Virus record (IMG/VR): IMGVR_UViG_3300046009_003881
Span: 1 to 58,222 of that record
DNA length: 58,222 bases
Strand: one strand, 5' to 3'
Source: a virus
Taxonomy: Duplodnaviria > Caudoviricetes
Positions 1 through 58,222 of the stretch are shown here, piece by piece. The notes under the pieces were generated by a model. That model was not told the origin of the DNA, made no database searches, and saw only the letters and a list, made by a program, of their open reading frames with translations. Numbering within the stretch: the first letter of the stretch is position 1; each line of letters starts with the position of its first letter. The position numbers and the translations under genes are program-made.

Positions 1-3
1 GAA

Positions 4-129
4 TCTTTAGAGTTTCCATAATCAATTAACTCTCGTGCTTGTTCATCTAATTCTGCACACAAGTCTTTTAATATTTTGTATTCTAATTTTTCTTTAGCCA
101 TCTTGATTTGATTTGTGTCTCCTTAAGGA
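4..129. repeat. Terminal direct repeat, left copy (126 bp), identical to 58097-58222; indicates circular closure of the contig
   Basis: Direct comparison of both ends; only the first 3 nt (gaa vs ttt) differ. Confidence 0.95.
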
Positions 130-132
130 GAC
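117..132. repeat. Intergenic dyad GTCTC-CTTAAG-GAGAC (copy 1)
   Basis: Perfect 16-bp palindrome, 15 nt upstream of the - strand ATG at 101. Confidence 0.9.
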
Positions 133-146
133 GGTTTGTTTTTTGA

Positions 147-398
147 TCAGACAATCTTCCGAGAAGTTATGCCGTCCTTTATTATGGTGTAACTCTGATT
201 AAAGCTATGCCATTCCTTACCAAGGTATAACTCTGTCGGTTTCATAGCAACGATTCGCTTTGATTCGTACATCCTAACGTGTACGTTAACACTTCCGATA
301 CTAGTCACCATTCCAATTGGTTCACCATCACCGCCAATCAAGTACACTTCGTCACATTTGATGAAATGTCCTACAGTAAACATTGTATTGTCAATCAT
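147..398 (-). CDS. Hypothetical early protein (~83 aa)
   Basis: ORF 147..452; ATG at 398 overlaps the stop of the upstream gene (ATGA). Confidence 0.6.
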   Translation of the reverse strand: MIDNTMFTVGHFIKCDEVYLIGGDGEPIGMVTSIGSVNVHVRMYESKRIVAMKPTELYLGKEWHSFNQSYTIIKDGITSRKIV

Positions 399-622
399 TT
401 GATTATTTGTTTTAGTTCTGTTTTGATTCTCTTTGCTGTCTCTCCTCTCCAAGTGGATGCATTCGCAAGGAAGTAGATGATGATGGTCTTCGCGTCATCA
501 TCGTAGTACTTATCATTGATAGTTCGAAGATTGAACATCACTTCTAGGTAAGGAACAGCGCCATAGTTTACGTTCTTCCAATCGCTTGCAATCTCCATTG
601 CAATTTCATTAATGTTTCTCAT
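395..622 (-). CDS. Conserved small phage protein (75 aa; YFLANASTWRGETAKRIK motif)
   Basis: ORF track; motif recalled from small phage early proteins. Confidence 0.75.
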   Translation of the reverse strand: MRNINEIAMEIASDWKNVNYGAVPYLEVMFNLRTINDKYYDDDAKTIIIYFLANASTWRGETAKRIKTELKQIIK

Positions 623-641
623 AATAAATTTCCAGTTTTGT

Positions 642-657
642 GTCTCCTTAAGGAGAC
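642..657. repeat. Intergenic dyad GTCTC-CTTAAG-GAGAC (copy 2)
   Basis: Perfect palindrome between stop at 668-670 and ATG at 622. Confidence 0.9.
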
Positions 658-667
658 GGTTATTATT

Positions 668-838
668 TTATTCGCAGTCACATAGAAAGTCATCGTACTT
701 AAACTCTCCTGTCTCTATCCATTTGAGGACTTCTCCTTCGCAAGCATAGTCAATGCCTTCTTCGACAATGGTGTACCCTTGGTCGGTTTCAACTACCGTT
801 CCGCATAGGATGTATAGTGCTAAGATTATTTTTGCCAT
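668..838 (-). CDS. Small acidic hypothetical protein (56 aa, MAKIILALYILCGTVVETDQG...), not in ORF track
   Basis: Manual translation; fills the space between two dyad repeats. Confidence 0.65.
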   Translation of the reverse strand: MAKIILALYILCGTVVETDQGYTIVEEGIDYACEGEVLKWIETGEFKYDDFLCDCE

Positions 839-854
839 CTTGATTTTGATTTAT

Positions 855-870
855 GTCTCCTTGAAGAGAC
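855..870. repeat. Intergenic dyad GTCTC-CTTGAA-GAGAC (copy 3)
   Basis: Between stop at 874-876 and ATG at 838. Confidence 0.9.
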
Positions 871-873
871 GGT

Positions 874-1008
874 TTATTTGTGCCAAGCGCATCCATCTTG
901 TCCATACATCTTGGACTTTGAATAGTGCGAGTGATTAAGTGTGTGCTTACTGTTTGTGCAAGATGCTAGTACGATGACTGCAATTGCTAGTGCGATTAGT
1001 TTTTTCAT
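874..1008 (-). CDS. Small lipoprotein (44 aa, MKKLIALAIAVIVLASC...), not in ORF track
   Basis: Manual translation; signal peptide II with LASC lipobox. Confidence 0.7.
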   Translation of the reverse strand: MKKLIALAIAVIVLASCTNSKHTLNHSHYSKSKMYGQDGCAWHK

Positions 1009-1009
1009 C

Positions 1010-1222
1010 TTAGTATAGGTCATTAGGTTTTACTCCATAAACTTCATAGAAGCATCTCTCACATTCGATATCACTGCCGTCAGTCTTCTCGATGCATTGC
1101 TCTAGCTTACGTTCATTGTTCTTGTCAATCGTATCCGTGATTGTGATTACGATGATGACTGATACTGCTATCGCCATTGCTACAGCGATGAATACCATAA
1201 TCTGTTCTAAGGTCTGTCTCAT
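1010..1222 (-). CDS. Small membrane-anchored protein (70 aa, N-terminal TM helix, CxxC)
   Basis: ORF track; hydrophobic residues ~8-28. Confidence 0.7.
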   Translation of the reverse strand: MRQTLEQIMVFIAVAMAIAVSVIIVITITDTIDKNNERKLEQCIEKTDGSDIECERCFYEVYGVKPNDLY

Positions 1223-1425
1223 AATGTATTCTGTTTGATTTGATTTGATACGTAGTTATTGTAGTAGGATGTATACTTTGCGTACACTTTTCCGTATGCC
1301 CTATCCCATAGGCATTCATCACCGATGTGAATTTTTTCTCCCGTCAGAGAGCATTCTGACTCGAACTTTGCCCGAATCAAAATACTTTCCTCTGCTAGGT
1401 GTGATGGTCTTCTGTAGATGCTCAT
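1219..1425 (-). CDS. Hypothetical protein (68 aa)
   Basis: ORF track; ATGA overlap with next gene. Confidence 0.65.
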   Translation of the reverse strand: MSIYRRPSHLAEESILIRAKFESECSLTGEKIHIGDECLWDRAYGKVYAKYTSYYNNYVSNQIKQNTL

Positions 1426-1426
1426 A

Positions 1427-1672
1427 TTAAATTTCCAGGTTTTCGTCTCTTCGAATAGACGGTGTGCTGTAAGTCTTTGACCAATGGTATTTCTCCAAGG
1501 TCTGTTCGTTTATAACTTCAACTTCCCATCCATCGAATCTCAATGCTCTGTTGATGGAATTATGTTGCTTGTTGATTAGGTATCCGAATGCTTCGATGTC
1601 TGATTTCTGCTCAGAGAACGTCTTTCTTAGGACGTTCTCTTGGTAGATGTTAACTGTGAATGTGTTTGCCAT
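1427..1672 (-). CDS. Hypothetical protein (81 aa)
   Basis: ORF track; tightly packed, ATG 17 nt from dyad copy 4. Confidence 0.7.
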   Translation of the reverse strand: MANTFTVNIYQENVLRKTFSEQKSDIEAFGYLINKQHNSINRALRFDGWEVEVINEQTLEKYHWSKTYSTPSIRRDENLEI

Positions 1673-1689
1673 TTTGAGTTTGGTATTTT

Positions 1690-1705
1690 GTCTCCTTAAA
1701 GAGAC
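1690..1705. repeat. Intergenic dyad GTCTC-CTTAAA-GAGAC (copy 4)
   Basis: Upstream stop TAA (1708-1710) sits 2 nt from the dyad. Confidence 0.9.
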
Positions 1706-1707
1706 GG

Positions 1708-1842
1708 TTACTTTGATTTTTGAAAGGTTAGAAAGATTGAACTGAACAGTGACAGTACTGAGATTCCGAATAGTAGTAGGTCACCGATGAATGCACTAGC
1801 TATCAGACAAGCTAGTGATGAGATAAGAGCGAATGTTTTCAT
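1708..1842 (-). CDS. Small hydrophobic membrane protein (44 aa, MKTFALISSLACLIASAFIGD...), not in ORF track
   Basis: Manual translation; two hydrophobic segments; fills the space between two dyads. Confidence 0.65.
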   Translation of the reverse strand: MKTFALISSLACLIASAFIGDLLLFGISVLSLFSSIFLTFQKSK

Positions 1843-1858
1843 ATCGATTTGGTATTAT

Positions 1859-1874
1859 GTCTCCTTGAAGAGAC
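1859..1874. repeat. Intergenic dyad GTCTC-CTTGAA-GAGAC (copy 5)
   Basis: Upstream stop TAA (1877-1879) sits 2 nt from the dyad. Confidence 0.9.
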
Positions 1875-1876
1875 GG

Positions 1877-2494
1877 TTATTTTGTAAAGTTTAGTTTGAA
1901 GAATGCGAATGCTTGCTCAATCTCTTCGATTGTGTTCGTAGTGATTTGCTTCCCTTCTGAGTCTATTCTCAAAGAGACGTTTTTACCCATATCCAAAGCG
2001 CTCGCTCTGAATGAGAAGTTCATTATGTCGGATACCTTTTCTTTAACAGTGTTCTTGCTTTCGTCACCGTCACCGTCACCGTCACCTTCGCTTGTCTCTG
2101 CCTTGTTTCCATCAGCGAAGTCTAGCAGACCTTTGATTGACTTTTCCACACGTTTTCCCTCTGATTTTAGCTTGTCGCATTGGCTAATGAAGTCTTCCAC
2201 AAGCGCAGAGTTTTCTTCCAAGATTAAACCTGCATCCTTCATTCTGTGCAATTGTGCCTTTTCCCATCCGAAGATTGCCATCGAAAAGTCAGTTACTTTC
2301 CATTTAATACCTTCCGCTTTCAATTGCGCTTTGCCTTCATCAGATGAATACCAACGATATGCGCTGAGAACGTAGGGTGCTAACTCCAAACTCGCTTGAA
2401 ATTTCTTGTCTGATGCATTTGAGATTGCCTTTTGTAGCTTTTGAATTTTCGCAAGACCAAGTGTGTTTGCGATTGTTTTTGAAATGTTTGTCAT
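1877..2494 (-). CDS. First gene of the leftward early operon; hypothetical protein (205 aa) with an acidic GD-repeat linker
   Basis: ORF track; A-rich leader; tandem TCACCG units at ~2065-2086. Confidence 0.8.
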   Translation of the reverse strand: MTNISKTIANTLGLAKIQKLQKAISNASDKKFQASLELAPYVLSAYRWYSSDEGKAQLKAEGIKWKVTDFSMAIFGWEKAQLHRMKDAGLILEENSALVEDFISQCDKLKSEGKRVEKSIKGLLDFADGNKAETSEGDGDGDGDESKNTVKEKVSDIMNFSFRASALDMGKNVSLRIDSEGKQITTNTIEEIEQAFAFFKLNFTK

Positions 2495-2526
2495 TTGAAT
2501 AAAGTATTAAATTGTTATTGTATTGC

Positions 2527-2542
2527 GTCTCTTTAATGAGAC
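2527..2542. repeat. Dyad GTCTC-TTTAAT-GAGAC (copy 6); flanking bases inverted relative to other copies
   Basis: Reads cGTCTC...GAGACa instead of tGTCTC...GAGACg. Confidence 0.8.
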
Positions 2543-2545
2543 AGT

Positions 2546-2617
2546 TAGCGACAAGGAGTAGACTCGAACTACTCTACAGAATTATCGTCACAGATGCATC
2601 TGTTCTCCTATCTTGCC
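2546..2617 (-). ncRNA. tRNA-like structure (T-arm plus acceptor-like stem, no canonical D or anticodon arm)
   Basis: Minus strand GAGTAG-TTCGAGT-CTACTC; GGCAAG pairs with CTTGTC; ~70 nt span. Confidence 0.4.
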
Positions 2618-2670
2618 TAGGGTATGACTTTTTTGCGCATCACATCACCTATACTTGTCCTATACCAATA

Positions 2671-2680
2671 TGTCAAAGAA
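2671..2680 (-). promoter_or_regulatory. boxA-like antitermination motif TTCTTTGACA
   Basis: Resembles rrn/nut boxA (GCTCTTTAACA; GTTCTTTGA variants); lies in the leader of the long early operon. Confidence 0.35.
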
Positions 2681-2898
2681 TTTCGCCTTTATACTCGTCG
2701 CGTTTCTGAGTAGTCATCTTATCGGAAGTAACACCCTTTCAGCAGTTAGCTACTTCTATGTGTAGGTTGATGACCTAGTCCTTTGTATGTATTTTGTCGG
2801 ATGCATACTCCCCGTCCGTTTAGCATAAGCAAGGCACATCGTTAACCTTTTAGCCTTTAGTGTTTCAGTGACGATTCACCTTCCCTTAAAAGACACGT

Positions 2899-2906
2899 CA
2901 AAGATA
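2899..2906 (-). promoter_or_regulatory. Bacteroidota housekeeping promoter -7 box (TATCTTTG), early leftward operon
   Basis: Matches TAnnTTTG; upstream of all - strand early genes. Confidence 0.55.
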
Positions 2907-3098
2907 TGTCAGTGATGCTTCATTGATACTATTTTTTTCATCTTTCTGTGCCCATTGTTTAACCACTTGTACCCAATAAAATGCATTCTGTGACCAAAGT
3001 TTAAGAAATGCTAAGATCCTTAGCAAAAAGAGACGGGCAAAAAAGCGAGTTTTTAGAGTAATGGCGCAAAAAGTTTGAGTTTATCCAAGGTCTACTAC

Positions 3099-3139
3099 TG
3101 CCGTATCAGTGACGTATTTATGCTGTATCAGTGACGCAT
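3099..3139. repeat. Direct repeat TGCYGTATCAGTGACGYAT x2; core TCAGTGAYG also at 2865 and 2909
   Basis: Seen directly. Confidence 0.75.
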
Positions 3140-3210
3140 ACACCCCCCTCATATGCTCGCCAGTTTTTATGCTAAAATTATTAGCACACAAAATTTGAGT
3201 GACAAGATTC

Positions 3211-3226
3211 GTCTCCTCGAAGAGAC
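3211..3226. repeat. Dyad GTCTC-CTCGAA-GAGAC (copy 7), next to parS
   Basis: cGTCTC/GAGACg arms, 6 nt from parS. Confidence 0.85.
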
Positions 3227-3232
3227 GGGAAT

Positions 3233-3248
3233 TGTTTCACGTGAAACA
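3233..3248. promoter_or_regulatory. parS: parS site TGTTTCACGTGAAACA
   Basis: Exact match to the canonical chromosomal parS palindrome; extends to 18 bp (3232-3249). Confidence 0.85.
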
Positions 3249-3365
3249 AAACGGGGAACGGCAGCAGCACAGAGAGACGGGCAAAGCGGAGACGGGGAAC
3301 GGCAGCGAAACGTTGACAGCAACAGAGACGGCAGCAGCACAGCAGCAGCACAGCAGCAAACGGAA
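3243..3365 (+). repeat. T-depleted low-complexity tract of GAGACGG, ACGGGGAACGGCAGC and CAGCAGCA units
   Basis: Only two T in ~120 nt; GAGACGG at 3274, 3289, 3325. Confidence 0.8.
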
Positions 3366-3484
3366 TCGCCAAAAAGTAGCAGAGAAATTTTGCTTTTCAC
3401 ACCCCCACCCTTTGATTAGGATCGCTTTCGGATTGGGGGTCGGTCGATATAAAACGCTATATAGCCCAACATCTAAATATGTCT

Positions 3485-3492
3485 TATATTTG
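3485..3492 (+). promoter_or_regulatory. Promoter -7 box TATATTTG
   Basis: TAnnTTTG 13 nt upstream of ATG 3506. Confidence 0.55.
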
Positions 3493-3505
3493 TAAAAACT
3501 CTACA

Positions 3506-3697
3506 ATGAACGGACTCAAAGTAATTAACGGCAGACTCATTAATGAGCGCCCAAATGGATTAACTGGCATTCAGGAAGCCGCTAGAAATAGAAAGGAAAT
3601 GAAGCGTCAGGAAAAGATTAGTATGTACTCAGATGCATTCGCTTTAGGTGATATGAAGGCTGAAGTACGTGAAATGGCTATGGGGATCATCTCCTAG
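3506..3697 (+). CDS. Hypothetical protein (63 aa)
   Basis: ORF 3479..3697; start placed at the ATG downstream of the promoter; followed by a terminator. Confidence 0.7.
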   Translation: MNGLKVINGRLINERPNGLTGIQEAARNRKEMKRQEKISMYSDAFALGDMKAEVREMAMGIIS

Positions 3698-3723
3698 TTT
3701 TGTGTTTAATTAGTGATAGTGGG

Positions 3724-3754
3724 GAGAGGGAGGCAAAGGCTTCCCTTTCTTTTT
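3724..3754 (+). terminator. Intrinsic terminator
   Basis: GAGAGGGAGGC-aaag-GCTTCCCTTTC followed by a T run. Confidence 0.65.
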
Positions 3755-3764
3755 CCTAATTATC

Positions 3765-3921
3765 TGTCATAGCTATGCTTTAATTATGTAACTTATCTTA
3801 TTGATTATTAGTTCTATGACAATTATGACAGTTTTAAAGTAAAACTAGATTAATAAAAAATATATATATATATAGAATATATATAGAGAATAGGGGAAGG
3901 AAGAAATTGTCATTTCGACAT
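3765..3921. other. AT-rich origin-like element A (TGAC/GTCA iterons, (AT)n core); homologous to 51272-51429
   Basis: Manual alignment of shared blocks. Confidence 0.55.
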
Positions 3922-3946
3922 TTTTGTTTTGATCAGATTCTTATGT

Positions 3947-3954
3947 TATCTTTG
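3947..3954 (+). promoter_or_regulatory. Promoter -7 box TATCTTTG for groEL-groES
   Basis: TAnnTTTG with upstream TTTG; ATG 20 nt downstream. Confidence 0.6.
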
Positions 3955-3974
3955 TCCCACTAAAATCAAATTAA

Positions 3975-5594
3975 ATGTCAGAACAGATGGGTTATTCTCC
4001 GAAGGACTTACACTTCGATGAATCGGCTAGAGAGAAACTTCTATCCGGTGTAGCAAAAATGTCTAAGGCGGTAAAGAGTACACTTGGTCCAAGTGGTAAC
4101 ACCGTCCTTATCGAATCACCAAATCACACGCACGGTATAACCGTAACCAAGGATGGAGTCACGGTGGCTAGGTCAATTGACTTGCTGGATCCTGTTGAGA
4201 ACCTTGCGGTTAAGATTATGAAGGAGGCTGCGGACCGAACGGCTACTAATGCCGGTGATGGTACAACGACTGCGATTGTCTTGACGGAGGCTCTTGTTAC
4301 AAACGGGGCGAAGTGGATTAGTAATGGATTGAACAGAACGCAGGTGCTGAGAGATATGGTGGAGGTGACGGGCTTAGTGGTGGACAATCTCAAGAAGCAA
4401 TCGATCAAGGTCAGCAACAAGACGCTGCTTGACGTGGCTACAATCTCTGCGAACAATGACAAGTCGATTGGTAAGATAATCTCGGACGTGTACCGCGAGG
4501 TGGGACGTAACGGTGTTGTCACTATAGAGCGATCTCAGAACGACGATACGTACGCTGAGACCACAACGGGAGTTAAGGTTGGGCGTGGCTATTCGTCACC
4601 GATGTTTATCAACGACCAGAAGAAGGACGAGTGTGTGTTTGAGGACGTGTTCGTGTTGGTATCGGATGCCGAGATACATAACGTCCTGCAGATCGAGAGC
4701 ATACTCAAGCCAATCATTCAGGAGGGGAAGAAGCTACTCATCATCGCTCCGTGTGGTGCGAACGTGTTGAACACCTTGGCTGCTAACGTGGTGAAAAATA
4801 AAATTAAGATCTGCGTCATCCAACCGCCATCCTTTGGCTATCGCCAGCACGAGCTGATGCACGACATCGCGGTGAGCGTTGGGGCAACGTACTTCTCGGA
4901 GAAGACCGGTGATGACTTGAGCATCATTAACTTCTCGGACCTAGGTCACGCTGCAAAGATCATCGTTGGGAAATCGGAGACGGTTGTCATCAAGTCCGAG
5001 CTGAAGAGCAAGGAGGACGAGATCAAGGAGCGAGTTGAGCAGATACGTGCGGCTTATGCGAACGCAAAGAAGAAAAGCGACAAGGACTTTTTGCTTGAGC
5101 GAATCGCCTCCCTGACGGGAGGGATCGGAGTGATCTACGTTGGTGGTAACACAGACCTTGAGCATAAGGAGCTATACGATAGGATTGACGATGCGGTGTG
5201 TGCGGTGCGTTCCGCTATCGAGGAGGGGATCCTTCCAGGCGGTGGCAAGGCACTTGTTAACACTGAGCTGTTGATACCGATCAAAGATACTGATAGCAAG
5301 GAGATGGCTGCTGCCAAGACAATTGTCCTCAATGCGGTACTCGAGCCGTGTAGACAGATCCTTGAAAACTCGGGGTATGACTTCGATACGGTCTATCCCT
5401 ATCTAGGAGATAAGCCACGACACGGGATGAACGTGAAGACCGGAGAGATGGGTGACCTAATTCAGATGGGGATCATTGACCCGTTGAAGGTTACACGTAG
5501 CGCGATTCAAAACGCAGTTAGCGTAGCCGTAACTATCCTGTCCACAAACGCGATCGTGACAATGGCTAGATCGTACGAGACAACAAATCTGTAA
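3975..5594 (+). CDS. groEL: Phage chaperonin GroEL/Cpn60 (539 aa)
   Basis: TLGPSG, VTKDGVTVA, GDGTTTA, IEEGILPGGG, GIIDPLKV motifs; no GGM tail. Confidence 0.97.
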   Translation: MSEQMGYSPKDLHFDESAREKLLSGVAKMSKAVKSTLGPSGNTVLIESPNHTHGITVTKDGVTVARSIDLLDPVENLAVKIMKEAADRTATNAGDGTTTAIVLTEALVTNGAKWISNGLNRTQVLRDMVEVTGLVVDNLKKQSIKVSNKTLLDVATISANNDKSIGKIISDVYREVGRNGVVTIERSQNDDTYAETTTGVKVGRGYSSPMFINDQKKDECVFEDVFVLVSDAEIHNVLQIESILKPIIQEGKKLLIIAPCGANVLNTLAANVVKNKIKICVIQPPSFGYRQHELMHDIAVSVGATYFSEKTGDDLSIINFSDLGHAAKIIVGKSETVVIKSELKSKEDEIKERVEQIRAAYANAKKKSDKDFLLERIASLTGGIGVIYVGGNTDLEHKELYDRIDDAVCAVRSAIEEGILPGGGKALVNTELLIPIKDTDSKEMAAAKTIVLNAVLEPCRQILENSGYDFDTVYPYLGDKPRHGMNVKTGEMGDLIQMGIIDPLKVTRSAIQNAVSVAVTILSTNAIVTMARSYETTNL

Positions 5595-5599
5595 TCAAG

Positions 5600-5857
5600 A
5601 TGAAAGCAATTGGAAAAAATATAGTGATCAGAGTCGTTGACGAAGAGATCACAACAGCATCGGGACTACTGCTCTCAGCCGAGGACTCCAACCAAATGCG
5701 CTACAAGCGTGGTGTGGTGGTTAGCCCAGGCACAGAGGTTCCCTTCATCAAGGAGGGCGAGGAGATCTACTACGAGAAGGCGCAGTCGTTTACTATGCTG
5801 ATCGATGGTGAGCAGATGACAATCATCAAGGAGCGTGACGTGGTGCTAGTCCTCTAG
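5600..5857 (+). CDS. groES: Co-chaperonin GroES/Cpn10 (85 aa)
   Basis: TTASGLLL mobile loop, GVVVSPG, IIKERDVVLVL; adjacent to groEL. Confidence 0.92.
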   Translation: MKAIGKNIVIRVVDEEITTASGLLLSAEDSNQMRYKRGVVVSPGTEVPFIKEGEEIYYEKAQSFTMLIDGEQMTIIKERDVVLVL

Positions 5858-6319
5858 CTCGTCCTGCCTAGCCTTGTCCTCAGAGTTTTTCTGACGGATC
5901 TTTCTAAGCTCGGCATTCATTCCCTTGATGTAGTGTCTAAACACCTTGTCGGTGTAGGGAACACGCTTTAAGAACATTGGGTTATTACTTGGACTGACGG
6001 GGATTTCTTCCCCGTTTAGTTTTTTATAGAGGGACCGTATAGCTGCTTTGGTCTTGTAGCTTGTCTCATAGATTGCCCTGGTGTGGCTGTTGCGGTTCCT
6101 GAAGACAACGATCCATCCGTCCTTGAGCAGCCTGTTGAATCTGTTTGGGTCCCATCCCATTAGGGTGTTGTATCCGGCAAAGTCCTCCCTGCTGAAGTAC
6201 TTTTCTGAGTAGAGGAACAGCAGGATGTCTAGATCCGACTGAGTTAGCTTGTACTTTACTTTGATGAATTGGCGCACTACACGCCAGTACTTTAAGTAAT
6301 CGTATTGATATGATTCCAT
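5846..6319 (-). CDS. Putative winged-HTH regulator (157 aa), the only antisense gene in the late arm
   Basis: LTQSDLDILLFL...RFNRLLKDGWIVVF pattern; own TAnnTTTG box at 6336-6343. Confidence 0.65.
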   Translation of the reverse strand: MESYQYDYLKYWRVVRQFIKVKYKLTQSDLDILLFLYSEKYFSREDFAGYNTLMGWDPNRFNRLLKDGWIVVFRNRNSHTRAIYETSYKTKAAIRSLYKKLNGEEIPVSPSNNPMFLKRVPYTDKVFRHYIKGMNAELRKIRQKNSEDKARQDELED

Positions 6320-6335
6320 TGAATTTAATTTATTA

Positions 6336-6353
6336 CAAAAATACATATCTTTG
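6336..6353. promoter_or_regulatory. Back-to-back divergent -7 boxes: TATTTTTG (-, 6336-6343) and TATCTTTG (+, 6346-6353)
   Basis: Quasi-palindrome TTACAAAAATACATATCTTTGTAA between divergent ATGs. Confidence 0.6.
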
Positions 6354-6381
6354 TAACTCTAAATAATAAAAACAAAAATCG

Positions 6382-6816
6382 ATGGCTAAGAAAACAACAA
6401 CTGGGAAGCCGCTAGAGTCAAATAGAATCCCTATGAAGACCGCTGCTAATCCAACTCAGCAAACAAAGAAGACATCTTCTATCCCAACAAACTTTGTAGC
6501 AAGAATGAATGAAAGAGAAGCCGCTGCAAAATCAGCTAAGAACGATGCGACAATGGCAAAGATGGGACTTACACAAAAAAATTCAGACGGAACATACTCG
6601 CGTCCTAAGGCTGCGTCAGGTGCTGCGGCAGGTGCTAAGGCAGGTGCTGCGGCAGGTGCTAAGGCAGGTCCTAAGGCTGTGTCAGGTGCTGCGGCAGGTG
6701 CTAAGGCAGGTGCTAAGGCAGGCTCTAGCGCATCTCAAGATGCAAGAGCGGCATCAAAAGGATTTACAGTAAAGAACTCAGACGGAACGTACTCGCGTCC
6801 TAAGAGCAAACGATAA
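6382..6816 (+). CDS. Basic Ala/Lys-rich repeat protein (144 aa)
   Basis: AGAK/AGAA repeats; KNSDGTYSRPK present twice. Confidence 0.8.
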   Translation: MAKKTTTGKPLESNRIPMKTAANPTQQTKKTSSIPTNFVARMNEREAAAKSAKNDATMAKMGLTQKNSDGTYSRPKAASGAAAGAKAGAAAGAKAGPKAVSGAAAGAKAGAKAGSSASQDARAASKGFTVKNSDGTYSRPKSKR

Positions 6817-6846
6817 AATCAATTCGTTACAAAATAACAAATCAAA

Positions 6847-7158
6847 ATGGAAAGAATCTCAATGAAGACTTCTTCTAATCCTAGTCAACAGACTAAGAAG
6901 ACATCTTCGATCCTAGCAAACTTTTCGGACAATACGTCTAAGGGTAAATCAGAGCGGTTGAACAATCGCGCTGAAAGAGTTATGGGAAGAGCGCAGAAGA
7001 ATTGGAGCAAGGCACAAGATGCTTTGAATTATGACGAGACAAGCAAGGCAGGGACTTCTAATGCTGTAGCGTATGCTAGTCAGAAACTCAATAAATCTGC
7101 TAGACAAGCTGAAAAAGCGCAGAAGCTTAAAGCGAAAGCTGCATCATATAAAAAATAA
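6847..7158 (+). CDS. Basic protein (103 aa) sharing an N-terminal motif with the previous gene
   Basis: RISMKTSSNPSQQTKKTSSI vs RIPMKTAANPTQQTKKTSSI. Confidence 0.8.
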   Translation: MERISMKTSSNPSQQTKKTSSILANFSDNTSKGKSERLNNRAERVMGRAQKNWSKAQDALNYDETSKAGTSNAVAYASQKLNKSARQAEKAQKLKAKAASYKK

Positions 7159-7169
7159 CAAATAGACAA

Positions 7170-7340
7170 ATGGAAAAGAAAGAACAAATCCTAGGTGTCA
7201 TCCGACACACTCTAACATTCCTAGGTGGTGTACTAGTTACGCGAGGAATTATCGACGAGTCAACACTTGCTGAGTTCTCAGGAGCTGCAGTTACGCTCAT
7301 CGGTATTGTATGGTCAGTAATCAATAACAGCAAAATCTAA
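7170..7340 (+). CDS. Small two-TM holin-like protein (56 aa, MEKKEQILGVIRHTLTFLGG...), not in ORF track
   Basis: Manual translation; IRH.LT..GG motif and WS ending recalled from small phage holins. Confidence 0.65.
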   Translation: MEKKEQILGVIRHTLTFLGGVLVTRGIIDESTLAEFSGAAVTLIGIVWSVINNSKI

Positions 7341-7344
7341 AGCA

Positions 7345-7467
7345 ATGAAAGCAATGGGTTCAAAAAAAGCTATGGCTATGCCAATGGCTAAGAGCGCGAA
7401 GAAAGCTATGCCAATGGCAAAGGGTTCTAAAAAGCCAATGATGAAAGGTGGAAAAAAGGCTTGCTAA
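7345..7467 (+). CDS. Lys/Met/Ala-rich 40-aa peptide, not in ORF track
   Basis: MKAMGSKKAMAMPMAKSAKKAMPMAKGSKKPMMKGGKKAC; stop abuts next ATG. Confidence 0.6.
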   Translation: MKAMGSKKAMAMPMAKSAKKAMPMAKGSKKPMMKGGKKAC

Positions 7468-7758
7468 ATGGCAACCAAATCTACAATGAAATGCAACCGT
7501 GTCGTTGCTTCGGATAGACCAGGGAAGAAGAAGATGGTTAAGGCTTGCGCTAACGGGCAGGAAAAACTAATTCACTTCGGGGCTGAGGGCTATGGTCACA
7601 ACTATTCGGCAGCGGCACGGAAGTCATTTAAAGCAAGGCACAAGTGCGATACAGCCAACGACAAGTTGACCGCTGCGTACTGGTCCTGTAAAAAACTATG
7701 GGCAGGTCCAGGCGGTGATACGCAGGGCAGTCCAAAATCAAAGAAGGGAAAGTACTGA
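7468..7758 (+). CDS. Conserved basic phage protein (96 aa; RKSFKARHKC...YWSCKKLW)
   Basis: ORF track; motif recalled from uncultured phage proteins. Confidence 0.8.
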   Translation: MATKSTMKCNRVVASDRPGKKKMVKACANGQEKLIHFGAEGYGHNYSAAARKSFKARHKCDTANDKLTAAYWSCKKLWAGPGGDTQGSPKSKKGKY

Positions 7759-7871
7759 TGAAGAAGATAATAAAAAAAGCAGCGAAGTACGAGTCTAAGA
7801 AATCTTTAGATGGACCTATGAAGTTTCTCAAGGGGAACGTAAGCGAGGTGTCTAAAAAGAAAAAGAAATGA
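7758..7871 (+). CDS. Lys-rich 37-aa peptide, not in ORF track
   Basis: MKKIIKKAAKYESKKSLDGPMKFLKGNVSEVSKKKKK; TGATG and ATGA overlaps on both sides. Confidence 0.6.
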   Translation: MKKIIKKAAKYESKKSLDGPMKFLKGNVSEVSKKKKK

Positions 7872-8203
7872 AGGACGCTTGCTACAAAAAAGTAAAGGCA
7901 CAGTACGATGTCTTCCCATCGGCAAGAGCGTCACAAGCAATTGCTAAGTGCAGGAAGGCTTCGGGCAGTGTGAGAAAAGGCGAAGAGGGAACATCGCTCA
8001 AGCGATGGGAGAAGGAGAAGTGGGTAGACACACGAACAGGAAGTGCGTGTGGAGCCGGTGGAAAGAACGAGTACTGTAGACCGACAAAGAAGGTCTCAGC
8101 ATCTACTCCTAAAACGAAATCTGAAATATCACCTGCGAAACTAGCTTCTAAGAAAGCAGAGAAGTCAAGGGTTGGTATGGGAAGACGAGTATCAAGAGTT
8201 TGA
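7868..8203 (+). CDS. Conserved basic Cys-containing phage protein (111 aa)
   Basis: LKRWEKEKW...YCRPTKKVS...TPKT motif. Confidence 0.8.
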   Translation: MKDACYKKVKAQYDVFPSARASQAIAKCRKASGSVRKGEEGTSLKRWEKEKWVDTRTGSACGAGGKNEYCRPTKKVSASTPKTKSEISPAKLASKKAEKSRVGMGRRVSRV

Positions 8204-8228
8204 TGAAACGGATACGGAAATAGATATG

Positions 8229-8236
8229 TACATTTG
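8229..8236 (+). promoter_or_regulatory. Promoter -7 box TACATTTG
   Basis: TAnnTTTG in an intergenic gap. Confidence 0.45.
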
Positions 8237-8328
8237 CATAAGTAAAATTCTGACCAAGATCGGCATAAAGTTTATTCTGATGGCAGACAGGGTCAAGTGG
8301 ATTGGAAAAAAGAAACTCTAAGATAATT

Positions 8329-8499
8329 ATGATTCAATCAGGTAAAAGCAGAGGTCTAGGCGATACGTTCGCAAAGGTTACAAAGGCTACGGGTGTCAAG
8401 AAGATTGTTGACACTGTATCGAAAGCCATTGACGTTCCTTGCGGATGCCCTGAAAGACAGGACACTTTAAACAGATTGTTCCCATACAATAACAAATAA
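8329..8499 (+). CDS. Small conserved phage protein (GLGDT...CGC...LNRLFPY)
   Basis: ORF 8302..8499; first ATG at 8329. Confidence 0.7.
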   Translation: MIQSGKSRGLGDTFAKVTKATGVKKIVDTVSKAIDVPCGCPERQDTLNRLFPYNNK

Positions 8500-8504
8500 A
8501 AACG

Positions 8505-8987
8505 ATGGCATACCAAAAGCTACAAGCAGGAAGAGGAATAGCTGTAATCACAAGCAATACAGTTGACGTTCCATTTCCAGGAACAACAAAACAATCGCAA
8601 AGTACAAACACATCTACCGGTGGCGGTGGATTAAACCTGATCGATACTGCGGCATTGTTCATTACAAGAGGCGTTGTCGTAGGTGATATCATCTACAATA
8701 CAACCGATGGAACTTGCGCTGTTGTATCATCAATTGTAAGCGAAACACAACTTGTTTGTAGCGCTGCAATATTTGCTGCATCAGGTAAGAAGTACTTGGT
8801 TTTCGATAAGACCGGAAACAACGGATGCGTTCTCTACGTTGGTGGAGCAGGCAATCTTTCTGTAAGAACAGTTGGCGGTGATACCATTATTCTTAACGGG
8901 GTAACTGCAGGGCAGTTTATTCCTGTTCAAGTCCTAGGTGTTAATGCGAGCAATACTACAGCAACAAATATCGTGGCGCTCTGGTAA
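8505..8987 (+). CDS. Putative virion spike/decoration protein (160 aa)
   Basis: LYVGGAGNL...FIPVQV...TTATNIVALW pattern, beta-rich. Confidence 0.65.
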   Translation: MAYQKLQAGRGIAVITSNTVDVPFPGTTKQSQSTNTSTGGGGLNLIDTAALFITRGVVVGDIIYNTTDGTCAVVSSIVSETQLVCSAAIFAASGKKYLVFDKTGNNGCVLYVGGAGNLSVRTVGGDTIILNGVTAGQFIPVQVLGVNASNTTATNIVALW

Positions 8988-8988
8988 T

Positions 8989-9135
8989 ATGGAAAGCTCT
9001 TTAATGATAGCTATTGTGAATACTATGACTGGACCTCCGTCCGGATCAGAACCCGATGTTATCTATCTTGTAAAAGAAAATGGAATAGACTTACTAGTTA
9101 CTCAAGGTGATAACTTAATGATACCAGAACAATAA
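8989..9135 (+). CDS. Small virion-associated hypothetical protein (48 aa)
   Basis: ORF 8938..9135; ATG at 8989 follows the upstream stop. Confidence 0.55.
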   Translation: MESSLMIAIVNTMTGPPSGSEPDVIYLVKENGIDLLVTQGDNLMIPEQ

Positions 9136-9872
9136 TGGCAAATGTAAAATTCTCACAGTTTACCGCAGCAACTATATCCGCAACGGGATTTATAGTGGGG
9201 TATGACTCTGTGCTAAATGACAACATAAGACTTACTCTCGCTCAATTAGAAACAGCGTTAACTCTTAATAACCTATCGGGAGTATTAGGTACTGCAAAGG
9301 GAGGTATGCTTACCGGAGGAACAGCGAGTCAAGTGCTTGCAAAAAACACCAACTCAAATTATGATTTGTTTTGGAAAACCCTTACGACAGCTGACATATC
9401 AGGACTTTATAGTGTTGGTCTCACCACTGATGCTACTGCTGTGACGGGAACTAGTGCATTAACAATAATGCGCTCTCAATTAATTCCTGCCGGTACATTT
9501 GGAGTAAAGAATATAGCAGCAACCATTCGTCAACGTACTAGAAAAACAGGGACGGGAGGTACATACACAATCGGCATCTATGTAAATACAACACCATCTC
9601 TTACAGGAGCGCTTCAATTAGGAGTAGCTACCACCGCTGGTGTTGGTTTTTTAGGGCAACAAATGAAAAGAGAATTATTTTTTAAGTCTACAACAAGTAC
9701 AGAGACGATGCCTACAAACTCGTCCGCTCATACCGACGATGCGTTCACGAATCAAACTGTTGCCACTACAAATATCAATTGGGGGATTAACCAATACATA
9801 TTGTTTACCACCCAAAATGTAAGCTTAACCGATTCAGTTGTTCAAACTGGATTCACAATTGCGCTACTATGA
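9135..9872 (+). CDS. Putative minor tail fibre/structural protein (245 aa)
   Basis: MANVKFSQF start, GGTASQVLAK motif, Thr/Gly-rich. Confidence 0.65.
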   Translation: MANVKFSQFTAATISATGFIVGYDSVLNDNIRLTLAQLETALTLNNLSGVLGTAKGGMLTGGTASQVLAKNTNSNYDLFWKTLTTADISGLYSVGLTTDATAVTGTSALTIMRSQLIPAGTFGVKNIAATIRQRTRKTGTGGTYTIGIYVNTTPSLTGALQLGVATTAGVGFLGQQMKRELFFKSTTSTETMPTNSSAHTDDAFTNQTVATTNINWGINQYILFTTQNVSLTDSVVQTGFTIALL

Positions 9873-10099
9873 ACCTAATAAAAACATCAACGGGGCTATT
9901 GTGTGAGAGCGGAAGGTTCTACACATTTGCTTCTAATTACGTTCACTTCCCCCCTCTTGGATATGAGGGAGTCTCTGATAGCCAAGCGCTATTTGAGACC
10001 GCAGATGGAATCATACTTATGGACTTGACTATGGTTATAGACAAAATAACATTCACAGACATAGACGTGCTTATGCAGTACGTGACAACGCCTATCTAA
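9869..10099 (+). CDS. Hypothetical protein (76 aa)
   Basis: ORF track, ATGA overlap. Confidence 0.65.
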   Translation: MNLIKTSTGLLCESGRFYTFASNYVHFPPLGYEGVSDSQALFETADGIILMDLTMVIDKITFTDIDVLMQYVTTPI

Positions 10100-10100
10100 G

Positions 10101-10319
10101 ATGAACAATACGCACGACCTACAAGACTCAATTGCCGCAGCTACAGCAGGAACCTCTGTAGTTTCTGCCTTAGCCTCTAAGGCAACGGAACTTCAGCCTA
10201 TAATTTCTGCATTTTCAGGATTAATAGCTATAATCACTGGCGTATTCGCGATAGTCTACTACGTAAAGAGACTGAATAAGCTCGACGATGAGAACGGAGA
10301 GAGTATTGAGGACCAATAA
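10101..10319 (+). CDS. Putative holin (72 aa)
   Basis: TM helix followed by charged tail; directly upstream of the endolysin. Confidence 0.55.
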
Positions 10320-10330
10320 GCCTAGGTAAT

Positions 10331-10792
10331 ATGACAACTCAGCAAGCAACAAAGCGATACGGAACCCCAAATCCAACCGGATCAGGTTACCTAACTACAA
10401 TACCACTCCCATACCCTATGCGAATTGCCTGGGATACGGATGTTACTGTAGAAAAAATGCGCTGTCACGAGCTTATTGCTAATAATCTTAGCAACGTGTT
10501 CAATGATTTGCTTGCTCACTACGGATACGATAAGATAAAGGAGCTAGGGATTGATCTATTTGGCGGTTGCTTCAACTACCGAAAGAAGATTAACGGCTCA
10601 TCTTGGTCAATGCACTCTTGGGGTATAGCGATTGACCTCGATCCTGCTAGAAATACCCTGAGAGAAACAAAGCGCACCGCTAGATTCGCTCGTCCTGAGT
10701 ACAAACCAATGATAGATATCTTCTACAAGCACGGATTTATTTCTTTGGGCGTAGAAAAGGATATGGATTGGATGCACTTTGAAATTAAATAG
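10331..10792 (+). CDS. Endolysin, M15-family Zn peptidase (153 aa)
   Basis: [14 protein letters not shown] (SxHxxGxAxD) and DWMHFE motifs. Confidence 0.9.
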
Positions 10793-10794
10793 CA

Positions 10795-11247
10795 ATGGAA
10801 GAGAGAAAAAAGTTTAGGGACACCAAGGTTGGGGTGTGGCTCAAGCAAAAGTCACCTGCAATCCTGGAAACGGTAGGGGATTTACTACCCGACGATGGGG
10901 TTCTTGGAATTGTCAAGAACTTAATTGACAAATCAACGATGTCTTCCGATGATAAGAAGTATGCTCACGAGCAATTGAAGGAATTGTATGCGTTAGAGGT
11001 TGCTGATCGTGAATCGGCTAGGAACAGAGAGATTGAAGTCTCCAAAACTAGAAGCTTTGACTTCCTGTTCAACCTAACCGGTGTTATCGGGCTAGGAACA
11101 TTCCTATTTATCATCTATGTTATCGTGTACATACAGGTTCCTGAGGAGAATAAGGAGATATGGATACATCTTATCGGTATATGCGAGGGTGTTGTCCTAT
11201 CAATCTTCGGATACTACTTTGGAAGCGCAGTAAAGCGCAATCAATAA
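10795..11247 (+). CDS. Holin-like membrane protein (150 aa)
   Basis: RESARNRE, two TM helices, YYFGS ending. Confidence 0.7.
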   Translation: MEERKKFRDTKVGVWLKQKSPAILETVGDLLPDDGVLGIVKNLIDKSTMSSDDKKYAHEQLKELYALEVADRESARNREIEVSKTRSFDFLFNLTGVIGLGTFLFIIYVIVYIQVPEENKEIWIHLIGICEGVVLSIFGYYFGSAVKRNQ

Positions 11248-11255
11248 TAATATAC

Positions 11256-11263
11256 TATCTTTG
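11256..11263 (+). promoter_or_regulatory. Promoter -7 box TATCTTTG
   Basis: TAnnTTTG followed by an A-rich leader. Confidence 0.55.
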
Positions 11264-11284
11264 TTAAATCAAAAATCAAATAAA

Positions 11285-11539
11285 ATGGAAATTGTATCAG
11301 ACAAAAAGAAGGTTACAGCTGAAGAACTAAGTATGCTTCAAGCTATGAACACAACATTCATCAACTCTAAGATGGCGCTTGGCGATCTTGAACTCAAGAA
11401 GCAGTCGCTGCTTAAAGAGATTGATGATCTTAAAGTAGACTTTGCAAAAAACGAGCAAGCTCTGATTGGTAAGTACGGAATGAATTCTGTTATCAACATT
11501 CAGACTGGCGAAATAACCGAGAAAAAAGAAAATGGCTAA
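11285..11539 (+). CDS. Coiled-coil hypothetical protein (84 aa)
   Basis: ORF 11261..11539; ATG at 11285; KYG...INIQTGEI motif. Confidence 0.7.
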   Translation: MEIVSDKKKVTAEELSMLQAMNTTFINSKMALGDLELKKQSLLKEIDDLKVDFAKNEQALIGKYGMNSVINIQTGEITEKKENG

Positions 11540-13109
11540 GATTAGTACCTACCCGATAGACGCAACGCTATCAGCATCAGACCTTCTAATAGGAACGGAC
11601 GCTGATAATATGAACGCTACCAAGAACTACACACTTGGAAGCATCGCTGCATTTATTCAGTCATTAGCGCCTGCTAATACACTTCAAGAGGTTCTTGATG
11701 CTGGCAACTCAGCGACTCAAGACATTAGTCTAACGGGTGACATTACTATCTTAGGTGGTGCAAACATAATCACTTCTCCAAACGCAAGTTTTGGAAAGAT
11801 AGTTTTAACCGGAAGGTTTGTAGATGGAGCAGCTTCTGTTGGACTGTATGGTCAAGCACTAACCTCCACAGGTACAGATACACGATGGAATACTATTGAC
11901 CTTACTGCCGTTCTTCAACAAGGAAACTCTTCAGTTTATAGCATAACCCTTACAGGTTCAGCATCTTTAAGCGCACCTACCGTTGAGGCAACTCAAGCTC
12001 TTATTGTAGGTGGAACTCTTGAGGATTCTGCTAGTTCTTACGGAACAAACGGACAGCTGCTAATGTCTACTGCATCAGCAACCGAATGGACCACTATCGG
12101 TATTCAAGAGATTCTTGATGCAAACAATTCAGCTACACAGGACCTGACTTTAGTCGGTCAAATATCTACTCAAAATTTATGGGTACAGGCTGCTCTTTAT
12201 GACTCCACCGGATTTGCCGGAACAAACGGTCAACTCTTAGTTACCACCGGTGGTACTCTTACAACACTTTGGACTACTGTTGACCTTGATTATGTTCTTG
12301 GGCAAGGAAATATTGCTACTCAAGGTATTCAGTTGACATCTTATTTAAAAGATGTTTTAGGAAATAATGGAACGCTTGGTCAAGTCCTTACAGCTACAGC
12401 ATCTAATACAGTTAAATGGACTAGCCTTGGTCTTCAAAATATTCTTGACGCAAACAATACGGCTATTGAAGATATTAATCTTACAGGAACTATAACTGTA
12501 GATAACATAGTTTCTAATACCGATATTAAACTTCTAGGAACTATTACAGATGGCAACACTTCAATAGGAACTCCAGGTCAAGTCCTTACAGCTACTGGAG
12601 GAAATGTACTTTGGGAAGATGCTGAAGCTGCGTTCACTTCGTACAGAGGTTCGTTCTACAGTCTTGTAGACCAAACTCTCACAGCACCAAATACAGCGAA
12701 AGCCATTATACTTGGCTCTACAGATGTGGCTGCAACTAATGGAGTGTCAATCACTAGTGATGGGGCTAATCTGACTAGAATTACGTTTGCTCACGCAGGC
12801 GTTTATAATGTAGTGTTCTCAGCTCAATTAGAAAACGCAGCAGGCTCATCTCAAACTGCAAGCTTTTGGCTAAGAAAGAACGGGCTTATACTTGCGGATA
12901 ATGTTCCGGATACCAATGGAAAAGTAGAACTTCAAGGTGGTACTAATCACGCGATGGCTGCTTGGAATTACTTTATAGATGTCAACGCAGGAGACTTTAT
13001 TCATCTTATGTTTGCGGCTACGTCAACTAACATATCTCTAGTACACGATGCGGCAAGCGGTCCCTCTCCTGCTACACCAAGTGTTATAGTTACAGTAAAT
13101 AAGGTCTAA
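11532..13109 (+). CDS. Tail fibre/spike-like protein (525 aa) with internal repeats
   Basis: Repeated LQ.VL..GN.ATQ and GT.GQ.L units; beta-rich C-terminal domain. Confidence 0.75.
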   Translation: MAKISTYPIDATLSASDLLIGTDADNMNATKNYTLGSIAAFIQSLAPANTLQEVLDAGNSATQDISLTGDITILGGANIITSPNASFGKIVLTGRFVDGAASVGLYGQALTSTGTDTRWNTIDLTAVLQQGNSSVYSITLTGSASLSAPTVEATQALIVGGTLEDSASSYGTNGQLLMSTASATEWTTIGIQEILDANNSATQDLTLVGQISTQNLWVQAALYDSTGFAGTNGQLLVTTGGTLTTLWTTVDLDYVLGQGNIATQGIQLTSYLKDVLGNNGTLGQVLTATASNTVKWTSLGLQNILDANNTAIEDINLTGTITVDNIVSNTDIKLLGTITDGNTSIGTPGQVLTATGGNVLWEDAEAAFTSYRGSFYSLVDQTLTAPNTAKAIILGSTDVAATNGVSITSDGANLTRITFAHAGVYNVVFSAQLENAAGSSQTASFWLRKNGLILADNVPDTNGKVELQGGTNHAMAAWNYFIDVNAGDFIHLMFAATSTNISLVHDAASGPSPATPSVIVTVNKV

Positions 13110-13115
13110 TAAAGA

Positions 13116-13343
13116 TTGGCTCACATAAGGAAAATATCAATAGGTTCTGACTACAAGAACGCAATGCACTACGTTGTTGGTCAGAAGATAATTGGTGATT
13201 CTAATGAGATCCACGAGATAAATTATAACGAGCAGAAGGAATCCTATAGGATCTATGCTATGAATGAAAAGCAAGAGGTTGCTCTGTGGAAAGAGTTTAC
13301 CAATAGAGTTCCAATTTCAATTGAATATAATATCGAATTTTAA
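13116..13343 (+). CDS. Hypothetical protein (75 aa, TTG start)
   Basis: ORF track; packed between neighbours. Confidence 0.7.
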   Translation: MAHIRKISIGSDYKNAMHYVVGQKIIGDSNEIHEINYNEQKESYRIYAMNEKQEVALWKEFTNRVPISIEYNIEF

Positions 13344-13906
13344 TGAAGTCTCCATTCTATTTCATTGCAAAGCCAATGGATGGAAAGAGGTACAACAACA
13401 CTAAGGATGTCGGTGGGATCGAGTTCATCACCAGCACATCAGAGGAAGATCATAGGTTTTCAAATAGACTAGCTGTTGTTGAGGCTCTTCCAATCGGCTA
13501 TACCGGTCCCATAAAGCAAGGGGACATTCTTCTTGTACATCACAATACCTTTAAGTACTACAACGATATGAAGGGAAGGCAGCGAAGCGGCAAGTCCTTC
13601 TTTCGGGATGACCTATTCTTTATTGAACAGGACCAGTTCTTTATGTACTTCAATGACAACGGATGGAACGCTTACGATAGGTACTGTTTTGTTGAGCCAA
13701 TCGAGGCAAGGGATTCCTACATAAAGAAGATGACAACCGAGGAGCCATTGATGGGGCGTATGGTTTATTCAAACCCATACCTAGAGTCTCAGGGCGTTGC
13801 CAGCGGATCTATTGTTTGCTTCAAACCCGAAAGCGAGTACACTTTTATTGTCGATGGCAAGAAGATGTACCGAATGTTTGATCATCAAATAACGATGGTG
13901 CTATGA
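13343..13906 (+). CDS. Tandem GroES-like protein (187 aa)
   Basis: Two halves resemble Cpn10: AVVEALP...IKQGDILL and GSIVCFKPESEYTFIVDGKKMYRM. Confidence 0.55.
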   Translation: MKSPFYFIAKPMDGKRYNNTKDVGGIEFITSTSEEDHRFSNRLAVVEALPIGYTGPIKQGDILLVHHNTFKYYNDMKGRQRSGKSFFRDDLFFIEQDQFFMYFNDNGWNAYDRYCFVEPIEARDSYIKKMTTEEPLMGRMVYSNPYLESQGVASGSIVCFKPESEYTFIVDGKKMYRMFDHQITMVL

Positions 13907-14238
13907 GCTACAACATAGATACAAAGAGAAGGATCATAGAGGCTGGTAAGAAGGCTATCGACGAACTTGTAAAGATTGCCGAGGACAAGGTATCCTTGGG
14001 AGGAGTTCAAGCTGATGATGATGATGGTGGGGTTACAGCTGATAAGCTAAAGAATGTAGCAATGACAAAGAAGATAGCCATCTTCGATGCGTTTGAAATA
14101 CTATCCAAGATCGAACAGGAAGAGGAGTCAATTAGAATAAGTCAATCATCCACGGGCGCAAGCAAGGTGGACAATACACAAGGATTTGCGGAAAGAAACT
14201 CAAGAAAGCCTGTACAGGGTTCTAGTAGACTACGTTGA
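13903..14238 (+). CDS. terS: Terminase small subunit (putative, 111 aa)
   Basis: Helical protein immediately upstream of TerL. Confidence 0.55.
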   Translation: MSYNIDTKRRIIEAGKKAIDELVKIAEDKVSLGGVQADDDDGGVTADKLKNVAMTKKIAIFDAFEILSKIEQEEESIRISQSSTGASKVDNTQGFAERNSRKPVQGSSRLR

Positions 14239-16432
14239 TAACAAGACGCTATTAAAAAAGAACTCGAATAAAACTTGGTACTATGGGTATAGCGAGGCGC
14301 ACGACCTTGTCATAATATCTAAGACCGGTCAGATAGGTGACATCTACGAAATCGAAGGACTAAAGATTGCACTTCCTCCTGCCCCAACAAAAGTAATGTC
14401 GAGAAGCGCAAAGAAGCCTGATCAGCATTGGGAAAGAAAGGAATGCCCGTCAGAACTTGCCAAGATCCAATCTATATTTCAATGGAACGATATGCCAATT
14501 CCGTTTAAGGAGAAGTGGATCGATTACATTGAGGAGGAGTTCAGACGAAGGGAAGAAGGAATGTTCTTTATGAACAATGGAGAAAAGACTTACATCAGTG
14601 GTAGCCACTATATGTATCTACAGTGGTCAAGTATAGACATTGGATACCCAGACTTTCGTGAAGCAAACAGAATCTTTTGGATTTTTTGGGAAGCTTGCAA
14701 GGCAGACCCTAGGTCATTTGGAATAGACTACCTGAAGATAAGACGTTCAGGATTTTCCTTTATGGCTTCGGCAGAGGGCGTGAATACCGGAACAATATCC
14801 AAGGACTCAAGGATCGGCATACTATCGAAGACGGGACCTGATGCTAAGAAGATGTTTACCGACAAGGTTGTTCCTATCAATAGCAAGTACCCATTCTTCT
14901 TTAAGCCGATAATGGACGGTATGGACAAGCCTAAGACAGAGCTTGCCTATAGGATGCCTGCCTCAAAGATCACCAAGAAGAATATGACAACGATATCATC
15001 AAACGATATCGAGGGATTGAATACTACCATTGACTGGAAGAACACCGAGGACAACTCGTACGATGGTGAAAAACTAATTCTACTTATCCACGATGAGAGT
15101 GGTAAGTGGGTTAAGCCCGTGAACATCTTGAACAACTGGCGAGTTACCAAGACCTGCTTAAGACTTGGTAGCAAGATCATTGGAAAGTGTATGATGGGTT
15201 CAACATCGAACGCACTGAACAAGGGTGGTGACAACTTCAAAAAACTATTCGAGGACTCTGATCCAACCAAGCGAAACGCAAATGGTCAGACCAAGAGTGG
15301 AATGTACGGACTATTCATTCCTATGGAGTGGAACCTAGAAGGATTCATTGATGTCTATGGGCATCCCGTATTCAGAAAGCCTGCTCAACCAATCAAAGGA
15401 ATAGATGGAGCAATGATCTCCAATGGCGCTATAGACTATTGGGAGAACGAGGTTGATTCGTTAAAGAGTGATCCTGATGCGCTCAATGAATTTTACAGAC
15501 AGTTCCCTAGGACTACATCACACGCATTTAGGGATGAGAGCAAGGAGTCCTTGTTTGATCTGACCAAGATCTATCAGCAGATAGACTACAATGACGCTAT
15601 GATTCAAGAGCATTACCTGACAAGAGGATCATTTAGTTGGAAGGACGGAATCAAGGATACCAAGGTTATCTTTACTCCCGACAAAAGGGGTAGGTTCCTA
15701 GTCAGCTGGTTGCCGCCTGCTCAATTACAGAATAGAGTTATAAATGCTAATGGTAGAAAATTACCAGGCAACGAACACATTGGGTCATTCGGATGTGACC
15801 CATATGATATCTCCGCTGTTGTTGGTGGAAGGGGGTCGAACGGATCCCTACACGGAATGACTAAGTACCATATGGACGAGGCTCCGGTAAACGAGTTTTT
15901 TCTTGAGTACATTGCTAGACCACAGACCGCTGAGATATTCTTTGAGGACGTGCTTATGGCTTGTGTGTTTTATGGGATGCCGATACTTGCGGAGAACAAT
16001 AAGCCAAGGCTACTGTACCACTTTAAGAACAGAGGCTATAGAGGGTTCTCTATGAACAGACCCGATAAGGTGTACGCTAAACTTACTGCTACTGAGAAAG
16101 AACTAGGCGGTATCCCGAATACATCGGAGGACGTTAAGCAGTCTCACGCCTCAGCAATCGAGAGCTATATCATAAAGCACGTTGGATATGACGAGACAGG
16201 AATGCATCGCGCTCCTGACGTTGTAGGAAGTATGCCGTTCATTAGAACGCTAGAGGATTGGGCTAAGTTCAACATTAATGATCGAACAAAATTTGACGCA
16301 TCTATCAGTTCGGGATTAGTTATAATGGCTAATCAGAAACATCTCTATGTGCCTGAGAAGCAACAATCAAAAATAAGCGTTAAATTTGCGACATATAGTA
16401 ATAGTGGAACATCAAGCCAAAGAATTAGATGA
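14186..16432 (+). CDS. terL: Terminase large subunit (748 aa)
   Basis: Walker A KIRRSGFS, Walker B LLIHDESGK, GSTSN coupling motif, nuclease GCDPYD; start uncertain. Confidence 0.92.
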   Translation: MRKETQESLYRVLVDYVDNKTLLKKNSNKTWYYGYSEAHDLVIISKTGQIGDIYEIEGLKIALPPAPTKVMSRSAKKPDQHWERKECPSELAKIQSIFQWNDMPIPFKEKWIDYIEEEFRRREEGMFFMNNGEKTYISGSHYMYLQWSSIDIGYPDFREANRIFWIFWEACKADPRSFGIDYLKIRRSGFSFMASAEGVNTGTISKDSRIGILSKTGPDAKKMFTDKVVPINSKYPFFFKPIMDGMDKPKTELAYRMPASKITKKNMTTISSNDIEGLNTTIDWKNTEDNSYDGEKLILLIHDESGKWVKPVNILNNWRVTKTCLRLGSKIIGKCMMGSTSNALNKGGDNFKKLFEDSDPTKRNANGQTKSGMYGLFIPMEWNLEGFIDVYGHPVFRKPAQPIKGIDGAMISNGAIDYWENEVDSLKSDPDALNEFYRQFPRTTSHAFRDESKESLFDLTKIYQQIDYNDAMIQEHYLTRGSFSWKDGIKDTKVIFTPDKRGRFLVSWLPPAQLQNRVINANGRKLPGNEHIGSFGCDPYDISAVVGGRGSNGSLHGMTKYHMDEAPVNEFFLEYIARPQTAEIFFEDVLMACVFYGMPILAENNKPRLLYHFKNRGYRGFSMNRPDKVYAKLTATEKELGGIPNTSEDVKQSHASAIESYIIKHVGYDETGMHRAPDVVGSMPFIRTLEDWAKFNINDRTKFDASISSGLVIMANQKHLYVPEKQQSKISVKFATYSNSGTSSQRIR

Positions 16433-18864
16433 AAGATGTCAAAGTAAATATATCGTCTACAGCATTCCCTTCTCAATTTGTTTCTGACTCTGAAAAGAAA
16501 ACGCCAGAGTTCGGTCTTCAAATTGGTCAAGCGATTCAGTACGAGTGGTTTAGAAAGGACGGAAACCAATGTAGATACTACAATCAATGGAGAGACTTTC
16601 ATAGACTAAGACTGTACGCTCGAGGTGAACAGTCTACCGGCAAGTACAAGAATGAACTAGCCATAGACGGTGACTTGTCCTATCTAAATCTAGACTGGAC
16701 ACCCGTTCCTATTATCCCAAAGTTTGTTGACATTGTCGTTAATGGAATGTCAGACCGACTGTTTTCTGCAAAGGCTTATGCGCAAGATGCATTGTCTCAG
16801 GAGAATCGAAACAAATACCAGGAGTCTCTAAAGGGGCAGATGGTAGCTAGACCGATCCTTGAGAAGGTGCAAGCAGCAACTGGCATTGACCCATTCGTTA
16901 CTAACCCTGCCGACCTACCTGAGAACGACGAAGAGCTTCAGCTTTATATGCAGCTTAAGTACAAGCCTGCTATTGAGATTGCTGAGGAAGAAGCTATAAA
17001 TACTGTGCTTGATGAGAATAATTTTCAAGACACTAGAAAGAGAATTGACTACGATCAAACCGTAATTGGAATTGGTGTAGCCAAGCACGAGTTCTTACCA
17101 GGGGCAGGGATACAAATATCTTATGTAGATCCTGCGAACATAGTGTACAGCTACACTGAGGACCCATACTTCAGAGACTGCTTCTATTGGGGAGAGATCA
17201 AGACGCTTCCAATCACGGAGCTTTACAAGATTGATCAGTCGCTTACAAAGGAGCAGCTAGAAGAGATAGCGAAATACAGTCAGAGCTGGTACGACTACTA
17301 CAATGTAGCGCAGTTCTACGAGAACAGCATATTTCACAGAGACACTTGCACACTGCTTTACTACAACTACAAGACAACTACTAAGGTTGTGTATAAGAAG
17401 AAGAACCTAGAGGGTGGTGGAGCTAGAGTAATACCTAAGGACGATACGTTTAATCCTCCAAACGAAATGATGGAGGAGGGAAATTTCGAGAAGATCGAGA
17501 AGACTATTGATGTGTGGTACGAGGGCGTTATGGTTATGGGAACCAATATCATATTGAAGTGGGAGATGTCTGAGAATATGGTTAGACCTAAATCAGCAAG
17601 TCAACACGCTATACCCAACTACGTAGCTGTAGCACCTAGAATGTACAAGGGAGTTATCGAGTCGTTGGTTAGAAGAATGATTCCATTTGCGGACCTTATT
17701 CAAATCACCCACCTAAAGCTACAGCAAGTAATAGCTAGAACAGTTCCTGATGGAGTATTCATTGATGCTGATGGTCTTAATGAAGTAGACCTAGGAACAG
17801 GAAATGCTTACAACCCAGAGGACGCACTGAGACTTTACTTCCAAACGGGTAGTGTGATAGGAAGAAGCTACACGCAAGACGGTGACTTTAACAATGCAAG
17901 GGTTCCAATAACCCAGCTCACATCGTCATCCGGAGCGAGTAAGACACAGATGCTGATTGCCAACTACAATCACTACCTAGATATGGTAAGAAGTGTAACC
18001 GGCTTGAATGAGGCTAGAGATGGATCTGATCCTGACCCTAACTCACTAGTAGGATTACAAAAGCTTGCCGCTCTAAATTCAAATACCGCAACGAGACACA
18101 TACTTGAGGGCGGTCTATCAATATTCAAGGGAATAGCTGAGGCTGTAACCTATAGGGTATCGGACATTATTCAGTACGCTGACTTCAAGGATGGATTCAT
18201 AAACAGAATAGGAAAGTACAACGTGTCCCTTCTCTCCGAGATTAGAGACCTGTACATCTACGACTTCGGAATCTTCATAGAGATATCTCCTGACGAAGAA
18301 CAAAAGGCGAAGCTTGAGCAGAACGTCCAAATGGCATTGTCGAGAAACGACATCAACCTAGAGGACGCTATCGATATCAGAGAGATCAAGAACATTAAGC
18401 TTGCTAATCAGCTACTGAAGTTGAAGCGAACTAAGAAACTTGAGAGGGAAGAGAAGATGGCTATGCAGAAGCAGGCTATTATTTCTGAGCAGAACATCAA
18501 GTCGCAGGAGCTTGCAAGTCAAGTTGCTATGATGAAGATTGATGCCGAGACCAACTCTAAGATAAAGATCAAGCAGGCTGAAATCAGTTTTAATGTTCAG
18601 AAGATGGAGAAGGAAGCTGAGTTCAAACTAATGCTTATGCAGAGAGAGTTTGACTTCAACCTTCAGTTGAACGGAATGAAGGAAGAGATGCTCAACAAGA
18701 GGGAGGATGTCAAGGAGAAGGGAAAGGAAAAGAGAATCGACAAACAGAATACTCAACAATCAAAGCTCATAAACCAAAGGAAGAACAATCTTCCTCCGCT
18801 ATCATTCGAGTCCAATGAAGATACTTTGGACGGGTTTGACCTAGCTGAATTTGAGCCTAGATAG
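16429..18864 (+). CDS. Portal protein (811 aa)
   Basis: Follows TerL; IIPKFVDIVVNG motif; long C-terminal coiled coil as in podovirus portals. Confidence 0.85.
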   Translation: MKDVKVNISSTAFPSQFVSDSEKKTPEFGLQIGQAIQYEWFRKDGNQCRYYNQWRDFHRLRLYARGEQSTGKYKNELAIDGDLSYLNLDWTPVPIIPKFVDIVVNGMSDRLFSAKAYAQDALSQENRNKYQESLKGQMVARPILEKVQAATGIDPFVTNPADLPENDEELQLYMQLKYKPAIEIAEEEAINTVLDENNFQDTRKRIDYDQTVIGIGVAKHEFLPGAGIQISYVDPANIVYSYTEDPYFRDCFYWGEIKTLPITELYKIDQSLTKEQLEEIAKYSQSWYDYYNVAQFYENSIFHRDTCTLLYYNYKTTTKVVYKKKNLEGGGARVIPKDDTFNPPNEMMEEGNFEKIEKTIDVWYEGVMVMGTNIILKWEMSENMVRPKSASQHAIPNYVAVAPRMYKGVIESLVRRMIPFADLIQITHLKLQQVIARTVPDGVFIDADGLNEVDLGTGNAYNPEDALRLYFQTGSVIGRSYTQDGDFNNARVPITQLTSSSGASKTQMLIANYNHYLDMVRSVTGLNEARDGSDPDPNSLVGLQKLAALNSNTATRHILEGGLSIFKGIAEAVTYRVSDIIQYADFKDGFINRIGKYNVSLLSEIRDLYIYDFGIFIEISPDEEQKAKLEQNVQMALSRNDINLEDAIDIREIKNIKLANQLLKLKRTKKLEREEKMAMQKQAIISEQNIKSQELASQVAMMKIDAETNSKIKIKQAEISFNVQKMEKEAEFKLMLMQREFDFNLQLNGMKEEMLNKREDVKEKGKEKRIDKQNTQQSKLINQRKNNLPPLSFESNEDTLDGFDLAEFEPR

Positions 18865-18882
18865 CAATTAAGAATTTTGTTA

Positions 18883-18890
18883 TAACTTTG
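18883..18890 (+). promoter_or_regulatory. Promoter -7 box TAACTTTG for scaffold-capsid genes
   Basis: TAnnTTTG 15 nt before ATG 18906. Confidence 0.55.
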
Positions 18891-18905
18891 CATAAATCAA
18901 ATCAA

Positions 18906-20012
18906 ATGGAAATTAAAGTAAAAGACCTAGGTTCTATCGAAGAGAAAGGATCTCAACAGATTGAGAAGGAGTTGCTAGATAAGCACCAACAGAGCATTGA
19001 AGGCAACAAGAGCAATGAGGGTAATGAAGGTAATGATGGTAATCAAAACCAAGATCCTCCTGCTGATCCTCCTGCTGAGGTAGAACTAAAGGACGAAGAC
19101 GTTCTTTCATTTATTGGAAAAAGATACAACAAGCAAATCAGTTCACTAGATGATCTGATGGCTACAAAGGAAGAGGAAGGTCCACTTCCCGAAGACGTTG
19201 CATCTTTCTTGAAATATAAAAAAGAGACTGGTCGTGGAATCGAGGACTATATCAAGTTGAATAAGGACTACGATAAAATGGACGAGGACTCTTTATTGAA
19301 GAGTTATATCCAATCAACTCAGGATGGTTTAGATGATGACGATGTAGATGTGCTTATGGAAGAGTACAGCTATGACGAAGATCTAGACACAGAGTCTGAG
19401 ATGAAGAAGAAAAAACTAGTGAAGAAAAAAGCTATTGCAGAAGCTAAGAAGTTTTTCGAAGATCAAAAGAGTAAGTACACCACACGACTTGAGTCAAGTC
19501 AATCAGGTCTTGCTCCGGAGGAAGAAGAAGACTTCAAGGCTTACAAGCAATACATTTCAACGTCAAAAGACATTGATACCGAAAACAAGCGTAAGAGCGA
19601 GTGGTTTACAAAGAAGACTGAAGAGTTGTTTAGTACAGAGTTCAAAGGTTTTGAGTTTGACCTAAACAATAAGAAGTTCAATTTTACACCTGCCGATGCT
19701 GCTGAATTAAAGAAGTCGCAATCAAACCCATTTAACTTTATCAATAAGTACTTGGATGAGAACGGGATGATTAAGGATGCTGTAGGTTACCATAAGTCTT
19801 TGGCAATAGCAATGAACCCTGAAAAGTTTGCCAAGTTCTTTTATGAACAAGGTATGGCTGATAGCGTTGACGATCTCGACAAGCGGATGAAGAATGTAAA
19901 TATGTCCGAGCGTAGAAGTCCAGAGGCTATGAATAAAGGGGGAATGCAAATCCGATCGGTAGACAATGACTCAGGTCGTGGTCTCAAGATCAAAAGCATA
20001 AAAAAAATATAA
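18906..20012 (+). CDS. Capsid scaffolding protein (putative, 368 aa)
   Basis: Acidic, helical, between portal and capsid genes; FAKFFYEQG motif. Confidence 0.75.
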   Translation: MEIKVKDLGSIEEKGSQQIEKELLDKHQQSIEGNKSNEGNEGNDGNQNQDPPADPPAEVELKDEDVLSFIGKRYNKQISSLDDLMATKEEEGPLPEDVASFLKYKKETGRGIEDYIKLNKDYDKMDEDSLLKSYIQSTQDGLDDDDVDVLMEEYSYDEDLDTESEMKKKKLVKKKAIAEAKKFFEDQKSKYTTRLESSQSGLAPEEEEDFKAYKQYISTSKDIDTENKRKSEWFTKKTEELFSTEFKGFEFDLNNKKFNFTPADAAELKKSQSNPFNFINKYLDENGMIKDAVGYHKSLAIAMNPEKFAKFFYEQGMADSVDDLDKRMKNVNMSERRSPEAMNKGGMQIRSVDNDSGRGLKIKSIKKI

Positions 20013-20031
20013 AAAATAAAACTTAGAAAAA

Positions 20032-21456
20032 ATGCCAGGATCAGTCCTAACCCCTCCAGGTTACAACCTACAGCCTAACGCAGAGCAGGTAGCGTTGTCA
20101 ACCAACTACATTACAAATTTCGACTTCTTGAACCAGTATCTTCCTGATACTTTCGAGAAGGAGTTTGAGCGTTATGGTAATCGTACCGTAGCATCATTCC
20201 TTCGTATGGTTGGAGCAGAGATGCCTTCAACATCTGACCTTATCAAATGGGCAGAGCAAGGTCGTTTGCACACGAAGTACACTGATTGCGCATCAGGCGC
20301 TGCTGCTGCAGCAGACACTGCGACAATTACAGTAAGCGACACGGGCGTTACAGCCATCGCTATCCGTAAGGGTCAAACAGTTATGATCACTGACAACGCA
20401 GGAACAGGTTACAACAAAGGTATCGTTATCGATGTTGATACAACTGCGAACACATTTGACGTTGCTTACTACGAAGCAGGTGGTCAAGTGTTTGGAGCTG
20501 CTGCTACTCTTACTGTATTCATTTACGGTTCTGAGTTCAGAAAAGGAACAAACGGAATGCAAGGTTCATTGGAGGCTGAAGATGATTTCTTCGACAACTC
20601 TCCAATCATCATCAAAGACAAGTACGCTGTTAGCGGATCTGATATGGCTCAGATTGGCTGGGTTGAAGTTACTACAGAGAACGGTGCAACCGGCTACTTG
20701 TGGTACTTGAAGTCAGAACACGAGACTCGTCTTCGTTTCGAGGATTACCTTGAGACTTCAATGATTGAGGCTGTGCCTGCTGAGTCTGGTTCAGGTGTTG
20801 TTAACCAAACAACTTACACTGACGCTGGTAACAAGGGTTCTGAAGGTATCTTCTACGTTGTTGAAGATCGTGGTAACGTGTGGGGCGGTGGTAACCCAAC
20901 TACACTTGCTGACTTCGATAGCGTGATTTCACGTCTTGACAAGCAGGGTGCGATTGAAGAGAACGTAATCTTCGTTAATCGTGACTTCGGTTTCGATATC
21001 GATGATATGCTTGCTACACTGAACGGTTTCAACGGATCATCTGCTGCAGGTGCTGCATCATTCGGTTTGTTTGACAACGATGTTCAGATGGCATTGAACC
21101 TTGGCTTCTCAGGTTTCCGTCGTGGTTATGACTTCTACAAGTCTGACTGGAAGTACTTGAACGATCCAACAATGCGTGGTGGTCTTCCTTCCTTCACAGG
21201 TCGTGTAAATGGTTTGCTAGTTCCTGCTGGTTCTACAACTGTTTACGATCAGATCCTAGGAAAGAACGCGAAGCGTCCATTCTTGCACGTTCGTTACCGT
21301 GCTTCTGAAACAGAAGATCGTCGTTACAAGACTTGGATCACAGGTTCTGCAGGTGGCGCAAACAACAGCGACCTTGATGCAATGGAGGTTAACTTCTTGT
21401 CTGAGCGTTGCGTATGCACACTTGGCGCGAACAACTTCTTCTTGTTCCAAAACTAA
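20032..21456 (+). CDS. Major capsid protein (474 aa)
   Basis: Position, size, strong codon bias, terminator downstream; WAEQGRLH motif. Confidence 0.85.
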   Translation: MPGSVLTPPGYNLQPNAEQVALSTNYITNFDFLNQYLPDTFEKEFERYGNRTVASFLRMVGAEMPSTSDLIKWAEQGRLHTKYTDCASGAAAAADTATITVSDTGVTAIAIRKGQTVMITDNAGTGYNKGIVIDVDTTANTFDVAYYEAGGQVFGAAATLTVFIYGSEFRKGTNGMQGSLEAEDDFFDNSPIIIKDKYAVSGSDMAQIGWVEVTTENGATGYLWYLKSEHETRLRFEDYLETSMIEAVPAESGSGVVNQTTYTDAGNKGSEGIFYVVEDRGNVWGGGNPTTLADFDSVISRLDKQGAIEENVIFVNRDFGFDIDDMLATLNGFNGSSAAGAASFGLFDNDVQMALNLGFSGFRRGYDFYKSDWKYLNDPTMRGGLPSFTGRVNGLLVPAGSTTVYDQILGKNAKRPFLHVRYRASETEDRRYKTWITGSAGGANNSDLDAMEVNFLSERCVCTLGANNFFLFQN

Positions 21457-21488
21457 TCCTCGTGATTACGAAGTAATAGAAAATCGAT

Positions 21489-21520
21489 GGGCAGTATCTT
21501 TCGGGGTACTGCCCTTCTTT
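21489..21520 (+). terminator. Intrinsic terminator with UUCG loop
   Basis: GGGCAGTATCT-TTCG-GGGTACTGCCC-TTCTTT. Confidence 0.75.
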
Positions 21521-21533
21521 ATAATCCAATCAA

Positions 21534-22286
21534 ATGAAATACAATAAGAAAGAAGCAAAGGACCGAGTGTACAAACTCACTCGCAATGCAGCACCGTTAT
21601 CTTTTATGCTGCCAACAAGAAACTCTCGTCGATATCCACTACTGTGGTATGATGAGGATCAAAACATAAACCGTCCACTGCGCTATGCAGTAAACCAAAA
21701 GTCTGCATTTGAAGACGAGCAGGACGGAAACGCAATCGTTGAACCGATTATTTTTGAAAGCGGATTCCTCCGTGTTCCAAAAAACAATCCCGTTCTACAC
21801 GAATTTTTGTACTATCACCCTCTGAATGGAAAGGCATTTGTAGAAGTTAATCCTGAACAGGATGCTGCAAGTATACTTGACTCTATCAATGTAGAGGTGG
21901 ATGCATTAGTTCTTGCTAGAGAGCTTTCTCTAGATCAGCTTGAGAATGTATCGCGTGTACTATTCGGAAAGGATCCGTCAACAACTACATCATCTGAATT
22001 AAAGCGTGACGTTCTTATTTTTGCAAAGCGAAATCCAAGAGGATTCATCAATGCTGTAAACGATCCGTCACTAAAGCTCCAGTCCAATGTCAGAAACTTC
22101 TTTACACAGAAACTATTGACATTTAGAAATGGAAAGAAAGAGGTTTGGTTCAGCACTGACTCAAACAAAAAGAAGATGTTATCCGTACCATACGGTGAAG
22201 ATCCATACGATATGGTATCTAATTACTTGAAATCTGACGAGGGTCTCGATGCATTAAAGATGCTTGAGAGCTACTCTGAATCATAA
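21534..22286 (+). CDS. Conserved morphogenesis protein (250 aa)
   Basis: ORF track; position after capsid gene. Confidence 0.75.
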   Translation: MKYNKKEAKDRVYKLTRNAAPLSFMLPTRNSRRYPLLWYDEDQNINRPLRYAVNQKSAFEDEQDGNAIVEPIIFESGFLRVPKNNPVLHEFLYYHPLNGKAFVEVNPEQDAASILDSINVEVDALVLARELSLDQLENVSRVLFGKDPSTTTSSELKRDVLIFAKRNPRGFINAVNDPSLKLQSNVRNFFTQKLLTFRNGKKEVWFSTDSNKKKMLSVPYGEDPYDMVSNYLKSDEGLDALKMLESYSES

Positions 22287-22316
22287 TTGTATCATTGTGT
22301 TTTTGAATTACAAGAT

Positions 22317-22354
22317 AGGGGTGTGGCTTAATCAGTCACATCCCTTTCTTTTTT
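22317..22354 (+). terminator. Intrinsic terminator
   Basis: AGGGGTGTGGCT-taatc-AGTCACATCCCT then T run. Confidence 0.7.
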
Positions 22355-22355
22355 C

Positions 22356-22363
22356 TATCTTTG
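22356..22363 (+). promoter_or_regulatory. Promoter -7 box TATCTTTG for tail genes
   Basis: TAnnTTTG right after the terminator. Confidence 0.55.
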
Positions 22364-22376
22364 TAAAAAAGAAGAG

Positions 22377-23123
22377 ATGATAAATTCAGTAAGGAATACT
22401 GTGCTTTCTATTCTGAATAAGAATAATTACGGATACATTTCTCCATCCGACTTTAACCTGTACGCGAAGCAAGCTCAAATGGAAATATTCGAGAACTACT
22501 TTTCTAACTACAATATGCAGATAGCCAAGGAGAATGCTAGGATGTCAGGCACTGGATACGCTGATTTGAAGCAGACGATGGAAGAGGCTATGGAAGTATT
22601 CCTTATGCCTGAGACCGTGTTAACGCAGGTGGCTCCATCTACAAACGAGTACTTCTTACCATCGCTTGTTACAACTGGCGATGAGTACTTTATGGTTAAC
22701 AAGATACTGTGCTACGATGTACAAGGACTTGTGTCTACATTCAAGGGGGAGGCAGAGAAAGTAAACCACTCGAAGATTACATCACTTCTTACATCAAATC
22801 TCACTAGCCCGTCAGAAACATTTCCTGCATATACCCAACAGGGACTAACAGTTAAGGTGTATCCGGATACGTTCAATGGCGCTAACGAAGTGAAGTGCGT
22901 TTACTTTAGATACCCACTTGATCCTAAGTGGACCTACGTTACTCTTCTAAATGGAGAGCCTTCGTTTGACCAATCACAACCAGACTATAAGGACTTCGAA
23001 CTTCCAATAGAAGAAGAGATCAGGCTAGTCACAAAGATACTTCAGTACGCAGGCGTATCGATAAGAGAGGCTGAGGTGGTGCAGTTTGCAAAAGCAGAAG
23101 AACAACAACAGAAAGCTCAATAA
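22377..23123 (+). CDS. Head-tail connector/tail ring protein (248 aa)
   Basis: LNK...GYISP.DFN.YAKQAQ motif; position. Confidence 0.7.
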   Translation: MINSVRNTVLSILNKNNYGYISPSDFNLYAKQAQMEIFENYFSNYNMQIAKENARMSGTGYADLKQTMEEAMEVFLMPETVLTQVAPSTNEYFLPSLVTTGDEYFMVNKILCYDVQGLVSTFKGEAEKVNHSKITSLLTSNLTSPSETFPAYTQQGLTVKVYPDTFNGANEVKCVYFRYPLDPKWTYVTLLNGEPSFDQSQPDYKDFELPIEEEIRLVTKILQYAGVSIREAEVVQFAKAEEQQQKAQ

Positions 23124-23129
23124 TGAATA

Positions 23130-24053
23130 ATGGCTTACATATCTCAATTTCAATACTATACAAATAACGGAAACACACCCGAGAATCAAAACTGGGGATC
23201 GTATCAGTACGTTAGTTTGTTTGACATAGTCAATAACTTTATGTTGATGTACAATGGTAATCATTCGCTCATCAACAACGAAGAAAGGTACAAGGTTCTA
23301 TTTCACGCAAAGCGTGCTATTCAAGAATTGAACTACGATGCCTTCAAGGAAGTAAAGGTTCTTGAGCTAAATGTAACCGACACGTTGAAGTTTGTTCTAC
23401 CATCTGACTACGTCAATTGGGTACGTATATCTCTTTACAAGGACGGGTACTTGAGACCGCTTAGTGAGAACATCCAGGCGATATCGTCTAGCGCTTACTT
23501 GCAGGATAATACCGGTAACATCCTATTTGATATCAATGGAAATATACTTGAGCCTCAGTTCTCGAATATTGACTACGAAAGAATCAAGGGTACAAAGAAG
23601 AGCATCTATCTAAATTCAGGCAGTCAGTTTGACGGGATGGATGGATACCTTGTTGATGGAGACTGGTTCTTTGACTTTGCTATAGGGGCGCGATTCGGTC
23701 TGAACACCGAGACAGCAAACTTTAATCCTACCTTCAAGGTAAACAACAAGGCAGGCGTTATTGACTTCAGCTCGGATATGGCTGGTCAAATCTGTATACT
23801 TGAGTACGTGTCCGATGGAATGGAGGGCGGTGACAATACGGTGATAACTGTCAATAAGTTATTTGAGAAGTACGTGTATGCATACATTCACTATGAGCTT
23901 CTAAGTTCAAAGCTTGGTGTTCAAGAGTACATTGTCTCTAGAGCTAGAAAGGAAAAGAGCGCACTACTCAGAAATTCTAAGATCAGAATAAGTAACATTC
24001 ATCCTGGGCGATTGCTTATGAATCTCCGTGGTATGGATAAGATGATAAAATAA
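23130..24053 (+). CDS. Tail tubular/ring protein (307 aa)
   Basis: FHAKRAIQELNYD, LPSDYVNWVRIS motifs; position. Confidence 0.7.
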   Translation: MAYISQFQYYTNNGNTPENQNWGSYQYVSLFDIVNNFMLMYNGNHSLINNEERYKVLFHAKRAIQELNYDAFKEVKVLELNVTDTLKFVLPSDYVNWVRISLYKDGYLRPLSENIQAISSSAYLQDNTGNILFDINGNILEPQFSNIDYERIKGTKKSIYLNSGSQFDGMDGYLVDGDWFFDFAIGARFGLNTETANFNPTFKVNNKAGVIDFSSDMAGQICILEYVSDGMEGGDNTVITVNKLFEKYVYAYIHYELLSSKLGVQEYIVSRARKEKSALLRNSKIRISNIHPGRLLMNLRGMDKMIK

Positions 24054-24055
24054 CT

Positions 24056-27000
24056 ATGGCGAATATTACTAGAAACTTTGTTGCCGGTAAAATGAACAAG
24101 GTTGTCGATGAGCGACTTGTTCCAAATGGCGAATACATTGATGCGTTGAATATCCGTATGGGTTCTACAGAGAACGCTGAGATCGGTGTCATAGAAAACG
24201 CAAAGGGTAATACGCAGTTGACCACGTTGGTGTATCCTCCAACCGGAGAGCCTCTAAGCAATATGGCTAAGGCTATCGGTACACTTCAGGACGGAGCTAA
24301 CGAAACAATCTATTGGCTTGTCAATGACCCAGCGTTCACATCTTCTCCTACGGGAAAGCTAGATATGATCGTCTCGTTCAACGAGCTTGCAGGGGTATTG
24401 ACTTATCACGTTGTCAGCACAGACGATGGCGGTGGTCAGAACACCACGCTGAACTTCAATCCGCAGTACCTATTCACGGGAATAAGTCTAGTAGACGATA
24501 TGTTGTTCTTTACGGATAAGTACGAGGATCCTAGAATGATTAACGTAAGGACATCATATCCATTGCCGGTATCATTCATTGATCAGATCACAAGGGAATC
24601 ACTTCTTGTTATAAAAAAGCCGCCATTGGAGTCTCCGTTCATTCAGCCATTTATTGTTGGTGGGCAGGAGAACTTCCTAGAGGAAAGATATATTTGCTTT
24701 GCTTACAGATATCGATACGCAGACAATCAGTACTCTGCAGTATCTCAGTTTTCAATCCCTGCGTTTGTTCCAAACTTCTTTGAGTTCAGTGAGAACAGCT
24801 TCTTGAACGAAGGTATGGTTAACTCTTGCAATTCAGTTAAGGTTACCTACAACTCTGGCGGTCCATTGGTTATTGGAGTGGACTTGCTATTCAAGGAAGC
24901 AAACAGCAACATCATCAAGGTGATAGAGAAGTTGAACAAACAGGATCTTGGGCTTCTTGATAATACGGATTATGTTTATCAGTTCACCAACAGCAAGATA
25001 TTCACCATTCTTCCGGAGTCTGAAATCCTCCGCTTGTACGACAACGTACCTAGAAAGGCTAAAGCCCAGACTATTATGGGCAATAGACTTATGTACTCGA
25101 ACTACATTGAAGGGTATAACCTTGTTGATATAAATGGCATAGCGCTTTCGTTAACATTTATAGCGGAGCTTATGACTGAGGAGGTTGGGTTAACCGAGGT
25201 TCCTGCGTCTACAGAGAGTGGGAACTACACGTTTGGCGCAATAACTTCTGTAGCAGGATCCGTTATGACTGTTGATCTCGCTGGCATTGATTTGCAAGAA
25301 GGGTCAGCACTAAGCATTGACTTTACGTTTAGACACAATTCATTTCAAGGGGACCTGCCGTTTCCATCGGAGGTTACCGATGATATAAGCATAACCTTTT
25401 TGTTTACACTTCCGGTTGCTTACAACTCGGTTTATGAGATGGCTTCTAGCGTTGAGTTTCAGAATGCAGTTGGAACACTGTTCAATATAGAGCCGGTGTA
25501 TTCGCCAATCATTGGTGATCCAACATCTTGTGATGGTGTTACATTCACTGACGTGCTGAACTGTGCTATACCTAACAACTTAGATACGCTTACAAAGTTC
25601 TCAAGTGGGATCTCTGCTGCTCAGGAGCCAATGGCTATCATTGCCACACCAGCTAGTACTCAGATAAAGATTCAGCTACCGGCTATGAGGTACGTAGACG
25701 ATACGACTACACCTACACAAAGCGTGTACGAGTACTACGAGGTGTCGGAGATAGAAGCGTTCCATCAGAACATAGCTAGTCCTAGAAGTCTTCATAGTAA
25801 TAGGGGCTATGAGATTGGTATAGTCTATATGGATGACTTCAAGAGATCATCAACCGCTCTTGTTAGTCCGAATAACACGGTGTTTGTTCCTTGTGGATAC
25901 TCATCTTCAAGAAACTATATCAATGTAACTATACCGGTTAGTCAGGTCGCTCCTTACTGGGCAACTAGGTACAAGTTTGTTATAAAGCCCGATCGTGAAA
26001 ATTATGAGACAATTTATAGCAGCATCTTTATAAAGGACCCATTGACAAATGATACGTACTTCCTTATTGACGGGGAGAACTCTAGAAAGGTTGAGGCTGG
26101 GGATCGATTGATAGTAAAAACTGATGCTGATGGACCAACTACTAATTGCAATTATGCTACAGTACTAGAAAAGAAAGCTCAAGTACAAGATTTTCTTGGT
26201 TCTGGCATTCCCTCACCGCAGGGTGTTTATATGAAGATAAATGCCAACAACTTCTCAACTGTTCAGGATGACTTAGCTATAATAGATCAAGGACCTAGGT
26301 CAGCTACTGCAGCAGATGAGAGTTTCCCGATAGCTAAATATCCTATGAACATACCAGATACATCTATCCCTGGAACGTGGATTGACTATGACGTTCCGGC
26401 TGGTAGTCGTATAGTTATGGAGATGGAGTGGTCAAGAAAGGGTCCTGGAGATGGAGATAGAAATTGCGAAAAAAGAAAGTATGTACTGAATAAAAACTTC
26501 GTGTCATCTGCCGATTATGCTAATATGAATGACTGGTGGGATCAATCAATTACTAATGCTATATTAAATGATGGCGCTCCAGACATAGGTGGTGGTGGTT
26601 GCCCTGTAACTAACACGTACATACCAACTCTTGCTTCGTCTCTATTTGACATACCGACTGATTTATGCACTAATTACTTTAGATTTTATAGGGACGGACC
26701 CACAAACGCACTGTTCTTGTTGGTTACAGGAACAAGAGCGTGCGGAAATAACGATAGAAGAGTATCTAAAGTAAAGGTTAGGTTTACTGTATATAGAGCA
26801 GACAAAACTTTGATATTTGAAACGGAACCACAGGATGCGTTGCCGGATATTTTCTACGAGTCTGACCAATCGTTTAGCATAGATGCTATTGGACAGCATA
26901 GTGGAAACCTTCAGAGTCAAGACTTCCTTACTAGCCAGCCTGCCATAGTAGAGACTAGTTTCTACAACTGCTATACGTTTGGGAACGGAGCTGAGAGCTA

Positions 27001-28654
27001 TAAGATCAGGGACTCCATTATTGGAAATACATTCGCCCTTGGCAACAGAGTAACGTCTGTTTCTGCTGAGGATTACAAAGAGGCTGATAGGTATGCGGAC
27101 ATAACCTACAGCGGAGTATACAACGATGAGACCAATGTAAACAAACTGAATGAGTTCAATCTTGGTCTAATCAATTACAAGCCACTTGAGGATTCATTCG
27201 GTCAAGTTATGTTGATTGACGGAAGAGAGACTGACGTTCTTGTTTTGCAAGAGGATAAGATATCTTATGTGCTTGCAGGAAAGAACTTGCTATCTGATGC
27301 TGCGGCAGGCGGTGCTATAACCTCCGTGCCTGAAGTACTCGGAACACAAATAGCTAGGGTAGAGAACTATGGCATAAGCCTTAACCCTGAGAGCTACGTT
27401 CAATGGGGATACGATAGATTCTTTACCGATGCAAAGAGGGGCGCTGTGATACAGCTTGTTGGAAACTCTTACAGTTCCGATCAAATCAAAGTCATCTCCG
27501 ATCAGGGAATGAGAACTTGGTTTAGGGATCTGTTCAACGATTCGCTTCAAACGCAGAAGCTTGGTGGGTTTGATCCGTATATGAATGAGTACGTTTTATC
27601 TTCGAATGATATCTTGATTCCAACTCAAGCGGAGTGCATCGACTGCGGAACCGTTCAGACATTTACCCTTGGTGATGGCTCGTTTGTTTCATTCTGCTCT
27701 AACCTAGGGCAGCTAGTTGGAACTTACGAGGTAACGTATAACGTAATTAGTTTAGAGGTTGACGCTACGTTTGTAGTGGAGTCAACGTACAATGGAACGA
27801 CAGAATCATCTGGTGTTGTCAACTCATCCGGATCAATAGTGATAGACAAGGATGATATACTCATTGGAACTTGCAACACTACAATAAATTCTACGGGCAA
27901 TATTATTCTTGAAGTAAAGGTTAGATGCGTGTCCGCTGCTCAAAAAACAATTGTCGAGGTATGTGTTACTAGCGATTCAGATAGTGGGTCTACAATTCAC
28001 AATGAATATAGGTACACTTATGGTGGTTACACATCTCCATATCAATCAAGTTTAGTTCTGTTTGCATCGGGATCAACAATCCCATTGGTATCTAGATACA
28101 ATCAAGCAACTGGATTTGTCGGAAGCACAAGTACTCCTCCTGATGGAGCAACGATGAGAATAGTCGTTAACAAGATTGGAACGGATACATTTAATTTTGA
28201 CCCGTCTCAAGATGTGCTGCGTTACCTAAATAGCAATACACTGTACGACAACCTAACGCCAGACATACTTGACCTGCTTCAGGACTCGCTTCTTGCTGCG
28301 CCAATAATAGCTGTCGGGGCAAATTTCTTCTATGCGGATGTTCCTGTTTCATCAGAGTACTACCTGTACTTGATATGGGACTACAGACAATCAACTCCGA
28401 TAACTCTTTGCTATTCAAGCGAGGCTGCTGCGGACGCTTGCTGTGAATGTGTAGAGTGCGTGTCGGTATGTAGCCTATACTATATCGATGCCGTTACGGA
28501 AGAAGCAGAAGTATCGTACAGAGATTGCTCAGGATCATTCCAATCAATAACTGTTTTTGCAGGAAACTCTGTAAGCATATGCTCAGAAATTACTCCGACA
28601 TTAACAAGCGGAACAGCAGACATAACGCTCGCTGCTTGTGATTGTCCATCATAA
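24056..28654 (+). CDS. Tail stabilisation/nozzle protein, N-terminal part, with Cys-rich C-terminal extension (1532 aa)
   Basis: GKMNK..DERLVPNGEYIDALN start; YGISLNPES...FFTDAKRGAV; P22 gp10-like/crAss muzzle-like by inference. Confidence 0.75.
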   Translation: MANITRNFVAGKMNKVVDERLVPNGEYIDALNIRMGSTENAEIGVIENAKGNTQLTTLVYPPTGEPLSNMAKAIGTLQDGANETIYWLVNDPAFTSSPTGKLDMIVSFNELAGVLTYHVVSTDDGGGQNTTLNFNPQYLFTGISLVDDMLFFTDKYEDPRMINVRTSYPLPVSFIDQITRESLLVIKKPPLESPFIQPFIVGGQENFLEERYICFAYRYRYADNQYSAVSQFSIPAFVPNFFEFSENSFLNEGMVNSCNSVKVTYNSGGPLVIGVDLLFKEANSNIIKVIEKLNKQDLGLLDNTDYVYQFTNSKIFTILPESEILRLYDNVPRKAKAQTIMGNRLMYSNYIEGYNLVDINGIALSLTFIAELMTEEVGLTEVPASTESGNYTFGAITSVAGSVMTVDLAGIDLQEGSALSIDFTFRHNSFQGDLPFPSEVTDDISITFLFTLPVAYNSVYEMASSVEFQNAVGTLFNIEPVYSPIIGDPTSCDGVTFTDVLNCAIPNNLDTLTKFSSGISAAQEPMAIIATPASTQIKIQLPAMRYVDDTTTPTQSVYEYYEVSEIEAFHQNIASPRSLHSNRGYEIGIVYMDDFKRSSTALVSPNNTVFVPCGYSSSRNYINVTIPVSQVAPYWATRYKFVIKPDRENYETIYSSIFIKDPLTNDTYFLIDGENSRKVEAGDRLIVKTDADGPTTNCNYATVLEKKAQVQDFLGSGIPSPQGVYMKINANNFSTVQDDLAIIDQGPRSATAADESFPIAKYPMNIPDTSIPGTWIDYDVPAGSRIVMEMEWSRKGPGDGDRNCEKRKYVLNKNFVSSADYANMNDWWDQSITNAILNDGAPDIGGGGCPVTNTYIPTLASSLFDIPTDLCTNYFRFYRDGPTNALFLLVTGTRACGNNDRRVSKVKVRFTVYRADKTLIFETEPQDALPDIFYESDQSFSIDAIGQHSGNLQSQDFLTSQPAIVETSFYNCYTFGNGAESYKIRDSIIGNTFALGNRVTSVSAEDYKEADRYADITYSGVYNDETNVNKLNEFNLGLINYKPLEDSFGQVMLIDGRETDVLVLQEDKISYVLAGKNLLSDAAAGGAITSVPEVLGTQIARVENYGISLNPESYVQWGYDRFFTDAKRGAVIQLVGNSYSSDQIKVISDQGMRTWFRDLFNDSLQTQKLGGFDPYMNEYVLSSNDILIPTQAECIDCGTVQTFTLGDGSFVSFCSNLGQLVGTYEVTYNVISLEVDATFVVESTYNGTTESSGVVNSSGSIVIDKDDILIGTCNTTINSTGNIILEVKVRCVSAAQKTIVEVCVTSDSDSGSTIHNEYRYTYGGYTSPYQSSLVLFASGSTIPLVSRYNQATGFVGSTSTPPDGATMRIVVNKIGTDTFNFDPSQDVLRYLNSNTLYDNLTPDILDLLQDSLLAAPIIAVGANFFYADVPVSSEYYLYLIWDYRQSTPITLCYSSEAAADACCECVECVSVCSLYYIDAVTEEAEVSYRDCSGSFQSITVFAGNSVSICSEITPTLTSGTADITLAACDCPS

Positions 28655-28664
28655 ATAAAATACT

Positions 28665-29564
28665 ATGTCAACATCAATAACATACTACATAGATGCGCCA
28701 AGCTTGCTTGCTGCGACATCTATTTACTCTACTCCAAGCTTAACCTTCTTGGCTCCTGATGGATTCTATTCAGATGGTATAATATCTAGAGAGCAAGTGG
28801 GTGGCGTATTGCTTCCACCGCAGACTTGTCCTGCGTGTGGCGTACCTTGTAGTGAGACAAAATCAAATATGCCGGTGTCGGGCAAGGGTGTATTTACCAT
28901 TAGCGTAGAGGTAGACGCAGGAACCGGTGTCATTCCTATTTTACTTACGGGTATGACAAAGGGTGTTGGTATTATAGCCTCAATGGGAGCTGTTGTAAAG
29001 AACAGTGTGTATAGTACTATTTACGGATACATATCTTCACCGCCAGGTAGCCCAACGTACGTTGGAATAGACGGACCCTGTCCGGTAGCAGGGACCTACC
29101 CACTCACTGTCTATAGGTATAACGACATTACTAGTGCTTGGGAAGACTCTGGTAGTTCTAGTGTAGCAAGCCCTACTGCTGCTAACATACAAACAACTCC
29201 GTTAGATCCTGGGCAATGCTGGATACCATTTCCTAAACCGTCTGCTACAACTGATATTGTTATCATATCCTTTTATGCAATATGCAAGGACACTGAGTTC
29301 GAGATTGCTATAGGTTGTCCTGAGTCTCTTATACCAGTTGTAAGTACTGTCGTTGCTGAAAGTTCGGCAGAAGCTTGTGAGTTAGCATTCACAGAAGACT
29401 ACTATATGTTTGGTATAGTAGGTGGTGTATCTATACAGGTAAATGATGTAATCTTTACTGACCAAAATGGGCAGTTCCCATTAGCCGCTGGGTATTATGG
29501 TATAGGTGGTGAATATATGCAAATAGACGCAAACGGTGTTGTAATCGAAGTATCAAGTTGTTAA
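28665..29564 (+). CDS. Tail accessory protein (299 aa, Cys-containing)
   Basis: APDGFYSDG, LAAGYY motifs; beta-rich. Confidence 0.65.
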   Translation: MSTSITYYIDAPSLLAATSIYSTPSLTFLAPDGFYSDGIISREQVGGVLLPPQTCPACGVPCSETKSNMPVSGKGVFTISVEVDAGTGVIPILLTGMTKGVGIIASMGAVVKNSVYSTIYGYISSPPGSPTYVGIDGPCPVAGTYPLTVYRYNDITSAWEDSGSSSVASPTAANIQTTPLDPGQCWIPFPKPSATTDIVIISFYAICKDTEFEIAIGCPESLIPVVSTVVAESSAEACELAFTEDYYMFGIVGGVSIQVNDVIFTDQNGQFPLAAGYYGIGGEYMQIDANGVVIEVSSC

Positions 29565-29565
29565 T

Positions 29566-30366
29566 ATGGAATATACTCTAACCTATAGCGAACCCGTTTC
29601 AGGATGGGTTTCATTCTACTCATTCATTCCCGACTTTATGATTGGAATGAACAACCACTTCTATTCATTCAAGAGCGGCAATCTTTATAAGCACAGCGTG
29701 AATGCAACTAGAAACAATTTCTATGGAGAGCAGTACAACTCTATACTGAAGAGTGTATTCAATAACGCTCCACTAGAGAACAAGTTGTTCAAGACAATTA
29801 ACCTAGAGGGTGATGCCGCTTGGAGCGCACTGATGGAGACTGATATTCAGAACACTGGTTTTGTTGAACTAGCTTGGTTCGAGAAGAAAGAGAACTCGTT
29901 CTATGCGTTTGTCAGAAACTCAGGCGATGTGCCTGCCCTTGCCAATCAGTATCCACTTAGATCACTGAATGGAATTGGAAGAAGCACCGCTGTGTCCGGA
30001 CCAAACACGGCTCAGGTAATAGACTTCTCAATTGCGCCACTCGTATCAATTGGCAGCATAGTAAGCGTTGGTGACTACCTTTACTTTGCAACACCACCGT
30101 ACAACAACCCTATTCTTGCAGGGCAGATCACTGCTATAAATGTTGACTATCCATCATCGACAAACAATATAGTTGTTGATGCTACAATCCCTGGAGCTAC
30201 GTACCCAGTTCCTATACAGGACGCATACTTCTTATTCATAAAGAACTCAGTGGCAGAATCACACGGTGTACTTGGACACTACTGTGTGTTCACGTTAGAG
30301 AACGACTCTACCTCAAAAGTTGAATTGTTCTCAGCGGAGTCTGAGGTGATGAAGAGTTATCCGTAG
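29566..30366 (+). CDS. Tail stabilisation/nozzle protein, C-terminal part (266 aa)
   Basis: TLTYSE...GWVSFYSFIP, KLFKTINLEG, ELFSA motifs. Confidence 0.65.
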   Translation: MEYTLTYSEPVSGWVSFYSFIPDFMIGMNNHFYSFKSGNLYKHSVNATRNNFYGEQYNSILKSVFNNAPLENKLFKTINLEGDAAWSALMETDIQNTGFVELAWFEKKENSFYAFVRNSGDVPALANQYPLRSLNGIGRSTAVSGPNTAQVIDFSIAPLVSIGSIVSVGDYLYFATPPYNNPILAGQITAINVDYPSSTNNIVVDATIPGATYPVPIQDAYFLFIKNSVAESHGVLGHYCVFTLENDSTSKVELFSAESEVMKSYP

Positions 30367-30374
30367 AAAATTGA

Positions 30375-30382
30375 TATCTTTG
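30375..30382 (+). promoter_or_regulatory. Promoter -7 box TATCTTTG
   Basis: TAnnTTTG only 7 nt before ATG 30390, so a near-leaderless transcript is possible. Confidence 0.45.
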
Positions 30383-30389
30383 TGGTTAA

Positions 30390-30800
30390 ATGGAAATCAC
30401 CGTAAGACCACTTCTTCCTAGCGACTACAATGACATCCTTGTTGGATGGTGGAATGAGTGGGGTTGGACTCCACCCGTTGCTGACTTTCTCCCCGATGGA
30501 GGGAAGGGCGGTGTAATGGTTATGTGCGGTGACACTCCAGTGTGCGCAGGATTCTTGTACCTCACCAACTCAAAGGTAGCTTGGCTAGAGTTCACTATTT
30601 CTAACAAGTCAATTACTGATAGAGATGTCAGAAGAGTTTGTTTGGAAACCCTAGTAAGCACACTGACTGATGTGGCAGGAAACGTAGGGTACAAGTTTGT
30701 TTATTCATTAGTAAAGAACCAAAGTCTCAGAGGTATCCTTAGCGATGCCGGTTACATTGAGGGTGACTCAAATGCAACGGAGATGATTAAAAGCATATAG
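30390..30800 (+). CDS. GNAT-fold acetyltransferase-like protein (136 aa)
   Basis: ITVRPL, VCAGFLY, AWLEFTISN, final GY motif. Confidence 0.65.
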   Translation: MEITVRPLLPSDYNDILVGWWNEWGWTPPVADFLPDGGKGGVMVMCGDTPVCAGFLYLTNSKVAWLEFTISNKSITDRDVRRVCLETLVSTLTDVAGNVGYKFVYSLVKNQSLRGILSDAGYIEGDSNATEMIKSI

Positions 30801-30801
30801 T

Positions 30802-31584
30802 ATGGCAGGATTTACAGCAGTAGCAGCGGCAGCTTCATTAACCGCAACAGCCGCAGGAAGCGGAGCGTCATTCGCCCAAGCTAGAAAGCAAAGAAAGCTT
30901 CAAGATCAAGCAATGGAAGACGCGACTAAGGCAATGAATGAGGCTCGTAAAAAGTTAGACGTTAACTTCTACGAGCAGCTTGCTATTAAGAAGCTACCGT
31001 ACGAGCTAGAGAGAGAGGCTACACTTTCATCTGTTGCTCAGTTGACTGAGGCTGCTAGAGAAGCTGGTCCTCGTGCAGTTGGTTCTAATGCAGGAAGAAT
31101 ACTTGCGGTTAGCAATGAGGCTCAGGGTGGTATCAGGTCACAGATGGCTACTGATATGGCTAACCTAGAGAAGATAACTGCGGCAGAGGATAGTAGACTA
31201 GCAGGTGTTCAAGCTGATCTTGATTTAGATGAAGCTACCGGAGCGCAATTAGCAGCAAGGGATGCAGGAGAAGCTTCGAATCTAGCAGCAATGCAGGGTA
31301 TTTCAGGAGTGACATCCGCAATTGAGCAGGGAGTTAGTATGATTCCTCTATTTGGAAAGGGTCCATCAAAGAGGTACGCTGAACTTGTTACAAAGGCAGG
31401 CAGTACGGAGGCACTTAAAAGCAAATTGATAGCTGATAATGCTAATTACTCTATTGGTGGTACGCCAATAGATAAGAAAACTATAGAGGGTATGGATGCT
31501 ATGAAGCTAGAAAACTTCTTCATTAACTATGATGCTAATGAATTGAAAAAGCTATACAACGAACTATATCCTAGTGCTAAATAA
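30802..31584 (+). CDS. Internal virion/ejection protein 1 (260 aa)
   Basis: Ala/Gly-rich N-terminus, helical; first of three size-increasing genes. Confidence 0.6.
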   Translation: MAGFTAVAAAASLTATAAGSGASFAQARKQRKLQDQAMEDATKAMNEARKKLDVNFYEQLAIKKLPYELEREATLSSVAQLTEAAREAGPRAVGSNAGRILAVSNEAQGGIRSQMATDMANLEKITAAEDSRLAGVQADLDLDEATGAQLAARDAGEASNLAAMQGISGVTSAIEQGVSMIPLFGKGPSKRYAELVTKAGSTEALKSKLIADNANYSIGGTPIDKKTIEGMDAMKLENFFINYDANELKKLYNELYPSAK

Positions 31585-31596
31585 GACGAATTAGTT

Positions 31597-33324
31597 ATGG
31601 CTACTACATACTATAAATACGCAGAGAGAGACGCAGCCAATCAGATAAACTGGTCCACTGTTGCTGCCTCAGTTACTCAGACTCTTGATGAAGAGGCTAA
31701 GTTACGTGAAGAGAAGAAGGCTGACATCGAGAAGGCTTCTAGAGAAATCGCCACCAAGCTAGAGAGTCAGCAACTCAGTGAGAGTGATAAGCTTAATAGC
31801 TGGTGGTTAAGCTTTACCGGTGACGCTCAACAGTCTATGCTTATGGCTGACAACCTGTTGAAGTCAGGTAAAATAAAGCCTAACGACTACGTAAAGCTTC
31901 GTCAGAACATAACTGATGGAACCGATCAGACCGTTTCTTTATTCGAGGAGTACAGCAAGGAGTACGAGGAGAAGATGAAGAGATTCAATAACGGAGATTC
32001 TGAAGCGTATGAAGCGTGGGAGATGGAGAACATCGAAGGGTTCTCAAACTTCACGGGTACAAAACTGTACATAAATCCTATGGACTTTACGGTTAGCGTA
32101 GCAAAAACCAAGGAAGAGAACGGGGTTAAAACCATAGACACAGAGGCAGGGTTCGAATCAATGGGTACGCTTAGAAATCGATTGAAAACGAAGTACGATA
32201 AGTACGATGTTATCGCTGGATTACAAGTAGGTGTTGATGCTATGGGTGAAAACATTGAGGCTATTCGTGAGATTGGTAGTAGGTACAAGCTTGGAAGCGT
32301 AACTCAAATAACAGACCAGACTAGGAGAAAGTCTATGACTAAGTCTGACGAATACGCTATTGATCTATACGAGAAAAGTGAAGAAACTTTTATAAACTCT
32401 ATACTTAATTCAGAAGTATCTGCAAGATCTATCCTTACCGACTACGTTGGTGTGAATCCAGAGACAGGTAAGCCGTATGATTTTACAACGAACGCGACAG
32501 TCGCTCAAAACGACCCGAATTTCATCCTTATGACTGTTAATGATTCTGGAAAAAGAGTACCTAACTTCTCTACAACAAATGGTCAGAAGCAATTAGAAGT
32601 GGCGAGGAAAGCGCTTAAGGTTCAGTTCAGAATGATGCTCGATAGAAAGGAGGAGATACAAACCGTTGCTGAACCATCTCCAACACCAAGGACATTGACT
32701 GCGGCTGAGATTGAGTACGCAATGTACAAGGATAATCCTGATACGTATACAGCGTTTATGAAAGCTAAGAAGGCATTAGATGGAGGTGGAACAGAAGAAA
32801 CAGCGCCAGTGAAACTTCAGTACACAGAAGCTACCGTTGGTCTTACAGAGGACAGGCTTCAGGATAAGGTTAATAAATTTATCGGTAAAGGAGCTACTGA
32901 TGAAGAGGAAGCGGCTAATTTTGATTTAGCTGTTAAGACAATGGTTGAGAATTTACCACCCGAACTTCAGTCTTTAGTAACATCTACTGTACAAGACTCA
33001 TTTGCTGATGCTAATGCTGAGGGAGGCAGAAAGGAATCACCAGACGCTTATGTTACGATAACGTCTGATATACTACCAGGTGGATTTGTAAATGTCCCTG
33101 CTGCAACTAATGCTGCAGGAATATCTAGTACTGAGGGTCAAAACGCTCAAAAGGCAATCATTCAAAAAATATATGATGCAATTCAAACTGGAAAACCATT
33201 AACAGGTCAAGAGGTAAAGGATATATTTTCGCCTGAATTATGGAGAGATTATAACGCAATTGAAGGTGGTCCAAATATATGGACACCAGCTGTAGGAATA
33301 GGAGCAGGATTAGATTGGGATTAA
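31597..33324 (+). CDS. Internal virion/ejection protein 2 (575 aa)
   Basis: Position and helical composition. Confidence 0.6.
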   Translation: MATTYYKYAERDAANQINWSTVAASVTQTLDEEAKLREEKKADIEKASREIATKLESQQLSESDKLNSWWLSFTGDAQQSMLMADNLLKSGKIKPNDYVKLRQNITDGTDQTVSLFEEYSKEYEEKMKRFNNGDSEAYEAWEMENIEGFSNFTGTKLYINPMDFTVSVAKTKEENGVKTIDTEAGFESMGTLRNRLKTKYDKYDVIAGLQVGVDAMGENIEAIREIGSRYKLGSVTQITDQTRRKSMTKSDEYAIDLYEKSEETFINSILNSEVSARSILTDYVGVNPETGKPYDFTTNATVAQNDPNFILMTVNDSGKRVPNFSTTNGQKQLEVARKALKVQFRMMLDRKEEIQTVAEPSPTPRTLTAAEIEYAMYKDNPDTYTAFMKAKKALDGGGTEETAPVKLQYTEATVGLTEDRLQDKVNKFIGKGATDEEEAANFDLAVKTMVENLPPELQSLVTSTVQDSFADANAEGGRKESPDAYVTITSDILPGGFVNVPAATNAAGISSTEGQNAQKAIIQKIYDAIQTGKPLTGQEVKDIFSPELWRDYNAIEGGPNIWTPAVGIGAGLDWD

Positions 33325-33351
33325 GAATAAAGATATACACAACATATAGTT

Positions 33352-36300
33352 ATGGACGAAAAGATTGTAAAGTATTACGAGTACCTTAAGTCAAAAGGAT
33401 TAGATGTTCCTCCGACAGTGGAGCAGTTTCAGAGTACTCTTCAAGATAAAGCTAGTAGCGATAAGTACTATGCTTATCTTCAAAACAAGAAGGCATCTAT
33501 GCCTAATCTTGACATTGCACCGGATGCGAACTCGTTCTATAATACATTAAAAAAAAAAGAAGAGCAAGCTCCGCAAGCACAACCACAAAGCCAACAAGGT
33601 CAAGAACAACCGCAAAGCGGTATGGCTTCACCTTCGGCAGCACCTTTATCGGTATCGAGGTACGGAGGTCAAGGTAGGTATGCAGGTGGCTTAACAGCAG
33701 AGAACATTGACCAATTTACATTCGCTCTTGACCAACAGAGACAAAGTATTCAGCAAGGGCAACAAGCTTACGATGATCTTCGTGTTATAAATCAAGAGGA
33801 CATAGCTCCAAGGCAAGATGTCCTAACTGTACCTAAGCAAGTTGCTGTTCAAAAAGAACCAAAGAAAACTCTTGTTGTTCCTACAGGAACTGTGTATGAC
33901 TTACCACTTGATGAGTATTCAATAAAGTACTTTGAGAATAAGGCAAATCAAATTGAACAGCAAAGGATAGAGAACGAAAAGCAAAAAGCTCTTACCGCTT
34001 CTAATCTTCTTATATCTCAAGACCCAATATTTAATCAGGATCTTCAGACAATAAACAAGGCGCTTATCGATATGGAGGAAGAAGAAGCTCTTCCAATTCT
34101 TAATGATAAGTTCAGCAAGTACGGGTTCACGTTTGTGAGGTCTGGTATTGGAGATGAAATAACTGTTAGAACTTCTGAAGGTAAAAACTCAGTAGTAATA
34201 AACTTTGATCCGTTTACCGGAATAACAGAAGCGTCTGAAGCGGAAAGACTTCGGTCGTTTATAAAGTCATACGCTCAAAGTCCTGACGTTAAAAAGGATG
34301 AGGACTTTATGGCAAGCGCCATAAGAGCAAAGCAAATAAGAAATAAGGGTAGAGATAATGGAGACGGCACGGTATCAACTGTAATCTTTACATCTTTCGA
34401 AGAAGACGGAAAGTTCAAGGTCATCCCAACCTTATTCCCTAAAGATCCAAACAACTACACCACTAAGAAAGACTCTTGGATGGAGCTTGGATTTGAAGAC
34501 GCATTAAGTACAGCTCGTCAAAGAGGAGAGATATTTGAGTTCAAGACAAAGGAAGAAGCAGAGAGATTTGCTGAAGGAGAGTGGAAGGATATTAACAAGG
34601 CTGATATAGAAGCGGATAATTTCTACAAGTCTAGAGGACTCAACTACTCTAACATCAAGCAAGCAAAGGAAGAATACCTTAAGCTTAGAGATAAGATGGA
34701 CTTCATCGAAGAGCAATTAGCTTTTGAAAGAGGAGACGAGTACATAACTGATGAGAGCCTTCGAAAGAAGTACGCCTTGTTAATGGACGGGGATTTTCTG
34801 ACGGAGGATGTTAAAGCTCAGTACGAGAATCTTAAAAAACAAGAGGAGCAGTTACGTGGGGTCTTGTTTGACTCTGATGTTATGACTGCTATGGAGGACT
34901 TCGATGCGTACGCAGGAAAGAAAAGGGATGAGTCTGCTTCTGAAGCGGCTAAATTAAATAGAGAAGCAACAGTAGCTTTTGATGCGCTTGATAATGCTTC
35001 GCTACAAACACTAGGTGTTAGTATAAATGACTTGACAGCGTTCGTTCCAAAAACTTCAGAACAAAAACAATATGCTGATGCGCTTCTAAAGAAGTACGCT
35101 GAAGTGCAAATAACAAAGGGTATGGCTGCTGATAAGTACTACTTGTCAAAGACTTACTTGGATGCAGCTATAGACAAGGAAGTTAATTACGAGTTCATTG
35201 AAAACTACGATGGATTTATAAACTCATTCAAGTCTGGTCTTGCAAATGGATCTGGTGTAAACCAAATCTTGCTTGCTGCTATTGGAAAGAAGGATGTTGA
35301 AAATCCTGAGGACCTAGCTGAGATAGCTGCTATTGTAGCTGAGTCTCAAAAAGAGATGGCTCAATTATCCGGATACAAATCTAGGGTCTTGAACAGATGG
35401 CAGAACGCTGTCGGTGCAGACGAAGCTATGGCTGTTGTTCTAAATGATCCTGCAGAATGGATGCTAACCCTTGCCTCGTACAGTATCTCTCAGATGCTTC
35501 CGTATGGAAGTTGGATTGTTCCATCGTCAGTAGCTACTGGAGCTGCAATAGGAGCAGGGTATGGAGCTGCAACCGGATCTTTAGCAGCTGGAGTAGGGGC
35601 TATTCCTGGTGCTGCAACAGGCGCAGCAATTGGTGCAACTAAGGGATTTCAAGCAGGTATGGCGCTAACTGGTTTTGCTACAGAATACGGCAACGCTATA
35701 CTTCAAGCCGCTACAGAAAAAGGATACGACCTAACTAATCCTCAGGATGTGGAGGCTGCTCTTCGTGACGCTTCAGTGTGGAAAGAAGGAGGAAGAAGAG
35801 GAACGCTTCGAGGTATTCCAATTGCTGTAGTTGACTATCTATCTGCAGGTCTTGCAGGAAACGTAATGAGAGTTGGGAAGACTGCACCTCTAGCGACAAG
35901 GGCAGCAGCTTACGTAGGAGAAAGGGTTGTGTTTGATACACTAGCAGAGATGACTGGTGAAGCTCTTGCTCAAGTTAGTGAAGGAAGAGATAATATTTCT
36001 TGGGCTGAGATAGTAGAAGAAGGAGCAGGTGGTATGGGAAGCAACACGTCAAACCTTGCTTTCAAGTCTGCTATGAGCGTAAGAAAGAATAAGAACATTA
36101 GCATAGCTAATGACTTGACTGACGTTAGGAATATAGCTACCGAGAGATCCTCTGATGCTAGAATATCCAAGTGGGCAAACAATATGCAGGCTCTTGGACA
36201 GATAGACGAAGACGTTAATCAGCGAATCCAAGAGAACATCTCGTTGAGAAACGAGGCAAAGCAATTGCTCAATATTGGTATTTCAGGAAAGATTGCAAAT

Positions 36301-39300
36301 CGATTGACTGGAAATGTTGATGCCGTTACGACTAGGGTTATGGAGCTTCTTGCTGCTAAAAAGGAATTATCTCTATCTGCAAGTAGAAGGGAGGTGTATA
36401 GGGATAAGATAGCAAGTATCAATAATGAGATTGCTACTATAAGCGAAACGAGAACCATTCCAACTGAAAAGGATATGGTAAACCTAGACGCGATACTTGG
36501 GTATAAAAGAAGTGATGTCAGTGAGTATATGATTGACGGAAGAAGATATACCAAGGAGGAGTTCACTAGAAGGATTACTGGTATGTCAAAGGAGAGACTG
36601 AAGAAGTCTAAGGTACAAGTAAAGGGCGATAATGAACTTATCGCTATGATACAAAATGAAGTAGGAAAACAAATTAATACCACACAGCAAGATGCCGTTC
36701 AAGAGCAAACAGCAAGTGAAGTTTCTTTACAGCCAGAAGCCGGAGTTAGCGAAGAAGTGGCGCAAAGAGAATCCCAAGCAGAATCTGAAGTCGTTACCGA
36801 AGAAGTCGAGCAAGAAAAAGTAAGTGTACTAGATAGTCCTGAGACTATATCTAGAAGCATACTGTCCTTGAATCCGGAGGAGAAGTCTACGGTTACCTTC
36901 TTGAGAGAGGATGGAACAGAGATTGGCATTGATGGAAACGAGACGGAGGTGGCTGACGCTTATGATATAGCTGTCAAGACCAACGAGAACGAAAGGACTA
37001 ATGCTCAGAGAAGTGTCATACAAGCAGTAGAGACATTGCTTGCTGATGAAATTCAAGCGGACCAGCTTGATACTATACTAACTACTTCACAACTGTCAAC
37101 TACTGTTTCTGATCTAGAAGCCGTAGAAGCAAGAAGACAAGAAGCATTAAGTAATATTATCTCTGAAGAATCAACCGAAGAAAACAGAAGACCAAACGGT
37201 AGCATAGGTACACAAGGATTTGATCCAACACAAATGAAGGACTTGATCAAATTTTTAAATAAGAAACTAAACTTAAGTATTGATGAACAATTATTTGAGG
37301 GTGATAAGATAAAGCCGTTGATTGATTTTATTAAGGGCAACAAAAACTTAGTTGAAAAAATAAAACAATACGTAAAAACAGATCCAATAGAGGTTAGCAG
37401 AATGCCTGATGGTTCATTACACTTTAGAGATGGTAATCATAGAGCTAATCTTTTAAATTTAATTGGTTCTAACACATTGCCAACAATAGAATTTGGACAA
37501 AGAAATAAAATTGATGAAATAAACGCTGAGTATGATGCAGAACTAGGCGCGATTAGCCAATCTGATCAAGACACTAGATTCAGACTTGATGCTCAGAAAG
37601 AAGGAAAGGCTGACGAGAAGATTGTAAAGACTATGAAGGCTATGCCTACTGAGGAAAAGCAATTCGTAGAGCCATCGGGTCTTTATGATGAAGTTACTGT
37701 AGATGCTATTGGAGAATCAAAGTCATCTACTAAGGAGCAGGATAGCGCTGATCTAGTGAAGGCACTCGGTCTGAAGTCGATAGATGAACTCAACAAGCGC
37801 ATCGAAGACTTCAATGGAATGCCAGTCATACTTGGTATGTCTGATATCCTTGGGTCCGGAACCTACACCGACTCTATGGGTAACCCGATGAAGGTGAACG
37901 GTGGTATACTCTTCGGTGCGTTCGGTGGTAATACTGATCTAGCTTGGGCTGGCGTACAGAGAAATGGAGCTGAGAATCAAATGAATGAAGCTATCGCTCT
38001 GTACAATAAGAACAAGGAACTGTTCGATAGATTATGGGAGGAAGGTAAATTGCCAATGGGACACGTTCCTATGGTGATTATGAGGATGGGTGATACTGCA
38101 GTAAACTCTAACGAGGCTGCGTTCAGATGGCTTGCCCCATACGTGGCATCGCTTCCAACAAAGAATAGAAAGGATGCGCTCAACTCATTGAAGGATGTTC
38201 TTTCCAAGAAGGTTGACAACGACTCGGCTGCATCTTGGCTTGTTGATTTCAACTCATCAGTAACGAGCGGTGAGTTCTCTACCAAGGAAGAGATTGTAGA
38301 GGCACTAGAGGAGATGCTTGCTAGTGAGGAGACTCAGTCTATCGAGAAGAAAAGAAAGTCGGTAGAGACCGTACTTAATGCAGTAAAGAAAAAGAAGACA
38401 ACGGACGAAGCGGTTGAGTATCTTGAAAACAAGACGGAGAGAATCCTATCATACATTGTACTAAACCACATTAAGAACAACAAGATCACAACTCTTGACG
38501 GTCTTCTTAATAGCGTGGTTGAAGAATCTAATAAGAGAGCCAAGGGCGATAATGCCGCGATGTCTCTTCCGGTTAGATCGTTCGTATTCTCTCTAGTTTA
38601 TTCTAAGGGATCTCCAAAAACTCCAAGCCTAGCGCCAATCAAAGCGCTTATGAACGGAGTTAAGAACTTCAAGTCAGAGTACTTTACTACAGACTTCTTA
38701 TACAACGCCATAGGTGAGCCGTCTATGCTTAAAGCAAAGCAAGGTGACACGGTAGCTGTTGTTGGAATAGATGTGCTTAACCCAGAGGTTAAGGCTACGA
38801 ACCATCCGAACTATGGATTTGGTCCAAAGGGTAGATTGATTGCTACTATAAGTAACCCAACGCAGGGTGTTGAAGTATTCCCTGAGTTCAAGGCTAAGGC
38901 ATCTCGTATATTCAAGAAGACCGCTGGCAAGAAGGCAAGTTATCCGGATCCTGAAAAGGTGGCGGCTCAGGTTGGCGGTGCGTTCTTTGTGGACAAGGCG
39001 TTTAGAGGTGCTAGAATTATGAAGGGGCAGATTGATGATCTCAATTTGCTCATAGGTAAATTGCGATTCGCTTTTCCTAACGTATCCGTAGCTACAACTC
39101 AAGAGGAGTTCGATGAAATCCTCAAGGACGAGACCGTTAGAAAGAGAGTCAAGGAAGGAAAGGTAATCTATGGTGTGACCAAGGGAGGAAAGATCTATAT
39201 CAATCCAAGCGAGCGATCACTAGCTACACCAATACACGAGTTCGGTCACATATGGATCGACTACTTGAGATCAGATGCTTCTGGAAAGAAGGGAACTGAA

Positions 39301-42300
39301 TTATTGAAGAAGGGTTTGTCTTTGGTTGAAGGAACCAAGGAGCATAAAGAAGCTATCAAAAAGTACGGTGATACCGAGCTTGCCAAGGAGGAGGCGCTAG
39401 TTGAGCTTATGGCTACAAAGGGATCTACGATAATCAACTCGGCTAAGAAGGCAGGGTTCTTATCTTGGATGAATGCTACGTTCAAGTTCATCAAGGAGAC
39501 GTTCGTTGCTAACTCAAAGAGTGTAACCTACGATCAGATCAAGACCTTGAGCATAGACGAGTTCATCAACATTGGTCTAGCGGACTTATTCAAGGGGTCT
39601 GAAGTCAGTGCAAAGTTCTCGGCAAGTCAAGCTGAACAAGCGAGTAAGGCGAGACTGTCTGCTGGAAACAACGTCAACTCTATCGCATCGATAATCGAAA
39701 GGGGTAGAGCAAGTGGTATATCCGACAAGGCAATTGCCATCTCATTGACAAGAAGAGGATTCACAGCCGATGAGATAGACGCTGCGTTTAAGGGAGCGAC
39801 AACCACATTGTCAAGGTCAACGCTATCCGAGGAGACTCTCCCTGGGTACGATGCGCTTATGGCAATCGTAAGGGAAGAGGCTAAGAGCGCGATAGAAAAA
39901 GGAAGGACGGAAACAAACGAAGCTCTTGATAGCTTAATTGAGATTATAAAGTCAGAGGATATTTATATTAACGCCACTAATGTTCAGCAGGAACAACTAA
40001 TAAGAGCAGTAAGAAGAGCATTTAAGAAGCGTGAGAAGTCTGCTCCATCTGCGTACACTATTGTAACTGGCATAAGCAATATTAAAAAGATTACTATAGC
40101 TGAAGCTGATCTAATCAAGAAGCAATTGATGGATTACGAGAGGGGTGCTAAGAACGCCTTGAAAGCTTGGACCGCAAAAGGGAAAGCCCTTTCTAATGAA
40201 ATGAGAGAGCTTGCGTCTAAAAAGAAAATAACTCTTATCCAGGCTGCTGTCGTGATGAAGAAGTTTAGCAGAGTGAATATGTTTGATGAAGACTCTGTTG
40301 ATGATTTCATTACCTATATGAAAAAGGTATTCTCTGACGCTGAGTACGCAGATAGAATCAGCAAGCTTTCATCCCTGATTCCAAAGGCAAAGAATAACAT
40401 AGACAAGAAGATTGGTATCGCTAGGAATCTTCAAGCACCATTAAGGAGAATGCTTGCAATCAATCCTAGCTTTGTTCCGGATGATGTGCTTTCTACCTAT
40501 GAAAATGTAGTGAAGATGTTTGCTCAAAGCGGAGCTGTTATTACTCCTGCTGAGAGATCAAGTGTTATAGATGATGTCAATAAGGTGTTGTTATCTGTAG
40601 ACGAAAAGTCAAACAAAATAACAGAGATGTCTATGATACTAGATGAGTTTGAAAACAAAGTCTTTGATGAGAACGGTGTACTAAACTACTCCGAAACAAC
40701 GAAGGCTATGCTAAAGGATGACTTAATCACTGTTGAGGATTATGAGTTTATGCGAGACAACAAGCGAAGCATAAACAAGACTATCAAGGATGCGAATAAG
40801 GTTGTGTCTCAAGCTGATCAAGATGCTAAGGCTGCTAAACAGCAAGAAGAGAAGAAAGCGCTTATTGATTCTATCAAGCGTTCTTCTATCGTGCTATCGG
40901 ATATGTTTAGCGAGGACGAGAAGAAGCTTGGTAAGGATCTCGCTGAACTTATAAAGACAGATGCTATAGAGTCGCTGACTAATAGTGAGCTGAACAATCT
41001 GTACAAGTTGATTCAGACAATCAACAATGGCTATATGCCATCGTATGCATACCGTGTTAAAAGCAAGCTATCTAGTATAATTAATGCTGCACCGGTAACG
41101 CAGGCTATAAGTAAGTCTGGCATTGCTGTAATCTCTAAGGCTGTGGCTGGAGCAAAGAGCTTGTTCTCTAAGAAAAGAGACACGGTTCTACAAGCCATAA
41201 GAAGAGGTACTCTATTAGACATTGACAAGACCCTTGGTAATTTTATGAGCAGACCAATCTTTGATAACATATTCAGAAAGTCTACGCAAGCTCAAGCTAA
41301 ACTGAAAGCAGGAACTAATAGCATTAGGCAAAGAATGGACGATGCGGCAGAAGCTGTGTTAAAATCATTGAACAATAATGGAAATGCTTTTGTTGAATCG
41401 TCGTTCAAGATGTATGCGTATATGATACAGCTTGAGTATGAGTCGAACAAGGGAAGCAAATCCGTTAATCCTGCGTCTAAGTTTATTGATGCTACAGTTG
41501 CAGCTATAAAAAAGGGTAAAACAAAATTCTCCAAGAAGGATACTGCTATCCTTGAGAAAATAAAAAAGGAATACTCTACTAATGGTGAGATTGACATAAA
41601 AAAACTATACGATTCATTCAACTCAGCAGAGAAGAAAGCAATCAGAGTAGCCCAGGCTATTGATAAGTCTATTGTGGATAAGGCTGAGTTTACTGCAGTT
41701 GTAATTCGAGGTGAGAAGTTCACCGCGATTAACAATCACATCCACCTTAACACAATAAAGGAGGATAACAAGAGCGATATAGCTTCTGCGTCTCAAGTCG
41801 TTACTGATTATCAAAACTCAACAAGACCATCATCTAAGTCTATGTCACTTGTGTCTAGAACCGGTGAGGTATCGCCATTGAATTTTGACTTCTACGCTGC
41901 TGTTAAAAAGGGATCTACTAGCGTTCTTGTGGATTACTATATGACTCCTGCTATTAGAGAGGCAAAGCAAACTATCAAACAAGTAGAGAAGAACTTAGAA
42001 GAGAAGCAGGACGGAATAACTGAGGATGAGCAAAAAGTTATTAACGCAATATCTATGGCTTACGATGAAGCTACTGAGAACTTGTTGCTTAATTCTTTTG
42101 TTGATGATTCGATCACGGCTAAAGCTATTAATATCCTATCAAAGAATGGATACCGTGCCGCACTAGCAGGTATACCTAGAGCAACCGCAGAGCTTGCGTC
42201 AAACTTAGCCTACGCTACAATCGTTGATCTAAATGCAATGGCTACAGCGTATAAGTATAGAGATATTATTATGTCTTCAGCTGGTCTTGACGTTATGTTG

Positions 42301-43644
42301 AACTCAGATAGCTTTCAATCAAACAGAGTTTACTCTGGTCAGACGCTTAGTGGAAAATTAATCGATTCCAATCTGCTATCTCAAGTTGCAGGAATGAGTG
42401 ATACCAGAGCGAAGGCTGATGTAGTCAATAGAATGCAGCAGATTTATAATATGACTGCGAAGAAGTACGTGAACAGCGTAGAGTTCATTGCTGATACTCT
42501 TATTTCTACTCCGGATAAAATGATTATCCGTCCAATTTGGTTCGGGTCATTTGCTAACGAGTTCAAGAAAGTGACCGGATCAAATGTAGACTTCGAAAAG
42601 ATTGCTAGTAATGACAAGGCTTATATGGAAAAGTATAAGGATGCTATTGCTAGATCTAGAGAGGTTGCTGATGACGCAAGCGTTATGGCTGGTGCTTCTG
42701 ATAATGCATACACCGGAATATTGAAGGGTGTTATAAAACCTAATCAGAATGCGTTCGCTAGATCAATGAACATCTTCAACAACTATATGACTAGGTTCGT
42801 TACGTATGAATACCTAGCATCTAGAACAGCTATAAACGCACTAGTTGGAAATGGAACTATCTCTCCAATGAGAGGAGCTGCTATACTAGCAGGGGTAACA
42901 TCAAGGATGATGGTGTACACTATGCTTACAAAGGTTCTTGGTGGTACAATGACATCACTTGTTCTTGGCGCTTTAGGATTCGAGTACGACGATGAGGATG
43001 AAGAGAAGACAGCGCTTCAATTGGCTGGTCAGTCAATTGGTTCTGCCCTTACGTCATTGCTAGTTGGTAGGGACTTCGGTAACGTAGCTAGAAATATACT
43101 GAACTACGGTGTCGAGTATGTAAATGCTAACTACCTAGAGGACTTGAGAACTGGAGAGTACGATCCGTATAAGGATAGTATGCAGATGTCTATCATTCCG
43201 CAAGACCCAAGCAAAATGAAGGCTGAGAAGATGATTCAAAGTGTCGCTGGACCGCTTGCTCCTGCTATTGGAACTGGTATTTTTGTTATCAAGAAGATAG
43301 CAGAAGAACCAAAGAAGGAGAAGGAAGCTATCGAGCGAAGTGATATAGAAACAAATGTTATGATTCCGCTTAAGATAGCAGGCACACTCGGACTAGTTCC
43401 ACTGTACAAGGACATCAATAAGGCAGTGAATGACTACACTTATCAGTCGCTCAGAGATGATGACAAGGGTTCTAGCGAACCACCTATGAGCAAGGAGCTG
43501 ATGAAGAAGTACTATCCAGATCTATACAACAAGATGTACAAATCAAATCCTGCAAAGGAGCAGCAAGAGAAGAGGATTAAGGATCGCAAGGAGATGATAA
43601 AGAAAAGAAAGGAAGACGCAATAAAGAGCAAGCTTCGCAGGTAG
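33352..43644 (+). CDS. Giant internal virion/polyvalent protein (3430 aa): glycine-zipper TM region, ParB/Srx-like insert, zincin metallopeptidase domain
   Basis: GxxxG repeats ~35530-35680; DGNHR 37429-37443; HEFGH 39235-39249. Confidence 0.8.
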   Translation: MDEKIVKYYEYLKSKGLDVPPTVEQFQSTLQDKASSDKYYAYLQNKKASMPNLDIAPDANSFYNTLKKKEEQAPQAQPQSQQGQEQPQSGMASPSAAPLSVSRYGGQGRYAGGLTAENIDQFTFALDQQRQSIQQGQQAYDDLRVINQEDIAPRQDVLTVPKQVAVQKEPKKTLVVPTGTVYDLPLDEYSIKYFENKANQIEQQRIENEKQKALTASNLLISQDPIFNQDLQTINKALIDMEEEEALPILNDKFSKYGFTFVRSGIGDEITVRTSEGKNSVVINFDPFTGITEASEAERLRSFIKSYAQSPDVKKDEDFMASAIRAKQIRNKGRDNGDGTVSTVIFTSFEEDGKFKVIPTLFPKDPNNYTTKKDSWMELGFEDALSTARQRGEIFEFKTKEEAERFAEGEWKDINKADIEADNFYKSRGLNYSNIKQAKEEYLKLRDKMDFIEEQLAFERGDEYITDESLRKKYALLMDGDFLTEDVKAQYENLKKQEEQLRGVLFDSDVMTAMEDFDAYAGKKRDESASEAAKLNREATVAFDALDNASLQTLGVSINDLTAFVPKTSEQKQYADALLKKYAEVQITKGMAADKYYLSKTYLDAAIDKEVNYEFIENYDGFINSFKSGLANGSGVNQILLAAIGKKDVENPEDLAEIAAIVAESQKEMAQLSGYKSRVLNRWQNAVGADEAMAVVLNDPAEWMLTLASYSISQMLPYGSWIVPSSVATGAAIGAGYGAATGSLAAGVGAIPGAATGAAIGATKGFQAGMALTGFATEYGNAILQAATEKGYDLTNPQDVEAALRDASVWKEGGRRGTLRGIPIAVVDYLSAGLAGNVMRVGKTAPLATRAAAYVGERVVFDTLAEMTGEALAQVSEGRDNISWAEIVEEGAGGMGSNTSNLAFKSAMSVRKNKNISIANDLTDVRNIATERSSDARISKWANNMQALGQIDEDVNQRIQENISLRNEAKQLLNIGISGKIANRLTGNVDAVTTRVMELLAAKKELSLSASRREVYRDKIASINNEIATISETRTIPTEKDMVNLDAILGYKRSDVSEYMIDGRRYTKEEFTRRITGMSKERLKKSKVQVKGDNELIAMIQNEVGKQINTTQQDAVQEQTASEVSLQPEAGVSEEVAQRESQAESEVVTEEVEQEKVSVLDSPETISRSILSLNPEEKSTVTFLREDGTEIGIDGNETEVADAYDIAVKTNENERTNAQRSVIQAVETLLADEIQADQLDTILTTSQLSTTVSDLEAVEARRQEALSNIISEESTEENRRPNGSIGTQGFDPTQMKDLIKFLNKKLNLSIDEQLFEGDKIKPLIDFIKGNKNLVEKIKQYVKTDPIEVSRMPDGSLHFRDGNHRANLLNLIGSNTLPTIEFGQRNKIDEINAEYDAELGAISQSDQDTRFRLDAQKEGKADEKIVKTMKAMPTEEKQFVEPSGLYDEVTVDAIGESKSSTKEQDSADLVKALGLKSIDELNKRIEDFNGMPVILGMSDILGSGTYTDSMGNPMKVNGGILFGAFGGNTDLAWAGVQRNGAENQMNEAIALYNKNKELFDRLWEEGKLPMGHVPMVIMRMGDTAVNSNEAAFRWLAPYVASLPTKNRKDALNSLKDVLSKKVDNDSAASWLVDFNSSVTSGEFSTKEEIVEALEEMLASEETQSIEKKRKSVETVLNAVKKKKTTDEAVEYLENKTERILSYIVLNHIKNNKITTLDGLLNSVVEESNKRAKGDNAAMSLPVRSFVFSLVYSKGSPKTPSLAPIKALMNGVKNFKSEYFTTDFLYNAIGEPSMLKAKQGDTVAVVGIDVLNPEVKATNHPNYGFGPKGRLIATISNPTQGVEVFPEFKAKASRIFKKTAGKKASYPDPEKVAAQVGGAFFVDKAFRGARIMKGQIDDLNLLIGKLRFAFPNVSVATTQEEFDEILKDETVRKRVKEGKVIYGVTKGGKIYINPSERSLATPIHEFGHIWIDYLRSDASGKKGTELLKKGLSLVEGTKEHKEAIKKYGDTELAKEEALVELMATKGSTIINSAKKAGFLSWMNATFKFIKETFVANSKSVTYDQIKTLSIDEFINIGLADLFKGSEVSAKFSASQAEQASKARLSAGNNVNSIASIIERGRASGISDKAIAISLTRRGFTADEIDAAFKGATTTLSRSTLSEETLPGYDALMAIVREEAKSAIEKGRTETNEALDSLIEIIKSEDIYINATNVQQEQLIRAVRRAFKKREKSAPSAYTIVTGISNIKKITIAEADLIKKQLMDYERGAKNALKAWTAKGKALSNEMRELASKKKITLIQAAVVMKKFSRVNMFDEDSVDDFITYMKKVFSDAEYADRISKLSSLIPKAKNNIDKKIGIARNLQAPLRRMLAINPSFVPDDVLSTYENVVKMFAQSGAVITPAERSSVIDDVNKVLLSVDEKSNKITEMSMILDEFENKVFDENGVLNYSETTKAMLKDDLITVEDYEFMRDNKRSINKTIKDANKVVSQADQDAKAAKQQEEKKALIDSIKRSSIVLSDMFSEDEKKLGKDLAELIKTDAIESLTNSELNNLYKLIQTINNGYMPSYAYRVKSKLSSIINAAPVTQAISKSGIAVISKAVAGAKSLFSKKRDTVLQAIRRGTLLDIDKTLGNFMSRPIFDNIFRKSTQAQAKLKAGTNSIRQRMDDAAEAVLKSLNNNGNAFVESSFKMYAYMIQLEYESNKGSKSVNPASKFIDATVAAIKKGKTKFSKKDTAILEKIKKEYSTNGEIDIKKLYDSFNSAEKKAIRVAQAIDKSIVDKAEFTAVVIRGEKFTAINNHIHLNTIKEDNKSDIASASQVVTDYQNSTRPSSKSMSLVSRTGEVSPLNFDFYAAVKKGSTSVLVDYYMTPAIREAKQTIKQVEKNLEEKQDGITEDEQKVINAISMAYDEATENLLLNSFVDDSITAKAINILSKNGYRAALAGIPRATAELASNLAYATIVDLNAMATAYKYRDIIMSSAGLDVMLNSDSFQSNRVYSGQTLSGKLIDSNLLSQVAGMSDTRAKADVVNRMQQIYNMTAKKYVNSVEFIADTLISTPDKMIIRPIWFGSFANEFKKVTGSNVDFEKIASNDKAYMEKYKDAIARSREVADDASVMAGASDNAYTGILKGVIKPNQNAFARSMNIFNNYMTRFVTYEYLASRTAINALVGNGTISPMRGAAILAGVTSRMMVYTMLTKVLGGTMTSLVLGALGFEYDDEDEEKTALQLAGQSIGSALTSLLVGRDFGNVARNILNYGVEYVNANYLEDLRTGEYDPYKDSMQMSIIPQDPSKMKAEKMIQSVAGPLAPAIGTGIFVIKKIAEEPKKEKEAIERSDIETNVMIPLKIAGTLGLVPLYKDINKAVNDYTYQSLRDDDKGSSEPPMSKELMKKYYPDLYNKMYKSNPAKEQQEKRIKDRKEMIKKRKEDAIKSKLRR
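36692..36823 (+). CDS. Nested +1-frame gene: basic 43-aa MPFKS-type protein
   Basis: MPFKSKQQVKFLYSQKPELAKKWRKENPKQNLKSLPKKSSKKK*; A-rich leader with A at -3. Confidence 0.65.
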   Translation: MPFKSKQQVKFLYSQKPELAKKWRKENPKQNLKSLPKKSSKKK

Positions 43645-43658
43645 TCTCTTCAATGAGA

Positions 43659-44039
43659 CTACTTGTGCTTGACGTACTTGATTGCCTTCTGCTTGTCATA
43701 GTAACAATGGAGTTCAGTCGGACTGTGTGGATCACCACCCATTCTGACTGCTCCGTTCAGCTTATCTATCTGTGCGTACATTATCCCATCGTCGCAGGAC
43801 CAAATCACAATGGGCTTAATCCTTTTGTCAACGAGCCTTGACACGTAATTGATTGGTATTGGAAGTGGGTACGCATTGTAGATCATTTTAAATCTAGGAA
43901 CCACGTAGACATAAGCCTGCGTTATACCATCCTTATTGGTAATCCTATAGAACGGATCAGCAAATACGTAAGAGAACCTTGTGATCTTTAAGAATAAGTC
44001 TATAGCTACAGACTCTCTCCTCTTAAGTTCGGATGTCAT
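43659..44039 (-). CDS. Hypothetical protein (126 aa), possibly a degenerate nuclease fold
   Basis: ORF track; last gene of the - strand arm. Confidence 0.65.
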   Translation of the reverse strand: MTSELKRRESVAIDLFLKITRFSYVFADPFYRITNKDGITQAYVYVVPRFKMIYNAYPLPIPINYVSRLVDKRIKPIVIWSCDDGIMYAQIDKLNGAVRMGGDPHSPTELHCYYDKQKAIKYVKHK

Positions 44040-44220
44040 CGTCTATTGATTTGATTAGATTTTTCATTTCAAGAATAACGGATATAGCGATGCGCTTCGA
44101 TTCCTTGGTATCCTTATCAACCAAGCTTTCGTACAGACAAGTAATAGAGTCGTGGTATTCTTGGGTCAGAATTGATATTCTCCAAGCCCTATCGATTTCT
44201 AGCTTCTTGTTATTTTCCAT
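44023..44220 (-). CDS. Hypothetical protein (65 aa)
   Basis: ORF track; overlaps neighbours. Confidence 0.65.
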   Translation of the reverse strand: MENNKKLEIDRAWRISILTQEYHDSITCLYESLVDKDTKESKRIAISVILEMKNLIKSIDDDIRT

Positions 44221-44698
44221 TCTGTCTTTCCTTGAATACCTGCTGCAAAAAGAACTCTACTTCTTCTTCTTCTCCAGGTGGTGTGTACTTTGCAATTACA
44301 TCAATGATATATCCTAGCCTGCTGTACTTGCGTATAATCTTCCTCAGCTTTTTGTTTTCGCTAACGTCCTCGCTGCTGTTAACCTCTATGTCCTTTGCCT
44401 CACCAGGATAATACCCAAGTTCTTCTGCAAAGATAGACATACAATCGTCGTACATTTTTGTGATTCTCTTGTCGGTTTTGTACAGCTTATTGAATGCCTT
44501 TTCGTAGTATATAATACTAGAATGATCTTTCCCGAGAAAGTTTCCTATTGAATTGTACGTATGTCCTCTCTCCCTTAAGATTTTTGAGAAGCACATCTTA
44601 GCTTCGACAACCGGTCTGAGTCTTCTCATTAACTTCAAATCCATTCCGGTTACATTGCTAACAATTTTAGCAACCAATTTTATTTCTTGATTATTCAT
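44210..44698 (-). CDS. DnaA domain IV-like HTH protein (162 aa)
   Basis: TYNSIGNFLGKDHSSIIY resembles DnaA SLPEIG..FGGRDHTTVLH. Confidence 0.75.
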   Translation of the reverse strand: MNNQEIKLVAKIVSNVTGMDLKLMRRLRPVVEAKMCFSKILRERGHTYNSIGNFLGKDHSSIIYYEKAFNKLYKTDKRITKMYDDCMSIFAEELGYYPGEAKDIEVNSSEDVSENKKLRKIIRKYSRLGYIIDVIAKYTPPGEEEEVEFFLQQVFKERQNGK

Positions 44699-44952
44699 TT
44701 TGCACTGTCCTTTGTTACTACGTTTATACCTCTTGATTCAAGTTCTTTCTTTCTGTACTCTTGGAGCGGACTTGATTTACCACCTGGTCTTTTCACCTCA
44801 ACGAATAGAACGTCCGAGTTGTTTGGTATCGCTATCAGATCGGGTATCCCATTCTTGTTGGTCAGTGAAAGCTTGATCACATAGTAGCCCTTGCCTTCTA
44901 GATCCTTTATGATCGCGGCTTGTATGGGTTGCTCGGTCTGTTTCTTCTTCAC
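44695..44952 (-). CDS. VRR-NUC nuclease (85 aa)
   Basis: GIPDL, FVEVK, SPLQ motifs; next to helicase. Confidence 0.88.
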   Translation of the reverse strand: MKKKQTEQPIQAAIIKDLEGKGYYVIKLSLTNKNGIPDLIAIPNNSDVLFVEVKRPGGKSSPLQEYRKKELESRGINVVTKDSAK

Positions 44953-46175
44953 TTGATTGTTCTTTTAAAGTGAGATAGCGTGTAGTCCTTCTTCTTGGAC
45001 ACAGCCTTGTAGATATCGTCCTCGATTCCATTGTTTGAGAAGATCCAAAACACATTGTTCTGAAGCCTGTCCTTTGTGGTCATCCTATCCCTTGACTGCC
45101 AGTAGCTAGTAGCACTGAAGTCGATGTTGTAGTAGACAATGAAGTCAGCATTCTTCAGCGACACGCCCTCCCTGCCCGATACAATCTGAAGTGCTATGCT
45201 CTTGCCGGTTGAATTGAACTCGTCTAGTTCCGTGGTAATCCCATCACCATACACCTGCTTGATGGCGTTCAGTTCCTCCTTGAACTTGTAGAATATCCCA
45301 ATCTTATTCAGACAGAAGTTGTTGTGTATGAACGTAGCCTTTGAATCATCAATCACCATAGAGCTTCCGCTCTCAAACTTTATTGTTCCCGAGCATAGCT
45401 GATGCAGCTTGGTCATAAGTTTTACCGGTGTATCCGCAAGGATAACCTCCTCCTTTCCTTGGATGACTAGGTTCTTCTTGAGCGCATCAATCAACTTATA
45501 GGTTGATTCTTTTAGGTCAACCCTATAGATCTTCTCTTCAATCACCGATGCGAACCCTGCCTCTTGCTGCGTGTACGAGATCATATACGGCTGCATCAAG
45601 TTCATAATGGAGTCGCGTCCTCTGCTGTAGTCCTTTACTTGGAATCCGTTGATTGGTCTTTGAGTTACGTTGACGTGGTCATCACAGAATCTGTAGAAGT
45701 TCTTGTACTTGGAGAATGGATTTCCAGGGATCGAGTAAACTTGATGGTATATCTGCGAGTAGGACTCGGGTGTCGGTGTTCCGGATAAGAGGATGACCTT
45801 GCACTTAGTCTTTGATACGATGGACTTAATTGCTAAGGCTCTGTTGCTAGGCTTCGGGAACGCACCCATACCGTGAGCTTCATCGCAGATCAGTAAGTCC
45901 CAATTCATATCGGGGTCAATAGTATGAAGGCTCTCGTAGTTTATCACACAGATTGCGAACGATGGCTTCAGCTCGTTGTAGTCTGACACGATCGAGCTTA
46001 TTGCTTTCTTCTTTGTTACAAATAGTACTAGCTCACTTCCTATTTTATCTGCAATGGATAGCGCAGTGATTGTCTTTCCGGTTCGTACCTCCATAGATAA
46101 GTACACGAACCCTTCGTCCATTACTATCCTAGTGGCTTCGTCACAAATTGACTGTTGATAATCTCTTAGTTCCAT
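44949..46175 (-). CDS. SF2 (SNF2-like) helicase (408 aa)
   Basis: LRDYQ, RTGKT, DEAH, LSGTP, GREGVSL, QSRDR. Confidence 0.9.
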   Translation of the reverse strand: MELRDYQQSICDEATRIVMDEGFVYLSMEVRTGKTITALSIADKIGSELVLFVTKKKAISSIVSDYNELKPSFAICVINYESLHTIDPDMNWDLLICDEAHGMGAFPKPSNRALAIKSIVSKTKCKVILLSGTPTPESYSQIYHQVYSIPGNPFSKYKNFYRFCDDHVNVTQRPINGFQVKDYSRGRDSIMNLMQPYMISYTQQEAGFASVIEEKIYRVDLKESTYKLIDALKKNLVIQGKEEVILADTPVKLMTKLHQLCSGTIKFESGSSMVIDDSKATFIHNNFCLNKIGIFYKFKEELNAIKQVYGDGITTELDEFNSTGKSIALQIVSGREGVSLKNADFIVYYNIDFSATSYWQSRDRMTTKDRLQNNVFWIFSNNGIEDDIYKAVSKKKDYTLSHFKRTIK

Positions 46176-46190
46176 AGTGTAGTGTGGTTA

Positions 46191-46216
46191 GCCACCCCTA
46201 GTTTCCTAGAGGTGGC
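46191..46216 (-). promoter_or_regulatory. GAAA-tetraloop hairpin 15 nt upstream of the helicase ATG, no U tract
   Basis: GCCACCTCTAG-GAAA-CTAGGGGTGGC on the - strand. Confidence 0.6.
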
Positions 46217-46223
46217 AATGATA

Positions 46224-46475
46224 TTACCATTGAGATTCGTTTGTAACACAGAAGTTGTCACCTACGTAGTTATTTGCCCAGGTGTACTCATCAAAACAAA
46301 ATCTCTTTGTGTTATTGGTGCAATCATTTCTGATATCTAACCAACTGCAGTCACCGGTGATACCATCACTAACGATGATTCCACAGTTACATTCTTCATC
46401 CTTTGAGCAGGATGCCATTACAAGGGTTAATGCTATAACCCCAAAAAAACTCATCAATTTATTCATTGTTTTCAT
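46224..46475 (-). CDS. Cys-rich lipoprotein (~83 aa)
   Basis: Signal peptide with MASC lipobox; six further Cys. Confidence 0.75.
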   Translation of the reverse strand: MKTMNKLMSFFGVIALTLVMASCSKDEECNCGIIVSDGITGDCSWLDIRNDCTNNTKRFCFDEYTWANNYVGDNFCVTNESQW

Positions 46476-46476
46476 C

Positions 46477-46665
46477 TTAACTAAATAGTGTTTGTTGTTT
46501 AATTTCATTTGGATTTATGTATTTGGTAAGCTCTTCGTCAAGCTCCTTCTCTAGTTGCTTCTTCTTTCCGGAGACTGATCGGTCTCCCTTCTCGTAAGTC
46601 TTTTGTACGTGCCTGACTCTTGCTACGAGATTCAAGAATCTTTGTGGCGATAGTGGATCACTCAT
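46477..46665 (-). CDS. Hypothetical protein (62 aa)
   Basis: ORF track. Confidence 0.65.
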   Translation of the reverse strand: MSDPLSPQRFLNLVARVRHVQKTYEKGDRSVSGKKKQLEKELDEELTKYINPNEIKQQTLFS

Positions 46666-46871
46666 TCGTCACCTCCAATATTTTCTATTTCTTGTTTAAC
46701 CTCATCCAAATACTTATTGTAACCATCTGTGTTAAGTATATTTTCTTTTGCAAATTTTACCGCTATCAATGCACATTGCTTTGCAAAGTATAGAGTTATT
46801 AGACTTGCTGAATTAGAATGAGCCTTGTACATTTCCTTCACTAACTCTTCTGCTTTTTCTTTTGCTTTCAT
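46662..46871 (-). CDS. Small conserved phage protein (69 aa, KEKAEELV...AKQCALIAV)
   Basis: ORF track; AT-rich; ATGA overlaps on both sides. Confidence 0.75.
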   Translation of the reverse strand: MKAKEKAEELVKEMYKAHSNSASLITLYFAKQCALIAVKFAKENILNTDGYNKYLDEVKQEIENIGGDE

Positions 46872-47104
46872 TTGTCACCTCCGTATGTTTCGTTGTAGTA
46901 TTGTTCTGCTGATAACCATATAATCATTTCATCCCACTCTCTTGCAGTTTTATAACCATCACTTTTACCTTCATCAAATGAATTAATTATCTGCTCCTCA
47001 AACATTGCTTCTGCTTGATCAACCAATTCCTTTCTAATGAAGGTTGAGTTGTGGCAGTCGGCATTAACCTGCTCGACTAGCCACTGTACTACCGTTTGTT
47101 TCAT
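46868..47104 (-). CDS. Small conserved phage protein (78 aa, MKQTVVQWL...AEQYYNETY)
   Basis: ORF track. Confidence 0.75.
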   Translation of the reverse strand: MKQTVVQWLVEQVNADCHNSTFIRKELVDQAEAMFEEQIINSFDEGKSDGYKTAREWDEMIIWLSAEQYYNETYGGDK

Positions 47105-47108
47105 CTTG

Positions 47109-47507
47109 TTATACTTGCTTTCGTTCTACCTTGTAAATCTCGTAGCCACCAATAGACTTGAGGAAGTCAACCGCTTGCTGCTCAGTGATGCTAGGTTTCT
47201 GCTGCTTAGTGAACAAGTTGGTTTGTTCCTTGCGCCCCTCTCTCTTTGCTCGGTACGACTTAGCCTTTTCTCTGTGAGTGTCTATGATAACTGCGGTGTT
47301 CCAAGGTGTTAGATCAAACTCTCCTACCCACTTATACACTCCCCTTTCTACTGTTGCAACAAGCCCCATTGAAGCTAGTGTACTGATAAGTGAACCGTCA
47401 ACCTTGTGCTTTCGTAGCATATCTTGTCCGTCAAAGGTTGTCTGACTGTGGCAGTCATCTATGAATGCTGCGTACTTCTGTTCTGTTACTGATGATGATT
47501 GTCTCAT
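47109..47507 (-). CDS. Hypothetical protein (132 aa), possible winged helix
   Basis: LASMGLVATVERGVYKW pattern. Confidence 0.7.
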   Translation of the reverse strand: MRQSSSVTEQKYAAFIDDCHSQTTFDGQDMLRKHKVDGSLISTLASMGLVATVERGVYKWVGEFDLTPWNTAVIIDTHREKAKSYRAKREGRKEQTNLFTKQQKPSITEQQAVDFLKSIGGYEIYKVERKQV

Positions 47508-47529
47508 TGTGATTGTGATTTGATTATTA

Positions 47530-48174
47530 TTAAAATTCAGAAATGTTTCCCTCTACAAGGTGTATGTATCCAGATTGGTATGGTGTATACTCCACGTCAT
47601 TGATTGTCCATCCGTTATCGGGGCAGTCACCCTGCCCATTGCATAGTAGTGCAGCCCAACAGATCTGACTATTCATATACCATCTGCCGGTCAGCTCGTC
47701 GAGTACCCAAGTTCTAATCTCTTGTACGCCTTGACAAGTTAGGGATCCGTAGTCATCGATTGGCAGCGTGTACCAATTCACCTGCATCATAGTGTATGGA
47801 TTCTCCTCGGGGTAGATCCCGTACCAAGGATTCCTTGACTGATAGATGAACGTGAACCTATCCTTGTCGTAGTCTGTGCTATCCGCTGTCCAGTCGGGCA
47901 GAGAGATGAAGTACACTACTTGACCATCGGGTTGTATGATTGCTGACAGATTATCCCAAGCCGTATTGCACCCCTCGTTTACGAATGGCTGCAGTGCAGG
48001 GATAAAATCAGGGATCACGTTGCCATCCTCATCGTACAAGATATCTTGTGGTAGGATTGGAGGAACTTGATCAACAGAGTTTTGGTTTTGAACTTGACTC
48101 GGAATGTTATCGAACCAAGTTGATGGTGTGCAAGATGCTAGAAGCATCAACAAGAATAGGGTGGTGGTTTTCAT
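47530..48174 (-). CDS. Acidic lipoprotein (~214 aa)
   Basis: MKTTTLFLLMLLASC lipobox; start moved to 48174. Confidence 0.75.
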   Translation of the reverse strand: MKTTTLFLLMLLASCTPSTWFDNIPSQVQNQNSVDQVPPILPQDILYDEDGNVIPDFIPALQPFVNEGCNTAWDNLSAIIQPDGQVVYFISLPDWTADSTDYDKDRFTFIYQSRNPWYGIYPEENPYTMMQVNWYTLPIDDYGSLTCQGVQEIRTWVLDELTGRWYMNSQICWAALLCNGQGDCPDNGWTINDVEYTPYQSGYIHLVEGNISEF

Positions 48175-48191
48175 TTTACTTTTATTGTTTG

Positions 48192-48863
48192 TTAAATAAG
48201 TTTGCTCCACTGATCGGCTATCGCATCAGCCATACCTTGAAACGTCTTGCTTCTTAGTGACTGCCTTTCCTCCTTGGTCTTTGCCTTTGCCAATGCATCA
48301 GCGTACCAAGACGGGTGCGACTTTCCACTAGCAAAGGTAGTTCTGTCACCCTTACCAACAACATCCGTATGCTCTAGCTTTGGAAGGTTCTTCAGCCATA
48401 GGCACGTAGTCTTAGTTGCCTCGTCACCGAAGTGATACGGCTGAACTATTTGGTCGGGCTTTCTCCATCTGCTTGACAGCAAGCCAACGGGATTCTCAAT
48501 TGCTATCCTATCGATGTCAGCGTTGTAAAGTTTCTTCACGAACTCTACACTGTCCATCATATCTTTTCTTCTGTTTGGATACAACGGATGTGGTCTTCTC
48601 TCGTCAAAATCTAGAGCCTTGTCCTCGGGATGCGATAGCCACTGCACCGAACTTCCAGCTAGGAATGTACACGGTGGGTGCGCTATCATTAGGTCAAACT
48701 TCATAACCCTTAGCAGATCAAACACGTCACCGTGGAAGTGCCACTCGGGATGACCACCGCTACACGGAAGTAGATCGCAGGAGTAGGCTTCGATGCCTAT
48801 CTTTCTAAATGCTTTGGTGATTGCTTGGCTTTCTTCGCAAGCAACAAGTACCCTCTTACTCAT
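48192..48863 (-). CDS. DNA cytosine-5 methyltransferase-like protein (223 aa, short phage type)
   Basis: HPPC catalytic motif IV, ENPV motif VI, atypical motif I VLVACEES. Confidence 0.8.
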   Translation of the reverse strand: MSKRVLVACEESQAITKAFRKIGIEAYSCDLLPCSGGHPEWHFHGDVFDLLRVMKFDLMIAHPPCTFLAGSSVQWLSHPEDKALDFDERRPHPLYPNRRKDMMDSVEFVKKLYNADIDRIAIENPVGLLSSRWRKPDQIVQPYHFGDEATKTTCLWLKNLPKLEHTDVVGKGDRTTFASGKSHPSWYADALAKAKTKEERQSLRSKTFQGMADAIADQWSKLI

Positions 48864-51277
48864 ACTGTTTCTGTATTTGATTGTGATTCGTTTCTCTTTC
48901 TTATTCTAACCCATCTTCCATTCATATCCCTTCCTTCCTCCGGAGTTAGTCCCTCCTTGAATAAGGCGAATGCAATTACCCACTTGTAGAACCTAGTCCT
49001 GCTGATTGTCATCTTTGCTTTCGGACCGTAGTCGGGGTACTCAGCTATGAAGTCGTTGTATAGATCCTGCTTGTAACTTCTTACTCCAGTCTCTAGCGCC
49101 TTGTTCTCCTCGTTGCCATCGGTCAGTCCACACCATTCAATAAAGTCGTGGCAAGTTTCTGCTGACAGCTGCCTGATCTTTAAGTTCACGAACTTAGACT
49201 TCACAAGACCCGTGCTTAAGTAAGTCTTCAAGTTGTTGATCATATAGTTGTCGAACTCACACCACTCCTCATCGTTCCAATCCGTGAACAAGTCCTTCTC
49301 GAACTCATCCCTTGGGGTGAAGCTCATATTGTAGTGCTGATGAAACTCAAGCTCCCACTTCCTTCGGGCAAATGAATTGCCTGCTCCCTTGATTGCGTAG
49401 TTGGTAGTGATGGCAATCTTCGGTGACTTGCTGAATGGAATCTTAATTGCGTCCTTGTTCTTCTTCTCTAGCGTCAGTCCTTCGGTGACAACCGAGAACA
49501 GTCTCTCGAAGTCGAAGTACTTCTTAACGTCATCGAACACAAGTATCTGTGTGTCGGCTGATACAAGTTGGTACGGGAATGACTTCTCAAAGTTGAACGC
49601 CTTGCCATCAATGGTCACGGTCTTCTTCATATTGCTTAGTGAAGTCATAAACAATCCCTTGCCCGTTCCACCCTCGGGGTTATCCGAGATGACCTCGTCA
49701 TTCAGTATAACCGCAGGACAAAACGATAGGCTCTTGTATCCGTGCATCAAGAATCCGATCGTACTCTCCATTGACTTCACTCTGTTCTCGTCACCACCAT
49801 TGATGTTGCTGATGAACTTTCTGAAGTCACACCTACCGGTCACGCTGCATATGGAAAAGATTCTGTCAATAACGTGATCCTTCCAAACGTAACCGCCAAG
49901 GTCTAGGTAATCGATTGGCACTATGCTATCCTTGGTCACCTTGACTGCGCAGTTTCTGTAGTATAGGTATGCACTATCCTTGGTGTCCTCAATGAAGTAG
50001 ATGTCAATCGTTGAGAGCATTGATAGGAACTCCTCCTTGAAGAACCTCGTGTTGTCAGCGAAGTAATTGTACACGCTGATGTCATCGAGTTCAAGCAGAT
50101 GGTTTAGAACGAAGTCCTTAATCTCCTTCTCTGAGGTGTGGTCAATCAAGTTGTTGGTGACCTTAACGAACACGTAGTTCTTTCCACCCTCGGGGCAGTA
50201 CTTGTAGAACCCCGAGTCTTCTAGGAAGTGCTTGAAGAAAACGTGCATTACCTTGATGATTCCCTTATCGTTCTTAGTCCAGAAGATTTGCTTTGCATTC
50301 TCCTCCTCAACCTTTAGCAGAACTGAATCGATCGTCTCGCCATCTAGGTGGGATTCTTGTAGCTGATGGCGTATCTCTTTTTTTGATATGCCCCTCCTCA
50401 ACTTTGCCTTTATAGAGTTGACACGTTCTTCGTCCTCATAGTACTTCGTTCCGAAGTTTTGGGTGTTCTGATATGCCGAGTCTATAGTTCGTTGAATTTC
50501 GGCTATCGAGAAATCGTCAGAGGCATAGTTGTTCAGTACATAGGATGCTAAACTTTTGTTTATACCGAAGTCATTGAACGCCATTGCCAAGACGTACACG
50601 TTCTGATTCCTTTGTCCCTCAACCATTGGATACTTCTTGTACCACCACTTGACCAGGATATCAACGATCCTATTCTCGTCAGTGATTGGAATGGTTGGTA
50701 TGTCCCTATGCTTTGTGACCTCCTTGTACTCCGGCTCCTCAATGAGATCCCATATCGATGAGTTGTCATTCACGTAGATGAGCGGATCGTATGACTCGTA
50801 GCAAACTCTACTGATGTTCTTTGATGTCTTGTCGAAGTAGGTTGAGTTGAAGTACTTCTCAAGTGAGTTGAAGTAGTTGATGTGGTTCTCGATGTCAGCA
50901 GGAATCTTAACGAGAACCTTCAATCCATTTCCAGATGGTGATATGAATACTGAGAACACGTACTTGTTCTTGCTTAGGTTCTCCTTGTCTTGGAGCAATG
51001 TTTTCTGCTTCTCATACCCATCGAAGTCTAGGCATATCAATCCCGAGTGGTCAACGACTGCACTGTCCGCTCTCTTAGTGAACTTTCCACTAAAGCATAT
51101 GGCAGGTAGCTGCTTCTTCAATTCGTTTCTCTCGGGCTTTCTCTTCTCTGCTCTAATCTTCTTGACGATATCCTTTGATGATCCCTCCTTGATTCTCTCT
51201 AGTATTTTTCCAACCTCACGGTAGAACGGAGTGTCCGTTTCACGTATGCTTTGGAAGATTGTGACAGTTGATGTCAT
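48860..51277 (-). CDS. Primase-helicase (VirE-N/BT4734-like primase, PriCT-like domain, P-loop helicase; 805 aa)
   Basis: ICLDFD, SPSGNGLK, GQRN, GGTGKG Walker A, VFDD Walker B. Confidence 0.88.
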   Translation of the reverse strand: MTSTVTIFQSIRETDTPFYREVGKILERIKEGSSKDIVKKIRAEKRKPERNELKKQLPAICFSGKFTKRADSAVVDHSGLICLDFDGYEKQKTLLQDKENLSKNKYVFSVFISPSGNGLKVLVKIPADIENHINYFNSLEKYFNSTYFDKTSKNISRVCYESYDPLIYVNDNSSIWDLIEEPEYKEVTKHRDIPTIPITDENRIVDILVKWWYKKYPMVEGQRNQNVYVLAMAFNDFGINKSLASYVLNNYASDDFSIAEIQRTIDSAYQNTQNFGTKYYEDEERVNSIKAKLRRGISKKEIRHQLQESHLDGETIDSVLLKVEEENAKQIFWTKNDKGIIKVMHVFFKHFLEDSGFYKYCPEGGKNYVFVKVTNNLIDHTSEKEIKDFVLNHLLELDDISVYNYFADNTRFFKEEFLSMLSTIDIYFIEDTKDSAYLYYRNCAVKVTKDSIVPIDYLDLGGYVWKDHVIDRIFSICSVTGRCDFRKFISNINGGDENRVKSMESTIGFLMHGYKSLSFCPAVILNDEVISDNPEGGTGKGLFMTSLSNMKKTVTIDGKAFNFEKSFPYQLVSADTQILVFDDVKKYFDFERLFSVVTEGLTLEKKNKDAIKIPFSKSPKIAITTNYAIKGAGNSFARRKWELEFHQHYNMSFTPRDEFEKDLFTDWNDEEWCEFDNYMINNLKTYLSTGLVKSKFVNLKIRQLSAETCHDFIEWCGLTDGNEENKALETGVRSYKQDLYNDFIAEYPDYGPKAKMTISRTRFYKWVIAFALFKEGLTPEEGRDMNGRWVRIRKRNESQSNTETV

Positions 51278-51429
51278 AACTATTACGATTTTATGTTACT
51301 TAACTAGTTGGTTTATATAGACTATGACAGTTATGTCAATTATTTCTTTAATGTAAATTAATAAATAATAGTAGTATAGTAAATATATATATAGAGATAT
51401 ATAGAGACTTCACTTCGACATTCCGTCAT
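51272..51429. other. AT-rich origin-like element B, overlapping the primase start; homologous to 3765-3921
   Basis: TGAC/GTCA iterons and ATATATATAGAGATATATAGAGA core. Confidence 0.6.
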
Positions 51430-51441
51430 ACTTAATGGGAT

Positions 51442-51469
51442 AAAAAAGGGGAAGTGACTCCCCTCTTTT
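51442..51469 (-). terminator. Intrinsic terminator after SSB, possibly bidirectional
   Basis: AAAAA-AGGGGA-agtgac-TCCCCT-CTTTT. Confidence 0.65.
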
Positions 51470-51488
51470 AATTGTATGTGTCTGATTA

Positions 51489-51791
51489 TCAGAAGGGAAG
51501 GTCTTCCTCCTCACTCGCACTTGCTTGTGGTGCTGCTGCACTTGGCTTACCAGATGAAGCGTCATTTGACTTTGTTGATTCGAAGGTGTCGAGTTCAACG
51601 TAGTAGTTTCCACTTCGTGCTTTCTTGATGTCTAGGTTTACCCAACCATTCTTTTGGTGTTCGTTGATGAACGCGATTGCTTCGCTTGCCTTTAGCGATA
51701 GTCTTCCGATAACGAAGTCCGGAGCCTTCTCACTTCTCTTGAAGATGAATCCATCTGCAAACACCTTGTCTGTTTCATTTGACTGTGACAT
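51489..51791 (-). CDS. ssb: Single-stranded DNA-binding protein (100 aa)
   Basis: Flexible linker and acidic EEEDLPF tail; in recombination cluster. Confidence 0.75.
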   Translation of the reverse strand: MSQSNETDKVFADGFIFKRSEKAPDFVIGRLSLKASEAIAFINEHQKNGWVNLDIKKARSGNYYVELDTFESTKSNDASSGKPSAAAPQASASEEEDLPF

Positions 51792-51813
51792 TTTTGTCCT
51801 TTGTTTTTTTGTT

Positions 51814-51872
51814 GCCCTAATCTATTTGTAAACTGAGGGGTGAATCTTTAGGGCTAAACTCACCACCTCAGT
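51814..51872 (-). ncRNA. H-type RNA pseudoknot in the SSB 5' leader
   Basis: S1 ACTGAGG(T)GGTGAGTTT/AGATTCACCCCTCAGT; loop A+GCCCTAA pairs with downstream TTAGGGC. Confidence 0.65.
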
Positions 51873-51888
51873 GTCTCTTTAAAGATAC
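51873..51888. repeat. Degenerate dyad GTCTC-TTTAAA-GATAC (copy 8)
   Basis: One mismatch to consensus; between exonuclease stop and pseudoknot. Confidence 0.65.
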
Positions 51889-51894
51889 GAATTT

Positions 51895-52641
51895 TTAAAG
51901 CGTTTCGTTGATAAAGTAATTCTCCACATCCTCAGTGGCACTTGCTCCGAAGTACTTCTCGTGTACCTCAACAGCCATACGCACCTTGTCCTCTCCACCC
52001 TTGATGAACTCATCCGAGCAGTGGTAGATGCCGACTTGCTTGGTCACCTTGTCGATGGCATAGAACGCCAGTGGCTTTCCGAACAGTCGTTGGTAGATGT
52101 AAGCTTGGCTGTCGTAGTTGTACTTCTTTGCCGACCATCTGAACGATGCGATGTCTGATGTGGTCTTAAGGTCAATGAGGAAGTCATTGCACTCGATGTC
52201 CGTCTTCCCCTTCCACATACGTCCGCAGATCTCACCGATAGCAGGCTTCTCTACTTGATTGCCATCAGCGTAGATGTCATCAAAGAACTTGATGTTCTTC
52301 TTCATCACTTGCGTCAGCCCAACGATGTTGTCGTACTCGCTCTTGAGCAGAGCAAAGTCTAGGTTGTTGACGGTAACAAACTCCTTGTAGATGTTTGTTG
52401 TTCTCGTGCTACAGTCCACGTACATTGTGTCGGCTGCCTTCTCGGGTTCAAGAAGTAGTTGGTGAAACAATCTCCCCTCAGCGAAGTTCTTATTGTCATC
52501 CCTTGTCTTGCCAAAGAGTTGGGGATTTGAAAGGAGAACCCCAATGTCTGAGTTGGATAGGTAGAACTTACCGATTCCACGGTAGTACTCTGAATCATCC
52601 TTGAGTTGTTCTATGATTCGAGATTTTTGTTCTTCTAGCAT
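51895..52641 (-). CDS. PD-(D/E)XK exonuclease, RecE/ExoVIII-like (248 aa)
   Basis: LSNSD, WKGKTD, IDLKTT, YDSQAYIY motifs. Confidence 0.85.
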   Translation of the reverse strand: MLEEQKSRIIEQLKDDSEYYRGIGKFYLSNSDIGVLLSNPQLFGKTRDDNKNFAEGRLFHQLLLEPEKAADTMYVDCSTRTTNIYKEFVTVNNLDFALLKSEYDNIVGLTQVMKKNIKFFDDIYADGNQVEKPAIGEICGRMWKGKTDIECNDFLIDLKTTSDIASFRWSAKKYNYDSQAYIYQRLFGKPLAFYAIDKVTKQVGIYHCSDEFIKGGEDKVRMAVEVHEKYFGASATEDVENYFINETL

Positions 52642-52642
52642 C

Positions 52643-53335
52643 TTACTTTGTAGTGATTAGTGATTTGATTTCTTTCTTAACCGCAGCCTTGAGTTTGTAC
52701 TTGCGTTCCAATTGCTTGATGATTGTGTCGTAGTCAAGGGATGGATTCGAATCGATGTACATCTTTACCTTGGACCAGTTTGCATCGTCGATAGTTAACT
52801 CAACTAGCTCAGACGTTTGTGATGCAGGGGCTACTTGCTTTTCCTTTGGAGTTTCCTTAGGTGTCTGCTCAGTACTCTCGGGCATATCCTCACCAGCATA
52901 GATGTACAATCCGAGACCGAACATCGCAAGGTTCTTAGTAAGGCATCTCATAATTGTCTTGTTGATGTCGGTCATTGTCGCTGCCTCAACCGTCTTGTCA
53001 ACATCAGCTCGCTTACCTGCTATCCACTTGGTAGACTTGTAAGTGTACGGCTCAGACTTGAGCGCCTTGTTAGCACCGTCCATCACGGGTAACCACATCT
53101 CGTGACTAACTCCGTCAATCTCTACCTTGGTGTATACCATATACCCCGTCAACGGATCGTGTACGTATGGCAATCCATTGAACTTTACCACCTCGTAGTA
53201 GCAGTCGTTGTGAATCTTCTTTACCTCAGCCCAAGCCCAAGCCCAGGATAGGTAGGTCAAATCGTTTTTCTTTTCTGTCTTGTCGTTGACATTGATTCCA
53301 CTTAGAATCTCAAACACTGTCTTGTCTTGTTCCAT
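52643..53335 (-). CDS. sak: Sak (Rad52-like, DUF1071-type) single-strand annealing protein (230 aa)
   Basis: LTYLSWAWAW, MWLPVMD, DINKTIMRCLTKNLAMFGLGLYIYAGED. Confidence 0.9.
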   Translation of the reverse strand: MEQDKTVFEILSGINVNDKTEKKNDLTYLSWAWAWAEVKKIHNDCYYEVVKFNGLPYVHDPLTGYMVYTKVEIDGVSHEMWLPVMDGANKALKSEPYTYKSTKWIAGKRADVDKTVEAATMTDINKTIMRCLTKNLAMFGLGLYIYAGEDMPESTEQTPKETPKEKQVAPASQTSELVELTIDDANWSKVKMYIDSNPSLDYDTIIKQLERKYKLKAAVKKEIKSLITTK

Positions 53336-53347
53336 TGTGTGATTGTA

Positions 53348-53647
53348 TTAAATTGAATTGATTTTGCTGATTAGTTTATTGAAGTCCTCATCCTTATCGA
53401 TTAGGTTCTGCACGTAAGCGAATATCCTAGTCCTTGATATTGAGTTTCTAGTAAGCTTGATGTTGTAGAACTCTTGAGTCCAATCAATAATCTCTGACTG
53501 TCTGATGTGCTTGTTGAGGCACACGTAGAGCAGGATGTTCTTTGCATCTCTGAAGGTGTGCTTTCCGTTCGTGAATAATACTTCGGGGGTTGTGTTGTAG
53601 ATTGAACATACCGCCTCTACATAGCGTGTGAATACGTCTCTTTTCAT
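53348..53647 (-). CDS. Divergent DnaA domain IV-like protein (99 aa)
   Basis: VEAVCSIYNTTPEVLF...RDAKNILLYVC...DEDF resembles the DnaA-IV layout. Confidence 0.55.
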   Translation of the reverse strand: MKRDVFTRYVEAVCSIYNTTPEVLFTNGKHTFRDAKNILLYVCLNKHIRQSEIIDWTQEFYNIKLTRNSISRTRIFAYVQNLIDKDEDFNKLISKINSI

Positions 53648-53667
53648 TTTGTTTAATTAGTGCAGTA

Positions 53668-53675
53668 CAAATGTA
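53668..53675 (-). promoter_or_regulatory. Promoter -7 box TACATTTG for replication/recombination genes
   Basis: TAnnTTTG 20 nt upstream of ATG 53647. Confidence 0.55.
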
Positions 53676-53712
53676 GTATAAATGAAGTACAGTTGCAGTG
53701 TTGTTGATAACT

Positions 53713-53970
53713 TTAGTCCTCGTTTTCTAGTTCTTCAATGGTCATTTTTATTGCTTCAAATATCTCCTCAGTTATGCGTGGTGACCTAATAGATTTATCC
53801 AGTATCATCATCGCTAGGCTATCGTCACAGATCTTTCCGTTTATCCTTAGCCCCTCCTCATCGGGGTTGCCCCCAACCACATCGTTGATGTGCCATAGGT
53901 TGTCGATGTAGTACCCGTTTCTTTTTAGTATCTCCTTTGCTTGCGCTACAGATACGTTACTTGCATTCAT
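53713..53970 (-). CDS. Hypothetical protein (85 aa)
   Basis: ORF track. Confidence 0.7.
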   Translation of the reverse strand: MNASNVSVAQAKEILKRNGYYIDNLWHINDVVGGNPDEEGLRINGKICDDSLAMMILDKSIRSPRITEEIFEAIKMTIEELENED

Positions 53971-54109
53971 ATGCTACTAGTTTATTGTGGTTAATGTTTA
54001 CTCCCTTCATTGACTTGATTACCTTGTCAATAGCTTCTTGCTTTGTGTTTGCGGACACCGTTCTTATGTGGATGTTTCCGTATAGCACTCTGAATCTAGA
54101 GTCTGTCAT
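53957..54109 (-). CDS. Small hypothetical protein (50 aa, MTDSRFRVLYGNIHIRTVSA...), not in ORF track
   Basis: Manual translation; overlaps both neighbours by 14 nt. Confidence 0.55.
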   Translation of the reverse strand: MTDSRFRVLYGNIHIRTVSANTKQEAIDKVIKSMKGVNINHNKLVAYECK

Positions 54110-54335
54110 AGCCGAAGAAGTTTAGTGTGTTGATTAGTTCCATATTATCTTCCTGCTCGTAGTGGTACAGCGTGTCTAGGTAGTTGAAGAACCTTTGCTG
54201 CTGTGATTCAGATAGCATCTCGAACTGTCTCATTGAAGAGACATCGTCACCAGATGCTTTCTTCTCAATGATGTCATCAAAGAACTCGTCAATGTTATCG
54301 AATCCATATTCAAGTAGAAGCTTTCTTGTTACCAT
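54096..54335 (-). CDS. Acidic hypothetical protein (79 aa)
   Basis: ORF track. Confidence 0.7.
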   Translation of the reverse strand: MVTRKLLLEYGFDNIDEFFDDIIEKKASGDDVSSMRQFEMLSESQQQRFFNYLDTLYHYEQEDNMELINTLNFFGYDRL

Positions 54336-54431
54336 CGTTATCAGAGTGTATTTATTAGTTCGGTTATTACTGATAGGACAAGCAGCACAGCGATTGCTAG
54401 TAGTGATAGTCCGATTAACTTTGATACAAAC

Positions 54432-54737
54432 TTAGCCATTGATTATCTCCTTTATTGATTCGTAAGAAACTTCCTCTACATTACTTGTGAATGGGCATAG
54501 CCAATCGATTGCATCGTCAATGACCTCTGCATCCACGACCTGCTTGTCATTCCAATCCTTCGTATAGGTATTGCCATCGGCTAGTACATCCCACATCTCA
54601 TCGTCAATTGCGTGGACTCTGTCTTGGTAGTAGGTAGTAAGCAGATGCTCTCCGTTATGGTGAACGGTAGCTACGCCTCCGTCCTCTAGGATTATATCGA
54701 CTTCGTTTTCTGAGTGCTTGTAGATTGCGTACTTCAT
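54432..54737 (-). CDS. Acidic hypothetical protein (101 aa)
   Basis: ORF track. Confidence 0.7.
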   Translation of the reverse strand: MKYAIYKHSENEVDIILEDGGVATVHHNGEHLLTTYYQDRVHAIDDEMWDVLADGNTYTKDWNDKQVVDAEVIDDAIDWLCPFTSNVEEVSYESIKEIING

Positions 54738-55069
54738 TTCTTTAGTATTGATTTGATTTGGTTATCGATTAGCAGTGGTGAGTTAGATGCTAGGAAGTCA
54801 TCTACATTCTTTGTCCATTCGATGAACAGTTGGTCGAACTCATTGTAGTCCGCATCTAATGGAGAGGTAAATGAAATATCAACTGACGTTTGGAATCCTT
54901 GGTATTCTATTAATTGAACTCGACAGTCAAACGGATACTTATTAAAACGAATGGATGTTTTAGACAAGTAATCTATACCCTCACACGGATTCCCGATAGG
55001 TTCTGTAATGCTTGTCGCATCAAGTACTCGCTGCGCAAGTGTGATGAAGTGTTGAAATGGTGTTGTCAT
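54734..55069 (-). CDS. Hypothetical protein (111 aa)
   Basis: ORF track. Confidence 0.7.
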   Translation of the reverse strand: MTTPFQHFITLAQRVLDATSITEPIGNPCEGIDYLSKTSIRFNKYPFDCRVQLIEYQGFQTSVDISFTSPLDADYNEFDQLFIEWTKNVDDFLASNSPLLIDNQIKSILKK

Positions 55070-55081
55070 TTTGTTGTTGAT

Positions 55082-55318
55082 TTAATTGAGTTGTTGCTTA
55101 ATAGATTTTATTATTTCATCGAGCTTGAGTTCTCTTTCATCCAGTTCAACTGCGATGTCTTTCTTTTCACTCAGCACCATTGATACTAACCTTTCATCGG
55201 GATCAATGACGTGACGGTACGTTTCAAAGAGATTGAATATCCTTGTCAGTAAGTCTAGTCTTTCTTCGAGTGCGTAGTTAGACTTTTCCTTTATCTGTTT
55301 TGATGTTAAGTTTTTCAT
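55082..55318 (-). CDS. Coiled-coil hypothetical protein (78 aa)
   Basis: ORF track. Confidence 0.7.
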   Translation of the reverse strand: MKNLTSKQIKEKSNYALEERLDLLTRIFNLFETYRHVIDPDERLVSMVLSEKKDIAVELDERELKLDEIIKSIKQQLN

Positions 55319-55326
55319 AGTTAATC

Positions 55327-55698
55327 TTAGTTGTCTTCGTCATCGTAAAAGAATCCTTGATGCTCACAGTTCTCACTGTCTTGTAGGTCTGCCCACTCGT
55401 ATGCTTCGCTCTCAGCAAACCTTGGTAGGACCAGCTTGCCCTCTAGATTTTTGTCAAAGCACATATCAATTCCCTTGCTCCTACTCTCTTGGCTATCATT
55501 GCCAACGTACTTGTCCTTGTTCAGTTCATAGACAAGTTCGTAGTAGTCCTTGCCACCGAACACTCCGTATCCCTCGTAGCTGTCCTCTACGTAACGATGC
55601 GTTGGCGTTAGCATATACACTCTGCCTGCTCCTCTGCTAGAGTCCTCATTGCTGATGGACTTGTCTGAGTCTGATGTTTTCCACGAAAAGAATCCCAT
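55327..55698 (-). CDS. Conserved phage protein (123 aa, MGFFSW...YEGYGVFGGKDYYEL)
   Basis: ORF track; recognisable conserved motif, function unknown. Confidence 0.8.
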   Translation of the reverse strand: MGFFSWKTSDSDKSISNEDSSRGAGRVYMLTPTHRYVEDSYEGYGVFGGKDYYELVYELNKDKYVGNDSQESRSKGIDMCFDKNLEGKLVLPRFAESEAYEWADLQDSENCEHQGFFYDDEDN

Positions 55699-55723
55699 TG
55701 TCTTGTTGTTTTTTTATTAGTGA

Positions 55724-56017
55724 TTATAATTCGAACGGAGCCTTCTCATTTACCTCCGTCATTAGTTCAGCTATCTCCTCATTGAACAGTTCGTCCAACG
55801 GTTTGAATAGGAAGTGATGTAGCCACCACGCTTGGGTAAAGGTTACGCATCCACAAGAACACGCCATCCTAGATTCCAATCGTATCCCCACATCTATATC
55901 TAGAACCTTACAGTTCACGCACAGCCTTAGGTTTTTCACCACGAACAGCTGACCTTCCTTGACCACACCCTGCGAGTGCGTCTTTACACATACAATCTTT
56001 TGTCCTATCTCATACAT
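55724..56017 (-). CDS. Cys-rich hypothetical protein (97 aa; CxxC, CxC)
   Basis: ORF track. Confidence 0.7.
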   Translation of the reverse strand: MYEIGQKIVCVKTHSQGVVKEGQLFVVKNLRLCVNCKVLDIDVGIRLESRMACSCGCVTFTQAWWLHHFLFKPLDELFNEEIAELMTEVNEKAPFEL

Positions 56018-56033
56018 TCTACATTTGATTTGT

Positions 56034-56049
56034 GTCTCCTTGAAGAGAC
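56034..56049. repeat. Intergenic dyad GTCTC-CTTGAA-GAGAC (copy 9)
   Basis: Stop 56052-56054 two nt away; ATG 16 nt away. Confidence 0.9.
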
Positions 56050-56051
56050 GG

Positions 56052-56327
56052 TTACCATTGATTCATATTCTTTCGCTCAGGATTCTGAGCAAACGCTGCT
56101 TTGCATTCCTTCTCTAGCTCCTTATCCTTGAACGGATTCCAAGGATAGAATCCTTTATACGCTCCAAATCTTCCACGATACGTATTGATTGCGACAAGCT
56201 TCTCTAGTTCCTCTATCTCAGACTCGTCCTTGATAATACTGTAGATGTCAACCGTAGGTAGCTGTCCATATCTATCGCAATAGCCCGTGCGATAGTGCTT
56301 GATTACTCTGTCTCTTACTGATTCCAT
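56052..56327 (-). CDS. Hypothetical protein (91 aa), single-gene cassette
   Basis: ORF bounded by two dyads. Confidence 0.75.
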   Translation of the reverse strand: MESVRDRVIKHYRTGYCDRYGQLPTVDIYSIIKDESEIEELEKLVAINTYRGRFGAYKGFYPWNPFKDKELEKECKAAFAQNPERKNMNQW

Positions 56328-56343
56328 TTTGTATTTAATTTAT

Positions 56344-56359
56344 GTCTCCTCAAGGAGAC
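56344..56359. repeat. Intergenic dyad GTCTC-CTCAAG-GAGAC (copy 10)
   Basis: Stop 56362-56364 two nt away; ATG 16 nt away. Confidence 0.9.
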
Positions 56360-56361
56360 GG

Positions 56362-56823
56362 TTAGTCATTTTCTATTTCGTACTCTATTCCATTTACCAC
56401 AATCGTGAACTCACTCTCCTCACTTGGAATCCATTCCGTATAGCAGAAGATGTCCTCGTTGTATGCGTAGTCAATTAACTCATCGTCACTCTTAGCAAGT
56501 AGCACGTCCTTGCCTACCTCATCGAAGTCATATGCTCCGCTGATTATGTCAATCCTTAGTTCGATAATAGTATCGTCCTTCGTCTCGGAGTAGTACGTTC
56601 CATCGCCCCATACGTACCCTTCATTCATCAGTCTGTCGCTGATATCACATCTTCTTGCGAACATCTCTACCCTTGGTAGGTCAGATAGCATTTGACCAGA
56701 GTATAGGATGTGATTGATTGCATCTTGTTCGCTCACGATTGATGCGCTGTCACCTTGTACCATCACGTACTTCGTGCCGTCTTCATTGCGTACATCGTAC
56801 GCTGCTACTAGAATTGATTTCAT
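56362..56823 (-). CDS. Highly acidic hypothetical protein (153 aa)
   Basis: ORF track; D/E-rich. Confidence 0.75.
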   Translation of the reverse strand: MKSILVAAYDVRNEDGTKYVMVQGDSASIVSEQDAINHILYSGQMLSDLPRVEMFARRCDISDRLMNEGYVWGDGTYYSETKDDTIIELRIDIISGAYDFDEVGKDVLLAKSDDELIDYAYNEDIFCYTEWIPSEESEFTIVVNGIEYEIEND

Positions 56824-57068
56824 TTGTCTTTGTTTAGAATTTGTATGTCATCGTATCCAACTAAGTTCACCAGTTCATCTAGTAAACTCAAGTACTCATT
56901 CCTTGTTGCTTCTCTGCACTCAGCGATGTACTCTAGGCTGCACTCTGAATGTTGACCTATGTGCTGATAGGATAGTACTCTTCCGTTCCCTTCGTGTATG
57001 TTGAGGAACGCAGCGAACACACTGCTTTCTTCCTCGGGATGGACTAAGAATAATGTTTCTGTTCCCAT
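56820..57068 (-). CDS. Conserved phage protein (82 aa, SYQHIGQHSECS...EY..LL.EL...GY)
   Basis: ORF track; recognisable motif. Confidence 0.75.
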   Translation of the reverse strand: MGTETLFLVHPEEESSVFAAFLNIHEGNGRVLSYQHIGQHSECSLEYIAECREATRNEYLSLLDELVNLVGYDDIQILNKDK

Positions 57069-57084
57069 TGCTATTGTGTATTAT

Positions 57085-57100
57085 GTCTCCTTGAAGAGAC
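57085..57100. repeat. Intergenic dyad GTCTC-CTTGAA-GAGAC (copy 11)
   Basis: Stop 57103-57105 two nt away; ATG 16 nt away. Confidence 0.9.
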
Positions 57101-57102
57101 GG

Positions 57103-57315
57103 TTATTGTTGAAGTATTTGATTGGTCATTATCTGAATAGCTTCCTCCTTGCCGAGGATGACTCCTAACTCTCGCATAGAATCTTCGTCTTTGTACACTC
57201 CGTTCCTATCATTCCAAGTTAACCAGTCGATTAGGCTTTCACGAGACCAAGTGTTCAGTTCCGCTTGAAGTTCACCAGTTGTTTTGCCTTCAGCAAACAG
57301 TATTATTCCGCGCAT
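57103..57315 (-). CDS. Hypothetical protein (70 aa, LIDWLTWNDRNGVYKD)
   Basis: ORF 57103..57384; ATG at 57315 follows the upstream stop. Confidence 0.7.
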   Translation of the reverse strand: MRGIILFAEGKTTGELQAELNTWSRESLIDWLTWNDRNGVYKDEDSMRELGVILGKEEAIQIMTNQILQQ

Positions 57316-57319
57316 ACCC

Positions 57320-58015
57320 TTAGTGTTTATAGATTGATATTGATTTTGCTTTCGATGACGTACCCTTGCACAGTCCACATACATTGCAAGTTACTTTTTT
57401 TCCTGCTTCCTTACTCGCAGGACACATCACTTCTATTGAAGATGTTTGGTCTGTCTTTGCCATCACTCTGAACGTACGCCATCCCTTTGACTGTGACTTC
57501 AGACTCAAGGCTTCAGTCTCTACCGATGCCATAAAGAATCTCGATGCCCATTGATACTCCTCGTGCATCCATTGGTGTGTGTATCCAGAAAAGTTAGATG
57601 CCGCATTTACAATTGCTCGAACTGATTCCTCTCCAAGGAGTACGGGTTCACCGTATGCTCCAAACCTTACGAACTTTCCTCGGCATTGCTCCACCTCGTT
57701 GTCAGCTATGTCCGAGACATCTAGGAACATCACGTTCCCTTTGACGAACTGATTGTGCAGTGAGTTAACCTTGGACTTGAGTCCCATCTCTGCCATTCCC
57801 TTTCGAACGTAGCAGGTTTTGTTCGCTCGCTTACTGTGAGGACAGTCCATACAAGCAGCAGAGTCATCGTCCATTGCTTGCTTGCCTTGTGTTATCCAGT
57901 TGAATGGAAGTATCCAAACTTGCACACTGTCACCGACCTTAGAGTTAGTGCTTGTGTATTGGAATTGAATAGCTACGTTTTGATTTAGCTTGTTCTTTGC
58001 AATGTAAAGATTCAT
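57320..58015 (-). CDS. Cys-rich putative Fe-S / radical-SAM-like phage protein (231 aa, gp88-like)
   Basis: NSKVG, CMDC...CYV, RFGAYGEP, GYTHQW, CPA...CNVCGLC. Confidence 0.65.
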   Translation of the reverse strand: MNLYIAKNKLNQNVAIQFQYTSTNSKVGDSVQVWILPFNWITQGKQAMDDDSAACMDCPHSKRANKTCYVRKGMAEMGLKSKVNSLHNQFVKGNVMFLDVSDIADNEVEQCRGKFVRFGAYGEPVLLGEESVRAIVNAASNFSGYTHQWMHEEYQWASRFFMASVETEALSLKSQSKGWRTFRVMAKTDQTSSIEVMCPASKEAGKKVTCNVCGLCKGTSSKAKSISIYKH

Positions 58016-58194
58016 CTTGATTCAGTTTTATAAAGCGATTGTAAGTTCAATTCAATTACCTTAGTCACGGTTTTCATTCCGTATCCTTCTGCTTTTTCTT
58101 TAGAGTTTCCATAATCAATTAACTCTCGTGCTTGTTCATCTAATTCTGCACACAAGTCTTTTAATATTTTGTATTCTAATTTTTCTTTAGCCAT
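58012..58194 (-). CDS. Hypothetical protein (60 aa); its 5' part is repeated at 4-101
   Basis: ORF track. Confidence 0.7.
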   Translation of the reverse strand: MAKEKLEYKILKDLCAELDEQARELIDYGNSKEKAEGYGMKTVTKVIELNLQSLYKTESR

Positions 58195-58222
58195 CTTGAT
58201 TTGATTTGTGTCTCCTTAAGGA
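58097..58222. repeat. Terminal direct repeat, right copy; ends inside dyad copy 1
   Basis: Identical to 4-129. Confidence 0.95.

Follow-up and report, generated by a model that had tools for sequence, protein, structure and literature searches.

The early genes of an uncultured podophage of ~58 kb, with a Bacteroidota-type host and a leftward early/middle unit, are separated by repeated copies of a 16-base palindrome. We tentatively read this array as an operator array for the protein encoded by the first early gene, hence as a docking site rather than a dedicated gene-shuffling device. Throughout, the window is the whole stretch of DNA that was analysed (58,222 nucleotides); the features discussed below are collected in Table 1.

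Copies of the dyad in the window

The pattern GTCTC-N6-GAGAC was present in 12 exact copies, against 0.06 expected, and none of 100 shuffles reached 12. An earlier note on this DNA had listed eight co-oriented copies, at 117, 642, 855, 1690, 1859, 56034, 56344 and 57085, and we found all of them at these positions. Its reading of the coding (minus) strand, AACC-GTCTC-N6-GAGAC-A, was true of 8/8 of these canonical copies (AACC-GTCTCYTYRAGGAGAC-A). On the + strand all eight carried the flank GAGACGGT (8 forward, 0 reverse and 0 for the backwards control), and all were intergenic, with a single flank orientation and co-oriented with transcription. The note was also right in equating a copy at 58210 with copy 117, of which it is a cut-off duplicate, since the two ends of the window overlap by ~124 nt.

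Two of the variants named in the note, 2527 and 3211, are among the 12 exact dyads, and the third, 51873, was recovered with one mismatch. Two further exact copies had been missed: 43644, at the convergent junction between the late and the early/middle genes, and 54227, inside an ORF. Exact copies were restricted to the early/middle unit plus its junction. The search with one mismatch added, besides 51873, the matches at 1445 (also missed before) and 23698, the latter probably due to chance because the control also yielded one.

The distance from the dyad to the next ATG was 15-19 nt, precisely +16 in five copies, +17 in one, +19 in one and +15 at 117, where it was read off the printed sequence because the ORF runs past the window end. 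The upstream stop codon was TAA in five copies and ended 2 nt before the dyad. The note's distances of 169 and 1125 bp between copies were correct, and the central four bases took all four forms (TTAA, TCAA, TTGA and TCGA).

Table 1. Coordinates of the dyads and associated features in the window
Feature	Position	Strand	Found by
Canonical dyad (AACC-GTCTCCTTAAGGAGAC-A), ATG 15 nt downstream	117..132	-	dyad + flank search
Canonical dyad, ATG at +19	642..657	-	dyad + flank search
Canonical dyad, ATG at +16; L115 orthologue exactly reverse-complemented	855..870	-	
Decayed dyad, one arm mismatch, flank ACC, ATG at +19; L115 counterpart canonical	1445..1460	-	
Canonical dyad, ATG at +17	1690..1705	-	dyad + flank search
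Canonical dyad, ATG at +16	1859..1874	-	dyad + flank search
First early gene, 205 aa, no known family, candidate dyad-binding protein	1877..2494	-	
Variant dyad, flank AACT, A/A sixth position, 32 nt before first early gene	2527..2542	-	
TATCTTTG, Bacteroidota-type -7 box, likely early promoter	2899..2906	-	
Solitary half-site CCGTCTC, control region	3030..3036	-	
Dyad in non-coding control region, 6 nt from parS-like palindrome, no ORF after	3211..3226	-	
Three co-oriented solitary CCGTCTC half-sites (3274, 3289, 3325), repeat-rich stretch	3274..3331	-	
Dyad at convergent junction after 3430-aa late gene; stem lengthened by flanks	43644..43659	+	
One-mismatch dyad variant, intergenic	51873..51888	-	
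Exact dyad without AACC flank, within ORF; kept in L115	54227..54242	-	
Canonical dyad, ATG at +16; extra ORF directly after leader in L115	56034..56049	-	
Canonical dyad, ATG at +16	56344..56359	-	dyad + flank search
Canonical dyad, ATG at +16; next gene (82 aa) missing from L115	57085..57100	-	

Symmetry of the dyad and comparison with relatives

The consensus, 5'-GTCTC-Y-T-YR-A-R-GAGAC-3', keeps its symmetry across the centre, where the axis falls on a pyrimidine-purine step. Among 127 instances the centre was TCAA in 56, TTAA in 29, TTGA in 16 and TCGA in 9. The closest relative (L115/L116) is 92-97% identical to the window, and in 12 orthologous dyad pairs the arms were identical in 11/12 while the inner six bases differed in 6/12. 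At site 855 the orthologue was the exact reverse complement, with the flanks unchanged. With constant arms, a variable inner six and one site reverse-complemented, the dyad unit therefore looks symmetric. Variants altered on one side only were found within genomes (1445, 51873 and, in the relative L010, 21271). The counterpart of the 2527 dyad in L116 is canonical and is followed by an extra ORF.

In other relatives the arms differ (GTGTCG, GTGTCT, GTCTGT, GTGCAC, GGCTCG) at the same kind of sites, and the 5+6+5 geometry was fixed in every dyad type found. The earlier note had set compensatory stem changes with a free loop on the side of an RNA hairpin, and here the outcome was mixed: from genome to genome both arms differ, and in the relative L043 the centres are almost free. 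Both observations would be expected as much of an RNA hairpin as of a co-evolving dimer site. On the sense strand, dyads of the GTGTC clade had CA at the centre in 36 copies vs TG in 11, an imbalance that counts against the operator reading.

Copies also occur inside genes. At least 5 of the 14 exact copies in the relative MW202828.1 fall within annotated CDSs, and the dyad inside the GroEL gene of six relatives accompanies a Val-to-Thr difference plus silent changes. Two bacterial genome scans gave, among the matches listed, no sign of a multi-copy host element for either dyad; repeated matches, again among those listed, were confined to two contigs of probable binned phage DNA.

Control region and promoter

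Within the 300-bp control region are four CCGTCTC half-sites that stand alone, and in total CCGTCTC was present in 17 copies vs 4.4 expected. The promoter scan used TAnnTTTG as the consensus of the Bacteroidota-type -7 box. On the early strand no such box was found between dyad and ATG at any dyad, and a scan for sigma-70-type promoters found none at the dyads; the only TAnnTTTG-type box on this strand upstream of the early genes was the one at 2899-2906. The dyads therefore lie inside one long transcription unit.

The first early gene as candidate partner

A homologue of the 205-aa product of the first early gene was found in 16/17 loci that have 4 dyads or more and in 0/18 loci that have 2 or fewer; counting against the pairing, L023 has dyads and no homologue was detected in it. 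Placed on the GroEL tree, this trait needs 8 changes, at least 5 of which are forced by well-supported branches. Gene and dyads share one early region in physical linkage, so their co-occurrence could also stem from block inheritance of two alternative early regions. Across dyad types the 205-aa protein is 26-37% identical, GroEL 60-73%.

Modelled as a homodimer, the protein scored 0.71, with the best control at 0.00; this mark was reached by 20/30 proteins whose solved structure is a pair of one chain and by 1/23 whose solved structure is a single chain. The homodimer runs shared at least 88% of contacts, with partner pLDDT of at least 81. The model supports binding, short of showing it. The pI of the N-terminal helical domain is 8.9. 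Sequence searches in Pfam, PHROGs and PDB gave no match and no DNA-binding family, and Foldseek gave nothing at E <= 0.001. The best structural rows, obtained with VIA-align, were the DNA-binding domains of CHD1 (Z 5.4) and of KorB (Z 4.6, with 93 aligned at rmsd 3.5), then Spo0J (Z 4.3) and DnaA domain IV (Z 4.1); all four were within the stated noise of the tool. For this candidate we infer that it binds nucleic acid at all, that its target is DNA and not RNA, and the sign of its regulation.

The earlier note had offered cassette shuffling or regulation, and had argued that a consensus symmetric through its loop suits a dimeric DNA-binding or recombination site more than a plain RNA hairpin. 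Its dimer-site and regulatory part gained support from the invariant arms, the flipping core, the control-region half-sites, the in-gene copies and a co-occurring protein modelled as a homodimer.

Proposed operator array

As an operator, the dyad would be a symmetric 16-bp protein-recognition site, with about a dozen copies distributed along the leftward early/middle transcription unit. The first early gene product would accumulate as a homodimer and bind the double-stranded dyads between the cistrons downstream of its own gene, as well as the CCGTCTC half-sites and the dyad of the control region. Once bound, it may tune or shut down early transcription as a roadblock or silencer, in a manner similar to KorB/OB, the phiC31 repressor with its CIRs, or the L5 stoperators. 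Two by-products would be expected: each dyad, being transcribed, would also fold at the RNA level into a small stem-loop, which relatives may have extended into a 3'-terminal hairpin ahead of hammerhead ribozymes; and the repeated dyad plus leader would offer a landing place for gene gain and loss. Counter to the operator reading, the flanks are asymmetric (AACC vs A), the copies are co-oriented and the placement between stop and ATG is tight, all of which would also be expected of an RNA element.

A possible RNA stem-loop between cistrons

The main rival to the operator array is that the dyad is an RNA punctuation stem-loop of 5-6 pairs between the cistrons of one long early mRNA, which we hold possible, if on the unlikely side. 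After cleavage, the stem-loop would label or shield the upstream piece at its 3' end while the A-rich leader stays unpaired, and it might be recognised by an RNA-binding factor with sequence specificity, possibly the same early protein. In folds of 51 nt, 8/8 canonical sites had the hairpin in the minimum-energy structure (-7.3 to -9.5 kcal/mol); the leader was unpaired in 5/8, and parts of flank or leader also paired at 642, 855 and 56034. The tight placement (2 nt after the stop in five copies, 15-19 nt before the ATG) and the single promoter-like box in the early region also agree with such a role.

More comes from the relatives, in which stems were lengthened by at least 4 pairs in 32/127 copies. 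Flank extension totalled 188 vs 84 +/- 12 in shuffles, and on the sense strand the extensions contained 38 G.U against 9 A.C. Extended dyad stems stand 0-10 nt before type III hammerheads, in an order that is always dyad, ribozyme, leader, ATG. A dyad was upstream of 23/36 hammerhead-like matches, and nearly all the others that were inspected have another GC-rich hairpin there. In the window itself the junction copy 43644 folds into a 13-pair hairpin with extended stem at the 3' end of the late operon (-21.6 kcal/mol on the + strand, -15.5 on the - strand). Because of the G.U excess, the adjacency to hammerheads and the extended 43644, an RNA role is real at least for the extended copies. Hammerheads flanking single phage genes were proposed to cut long transcripts into gene-length mRNAs (PMC3088659).

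The canonical copies fit this reading less well. For a generic hairpin the sequence could vary freely, yet it is the arms that are invariant and the loop that varies, even flipping between orthologues; in RNA hairpins recognised by proteins the reverse is usual. Flank extension is absent from the eight canonical copies of the window, the first flanking pair being always C opposite A, and in L115 the sixth pair is C.A on the sense strand in 3/12 copies, which counts against RNA pairing. Solitary half-sites and in-gene copies make no sense for a processing site. A hammerhead ribozyme has a CUGANGA and GAAA core and three stems; the Rfam models RF00008/RF00163 gave no match at E <= 5 in the early region of the window, whereas relatives have matches.

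An intrinsic (rho-independent) terminator was rejected, since T-rich tails are found only on the antisense strand; on the sense strand no U-tract follows the hairpin at the dyads, the tails being A/C-rich. The late block of MW202828.1 ends in a canonical hairpin followed by a T-run.

Possible antisense terminators and hairpin promoters

The same tails could make the dyads terminators of antisense transcription, as + strand hairpins followed by T-rich stretches, which we regard as very improbable. Within window positions 1-3600, 6/7 terminator-like sites were dyads on the + strand, against 2.1 +/- 1.4 in shuffles. However, what reads as a T-rich tail is the A-rich end of the upstream gene seen on the other strand, the copies of MW202828.1 have no such tails, and the stems are of 5-7 pairs only; genome-specific arms, half-sites and the linked gene would be left unexplained.

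Coliphage N4 uses hairpin promoters with a 5-7-bp stem and a 3-nt loop for its injected virion RNA polymerase. A similar layout is present here, with a 3430-aa late gene and a conserved hairpin at a fixed distance before early genes, but that the dyads are promoters of this kind is hardly credible. Searches of Pfam, PHROGs and PDB sequences with the 3430-aa ORF gave no sign of a polymerase, and its HEFGH and DGNHR motifs, found by eye, are of the kind seen in polyvalent virion proteins. The dyad centres are of 4-6 nt, not 3, with geometry 5+6+5 or 6+4+6 in all copies; copy 43644 has no gene after it and other copies are inside genes; and host-type -7 boxes precede both the + strand genes and the early unit.

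Gene gain and loss at the dyads

The earlier note had proposed cassette shuffling, and this part held at one end only. Between the window and L115/L116, 3/3 gene-sized indels start in the leader, within ~15 nt 3' of a dyad, and at the other breakpoint a dyad was found in 0/3. The note had named an identical gene order in relatives as a refutation of shuffling, and such an order is not kept. The units are not dyad-to-dyad cassettes, because 0/3 far ends fall at a dyad and several breakpoints in another clade are hundreds of bases off. Nothing points to site-specific recombination. No recombinase is annotated in MW202828.1, and none was seen among the 27 window ORFs scanned.

We consider it improbable that the primary function is that of a recombination hot spot (PeSL-like or integron-like), in which dyad and leader would supply homology for Sak and the exonuclease and 1-4-gene cassettes would be exchanged between co-infecting relatives. 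Besides the 3/3 indels, its evidence is that the window encodes Sak (52643-53335) and a PDDEXK exonuclease (51895-52641), that two breakpoints in the L040/L060 pair lie ~50-70 nt after dyads, and that early regions with and without dyads are intermixed on the GroEL tree; the GroEL dyad in a subclade and the core flips between orthologues may hint at copy-to-copy conversion. Against it, besides the 0/3 second breakpoints, are the breakpoints of the L062/L068 pair, hundreds of bases from any dyad. Since about a third of early junctions carry a dyad, the 3/3 has a chance of ~0.04 and is suggestive only. Moreover, a 16-21-nt repeat that supplies homology needs no invariant arms, fixed geometry or co-occurring protein.

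Comparison with known systems

In KorB/OB of the IncP plasmid RK2, a dimer of the ParB family and about a dozen perfectly conserved short palindromes, some close to promoters and others distant from them or within genes, exert global gene control. Similarly, the palindrome described here is conserved and multi-copy, with copies away from promoters and inside genes; unlike OB, the dyads are 16 bp and almost all between the cistrons of a single operon, and the candidate protein has no ParB or KorB domain detectable in Pfam and PDB sequence searches. The repressor of phiC31, a temperate phage of Streptomyces, binds CIRs, palindromes of ~17 bp in early intergenic spaces. Several palindrome copies in the intergenic spaces of the early region are found here too, but a lysogeny module was not seen, and the family of the candidate has no assigned function.

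REP elements of enterobacteria are ~35-nt host elements in hundreds of copies, with a dedicated transposase and with DNA-level and mRNA-stabilising roles. As in REP, a conserved palindrome stands between cistrons or at operon ends, whereas the two bacterial scans showed, among the matches listed, no multi-copy host dyads. Integron attC arrays depend on an integron integrase and sites of at least 57 nt; the element here is of 16-21 nt, and no integrase is annotated in MW202828.1 or was seen in the scanned ORFs.

PeSLs of T4-type phages, which combine a terminator and an early promoter, are described as points of genetic exchange (PMC4122927). The likeness to them is a short conserved intergenic stem-loop motif in a variable early region with gene gains and losses at the motif; as differences, no host-type promoter box lies between dyad and ATG, and the indels touch the dyad on one side only, with other clade pairs mixed. 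Like phage hammerheads (PMC3088659), the dyads bracket one or few genes in a long transcript, but they are non-catalytic and fixed in arm sequence, and hammerheads were not found in the early region of the window.

The stoperators of cluster A mycobacteriophages (L5 repressor) are asymmetric 13-mers, bound by a monomer, whose reversal abolishes repression (PMC9283540); they occur in more than 20 copies in short intergenic spaces, co-oriented with transcription, and are genome-specific, evolving with the protein. The candidate sites here, about a dozen, are likewise mostly in short intergenic spaces, co-oriented and genome-specific. Unlike the stoperators, the dyad has a symmetric core, and one orthologous site is inverted with its flanks unchanged.

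A wider reading, which we consider unlikely, is that of an undescribed, self-contained early-operon module: a new homodimeric nucleic-acid-binding family, always the first early gene, would co-evolve with 16-bp operators that serve at once as DNA control sites, as apex of the 3'-terminal hairpins next to hammerheads in relatives, and as landing pad for new early genes directly downstream, and the whole would be swapped between similar phages.

Dyad copies and genome organization

The dyad, a 16-bp palindrome of the form GTCTC-N6-GAGAC repeated among the early genes, was present in 12 exact copies in the window against 0.06 expected, and eight copies carried the flank GAGACGGT, throughout on a single strand. 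On the coding (minus) strand the eight canonical copies (starting at 117, 642, 855, 1690, 1859, 56034, 56344 and 57085) read AACC-GTCTC-Y-TYRA-G-GAGAC-A and were followed by an ATG at +15 to +19 (+16 in five); in five of them a TAA stop ended 2 nt upstream of the dyad. The variant copies of the earlier note (2527, 3211 and 51873) were all confirmed in the window, and three further sites, which that note had overlooked, were added (Table). The dyad observation is real and exceeds an ordinary hairpin.

The record (58,222 bases) is rated 96% complete in IMG/VR, and its two ends share an overlap of ~124 nt. Among named records the uncultured podovirus MW202828.1 comes nearest, with a primase identity of 77%, and a megablast of the window against the phage collection returned zero close DNA relatives. 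Protein matches point to a host of Flavobacteriia type. In the window, ARAGORN called no tRNA and Rfam gave no match at the gathering score.

Table. Coordinates of features in the window and, where a locus is named, in related phages
Feature	Position	Strand	Remarks
GroEL	3975-5594	+	in the + strand block (~3.5 to 43.6 kb), together with virion proteins
3430-aa ORF	33352-43644	+	late gene, in the + strand block
Early/middle genes	2494 leftwards, over the join, to 43659	-	small unknown ORFs, Sak, PDDEXK exonuclease, primase/helicase
Dyad copy, decayed	1445		added here
Dyad copy, intragenic	54227		added here
Dyad copy, junction	43644		added here; exactly where the late and early/middle blocks converge, between their ends
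TATCTTTG box	3947, 6346, 11256, 22356, 30375	+	same 8-mer, 5-28 nt before ORF starts, GroEL among them
Indel 1	56820-57068		82-aa gene of the window, missing from L115
Indel 2	after the dyad matching 56034		extra ORF in L115
Indel 3	after the dyad matching 2527		extra ORF in L116
Hammerheads, type III plus one type I	L039 6287-6341, 4384-4439, 1455-1510, 5800-5849; L037 7128-7182; L062 7118-7172, 4187-4242; L238 ~10137-10190		related phage loci

Promoters, terminators and the 3430-aa ORF

The evidence speaks against the dyad being a promoter or a canonical terminator. A -7 box of host type, TATCTTTG, in line with the Bacteroidota consensus, stood 5' of several + strand genes (Table), and these sites are probably host-type promoters of the phage. 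On the early strand one such box, at 2899-2906, was found before the early genes, hence the early region looks like one long transcript. There was no U-tract 3' of the dyads on the sense strand, and their terminator-like look on the + strand is due to the A-rich ends of the upstream genes. The late block of MW202828.1 is closed by a classical hairpin with a T-run behind it.

As a separate matter, we considered the 3430-aa ORF as a virion RNA polymerase. This found no support, as sequence searches with the predicted protein returned no polymerase signal. The ORF had no family match, and inspection by eye showed two motifs, a zincin-like HEFGH and a ParB/Srx-like DGNHR. With its MW202828.1 counterpart it shares ~29% identity, against 77% for the primase, and it is probably a polyvalent virion protein that evolves fast.

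Dyads in related phages and in other genomes

We fetched 80 related loci via GroEL. Many had an early-region dyad of their own with the same 5+6+5 geometry, and others had none; the types were GTGTCT-TCAA-AGACAC (a large group), GTCTGT, GTGCAC, GGCTCG and GGGGGC. MW202828.1 had zero copies of the GTCTC dyad and 14 exact copies (0.67 expected) of its own 16-bp palindrome, GTGTCGTTAACGACAC, all within the early/middle unit, mostly 16-23 nt 5' of an ATG and at least five of them within annotated CDSs. Among 34 distinct dyad cores, 97% of cells were paired, a value that is partly built in because the cores were selected by requiring perfect arms, and five of the six pairs varied on both sides. Such both-sided changes are as compatible with a hairpin as with a co-evolving dimer site.

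An IMG/VR search with the window motif gave 23 single matches, and the three records checked had one copy each. Among the matches listed in two bacterial genome scans, there were scattered single matches and repeated matches on two contigs. The contig in a Cytophagales bin had two loci, of 4 copies and 1 copy, and that in a Flavobacteriaceae bin had 2 copies; both contigs are probably binned phage DNA. We rejected the dyad as a host repeat or a CRISPR-repeat mimic, given that no arrays were among the matches listed in these scans. The cultured Elemovirus phage had zero dyads and is therefore not a ready test system. We found no published description of the motif, the Baltic Flavobacterium phage paper included, which is not proof of absence.

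Conservation of the dyad sequence and the candidate binding protein

The closest relative, the L115/L116 metagenome contig, is 92-97% identical to the window, and 12 orthologous dyad pairs were compared. The arms were unchanged in 11 of the 12 and the inner six bases had changed in six; in these copies position 7 was always T, position 10 always A, and the centre always a pyrimidine-purine step. Site 855 and its orthologue were exact reverse complements of each other, with the flanks in place. Four solitary CCGTCTC half-sites were located within the 300-bp non-coding control region, beside dyad 3211. The GroEL genes of six related loci (L037, L039, L060, L062, L068 and L080) had a perfect dyad of their own phage type within the coding sequence, at a position with Thr instead of the usual Val, the palindrome being completed by silent changes; the other GroEL genes lacked this dyad. 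The orthologue comparisons, the half-sites and the GroEL dyad speak for recognition of the sequence rather than of the structure.

The reading that we favour, with close to an even chance of being correct, is that the dyads form an operator array for a dimeric first early protein, the binding being predicted. This protein is the 205-aa product of the first early gene (1877-2494, minus strand). When the early-region ORFs of 37 regions were clustered, its family was present in 16 of the 17 dyad-rich loci and in none of the 18 dyad-poor ones, and also in two loci with three dyads. On the GroEL tree the dyad trait required 8 changes, at least 5 of which were forced by well-supported branches, so the association is not a single clade effect; since the gene adjoins the dyad sites, block exchange could still account for it. 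Known systems for comparison are KorB/OB, the phiC31 CIRs and REP elements.

Between dyad types the first early protein was 26-37% identical. Its model (mean pLDDT 82.5) comprised a helical N-domain with a pI of 8.9 and a small C-domain, joined by a disordered acidic linker. Sequence and structure searches matched it to no family or fold beyond the noise level: the ESM Atlas returned unnamed viral clusters only, and Foldseek and VIA-align no clear fold match to the model. The homodimer model scored 0.71, against 0.00 for the best control, with a contact agreement between runs of at least 88% and a pLDDT of at least 81; this score was reached by 20 of 30 proteins whose solved structures are pairs of a single chain type and by 1 of 23 with single-chain structures. 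The modelling thus supports self-binding of the protein, short of proof.

Lakes and seas abound in phages that infect Flavobacteriia and other Bacteroidota, and hardly anything is known about how these phages schedule gene expression. If the operator reading is true, a large group of ~60-kb GroEL-encoding phages would run its early operon with a single small early protein acting at a dozen sites, and the lineage-varying sites would offer simple, portable and orthogonal regulator-operator pairs for Bacteroidota genetics.

The MarR-like gene at 5846-6346 (minus strand) was rejected as the dyad binder, being present in 80 of 83 loci irrespective of dyads. It is the lone reverse-oriented gene of the + strand block; ~1140 database relatives were found, and some sources call them MarR-family regulators.

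RNA hairpins and hammerhead ribozymes

Ranked second, and in our view less likely than not, is a role of the dyad as an RNA punctuation element, a use that is clear in relatives. When the eight canonical sites were folded as 51-nt stretches, the minimum-energy structure included the hairpin (-7.3 to -9.5 kcal/mol); the leader was unpaired in five folds, and parts of the flank or leader paired in 642, 855 and 56034. In the GTGTCT group, variable flanks lengthened the stem in many copies, giving 188 extension pairs against 84 +/- 12 with shuffled flanks, and on the sense strand these extensions included G.U 38 times and A.C 9 times.

Type III hammerhead ribozymes lay directly 3' of these extended stems, in an invariable order of dyad, ribozyme, leader and ATG, and many related phages of ~60 kb carried hammerheads in their early regions (Table). 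Their Rfam E-values went down to 6.6e-7, all under the gathering score and with the model covered end to end, and the alignments display the CUGANGA and GAAA core. A home-made script gave 36 hammerhead-like matches, one of which looks spurious; 23 had such a dyad at most 45 nt upstream, and nearly all the rest that were read had another GC-rich hairpin there. At the junction copy 43644 the stem was also extended, to -21.6 kcal/mol on the + strand. The stem is therefore lengthened where an RNA hairpin is clearly needed, whereas the eight canonical copies were unextended, with the first flanking pair always C opposite A. The hammerhead link in relatives provides a natural system in which to study how a phage operon combines punctuation at the DNA level with punctuation at the RNA level.

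In the window, the sixth pair was U.G in 6 of the 10 early and control-region copies (3211 counted) and C.A in none. A G.U wobble at this pair failed as proof of sense-strand RNA, the closest relative having C.A in 3 of 12. In the cultured Elemovirus, the custom script alone gave a hammerhead candidate 5' of the first early gene.

Gene insertions and deletions

Three gene-sized indels distinguish the window from L115/L116 (Table). The earlier note had proposed either gene-cassette shuffling or a regulatory system at the dyads. All three indels began in a leader, immediately 3' of a dyad, but none had a dyad at its other end, so that dyad plus leader is a favoured insertion point and the units are not dyad-to-dyad cassettes. 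The association of indels with dyads was mixed in the other clade pairs. We regard it as improbable that recombination is the purpose of the dyads; it would be a by-product. The one-sided association bears on gene acquisition by phage early regions.

Control region and neighbouring sequences

A tRNA-like stretch at ~2550-2700 on the minus strand separates the likely early promoter from the first early gene. In it a T-arm and an acceptor-like stem of 8 pairs surround an insert of ~150 nt; ARAGORN and Rfam do not call it. Relatives have tRNA genes either in their control region or in the early unit (at 9637-9710 in L080, and also in L037 and L062).

The divergent control region contains at 3250-3400 a repeat-rich stretch of GCTGCTG units and CCGT-containing units; these repeats look iteron-like and may mark a replication origin. 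The gene at 44210-44698 encodes a protein with a DnaA C-terminal-like helix-turn-helix. A perfect TGTTTCACGTGAAACA, presumably the canonical bacterial parS site, was found at 3233-3248, 6 nt from the control-region dyad. It was conserved in the close relative (L116 1296), and even a 2-mismatch copy was present in just 3 of the 87 other loci checked. The site hints that the phage DNA may engage host ParB, or persist in a plasmid-like manner.

What the first reader, a model, noticed from the sequence alone, without database searches (positions are those of the whole stretch)
36692..36823. Hidden overlapping gene: a 43-aa MPFKS-type basic protein nested in the +1 frame of the 3430-aa virion gene
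Seen: ATG at 36692 opens MPFKSKQQVKFLYSQKPELAKKWRKENPKQNLKSLPKKSSKKK*, preceded by an A-rich leader (AAAACAAATTAATACCACACAGCAAG) like the other starts in this genome. The host frame here is a low-complexity acidic linker (DAVQEQTASEVSLQPEAGVSEEVAQ). From recall, MPFKS..Q...LY...PE.AK.W is a widespread stand-alone small phage protein. Inference: true dual coding, where the linker sequence is dictated by the nested gene. Standard gene callers would miss it.
Basis: partly seen in the sequence, partly recalled or inferred. Interest (0 to 1): 0.75.

Follow-up and report, generated by a model that had tools for sequence, protein, structure and literature searches.

The report
Hidden small gene inside giant phage gene
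A 43-residue, very basic protein gene lies hidden in a shifted reading frame inside a 3430-residue phage gene, is conserved across many related phages including a cultured one, and is missed by standard annotation.

Summary
ATG 36692 to TAA 36823 encodes the 43-aa MPFKS protein in the +1 frame of the 3430-codon ORF 33352-43644. ORF length alone is unremarkable. An HMM built from four stand-alone phage homologues hits only this segment of the window (E 8e-9). All 80 related viral contigs found with the peptide keep an intact, ATG-started copy nested in a giant ORF. Among relatives chosen through a neighbouring gene instead, 42 of 45 assessable loci carry it, 41 of them intact. Variation sits at nested third positions, which are host first positions. 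The 130-nt island is far more conserved than the flanking giant gene. T is never used where it would create a host-frame stop, unlike in stand-alone homologues. Both frames are therefore under selection. The family (about phrog_1375, unknown function, at least 2224 clusters) is an N-terminal two-helix module that usually lies beside portal genes. A syntenic sister clade carries it nested in the gene between portal and capsid. The cultured Flavobacterium phage elemoF has an unannotated copy in its giant gene. Function is inferred only: probably a basic head or virion-associated protein.

The parts
36692..36823 (+). Nested gene: 43-aa basic MPFKS-family protein (ATG 36692, TAA 36821-36823), in the +1 frame of the giant gene. 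It is the only family member in this 58.2-kb record.
   Evidence: Conservation.
36662..36691 (+). A-rich, G-poor leader upstream of the nested ATG; putative Shine-Dalgarno-independent translation initiation region.
   Evidence: across 68 unique relatives, A frequency is 0.87/0.74/0.84 at -13/-12/-11 and 0.79 at -3. Mean A over -20..-1 is 0.59, against 0.32 for all 216 ATG triplets of the window's giant gene. This matches the positive determinants A-3, -6, -12, -13 measured in F. johnsoniae (PMC6847099, section 15 read).
33352..43644 (+). Host gene: 3430-aa giant ORF, last gene of the structural module (phrog_32588, unknown function; weak similarity to annotated 'structural protein' of Flavobacterium and Tenacibaculum phages).
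36691..36825 (+). Host codons 1114-1158: the acidic linker read from the same DNA as the nested gene.
   Evidence: translation. T is avoided where it would make a host stop, and nested third positions are shifted towards G.
18888..20012 (+). Context only: 374-aa gene between portal and major capsid gene. Its homologue in a syntenic sister clade is the host of the nested MPFKS gene. Here it carries none.

Best explanation
36692-36823 is a genuine protein-coding gene embedded in the +1 frame of the giant structural-module gene, so the same 132 nt encode two proteins. SHOWN: it belongs to an old, widespread phage family (about phrog_1375). The family's conserved unit is an N-terminal module, M-P-F-K-S..Q..[FY][LM][FYW]...P..A..W....LP.K, followed by a variable, usually lysine-rich tail. 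The nested frame is under purifying selection in a large clade of aquatic podophages related to Elemovirus. The host frame is kept open and acidic across it. INFERRED: the small gene is the older one. The giant gene's acidic linker is the secondary reading, because lysine codons AAR read as GAA/CAA/AAA one base earlier. The small protein is started independently at its conserved ATG on the giant gene's mRNA, using an A-rich leader suited to Bacteroidota ribosomes. Least certain, about 0.3: the product is a head or virion-associated protein. Its predicted two-helix hairpin would dock on a head-assembly partner and its polybasic tail would bind DNA or an acidic partner. The basis is that the family sits beside portal genes and is sometimes fused in frame to the gene between portal and capsid.
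For: Homology: (E 8e-9 with a model built only from stand-alone genes; single hit). P0001 carries all the invariant or nearly invariant residues, M1 P2 F3 S5 Q8 P17 A20 W23 L35 P36; 26 of 82 family members match phrog_1375; 131 of the top 150 matches begin at residue 1 of the protein.

Conservation: 80 of 80 loci intact, nested, ATG-started (two begin MFKS)., set chosen through neighbour gene p266: of 45 loci with at least 9 kb downstream, 42 carry it and 41 are intact.

Selection on the nested frame: entropy at nested codon positions 1/2/3 is 0.43/0.225/0.865, against 1.4-2.0 just upstream; host position 3 minus position 1 is -0.45 to -0.69 over most of the overlap, against about 0 to +0.28 in the flanks; 686 differences are nested-silent and host-changing, 114 the reverse, 351 change both; flanking giant protein is 10-18% identical in 27 of 29 relatives (44 and 48% in the other two), against 70-98% for the nested protein.

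Selection on the host frame: T at host-stop-creating sites is 0 of 844, against 69 of 706 elsewhere; same in the sister clade (0 of 265 against 44 of 330), while stand-alone homologues use T freely (160 of 342 against 170 of 360).

Initiation.

Fold: pLDDT 83, helices 6-15 and 17-26.

Context: portal-adjacent; L139, in-frame N-terminus of the gene between portal and capsid.
Against: There is no direct evidence of translation. No RNA or proteome data could be reached. No family member has a known function. The gene is dispensable in some relatives: 3 of 45 assessable loci lack it, and one 100%-complete genome (G007) has no family member at E<=0.1. One locus (L201) has TAG at the otherwise invariant Q30. 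The loci are phylogenetically related, so the Fisher P values overstate independence. The labels 'virion' and 'scaffold' rest on gene position and on depositors' annotations.
Confidence: 0.85

Rival explanations
1. Chance ORF. An acidic GAA/GAG-rich linker automatically reads as a lysine-rich, stop-poor +1 frame, and the MPFKS resemblance is coincidental.
For:: 7 same-strand alternative-frame ORFs of 40 aa or more lie in the gene, so the length is ordinary; the +1 frame stays open in 2551 of 20000 host-synonymous shuffles; phrog_1375 reaches only E 0.02 for the window protein alone.
Against: for the specific similarity, which includes the non-low-complexity N-terminal half and is anchored at Met1. 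for conservation. for the codon-position pattern.
Confidence: 0.02
2. The conserved island is a nucleic-acid element (packaging, promoter or RNA structure) or a constrained piece of the giant protein, not a second protein.
For:: the island is far more conserved than its flanks at all three codon positions.
Against: Variation is periodic in the nested frame, with nested third positions most variable. 686 of 1151 differences are silent in the nested frame. Replacements are conservative: F/Y, K/R, E/Q. The same protein exists as a stand-alone gene elsewhere.
Confidence: 0.03
3. The peptide is not started at its own ATG. It is appended to a truncated N-terminal part of the giant protein by +1 ribosomal frameshifting.
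For:: one database protein (P0019, 1075 aa) carries the MPFKS peptide in frame at its C-terminus after a long upstream part.
Against:: in all 80 loci a nested-frame stop lies 0-24 codons upstream of the ATG, and immediately before it in 2. ATG is kept in 81 of 81; family matches begin at residue 1 in 131 of 150; the leader has the composition of an initiation region. P0019 is a single record without retrievable context and may hold an indel.
Confidence: 0.04
4. The nested gene is real, but the giant ORF is not read through it. Two separate genes flank the small gene, and the open host frame is incidental.
For:: 4 loci have the giant ORF starting or ending within 1.5-1.8 kb of the small gene (L047, L073, L076, L078); in L201 the giant gene is in three pieces.
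Against: The host frame is open across the overlap in 80 of 80 loci and 46 of 46. T at stop-creating sites is 0 of 844 and 0 of 265, against 47% (160 of 342) in stand-alone homologues. Nested third positions are shifted to G>C>A>>T (1831/792/653/69), which gives Glu/Ala/Val/Gly/Gln in the host.
Confidence: 0.03

Closest known systems
Lambda Rz/Rz1 (two-component spanin genes; embedded architecture)
   Same: A small gene lies wholly inside a larger one on the same strand in the +1 frame. Homologues elsewhere occur as separate genes. Gene callers miss the embedded partner. (PMC6139136, passages read.)
   Different: It is not a spanin: no Cys or lipoprotein signal, and it is not in a lysis cassette. 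Here one small-gene family is embedded in two different host genes in sister clades. Whether the two products interact, as Rz and Rz1 do, is untested.
phrog_1375 (PHROGs, unknown function): the stand-alone MPFKS small phage proteins
   Same: Same N-terminal motif, length and basic tail. 26 of 82 aligned relatives match at E<=1e-3. BFVD holds 44-aa uncharacterised members with 40-51% identity.
   Different: The window protein alone reaches only E 0.02. It is nested rather than free-standing.
Overlapping genes of phiX174-type phages and viral overprinting in general
   Same: Dual coding in a compact viral genome. Only the search listing and abstract starts were seen for PMC8227390, PMC3494269 and bioRxiv 10.1101/2020.06.10.143693.
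   Different: In classical overprinting the embedded frame is the new gene. Here the embedded gene has the wide distribution and the host's linker looks like the derived reading (inference).
Small basic internal or DNA-binding head proteins (e.g. phiX174 J) and the helix-turn-helix coat-binding domain of P22 scaffolding protein (both recalled, not from any call)
   Same: Size, strong positive charge (15 K+R, 2 D+E), predicted two-helix hairpin, head-module location.
   Different: No sequence or fold match to any solved structure. This is a functional analogy only.
Pfam DUF3008
   Same: The ESM Atlas lists a cluster with 15% DUF3008 members at score 0.86. This is only a lead.
   Different: The Pfam scan of the protein at E<=10 finds nothing.

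Membership tests
MPFKS small-protein family (about phrog_1375) | Conserved N-terminal motif anchored at Met1 (M1 P2 F3 S5 Q8 P17 A20 W23 L35 P36) | tested here: met
   (82-sequence alignment; P0001 has every invariant or nearly invariant residue); 131 of the top 150 matches start at residue 1.
MPFKS small-protein family (about phrog_1375) | Significant profile match with a model not built from the nested clade | tested here: met
   E 8e-9, 32.4 bits, a unique hit among 1600 segments; phrog_1375 alone gives only E 0.02; 26 of 82 relatives match phrog_1375.
Embedded (Rz1-in-Rz type) overlapping gene pair | Small ORF wholly inside a larger same-strand ORF in another frame | tested here: met
Embedded (Rz1-in-Rz type) overlapping gene pair | Both reading frames under selection | tested here: met
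   Nested frame. Host frame: with stand-alone homologues as control.
Embedded (Rz1-in-Rz type) overlapping gene pair | Both products are made | not testable with these tools
   No RNA run was listed and no proteome data were available.
o-spanin (Rz1-like) | Lipoprotein signal with lipobox Cys; lysis-cassette location | tested here: not met
   The 43-aa sequence has no Cys. The gene lies in the structural module.
Programmed-frameshift extension | Nested frame open upstream into the host frame, with no need for its own start | tested here: not met
   a stop lies 0-24 codons upstream in 80 of 80 loci. ATG in 81 of 81.
Pfam DUF3008 | Match to the Pfam model | tested here: not met
   0 families at E<=10.

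The most novel reading that the evidence does not exclude
This small gene may be pre-adapted to being engulfed. Its lysine-rich coding sequence reads one base earlier as a stop-free acidic linker. Neighbouring genes could therefore extend or fuse across it repeatedly, once into the gene between portal and capsid and once or more into the giant gene. This would be a route by which phage structural genes grow into giants. The basic hairpin (net about +13) and the acidic linker (net about -11) come from the same DNA. They may then bind each other, as Rz and Rz1 do, coupling the small protein to the giant virion protein.
Probability: 0.3. Interest if true: 0.8.

Novelty: new member of a known kind. 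Interest (0 to 1): 0.7.

Why it matters
The best-conserved 130 nt of a fast-evolving giant phage gene is a second, unannotated gene. It is missing from GenBank and RefSeq annotation of MW202828.1 and of the cultured Flavobacterium phage elemoF. Analyses of giant phage proteins, of small phage proteins and of selection in such linkers therefore all misread this region. It also gives a clean natural case with built-in controls: stand-alone, in-frame-fused and nested versions of one family, in two host genes. These can be used to study how overlapping genes arise and how each frame constrains the other. It offers a cultivable system for finding the function of a family with at least 2224 sequence clusters.

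Tried and rejected
Pfam on the peptide, and on 8 relatives, fusions and host proteins, found nothing. PHROGs on the same 8 found nothing at 1e-3. Pfam on 10 long fusion proteins found only DUF6321, in 3 of 10.

The PDB sequence profile search found no credible hit. Foldseek against PDB gave one meaningless row. BFVD returned only uncharacterised family members. The ESM Atlas returned only 'hypothetical protein' clusters.

The earlier-findings look-up showed nothing. Complex prediction of the small protein with the major capsid protein gave no answer, score 0.00. No RNA holder was listed for the stretch.

blastn of the region against the phage collection found no match. tblastn with a stand-alone member found only 2 records; the low-complexity filter was on.

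I tested whether the giant gene's C-part descends from the body of long MPFKS fusion proteins. P0079 against the giant protein showed no similarity, so I rejected this.

A single-protein scan with a giant-gene fragment found no relatives. The fragment's family is too divergent for pattern search, so I used neighbour gene p266 instead.

Reading TAG as Gln in L201 does not rejoin its fragmented giant gene, because the pieces lie in different frames.

Literature searches for the motif, for nested or overlapping phage genes and for the elemo phages found nothing on this gene. One paper holding the string 'MPFKS' (PMC12919940) was not opened. PMC7077304 was searched for terms and proved to be about other phages. 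Supplements were not seen. The first MAFFT run timed out and was repeated with a faster mode.
Full report
OBSERVATION. The window holds ATG at 36692 and TAA at 36821-36823. The translation is MPFKSKQQVKFLYSQKPELAKKWRKENPKQNLKSLPKKSSKKK, 43 aa. The ORF lies in the +1 frame of ORF 33352..43644 (3430 aa). It starts at host codon 1114, where the host reads the acidic stretch DAVQEQTASEVSLQPEAGVSEEVAQRESQAESEVVTEEVEQEK. The ORF's length means nothing by itself. Seven same-strand alternative-frame ORFs of 40 aa or more lie in this gene. An acidic GAA-rich linker also reads as lysines one base later. The finding therefore depends on homology and conservation.

THE FAMILY IS REAL. tblastn of the peptide against 50,697 phage records gave 8 weak hits. 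All began at query residue 1. In the four I opened, the hit is a tiny ORF starting at Met1: C75C1 34 aa, S-CBS2 36 aa, 023Pt_psg01 39 aa, P-RSP2 40 aa. These ORFs carry M-P-F-[KV]-S at the start, then Q8, L-Y at 12-13, P17 and A20, with a lysine-rich tail (alignment). Only one of the four is annotated.

An HMM built from these four alone hits exactly one of the window's 1600 six-frame segments, 36665-36820. The hit has E 8e-9 and 32.4 bits; the next best has E 2.5. I made 20,000 versions of the host segment that keep the giant protein but redraw synonymous codons. None reaches 32.4 bits (maximum 30.8), and only 2551 keep the +1 frame open.

A profile search of 1.84 billion representatives found 2224 clusters at E<=1e-3. 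In 131 of the top 150, the match starts at residue 1 of a protein of 40 to 1016 aa. In an 82-sequence alignment, M1, S5 and Q8 are invariant. P2, F3, P17, A20, W23, L35 and P36 are nearly so, and the window protein has all of them. 26 of the 82 match phrog_1375, whose function is unknown. The window protein alone reaches E 0.02. Pfam has nothing. AlphaFold2 with this alignment predicts two helices, 6-15 and 17-26, at pLDDT 83. No solved structure resembles it. BFVD returns only uncharacterised 44-aa phage proteins.

CONSERVATION INSIDE GIANT GENES. A pattern scan of IMG/VR with the close homologues confirmed 351 candidate loci and kept the best 80. In 80 of 80 the small ORF is intact (41-66 aa). 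In 80 of 80 it lies in the +1 frame of an ORF of 762 to 4205 codons, counted stop to stop; the shortest are cut by contig ends. All 81 copies, including the window's, start with ATG. Two have lost Pro2 and begin MFKS. A nested-frame stop lies 0-24 codons upstream of the ATG in every locus.

That set was chosen through the peptide itself. I therefore repeated the test with loci chosen through a neighbouring gene, p266 (window 29566-30366). The scan confirmed 585 of 599 stretches and kept 80. Of the 45 loci with at least 9 kb downstream, 40 carry a nested MPFKS ORF by the strict model. Two more (L174, L175) carry a Cys-containing variant found with the broader model. Three (L209, L220, L239) have none. 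Six further copies were found in shorter loci, and all 46 strict-model copies are nested. One copy (L201) has TAG at the otherwise invariant Q30, in a record whose giant gene is in three frames. One relative that lacks the gene is a 100%-complete genome with terminal repeats (G007). The gene is therefore widespread but dispensable.

Two GenBank/RefSeq genomes carry unannotated nested copies:
- MW202828.1: 43 aa inside a 3859-aa gene that is only 27-32% identical to the window's.
- The cultured Flavobacterium phage vB_FspP_elemoF_6-3D, NC_055853.1: 42 aa at 52379-52507, in the +1 frame of the 3694-aa 'structural protein' KNV11_gp18.

WHICH FRAME IS SELECTED. I aligned the loci without gaps, anchored on the ATG (76 unique rows). 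Entropy is 1.4-2.0 bits per site at most positions upstream of the ATG and falls abruptly at it. Over codons 1-36 it is 0.43/0.225/0.865 at nested positions 1/2/3. Nested position 3 is host position 1, and nested position 2 is host position 3.

I then made a codon alignment guided by the host protein over -1500..+1800. It used 68 of 82 loci; 10 were too short and 4 had a host stop in range; 66 rows were unique. In the flanks, entropy at host positions 1/2/3 is about 1.5/1.4/1.7, with position 3 minus position 1 between about 0 and +0.28. In the windows within the overlap it is 0.8-1.1/0.3-0.6/0.24-0.41, with the difference -0.45 to -0.69; windows straddling its edges are intermediate.

I classified 1151 single-base differences from the consensus (73 unique rows; the two MFKS loci were left out). 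Of these, 686 are silent in the nested frame and change the host protein. 114 are the reverse, and 351 change both. The 500 host residues upstream are 10-18% identical to the window's in 27 of 29 relatives, and 44% and 48% in the other two. By BLASTP, the giant N-part is detectable in only 18 of 80 loci and the C-part in 42 of 80. The nested protein is 70-98% identical in all 80. The nested frame is the dominant constraint.

THE HOST FRAME IS ALSO SELECTED. A nested codon ending in T followed by AA, AG or GA makes a host-frame stop. Where T would be synonymous, it is used 0 of 844 times at such sites and 69 of 706 times elsewhere (Fisher 4e-25, although the loci are related). Stand-alone homologues are the control: 160 of 342 at such sites against 170 of 360 elsewhere. 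Nested third positions are G 1831, C 792, A 653, T 69. In stand-alone genes they are A 517, T 330, G 326, C 137. G or C at host position 1 gives Glu, Ala, Val, Gly and Gln, which is the acidic linker. So the giant ORF is read through the small gene, and each frame restricts the other.

START OF TRANSLATION (inferred). The 30 nt upstream are hypervariable in sequence but uniform in composition. A frequency is 0.87, 0.74 and 0.84 at -13, -12 and -11. It is 0.60 at -6 and 0.79 at -3. G is nearly absent except at host first positions. Mean A over -20..-1 is 0.59, against 0.32 for all 216 ATG triplets of the window's giant gene. In Flavobacterium johnsoniae, which does not use Shine-Dalgarno sequences, A at -3, -6, -12 and -13 are the measured positive determinants (PMC6847099; abstract and section 15 read). 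The host phylum is inferred from protein similarity to Flavobacterium, Cellulophaga, Tenacibaculum and Maribacter phages and from synteny with Elemovirus. Together with the upstream stops, this favours independent initiation over frameshifting. One database protein (P0019) has the peptide in frame after 1033 upstream residues. I could not retrieve its context.

THE SAME GENE IN OTHER SETTINGS. A scan with the stand-alone type confirmed 576 of 600 stretches and kept 80. The 80 divide as follows:
- 28 free-standing small genes;
- 17 in-frame N-termini of proteins of 100 aa or more;
- 33 nested copies;
- 2 copies cut by contig ends.

Of the nested ones, 32 lie in the first 36-77 codons (12 hosts examined) of a gene of roughly 400-430 codons where complete. 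This gene sits between portal and major capsid gene in a clade fully syntenic with the window. Identities to the window are: terminase 49-68%, portal 42-57%, this gene 33-40%, and capsid 38-58%. That clade shows the same signatures: entropy 0.343/0.277/0.692, and T 0 of 265 against 44 of 330. In L139 the module is the in-frame N-terminus of that same gene. L088 has it nested at codon 1084 of a giant gene homologous to the window's (27% over 740 aa).

The window's own gene between portal and capsid (18888-20012) carries no copy, and the window has a single copy in all. One sister-clade record includes at least 1759 codons of its giant ORF without any copy. The family is thus single-copy per genome where tested. 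It is nested in one of two different host genes in related phages.

Free-standing copies lie beside portal genes in L099, L117 and L113. They lie in the head module in L089, L090 and phage 023Pt_psg01.

WHAT IT DOES. Nothing in any library gives a function. From the anatomy I commit, at about 0.3, to a head or virion-associated role. The conserved hairpin would be a docking module, since it is found alone, on the gene between portal and capsid, and on long proteins. The tail (15 K+R against 2 D+E) would bind DNA or an acidic partner. A subfamily replaces L12 and A20 by a pair of cysteines. This fits contact between the two helices, but I did not measure it on the model.

COMPARISON AND NOVELTY. 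The architecture is that of lambda Rz1 inside Rz. Rz1 is embedded in the +1 frame, has separated homologues elsewhere, and is missed by gene callers (PMC6139136, passages read). This gene is not a spanin: it has no Cys and is not in a lysis cassette. It is a new member of the known kind 'embedded overlapping phage genes'. Two features are unusual. The embedded gene is the widespread, presumably older one. The same family is embedded in two different hosts. My searches of the held literature found no description of it. Supplements and subscription journals were not seen.

VERDICT. Confidence that this is a selected, dual-coding gene is 0.85. The function remains open.

Noticed in passing
window 39235-39249 (giant protein residues 1962-1966): An HEFGH (zincin-like HExxH) motif lies in the giant protein ('PIHEFGHIWIDYL'). 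It is kept as 'LVHEFGHVWQDYL' in the 27-32% identical giant protein of MW202828.1. No Pfam peptidase family was matched.
   Followed up: partly
L201:14317-14445: A nested copy has TAG at the otherwise invariant Q30. The giant gene is split into three pieces in different frames. Reading TAG as Gln does not rejoin them. This is either decay or a poor assembly.
   Followed up: partly
P0019 (database protein, 1075 aa): The MPFKS peptide lies in frame at the C-terminus after 1033 residues of an upstream protein. It could be a natural frame fusion or an indel. The context was not retrievable.
   Followed up: no
L220 / G007 (58,764-nt record with terminal repeats, 100% complete): A close relative (p266 61% identical) has a giant ORF but no MPFKS family member anywhere at E<=0.1. 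The gene can be lost.
   Followed up: yes
L085:9001-9132; L258:8380-8508; L174, L175, L181, L188, L206, L210, L233, L235, L243, L247: A subfamily of the nested protein has two cysteines and a two-residue insertion (..KACYAQNNPKWDC..). It includes the cultured Elemovirus copy.
   Followed up: partly
P0079, P0058, P0095 (long proteins with an N-terminal MPFKS module): Three of the 10 long fusion proteins scanned also carry DUF6321. In phage C75C1, an alternative-frame ORF just downstream of the small gene looks similar by eye. That resemblance was not tested.
   Followed up: no
L001:2998-3105, L002:3001-3111, L004:2980-3123: Stand-alone family members in GenBank phages C75C1, S-CBS2 and P-RSP2 lie in gaps between annotated genes, partly overlapped by neighbouring annotated CDSs, and are themselves unannotated.
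   Followed up: yes
window 1-58222: The window is the whole record: 58,222 nt, CheckV 96% complete, linear. The gene order terminase-portal-374 aa-capsid-...-giant gene is syntenic with Elemovirus.
   Followed up: partly
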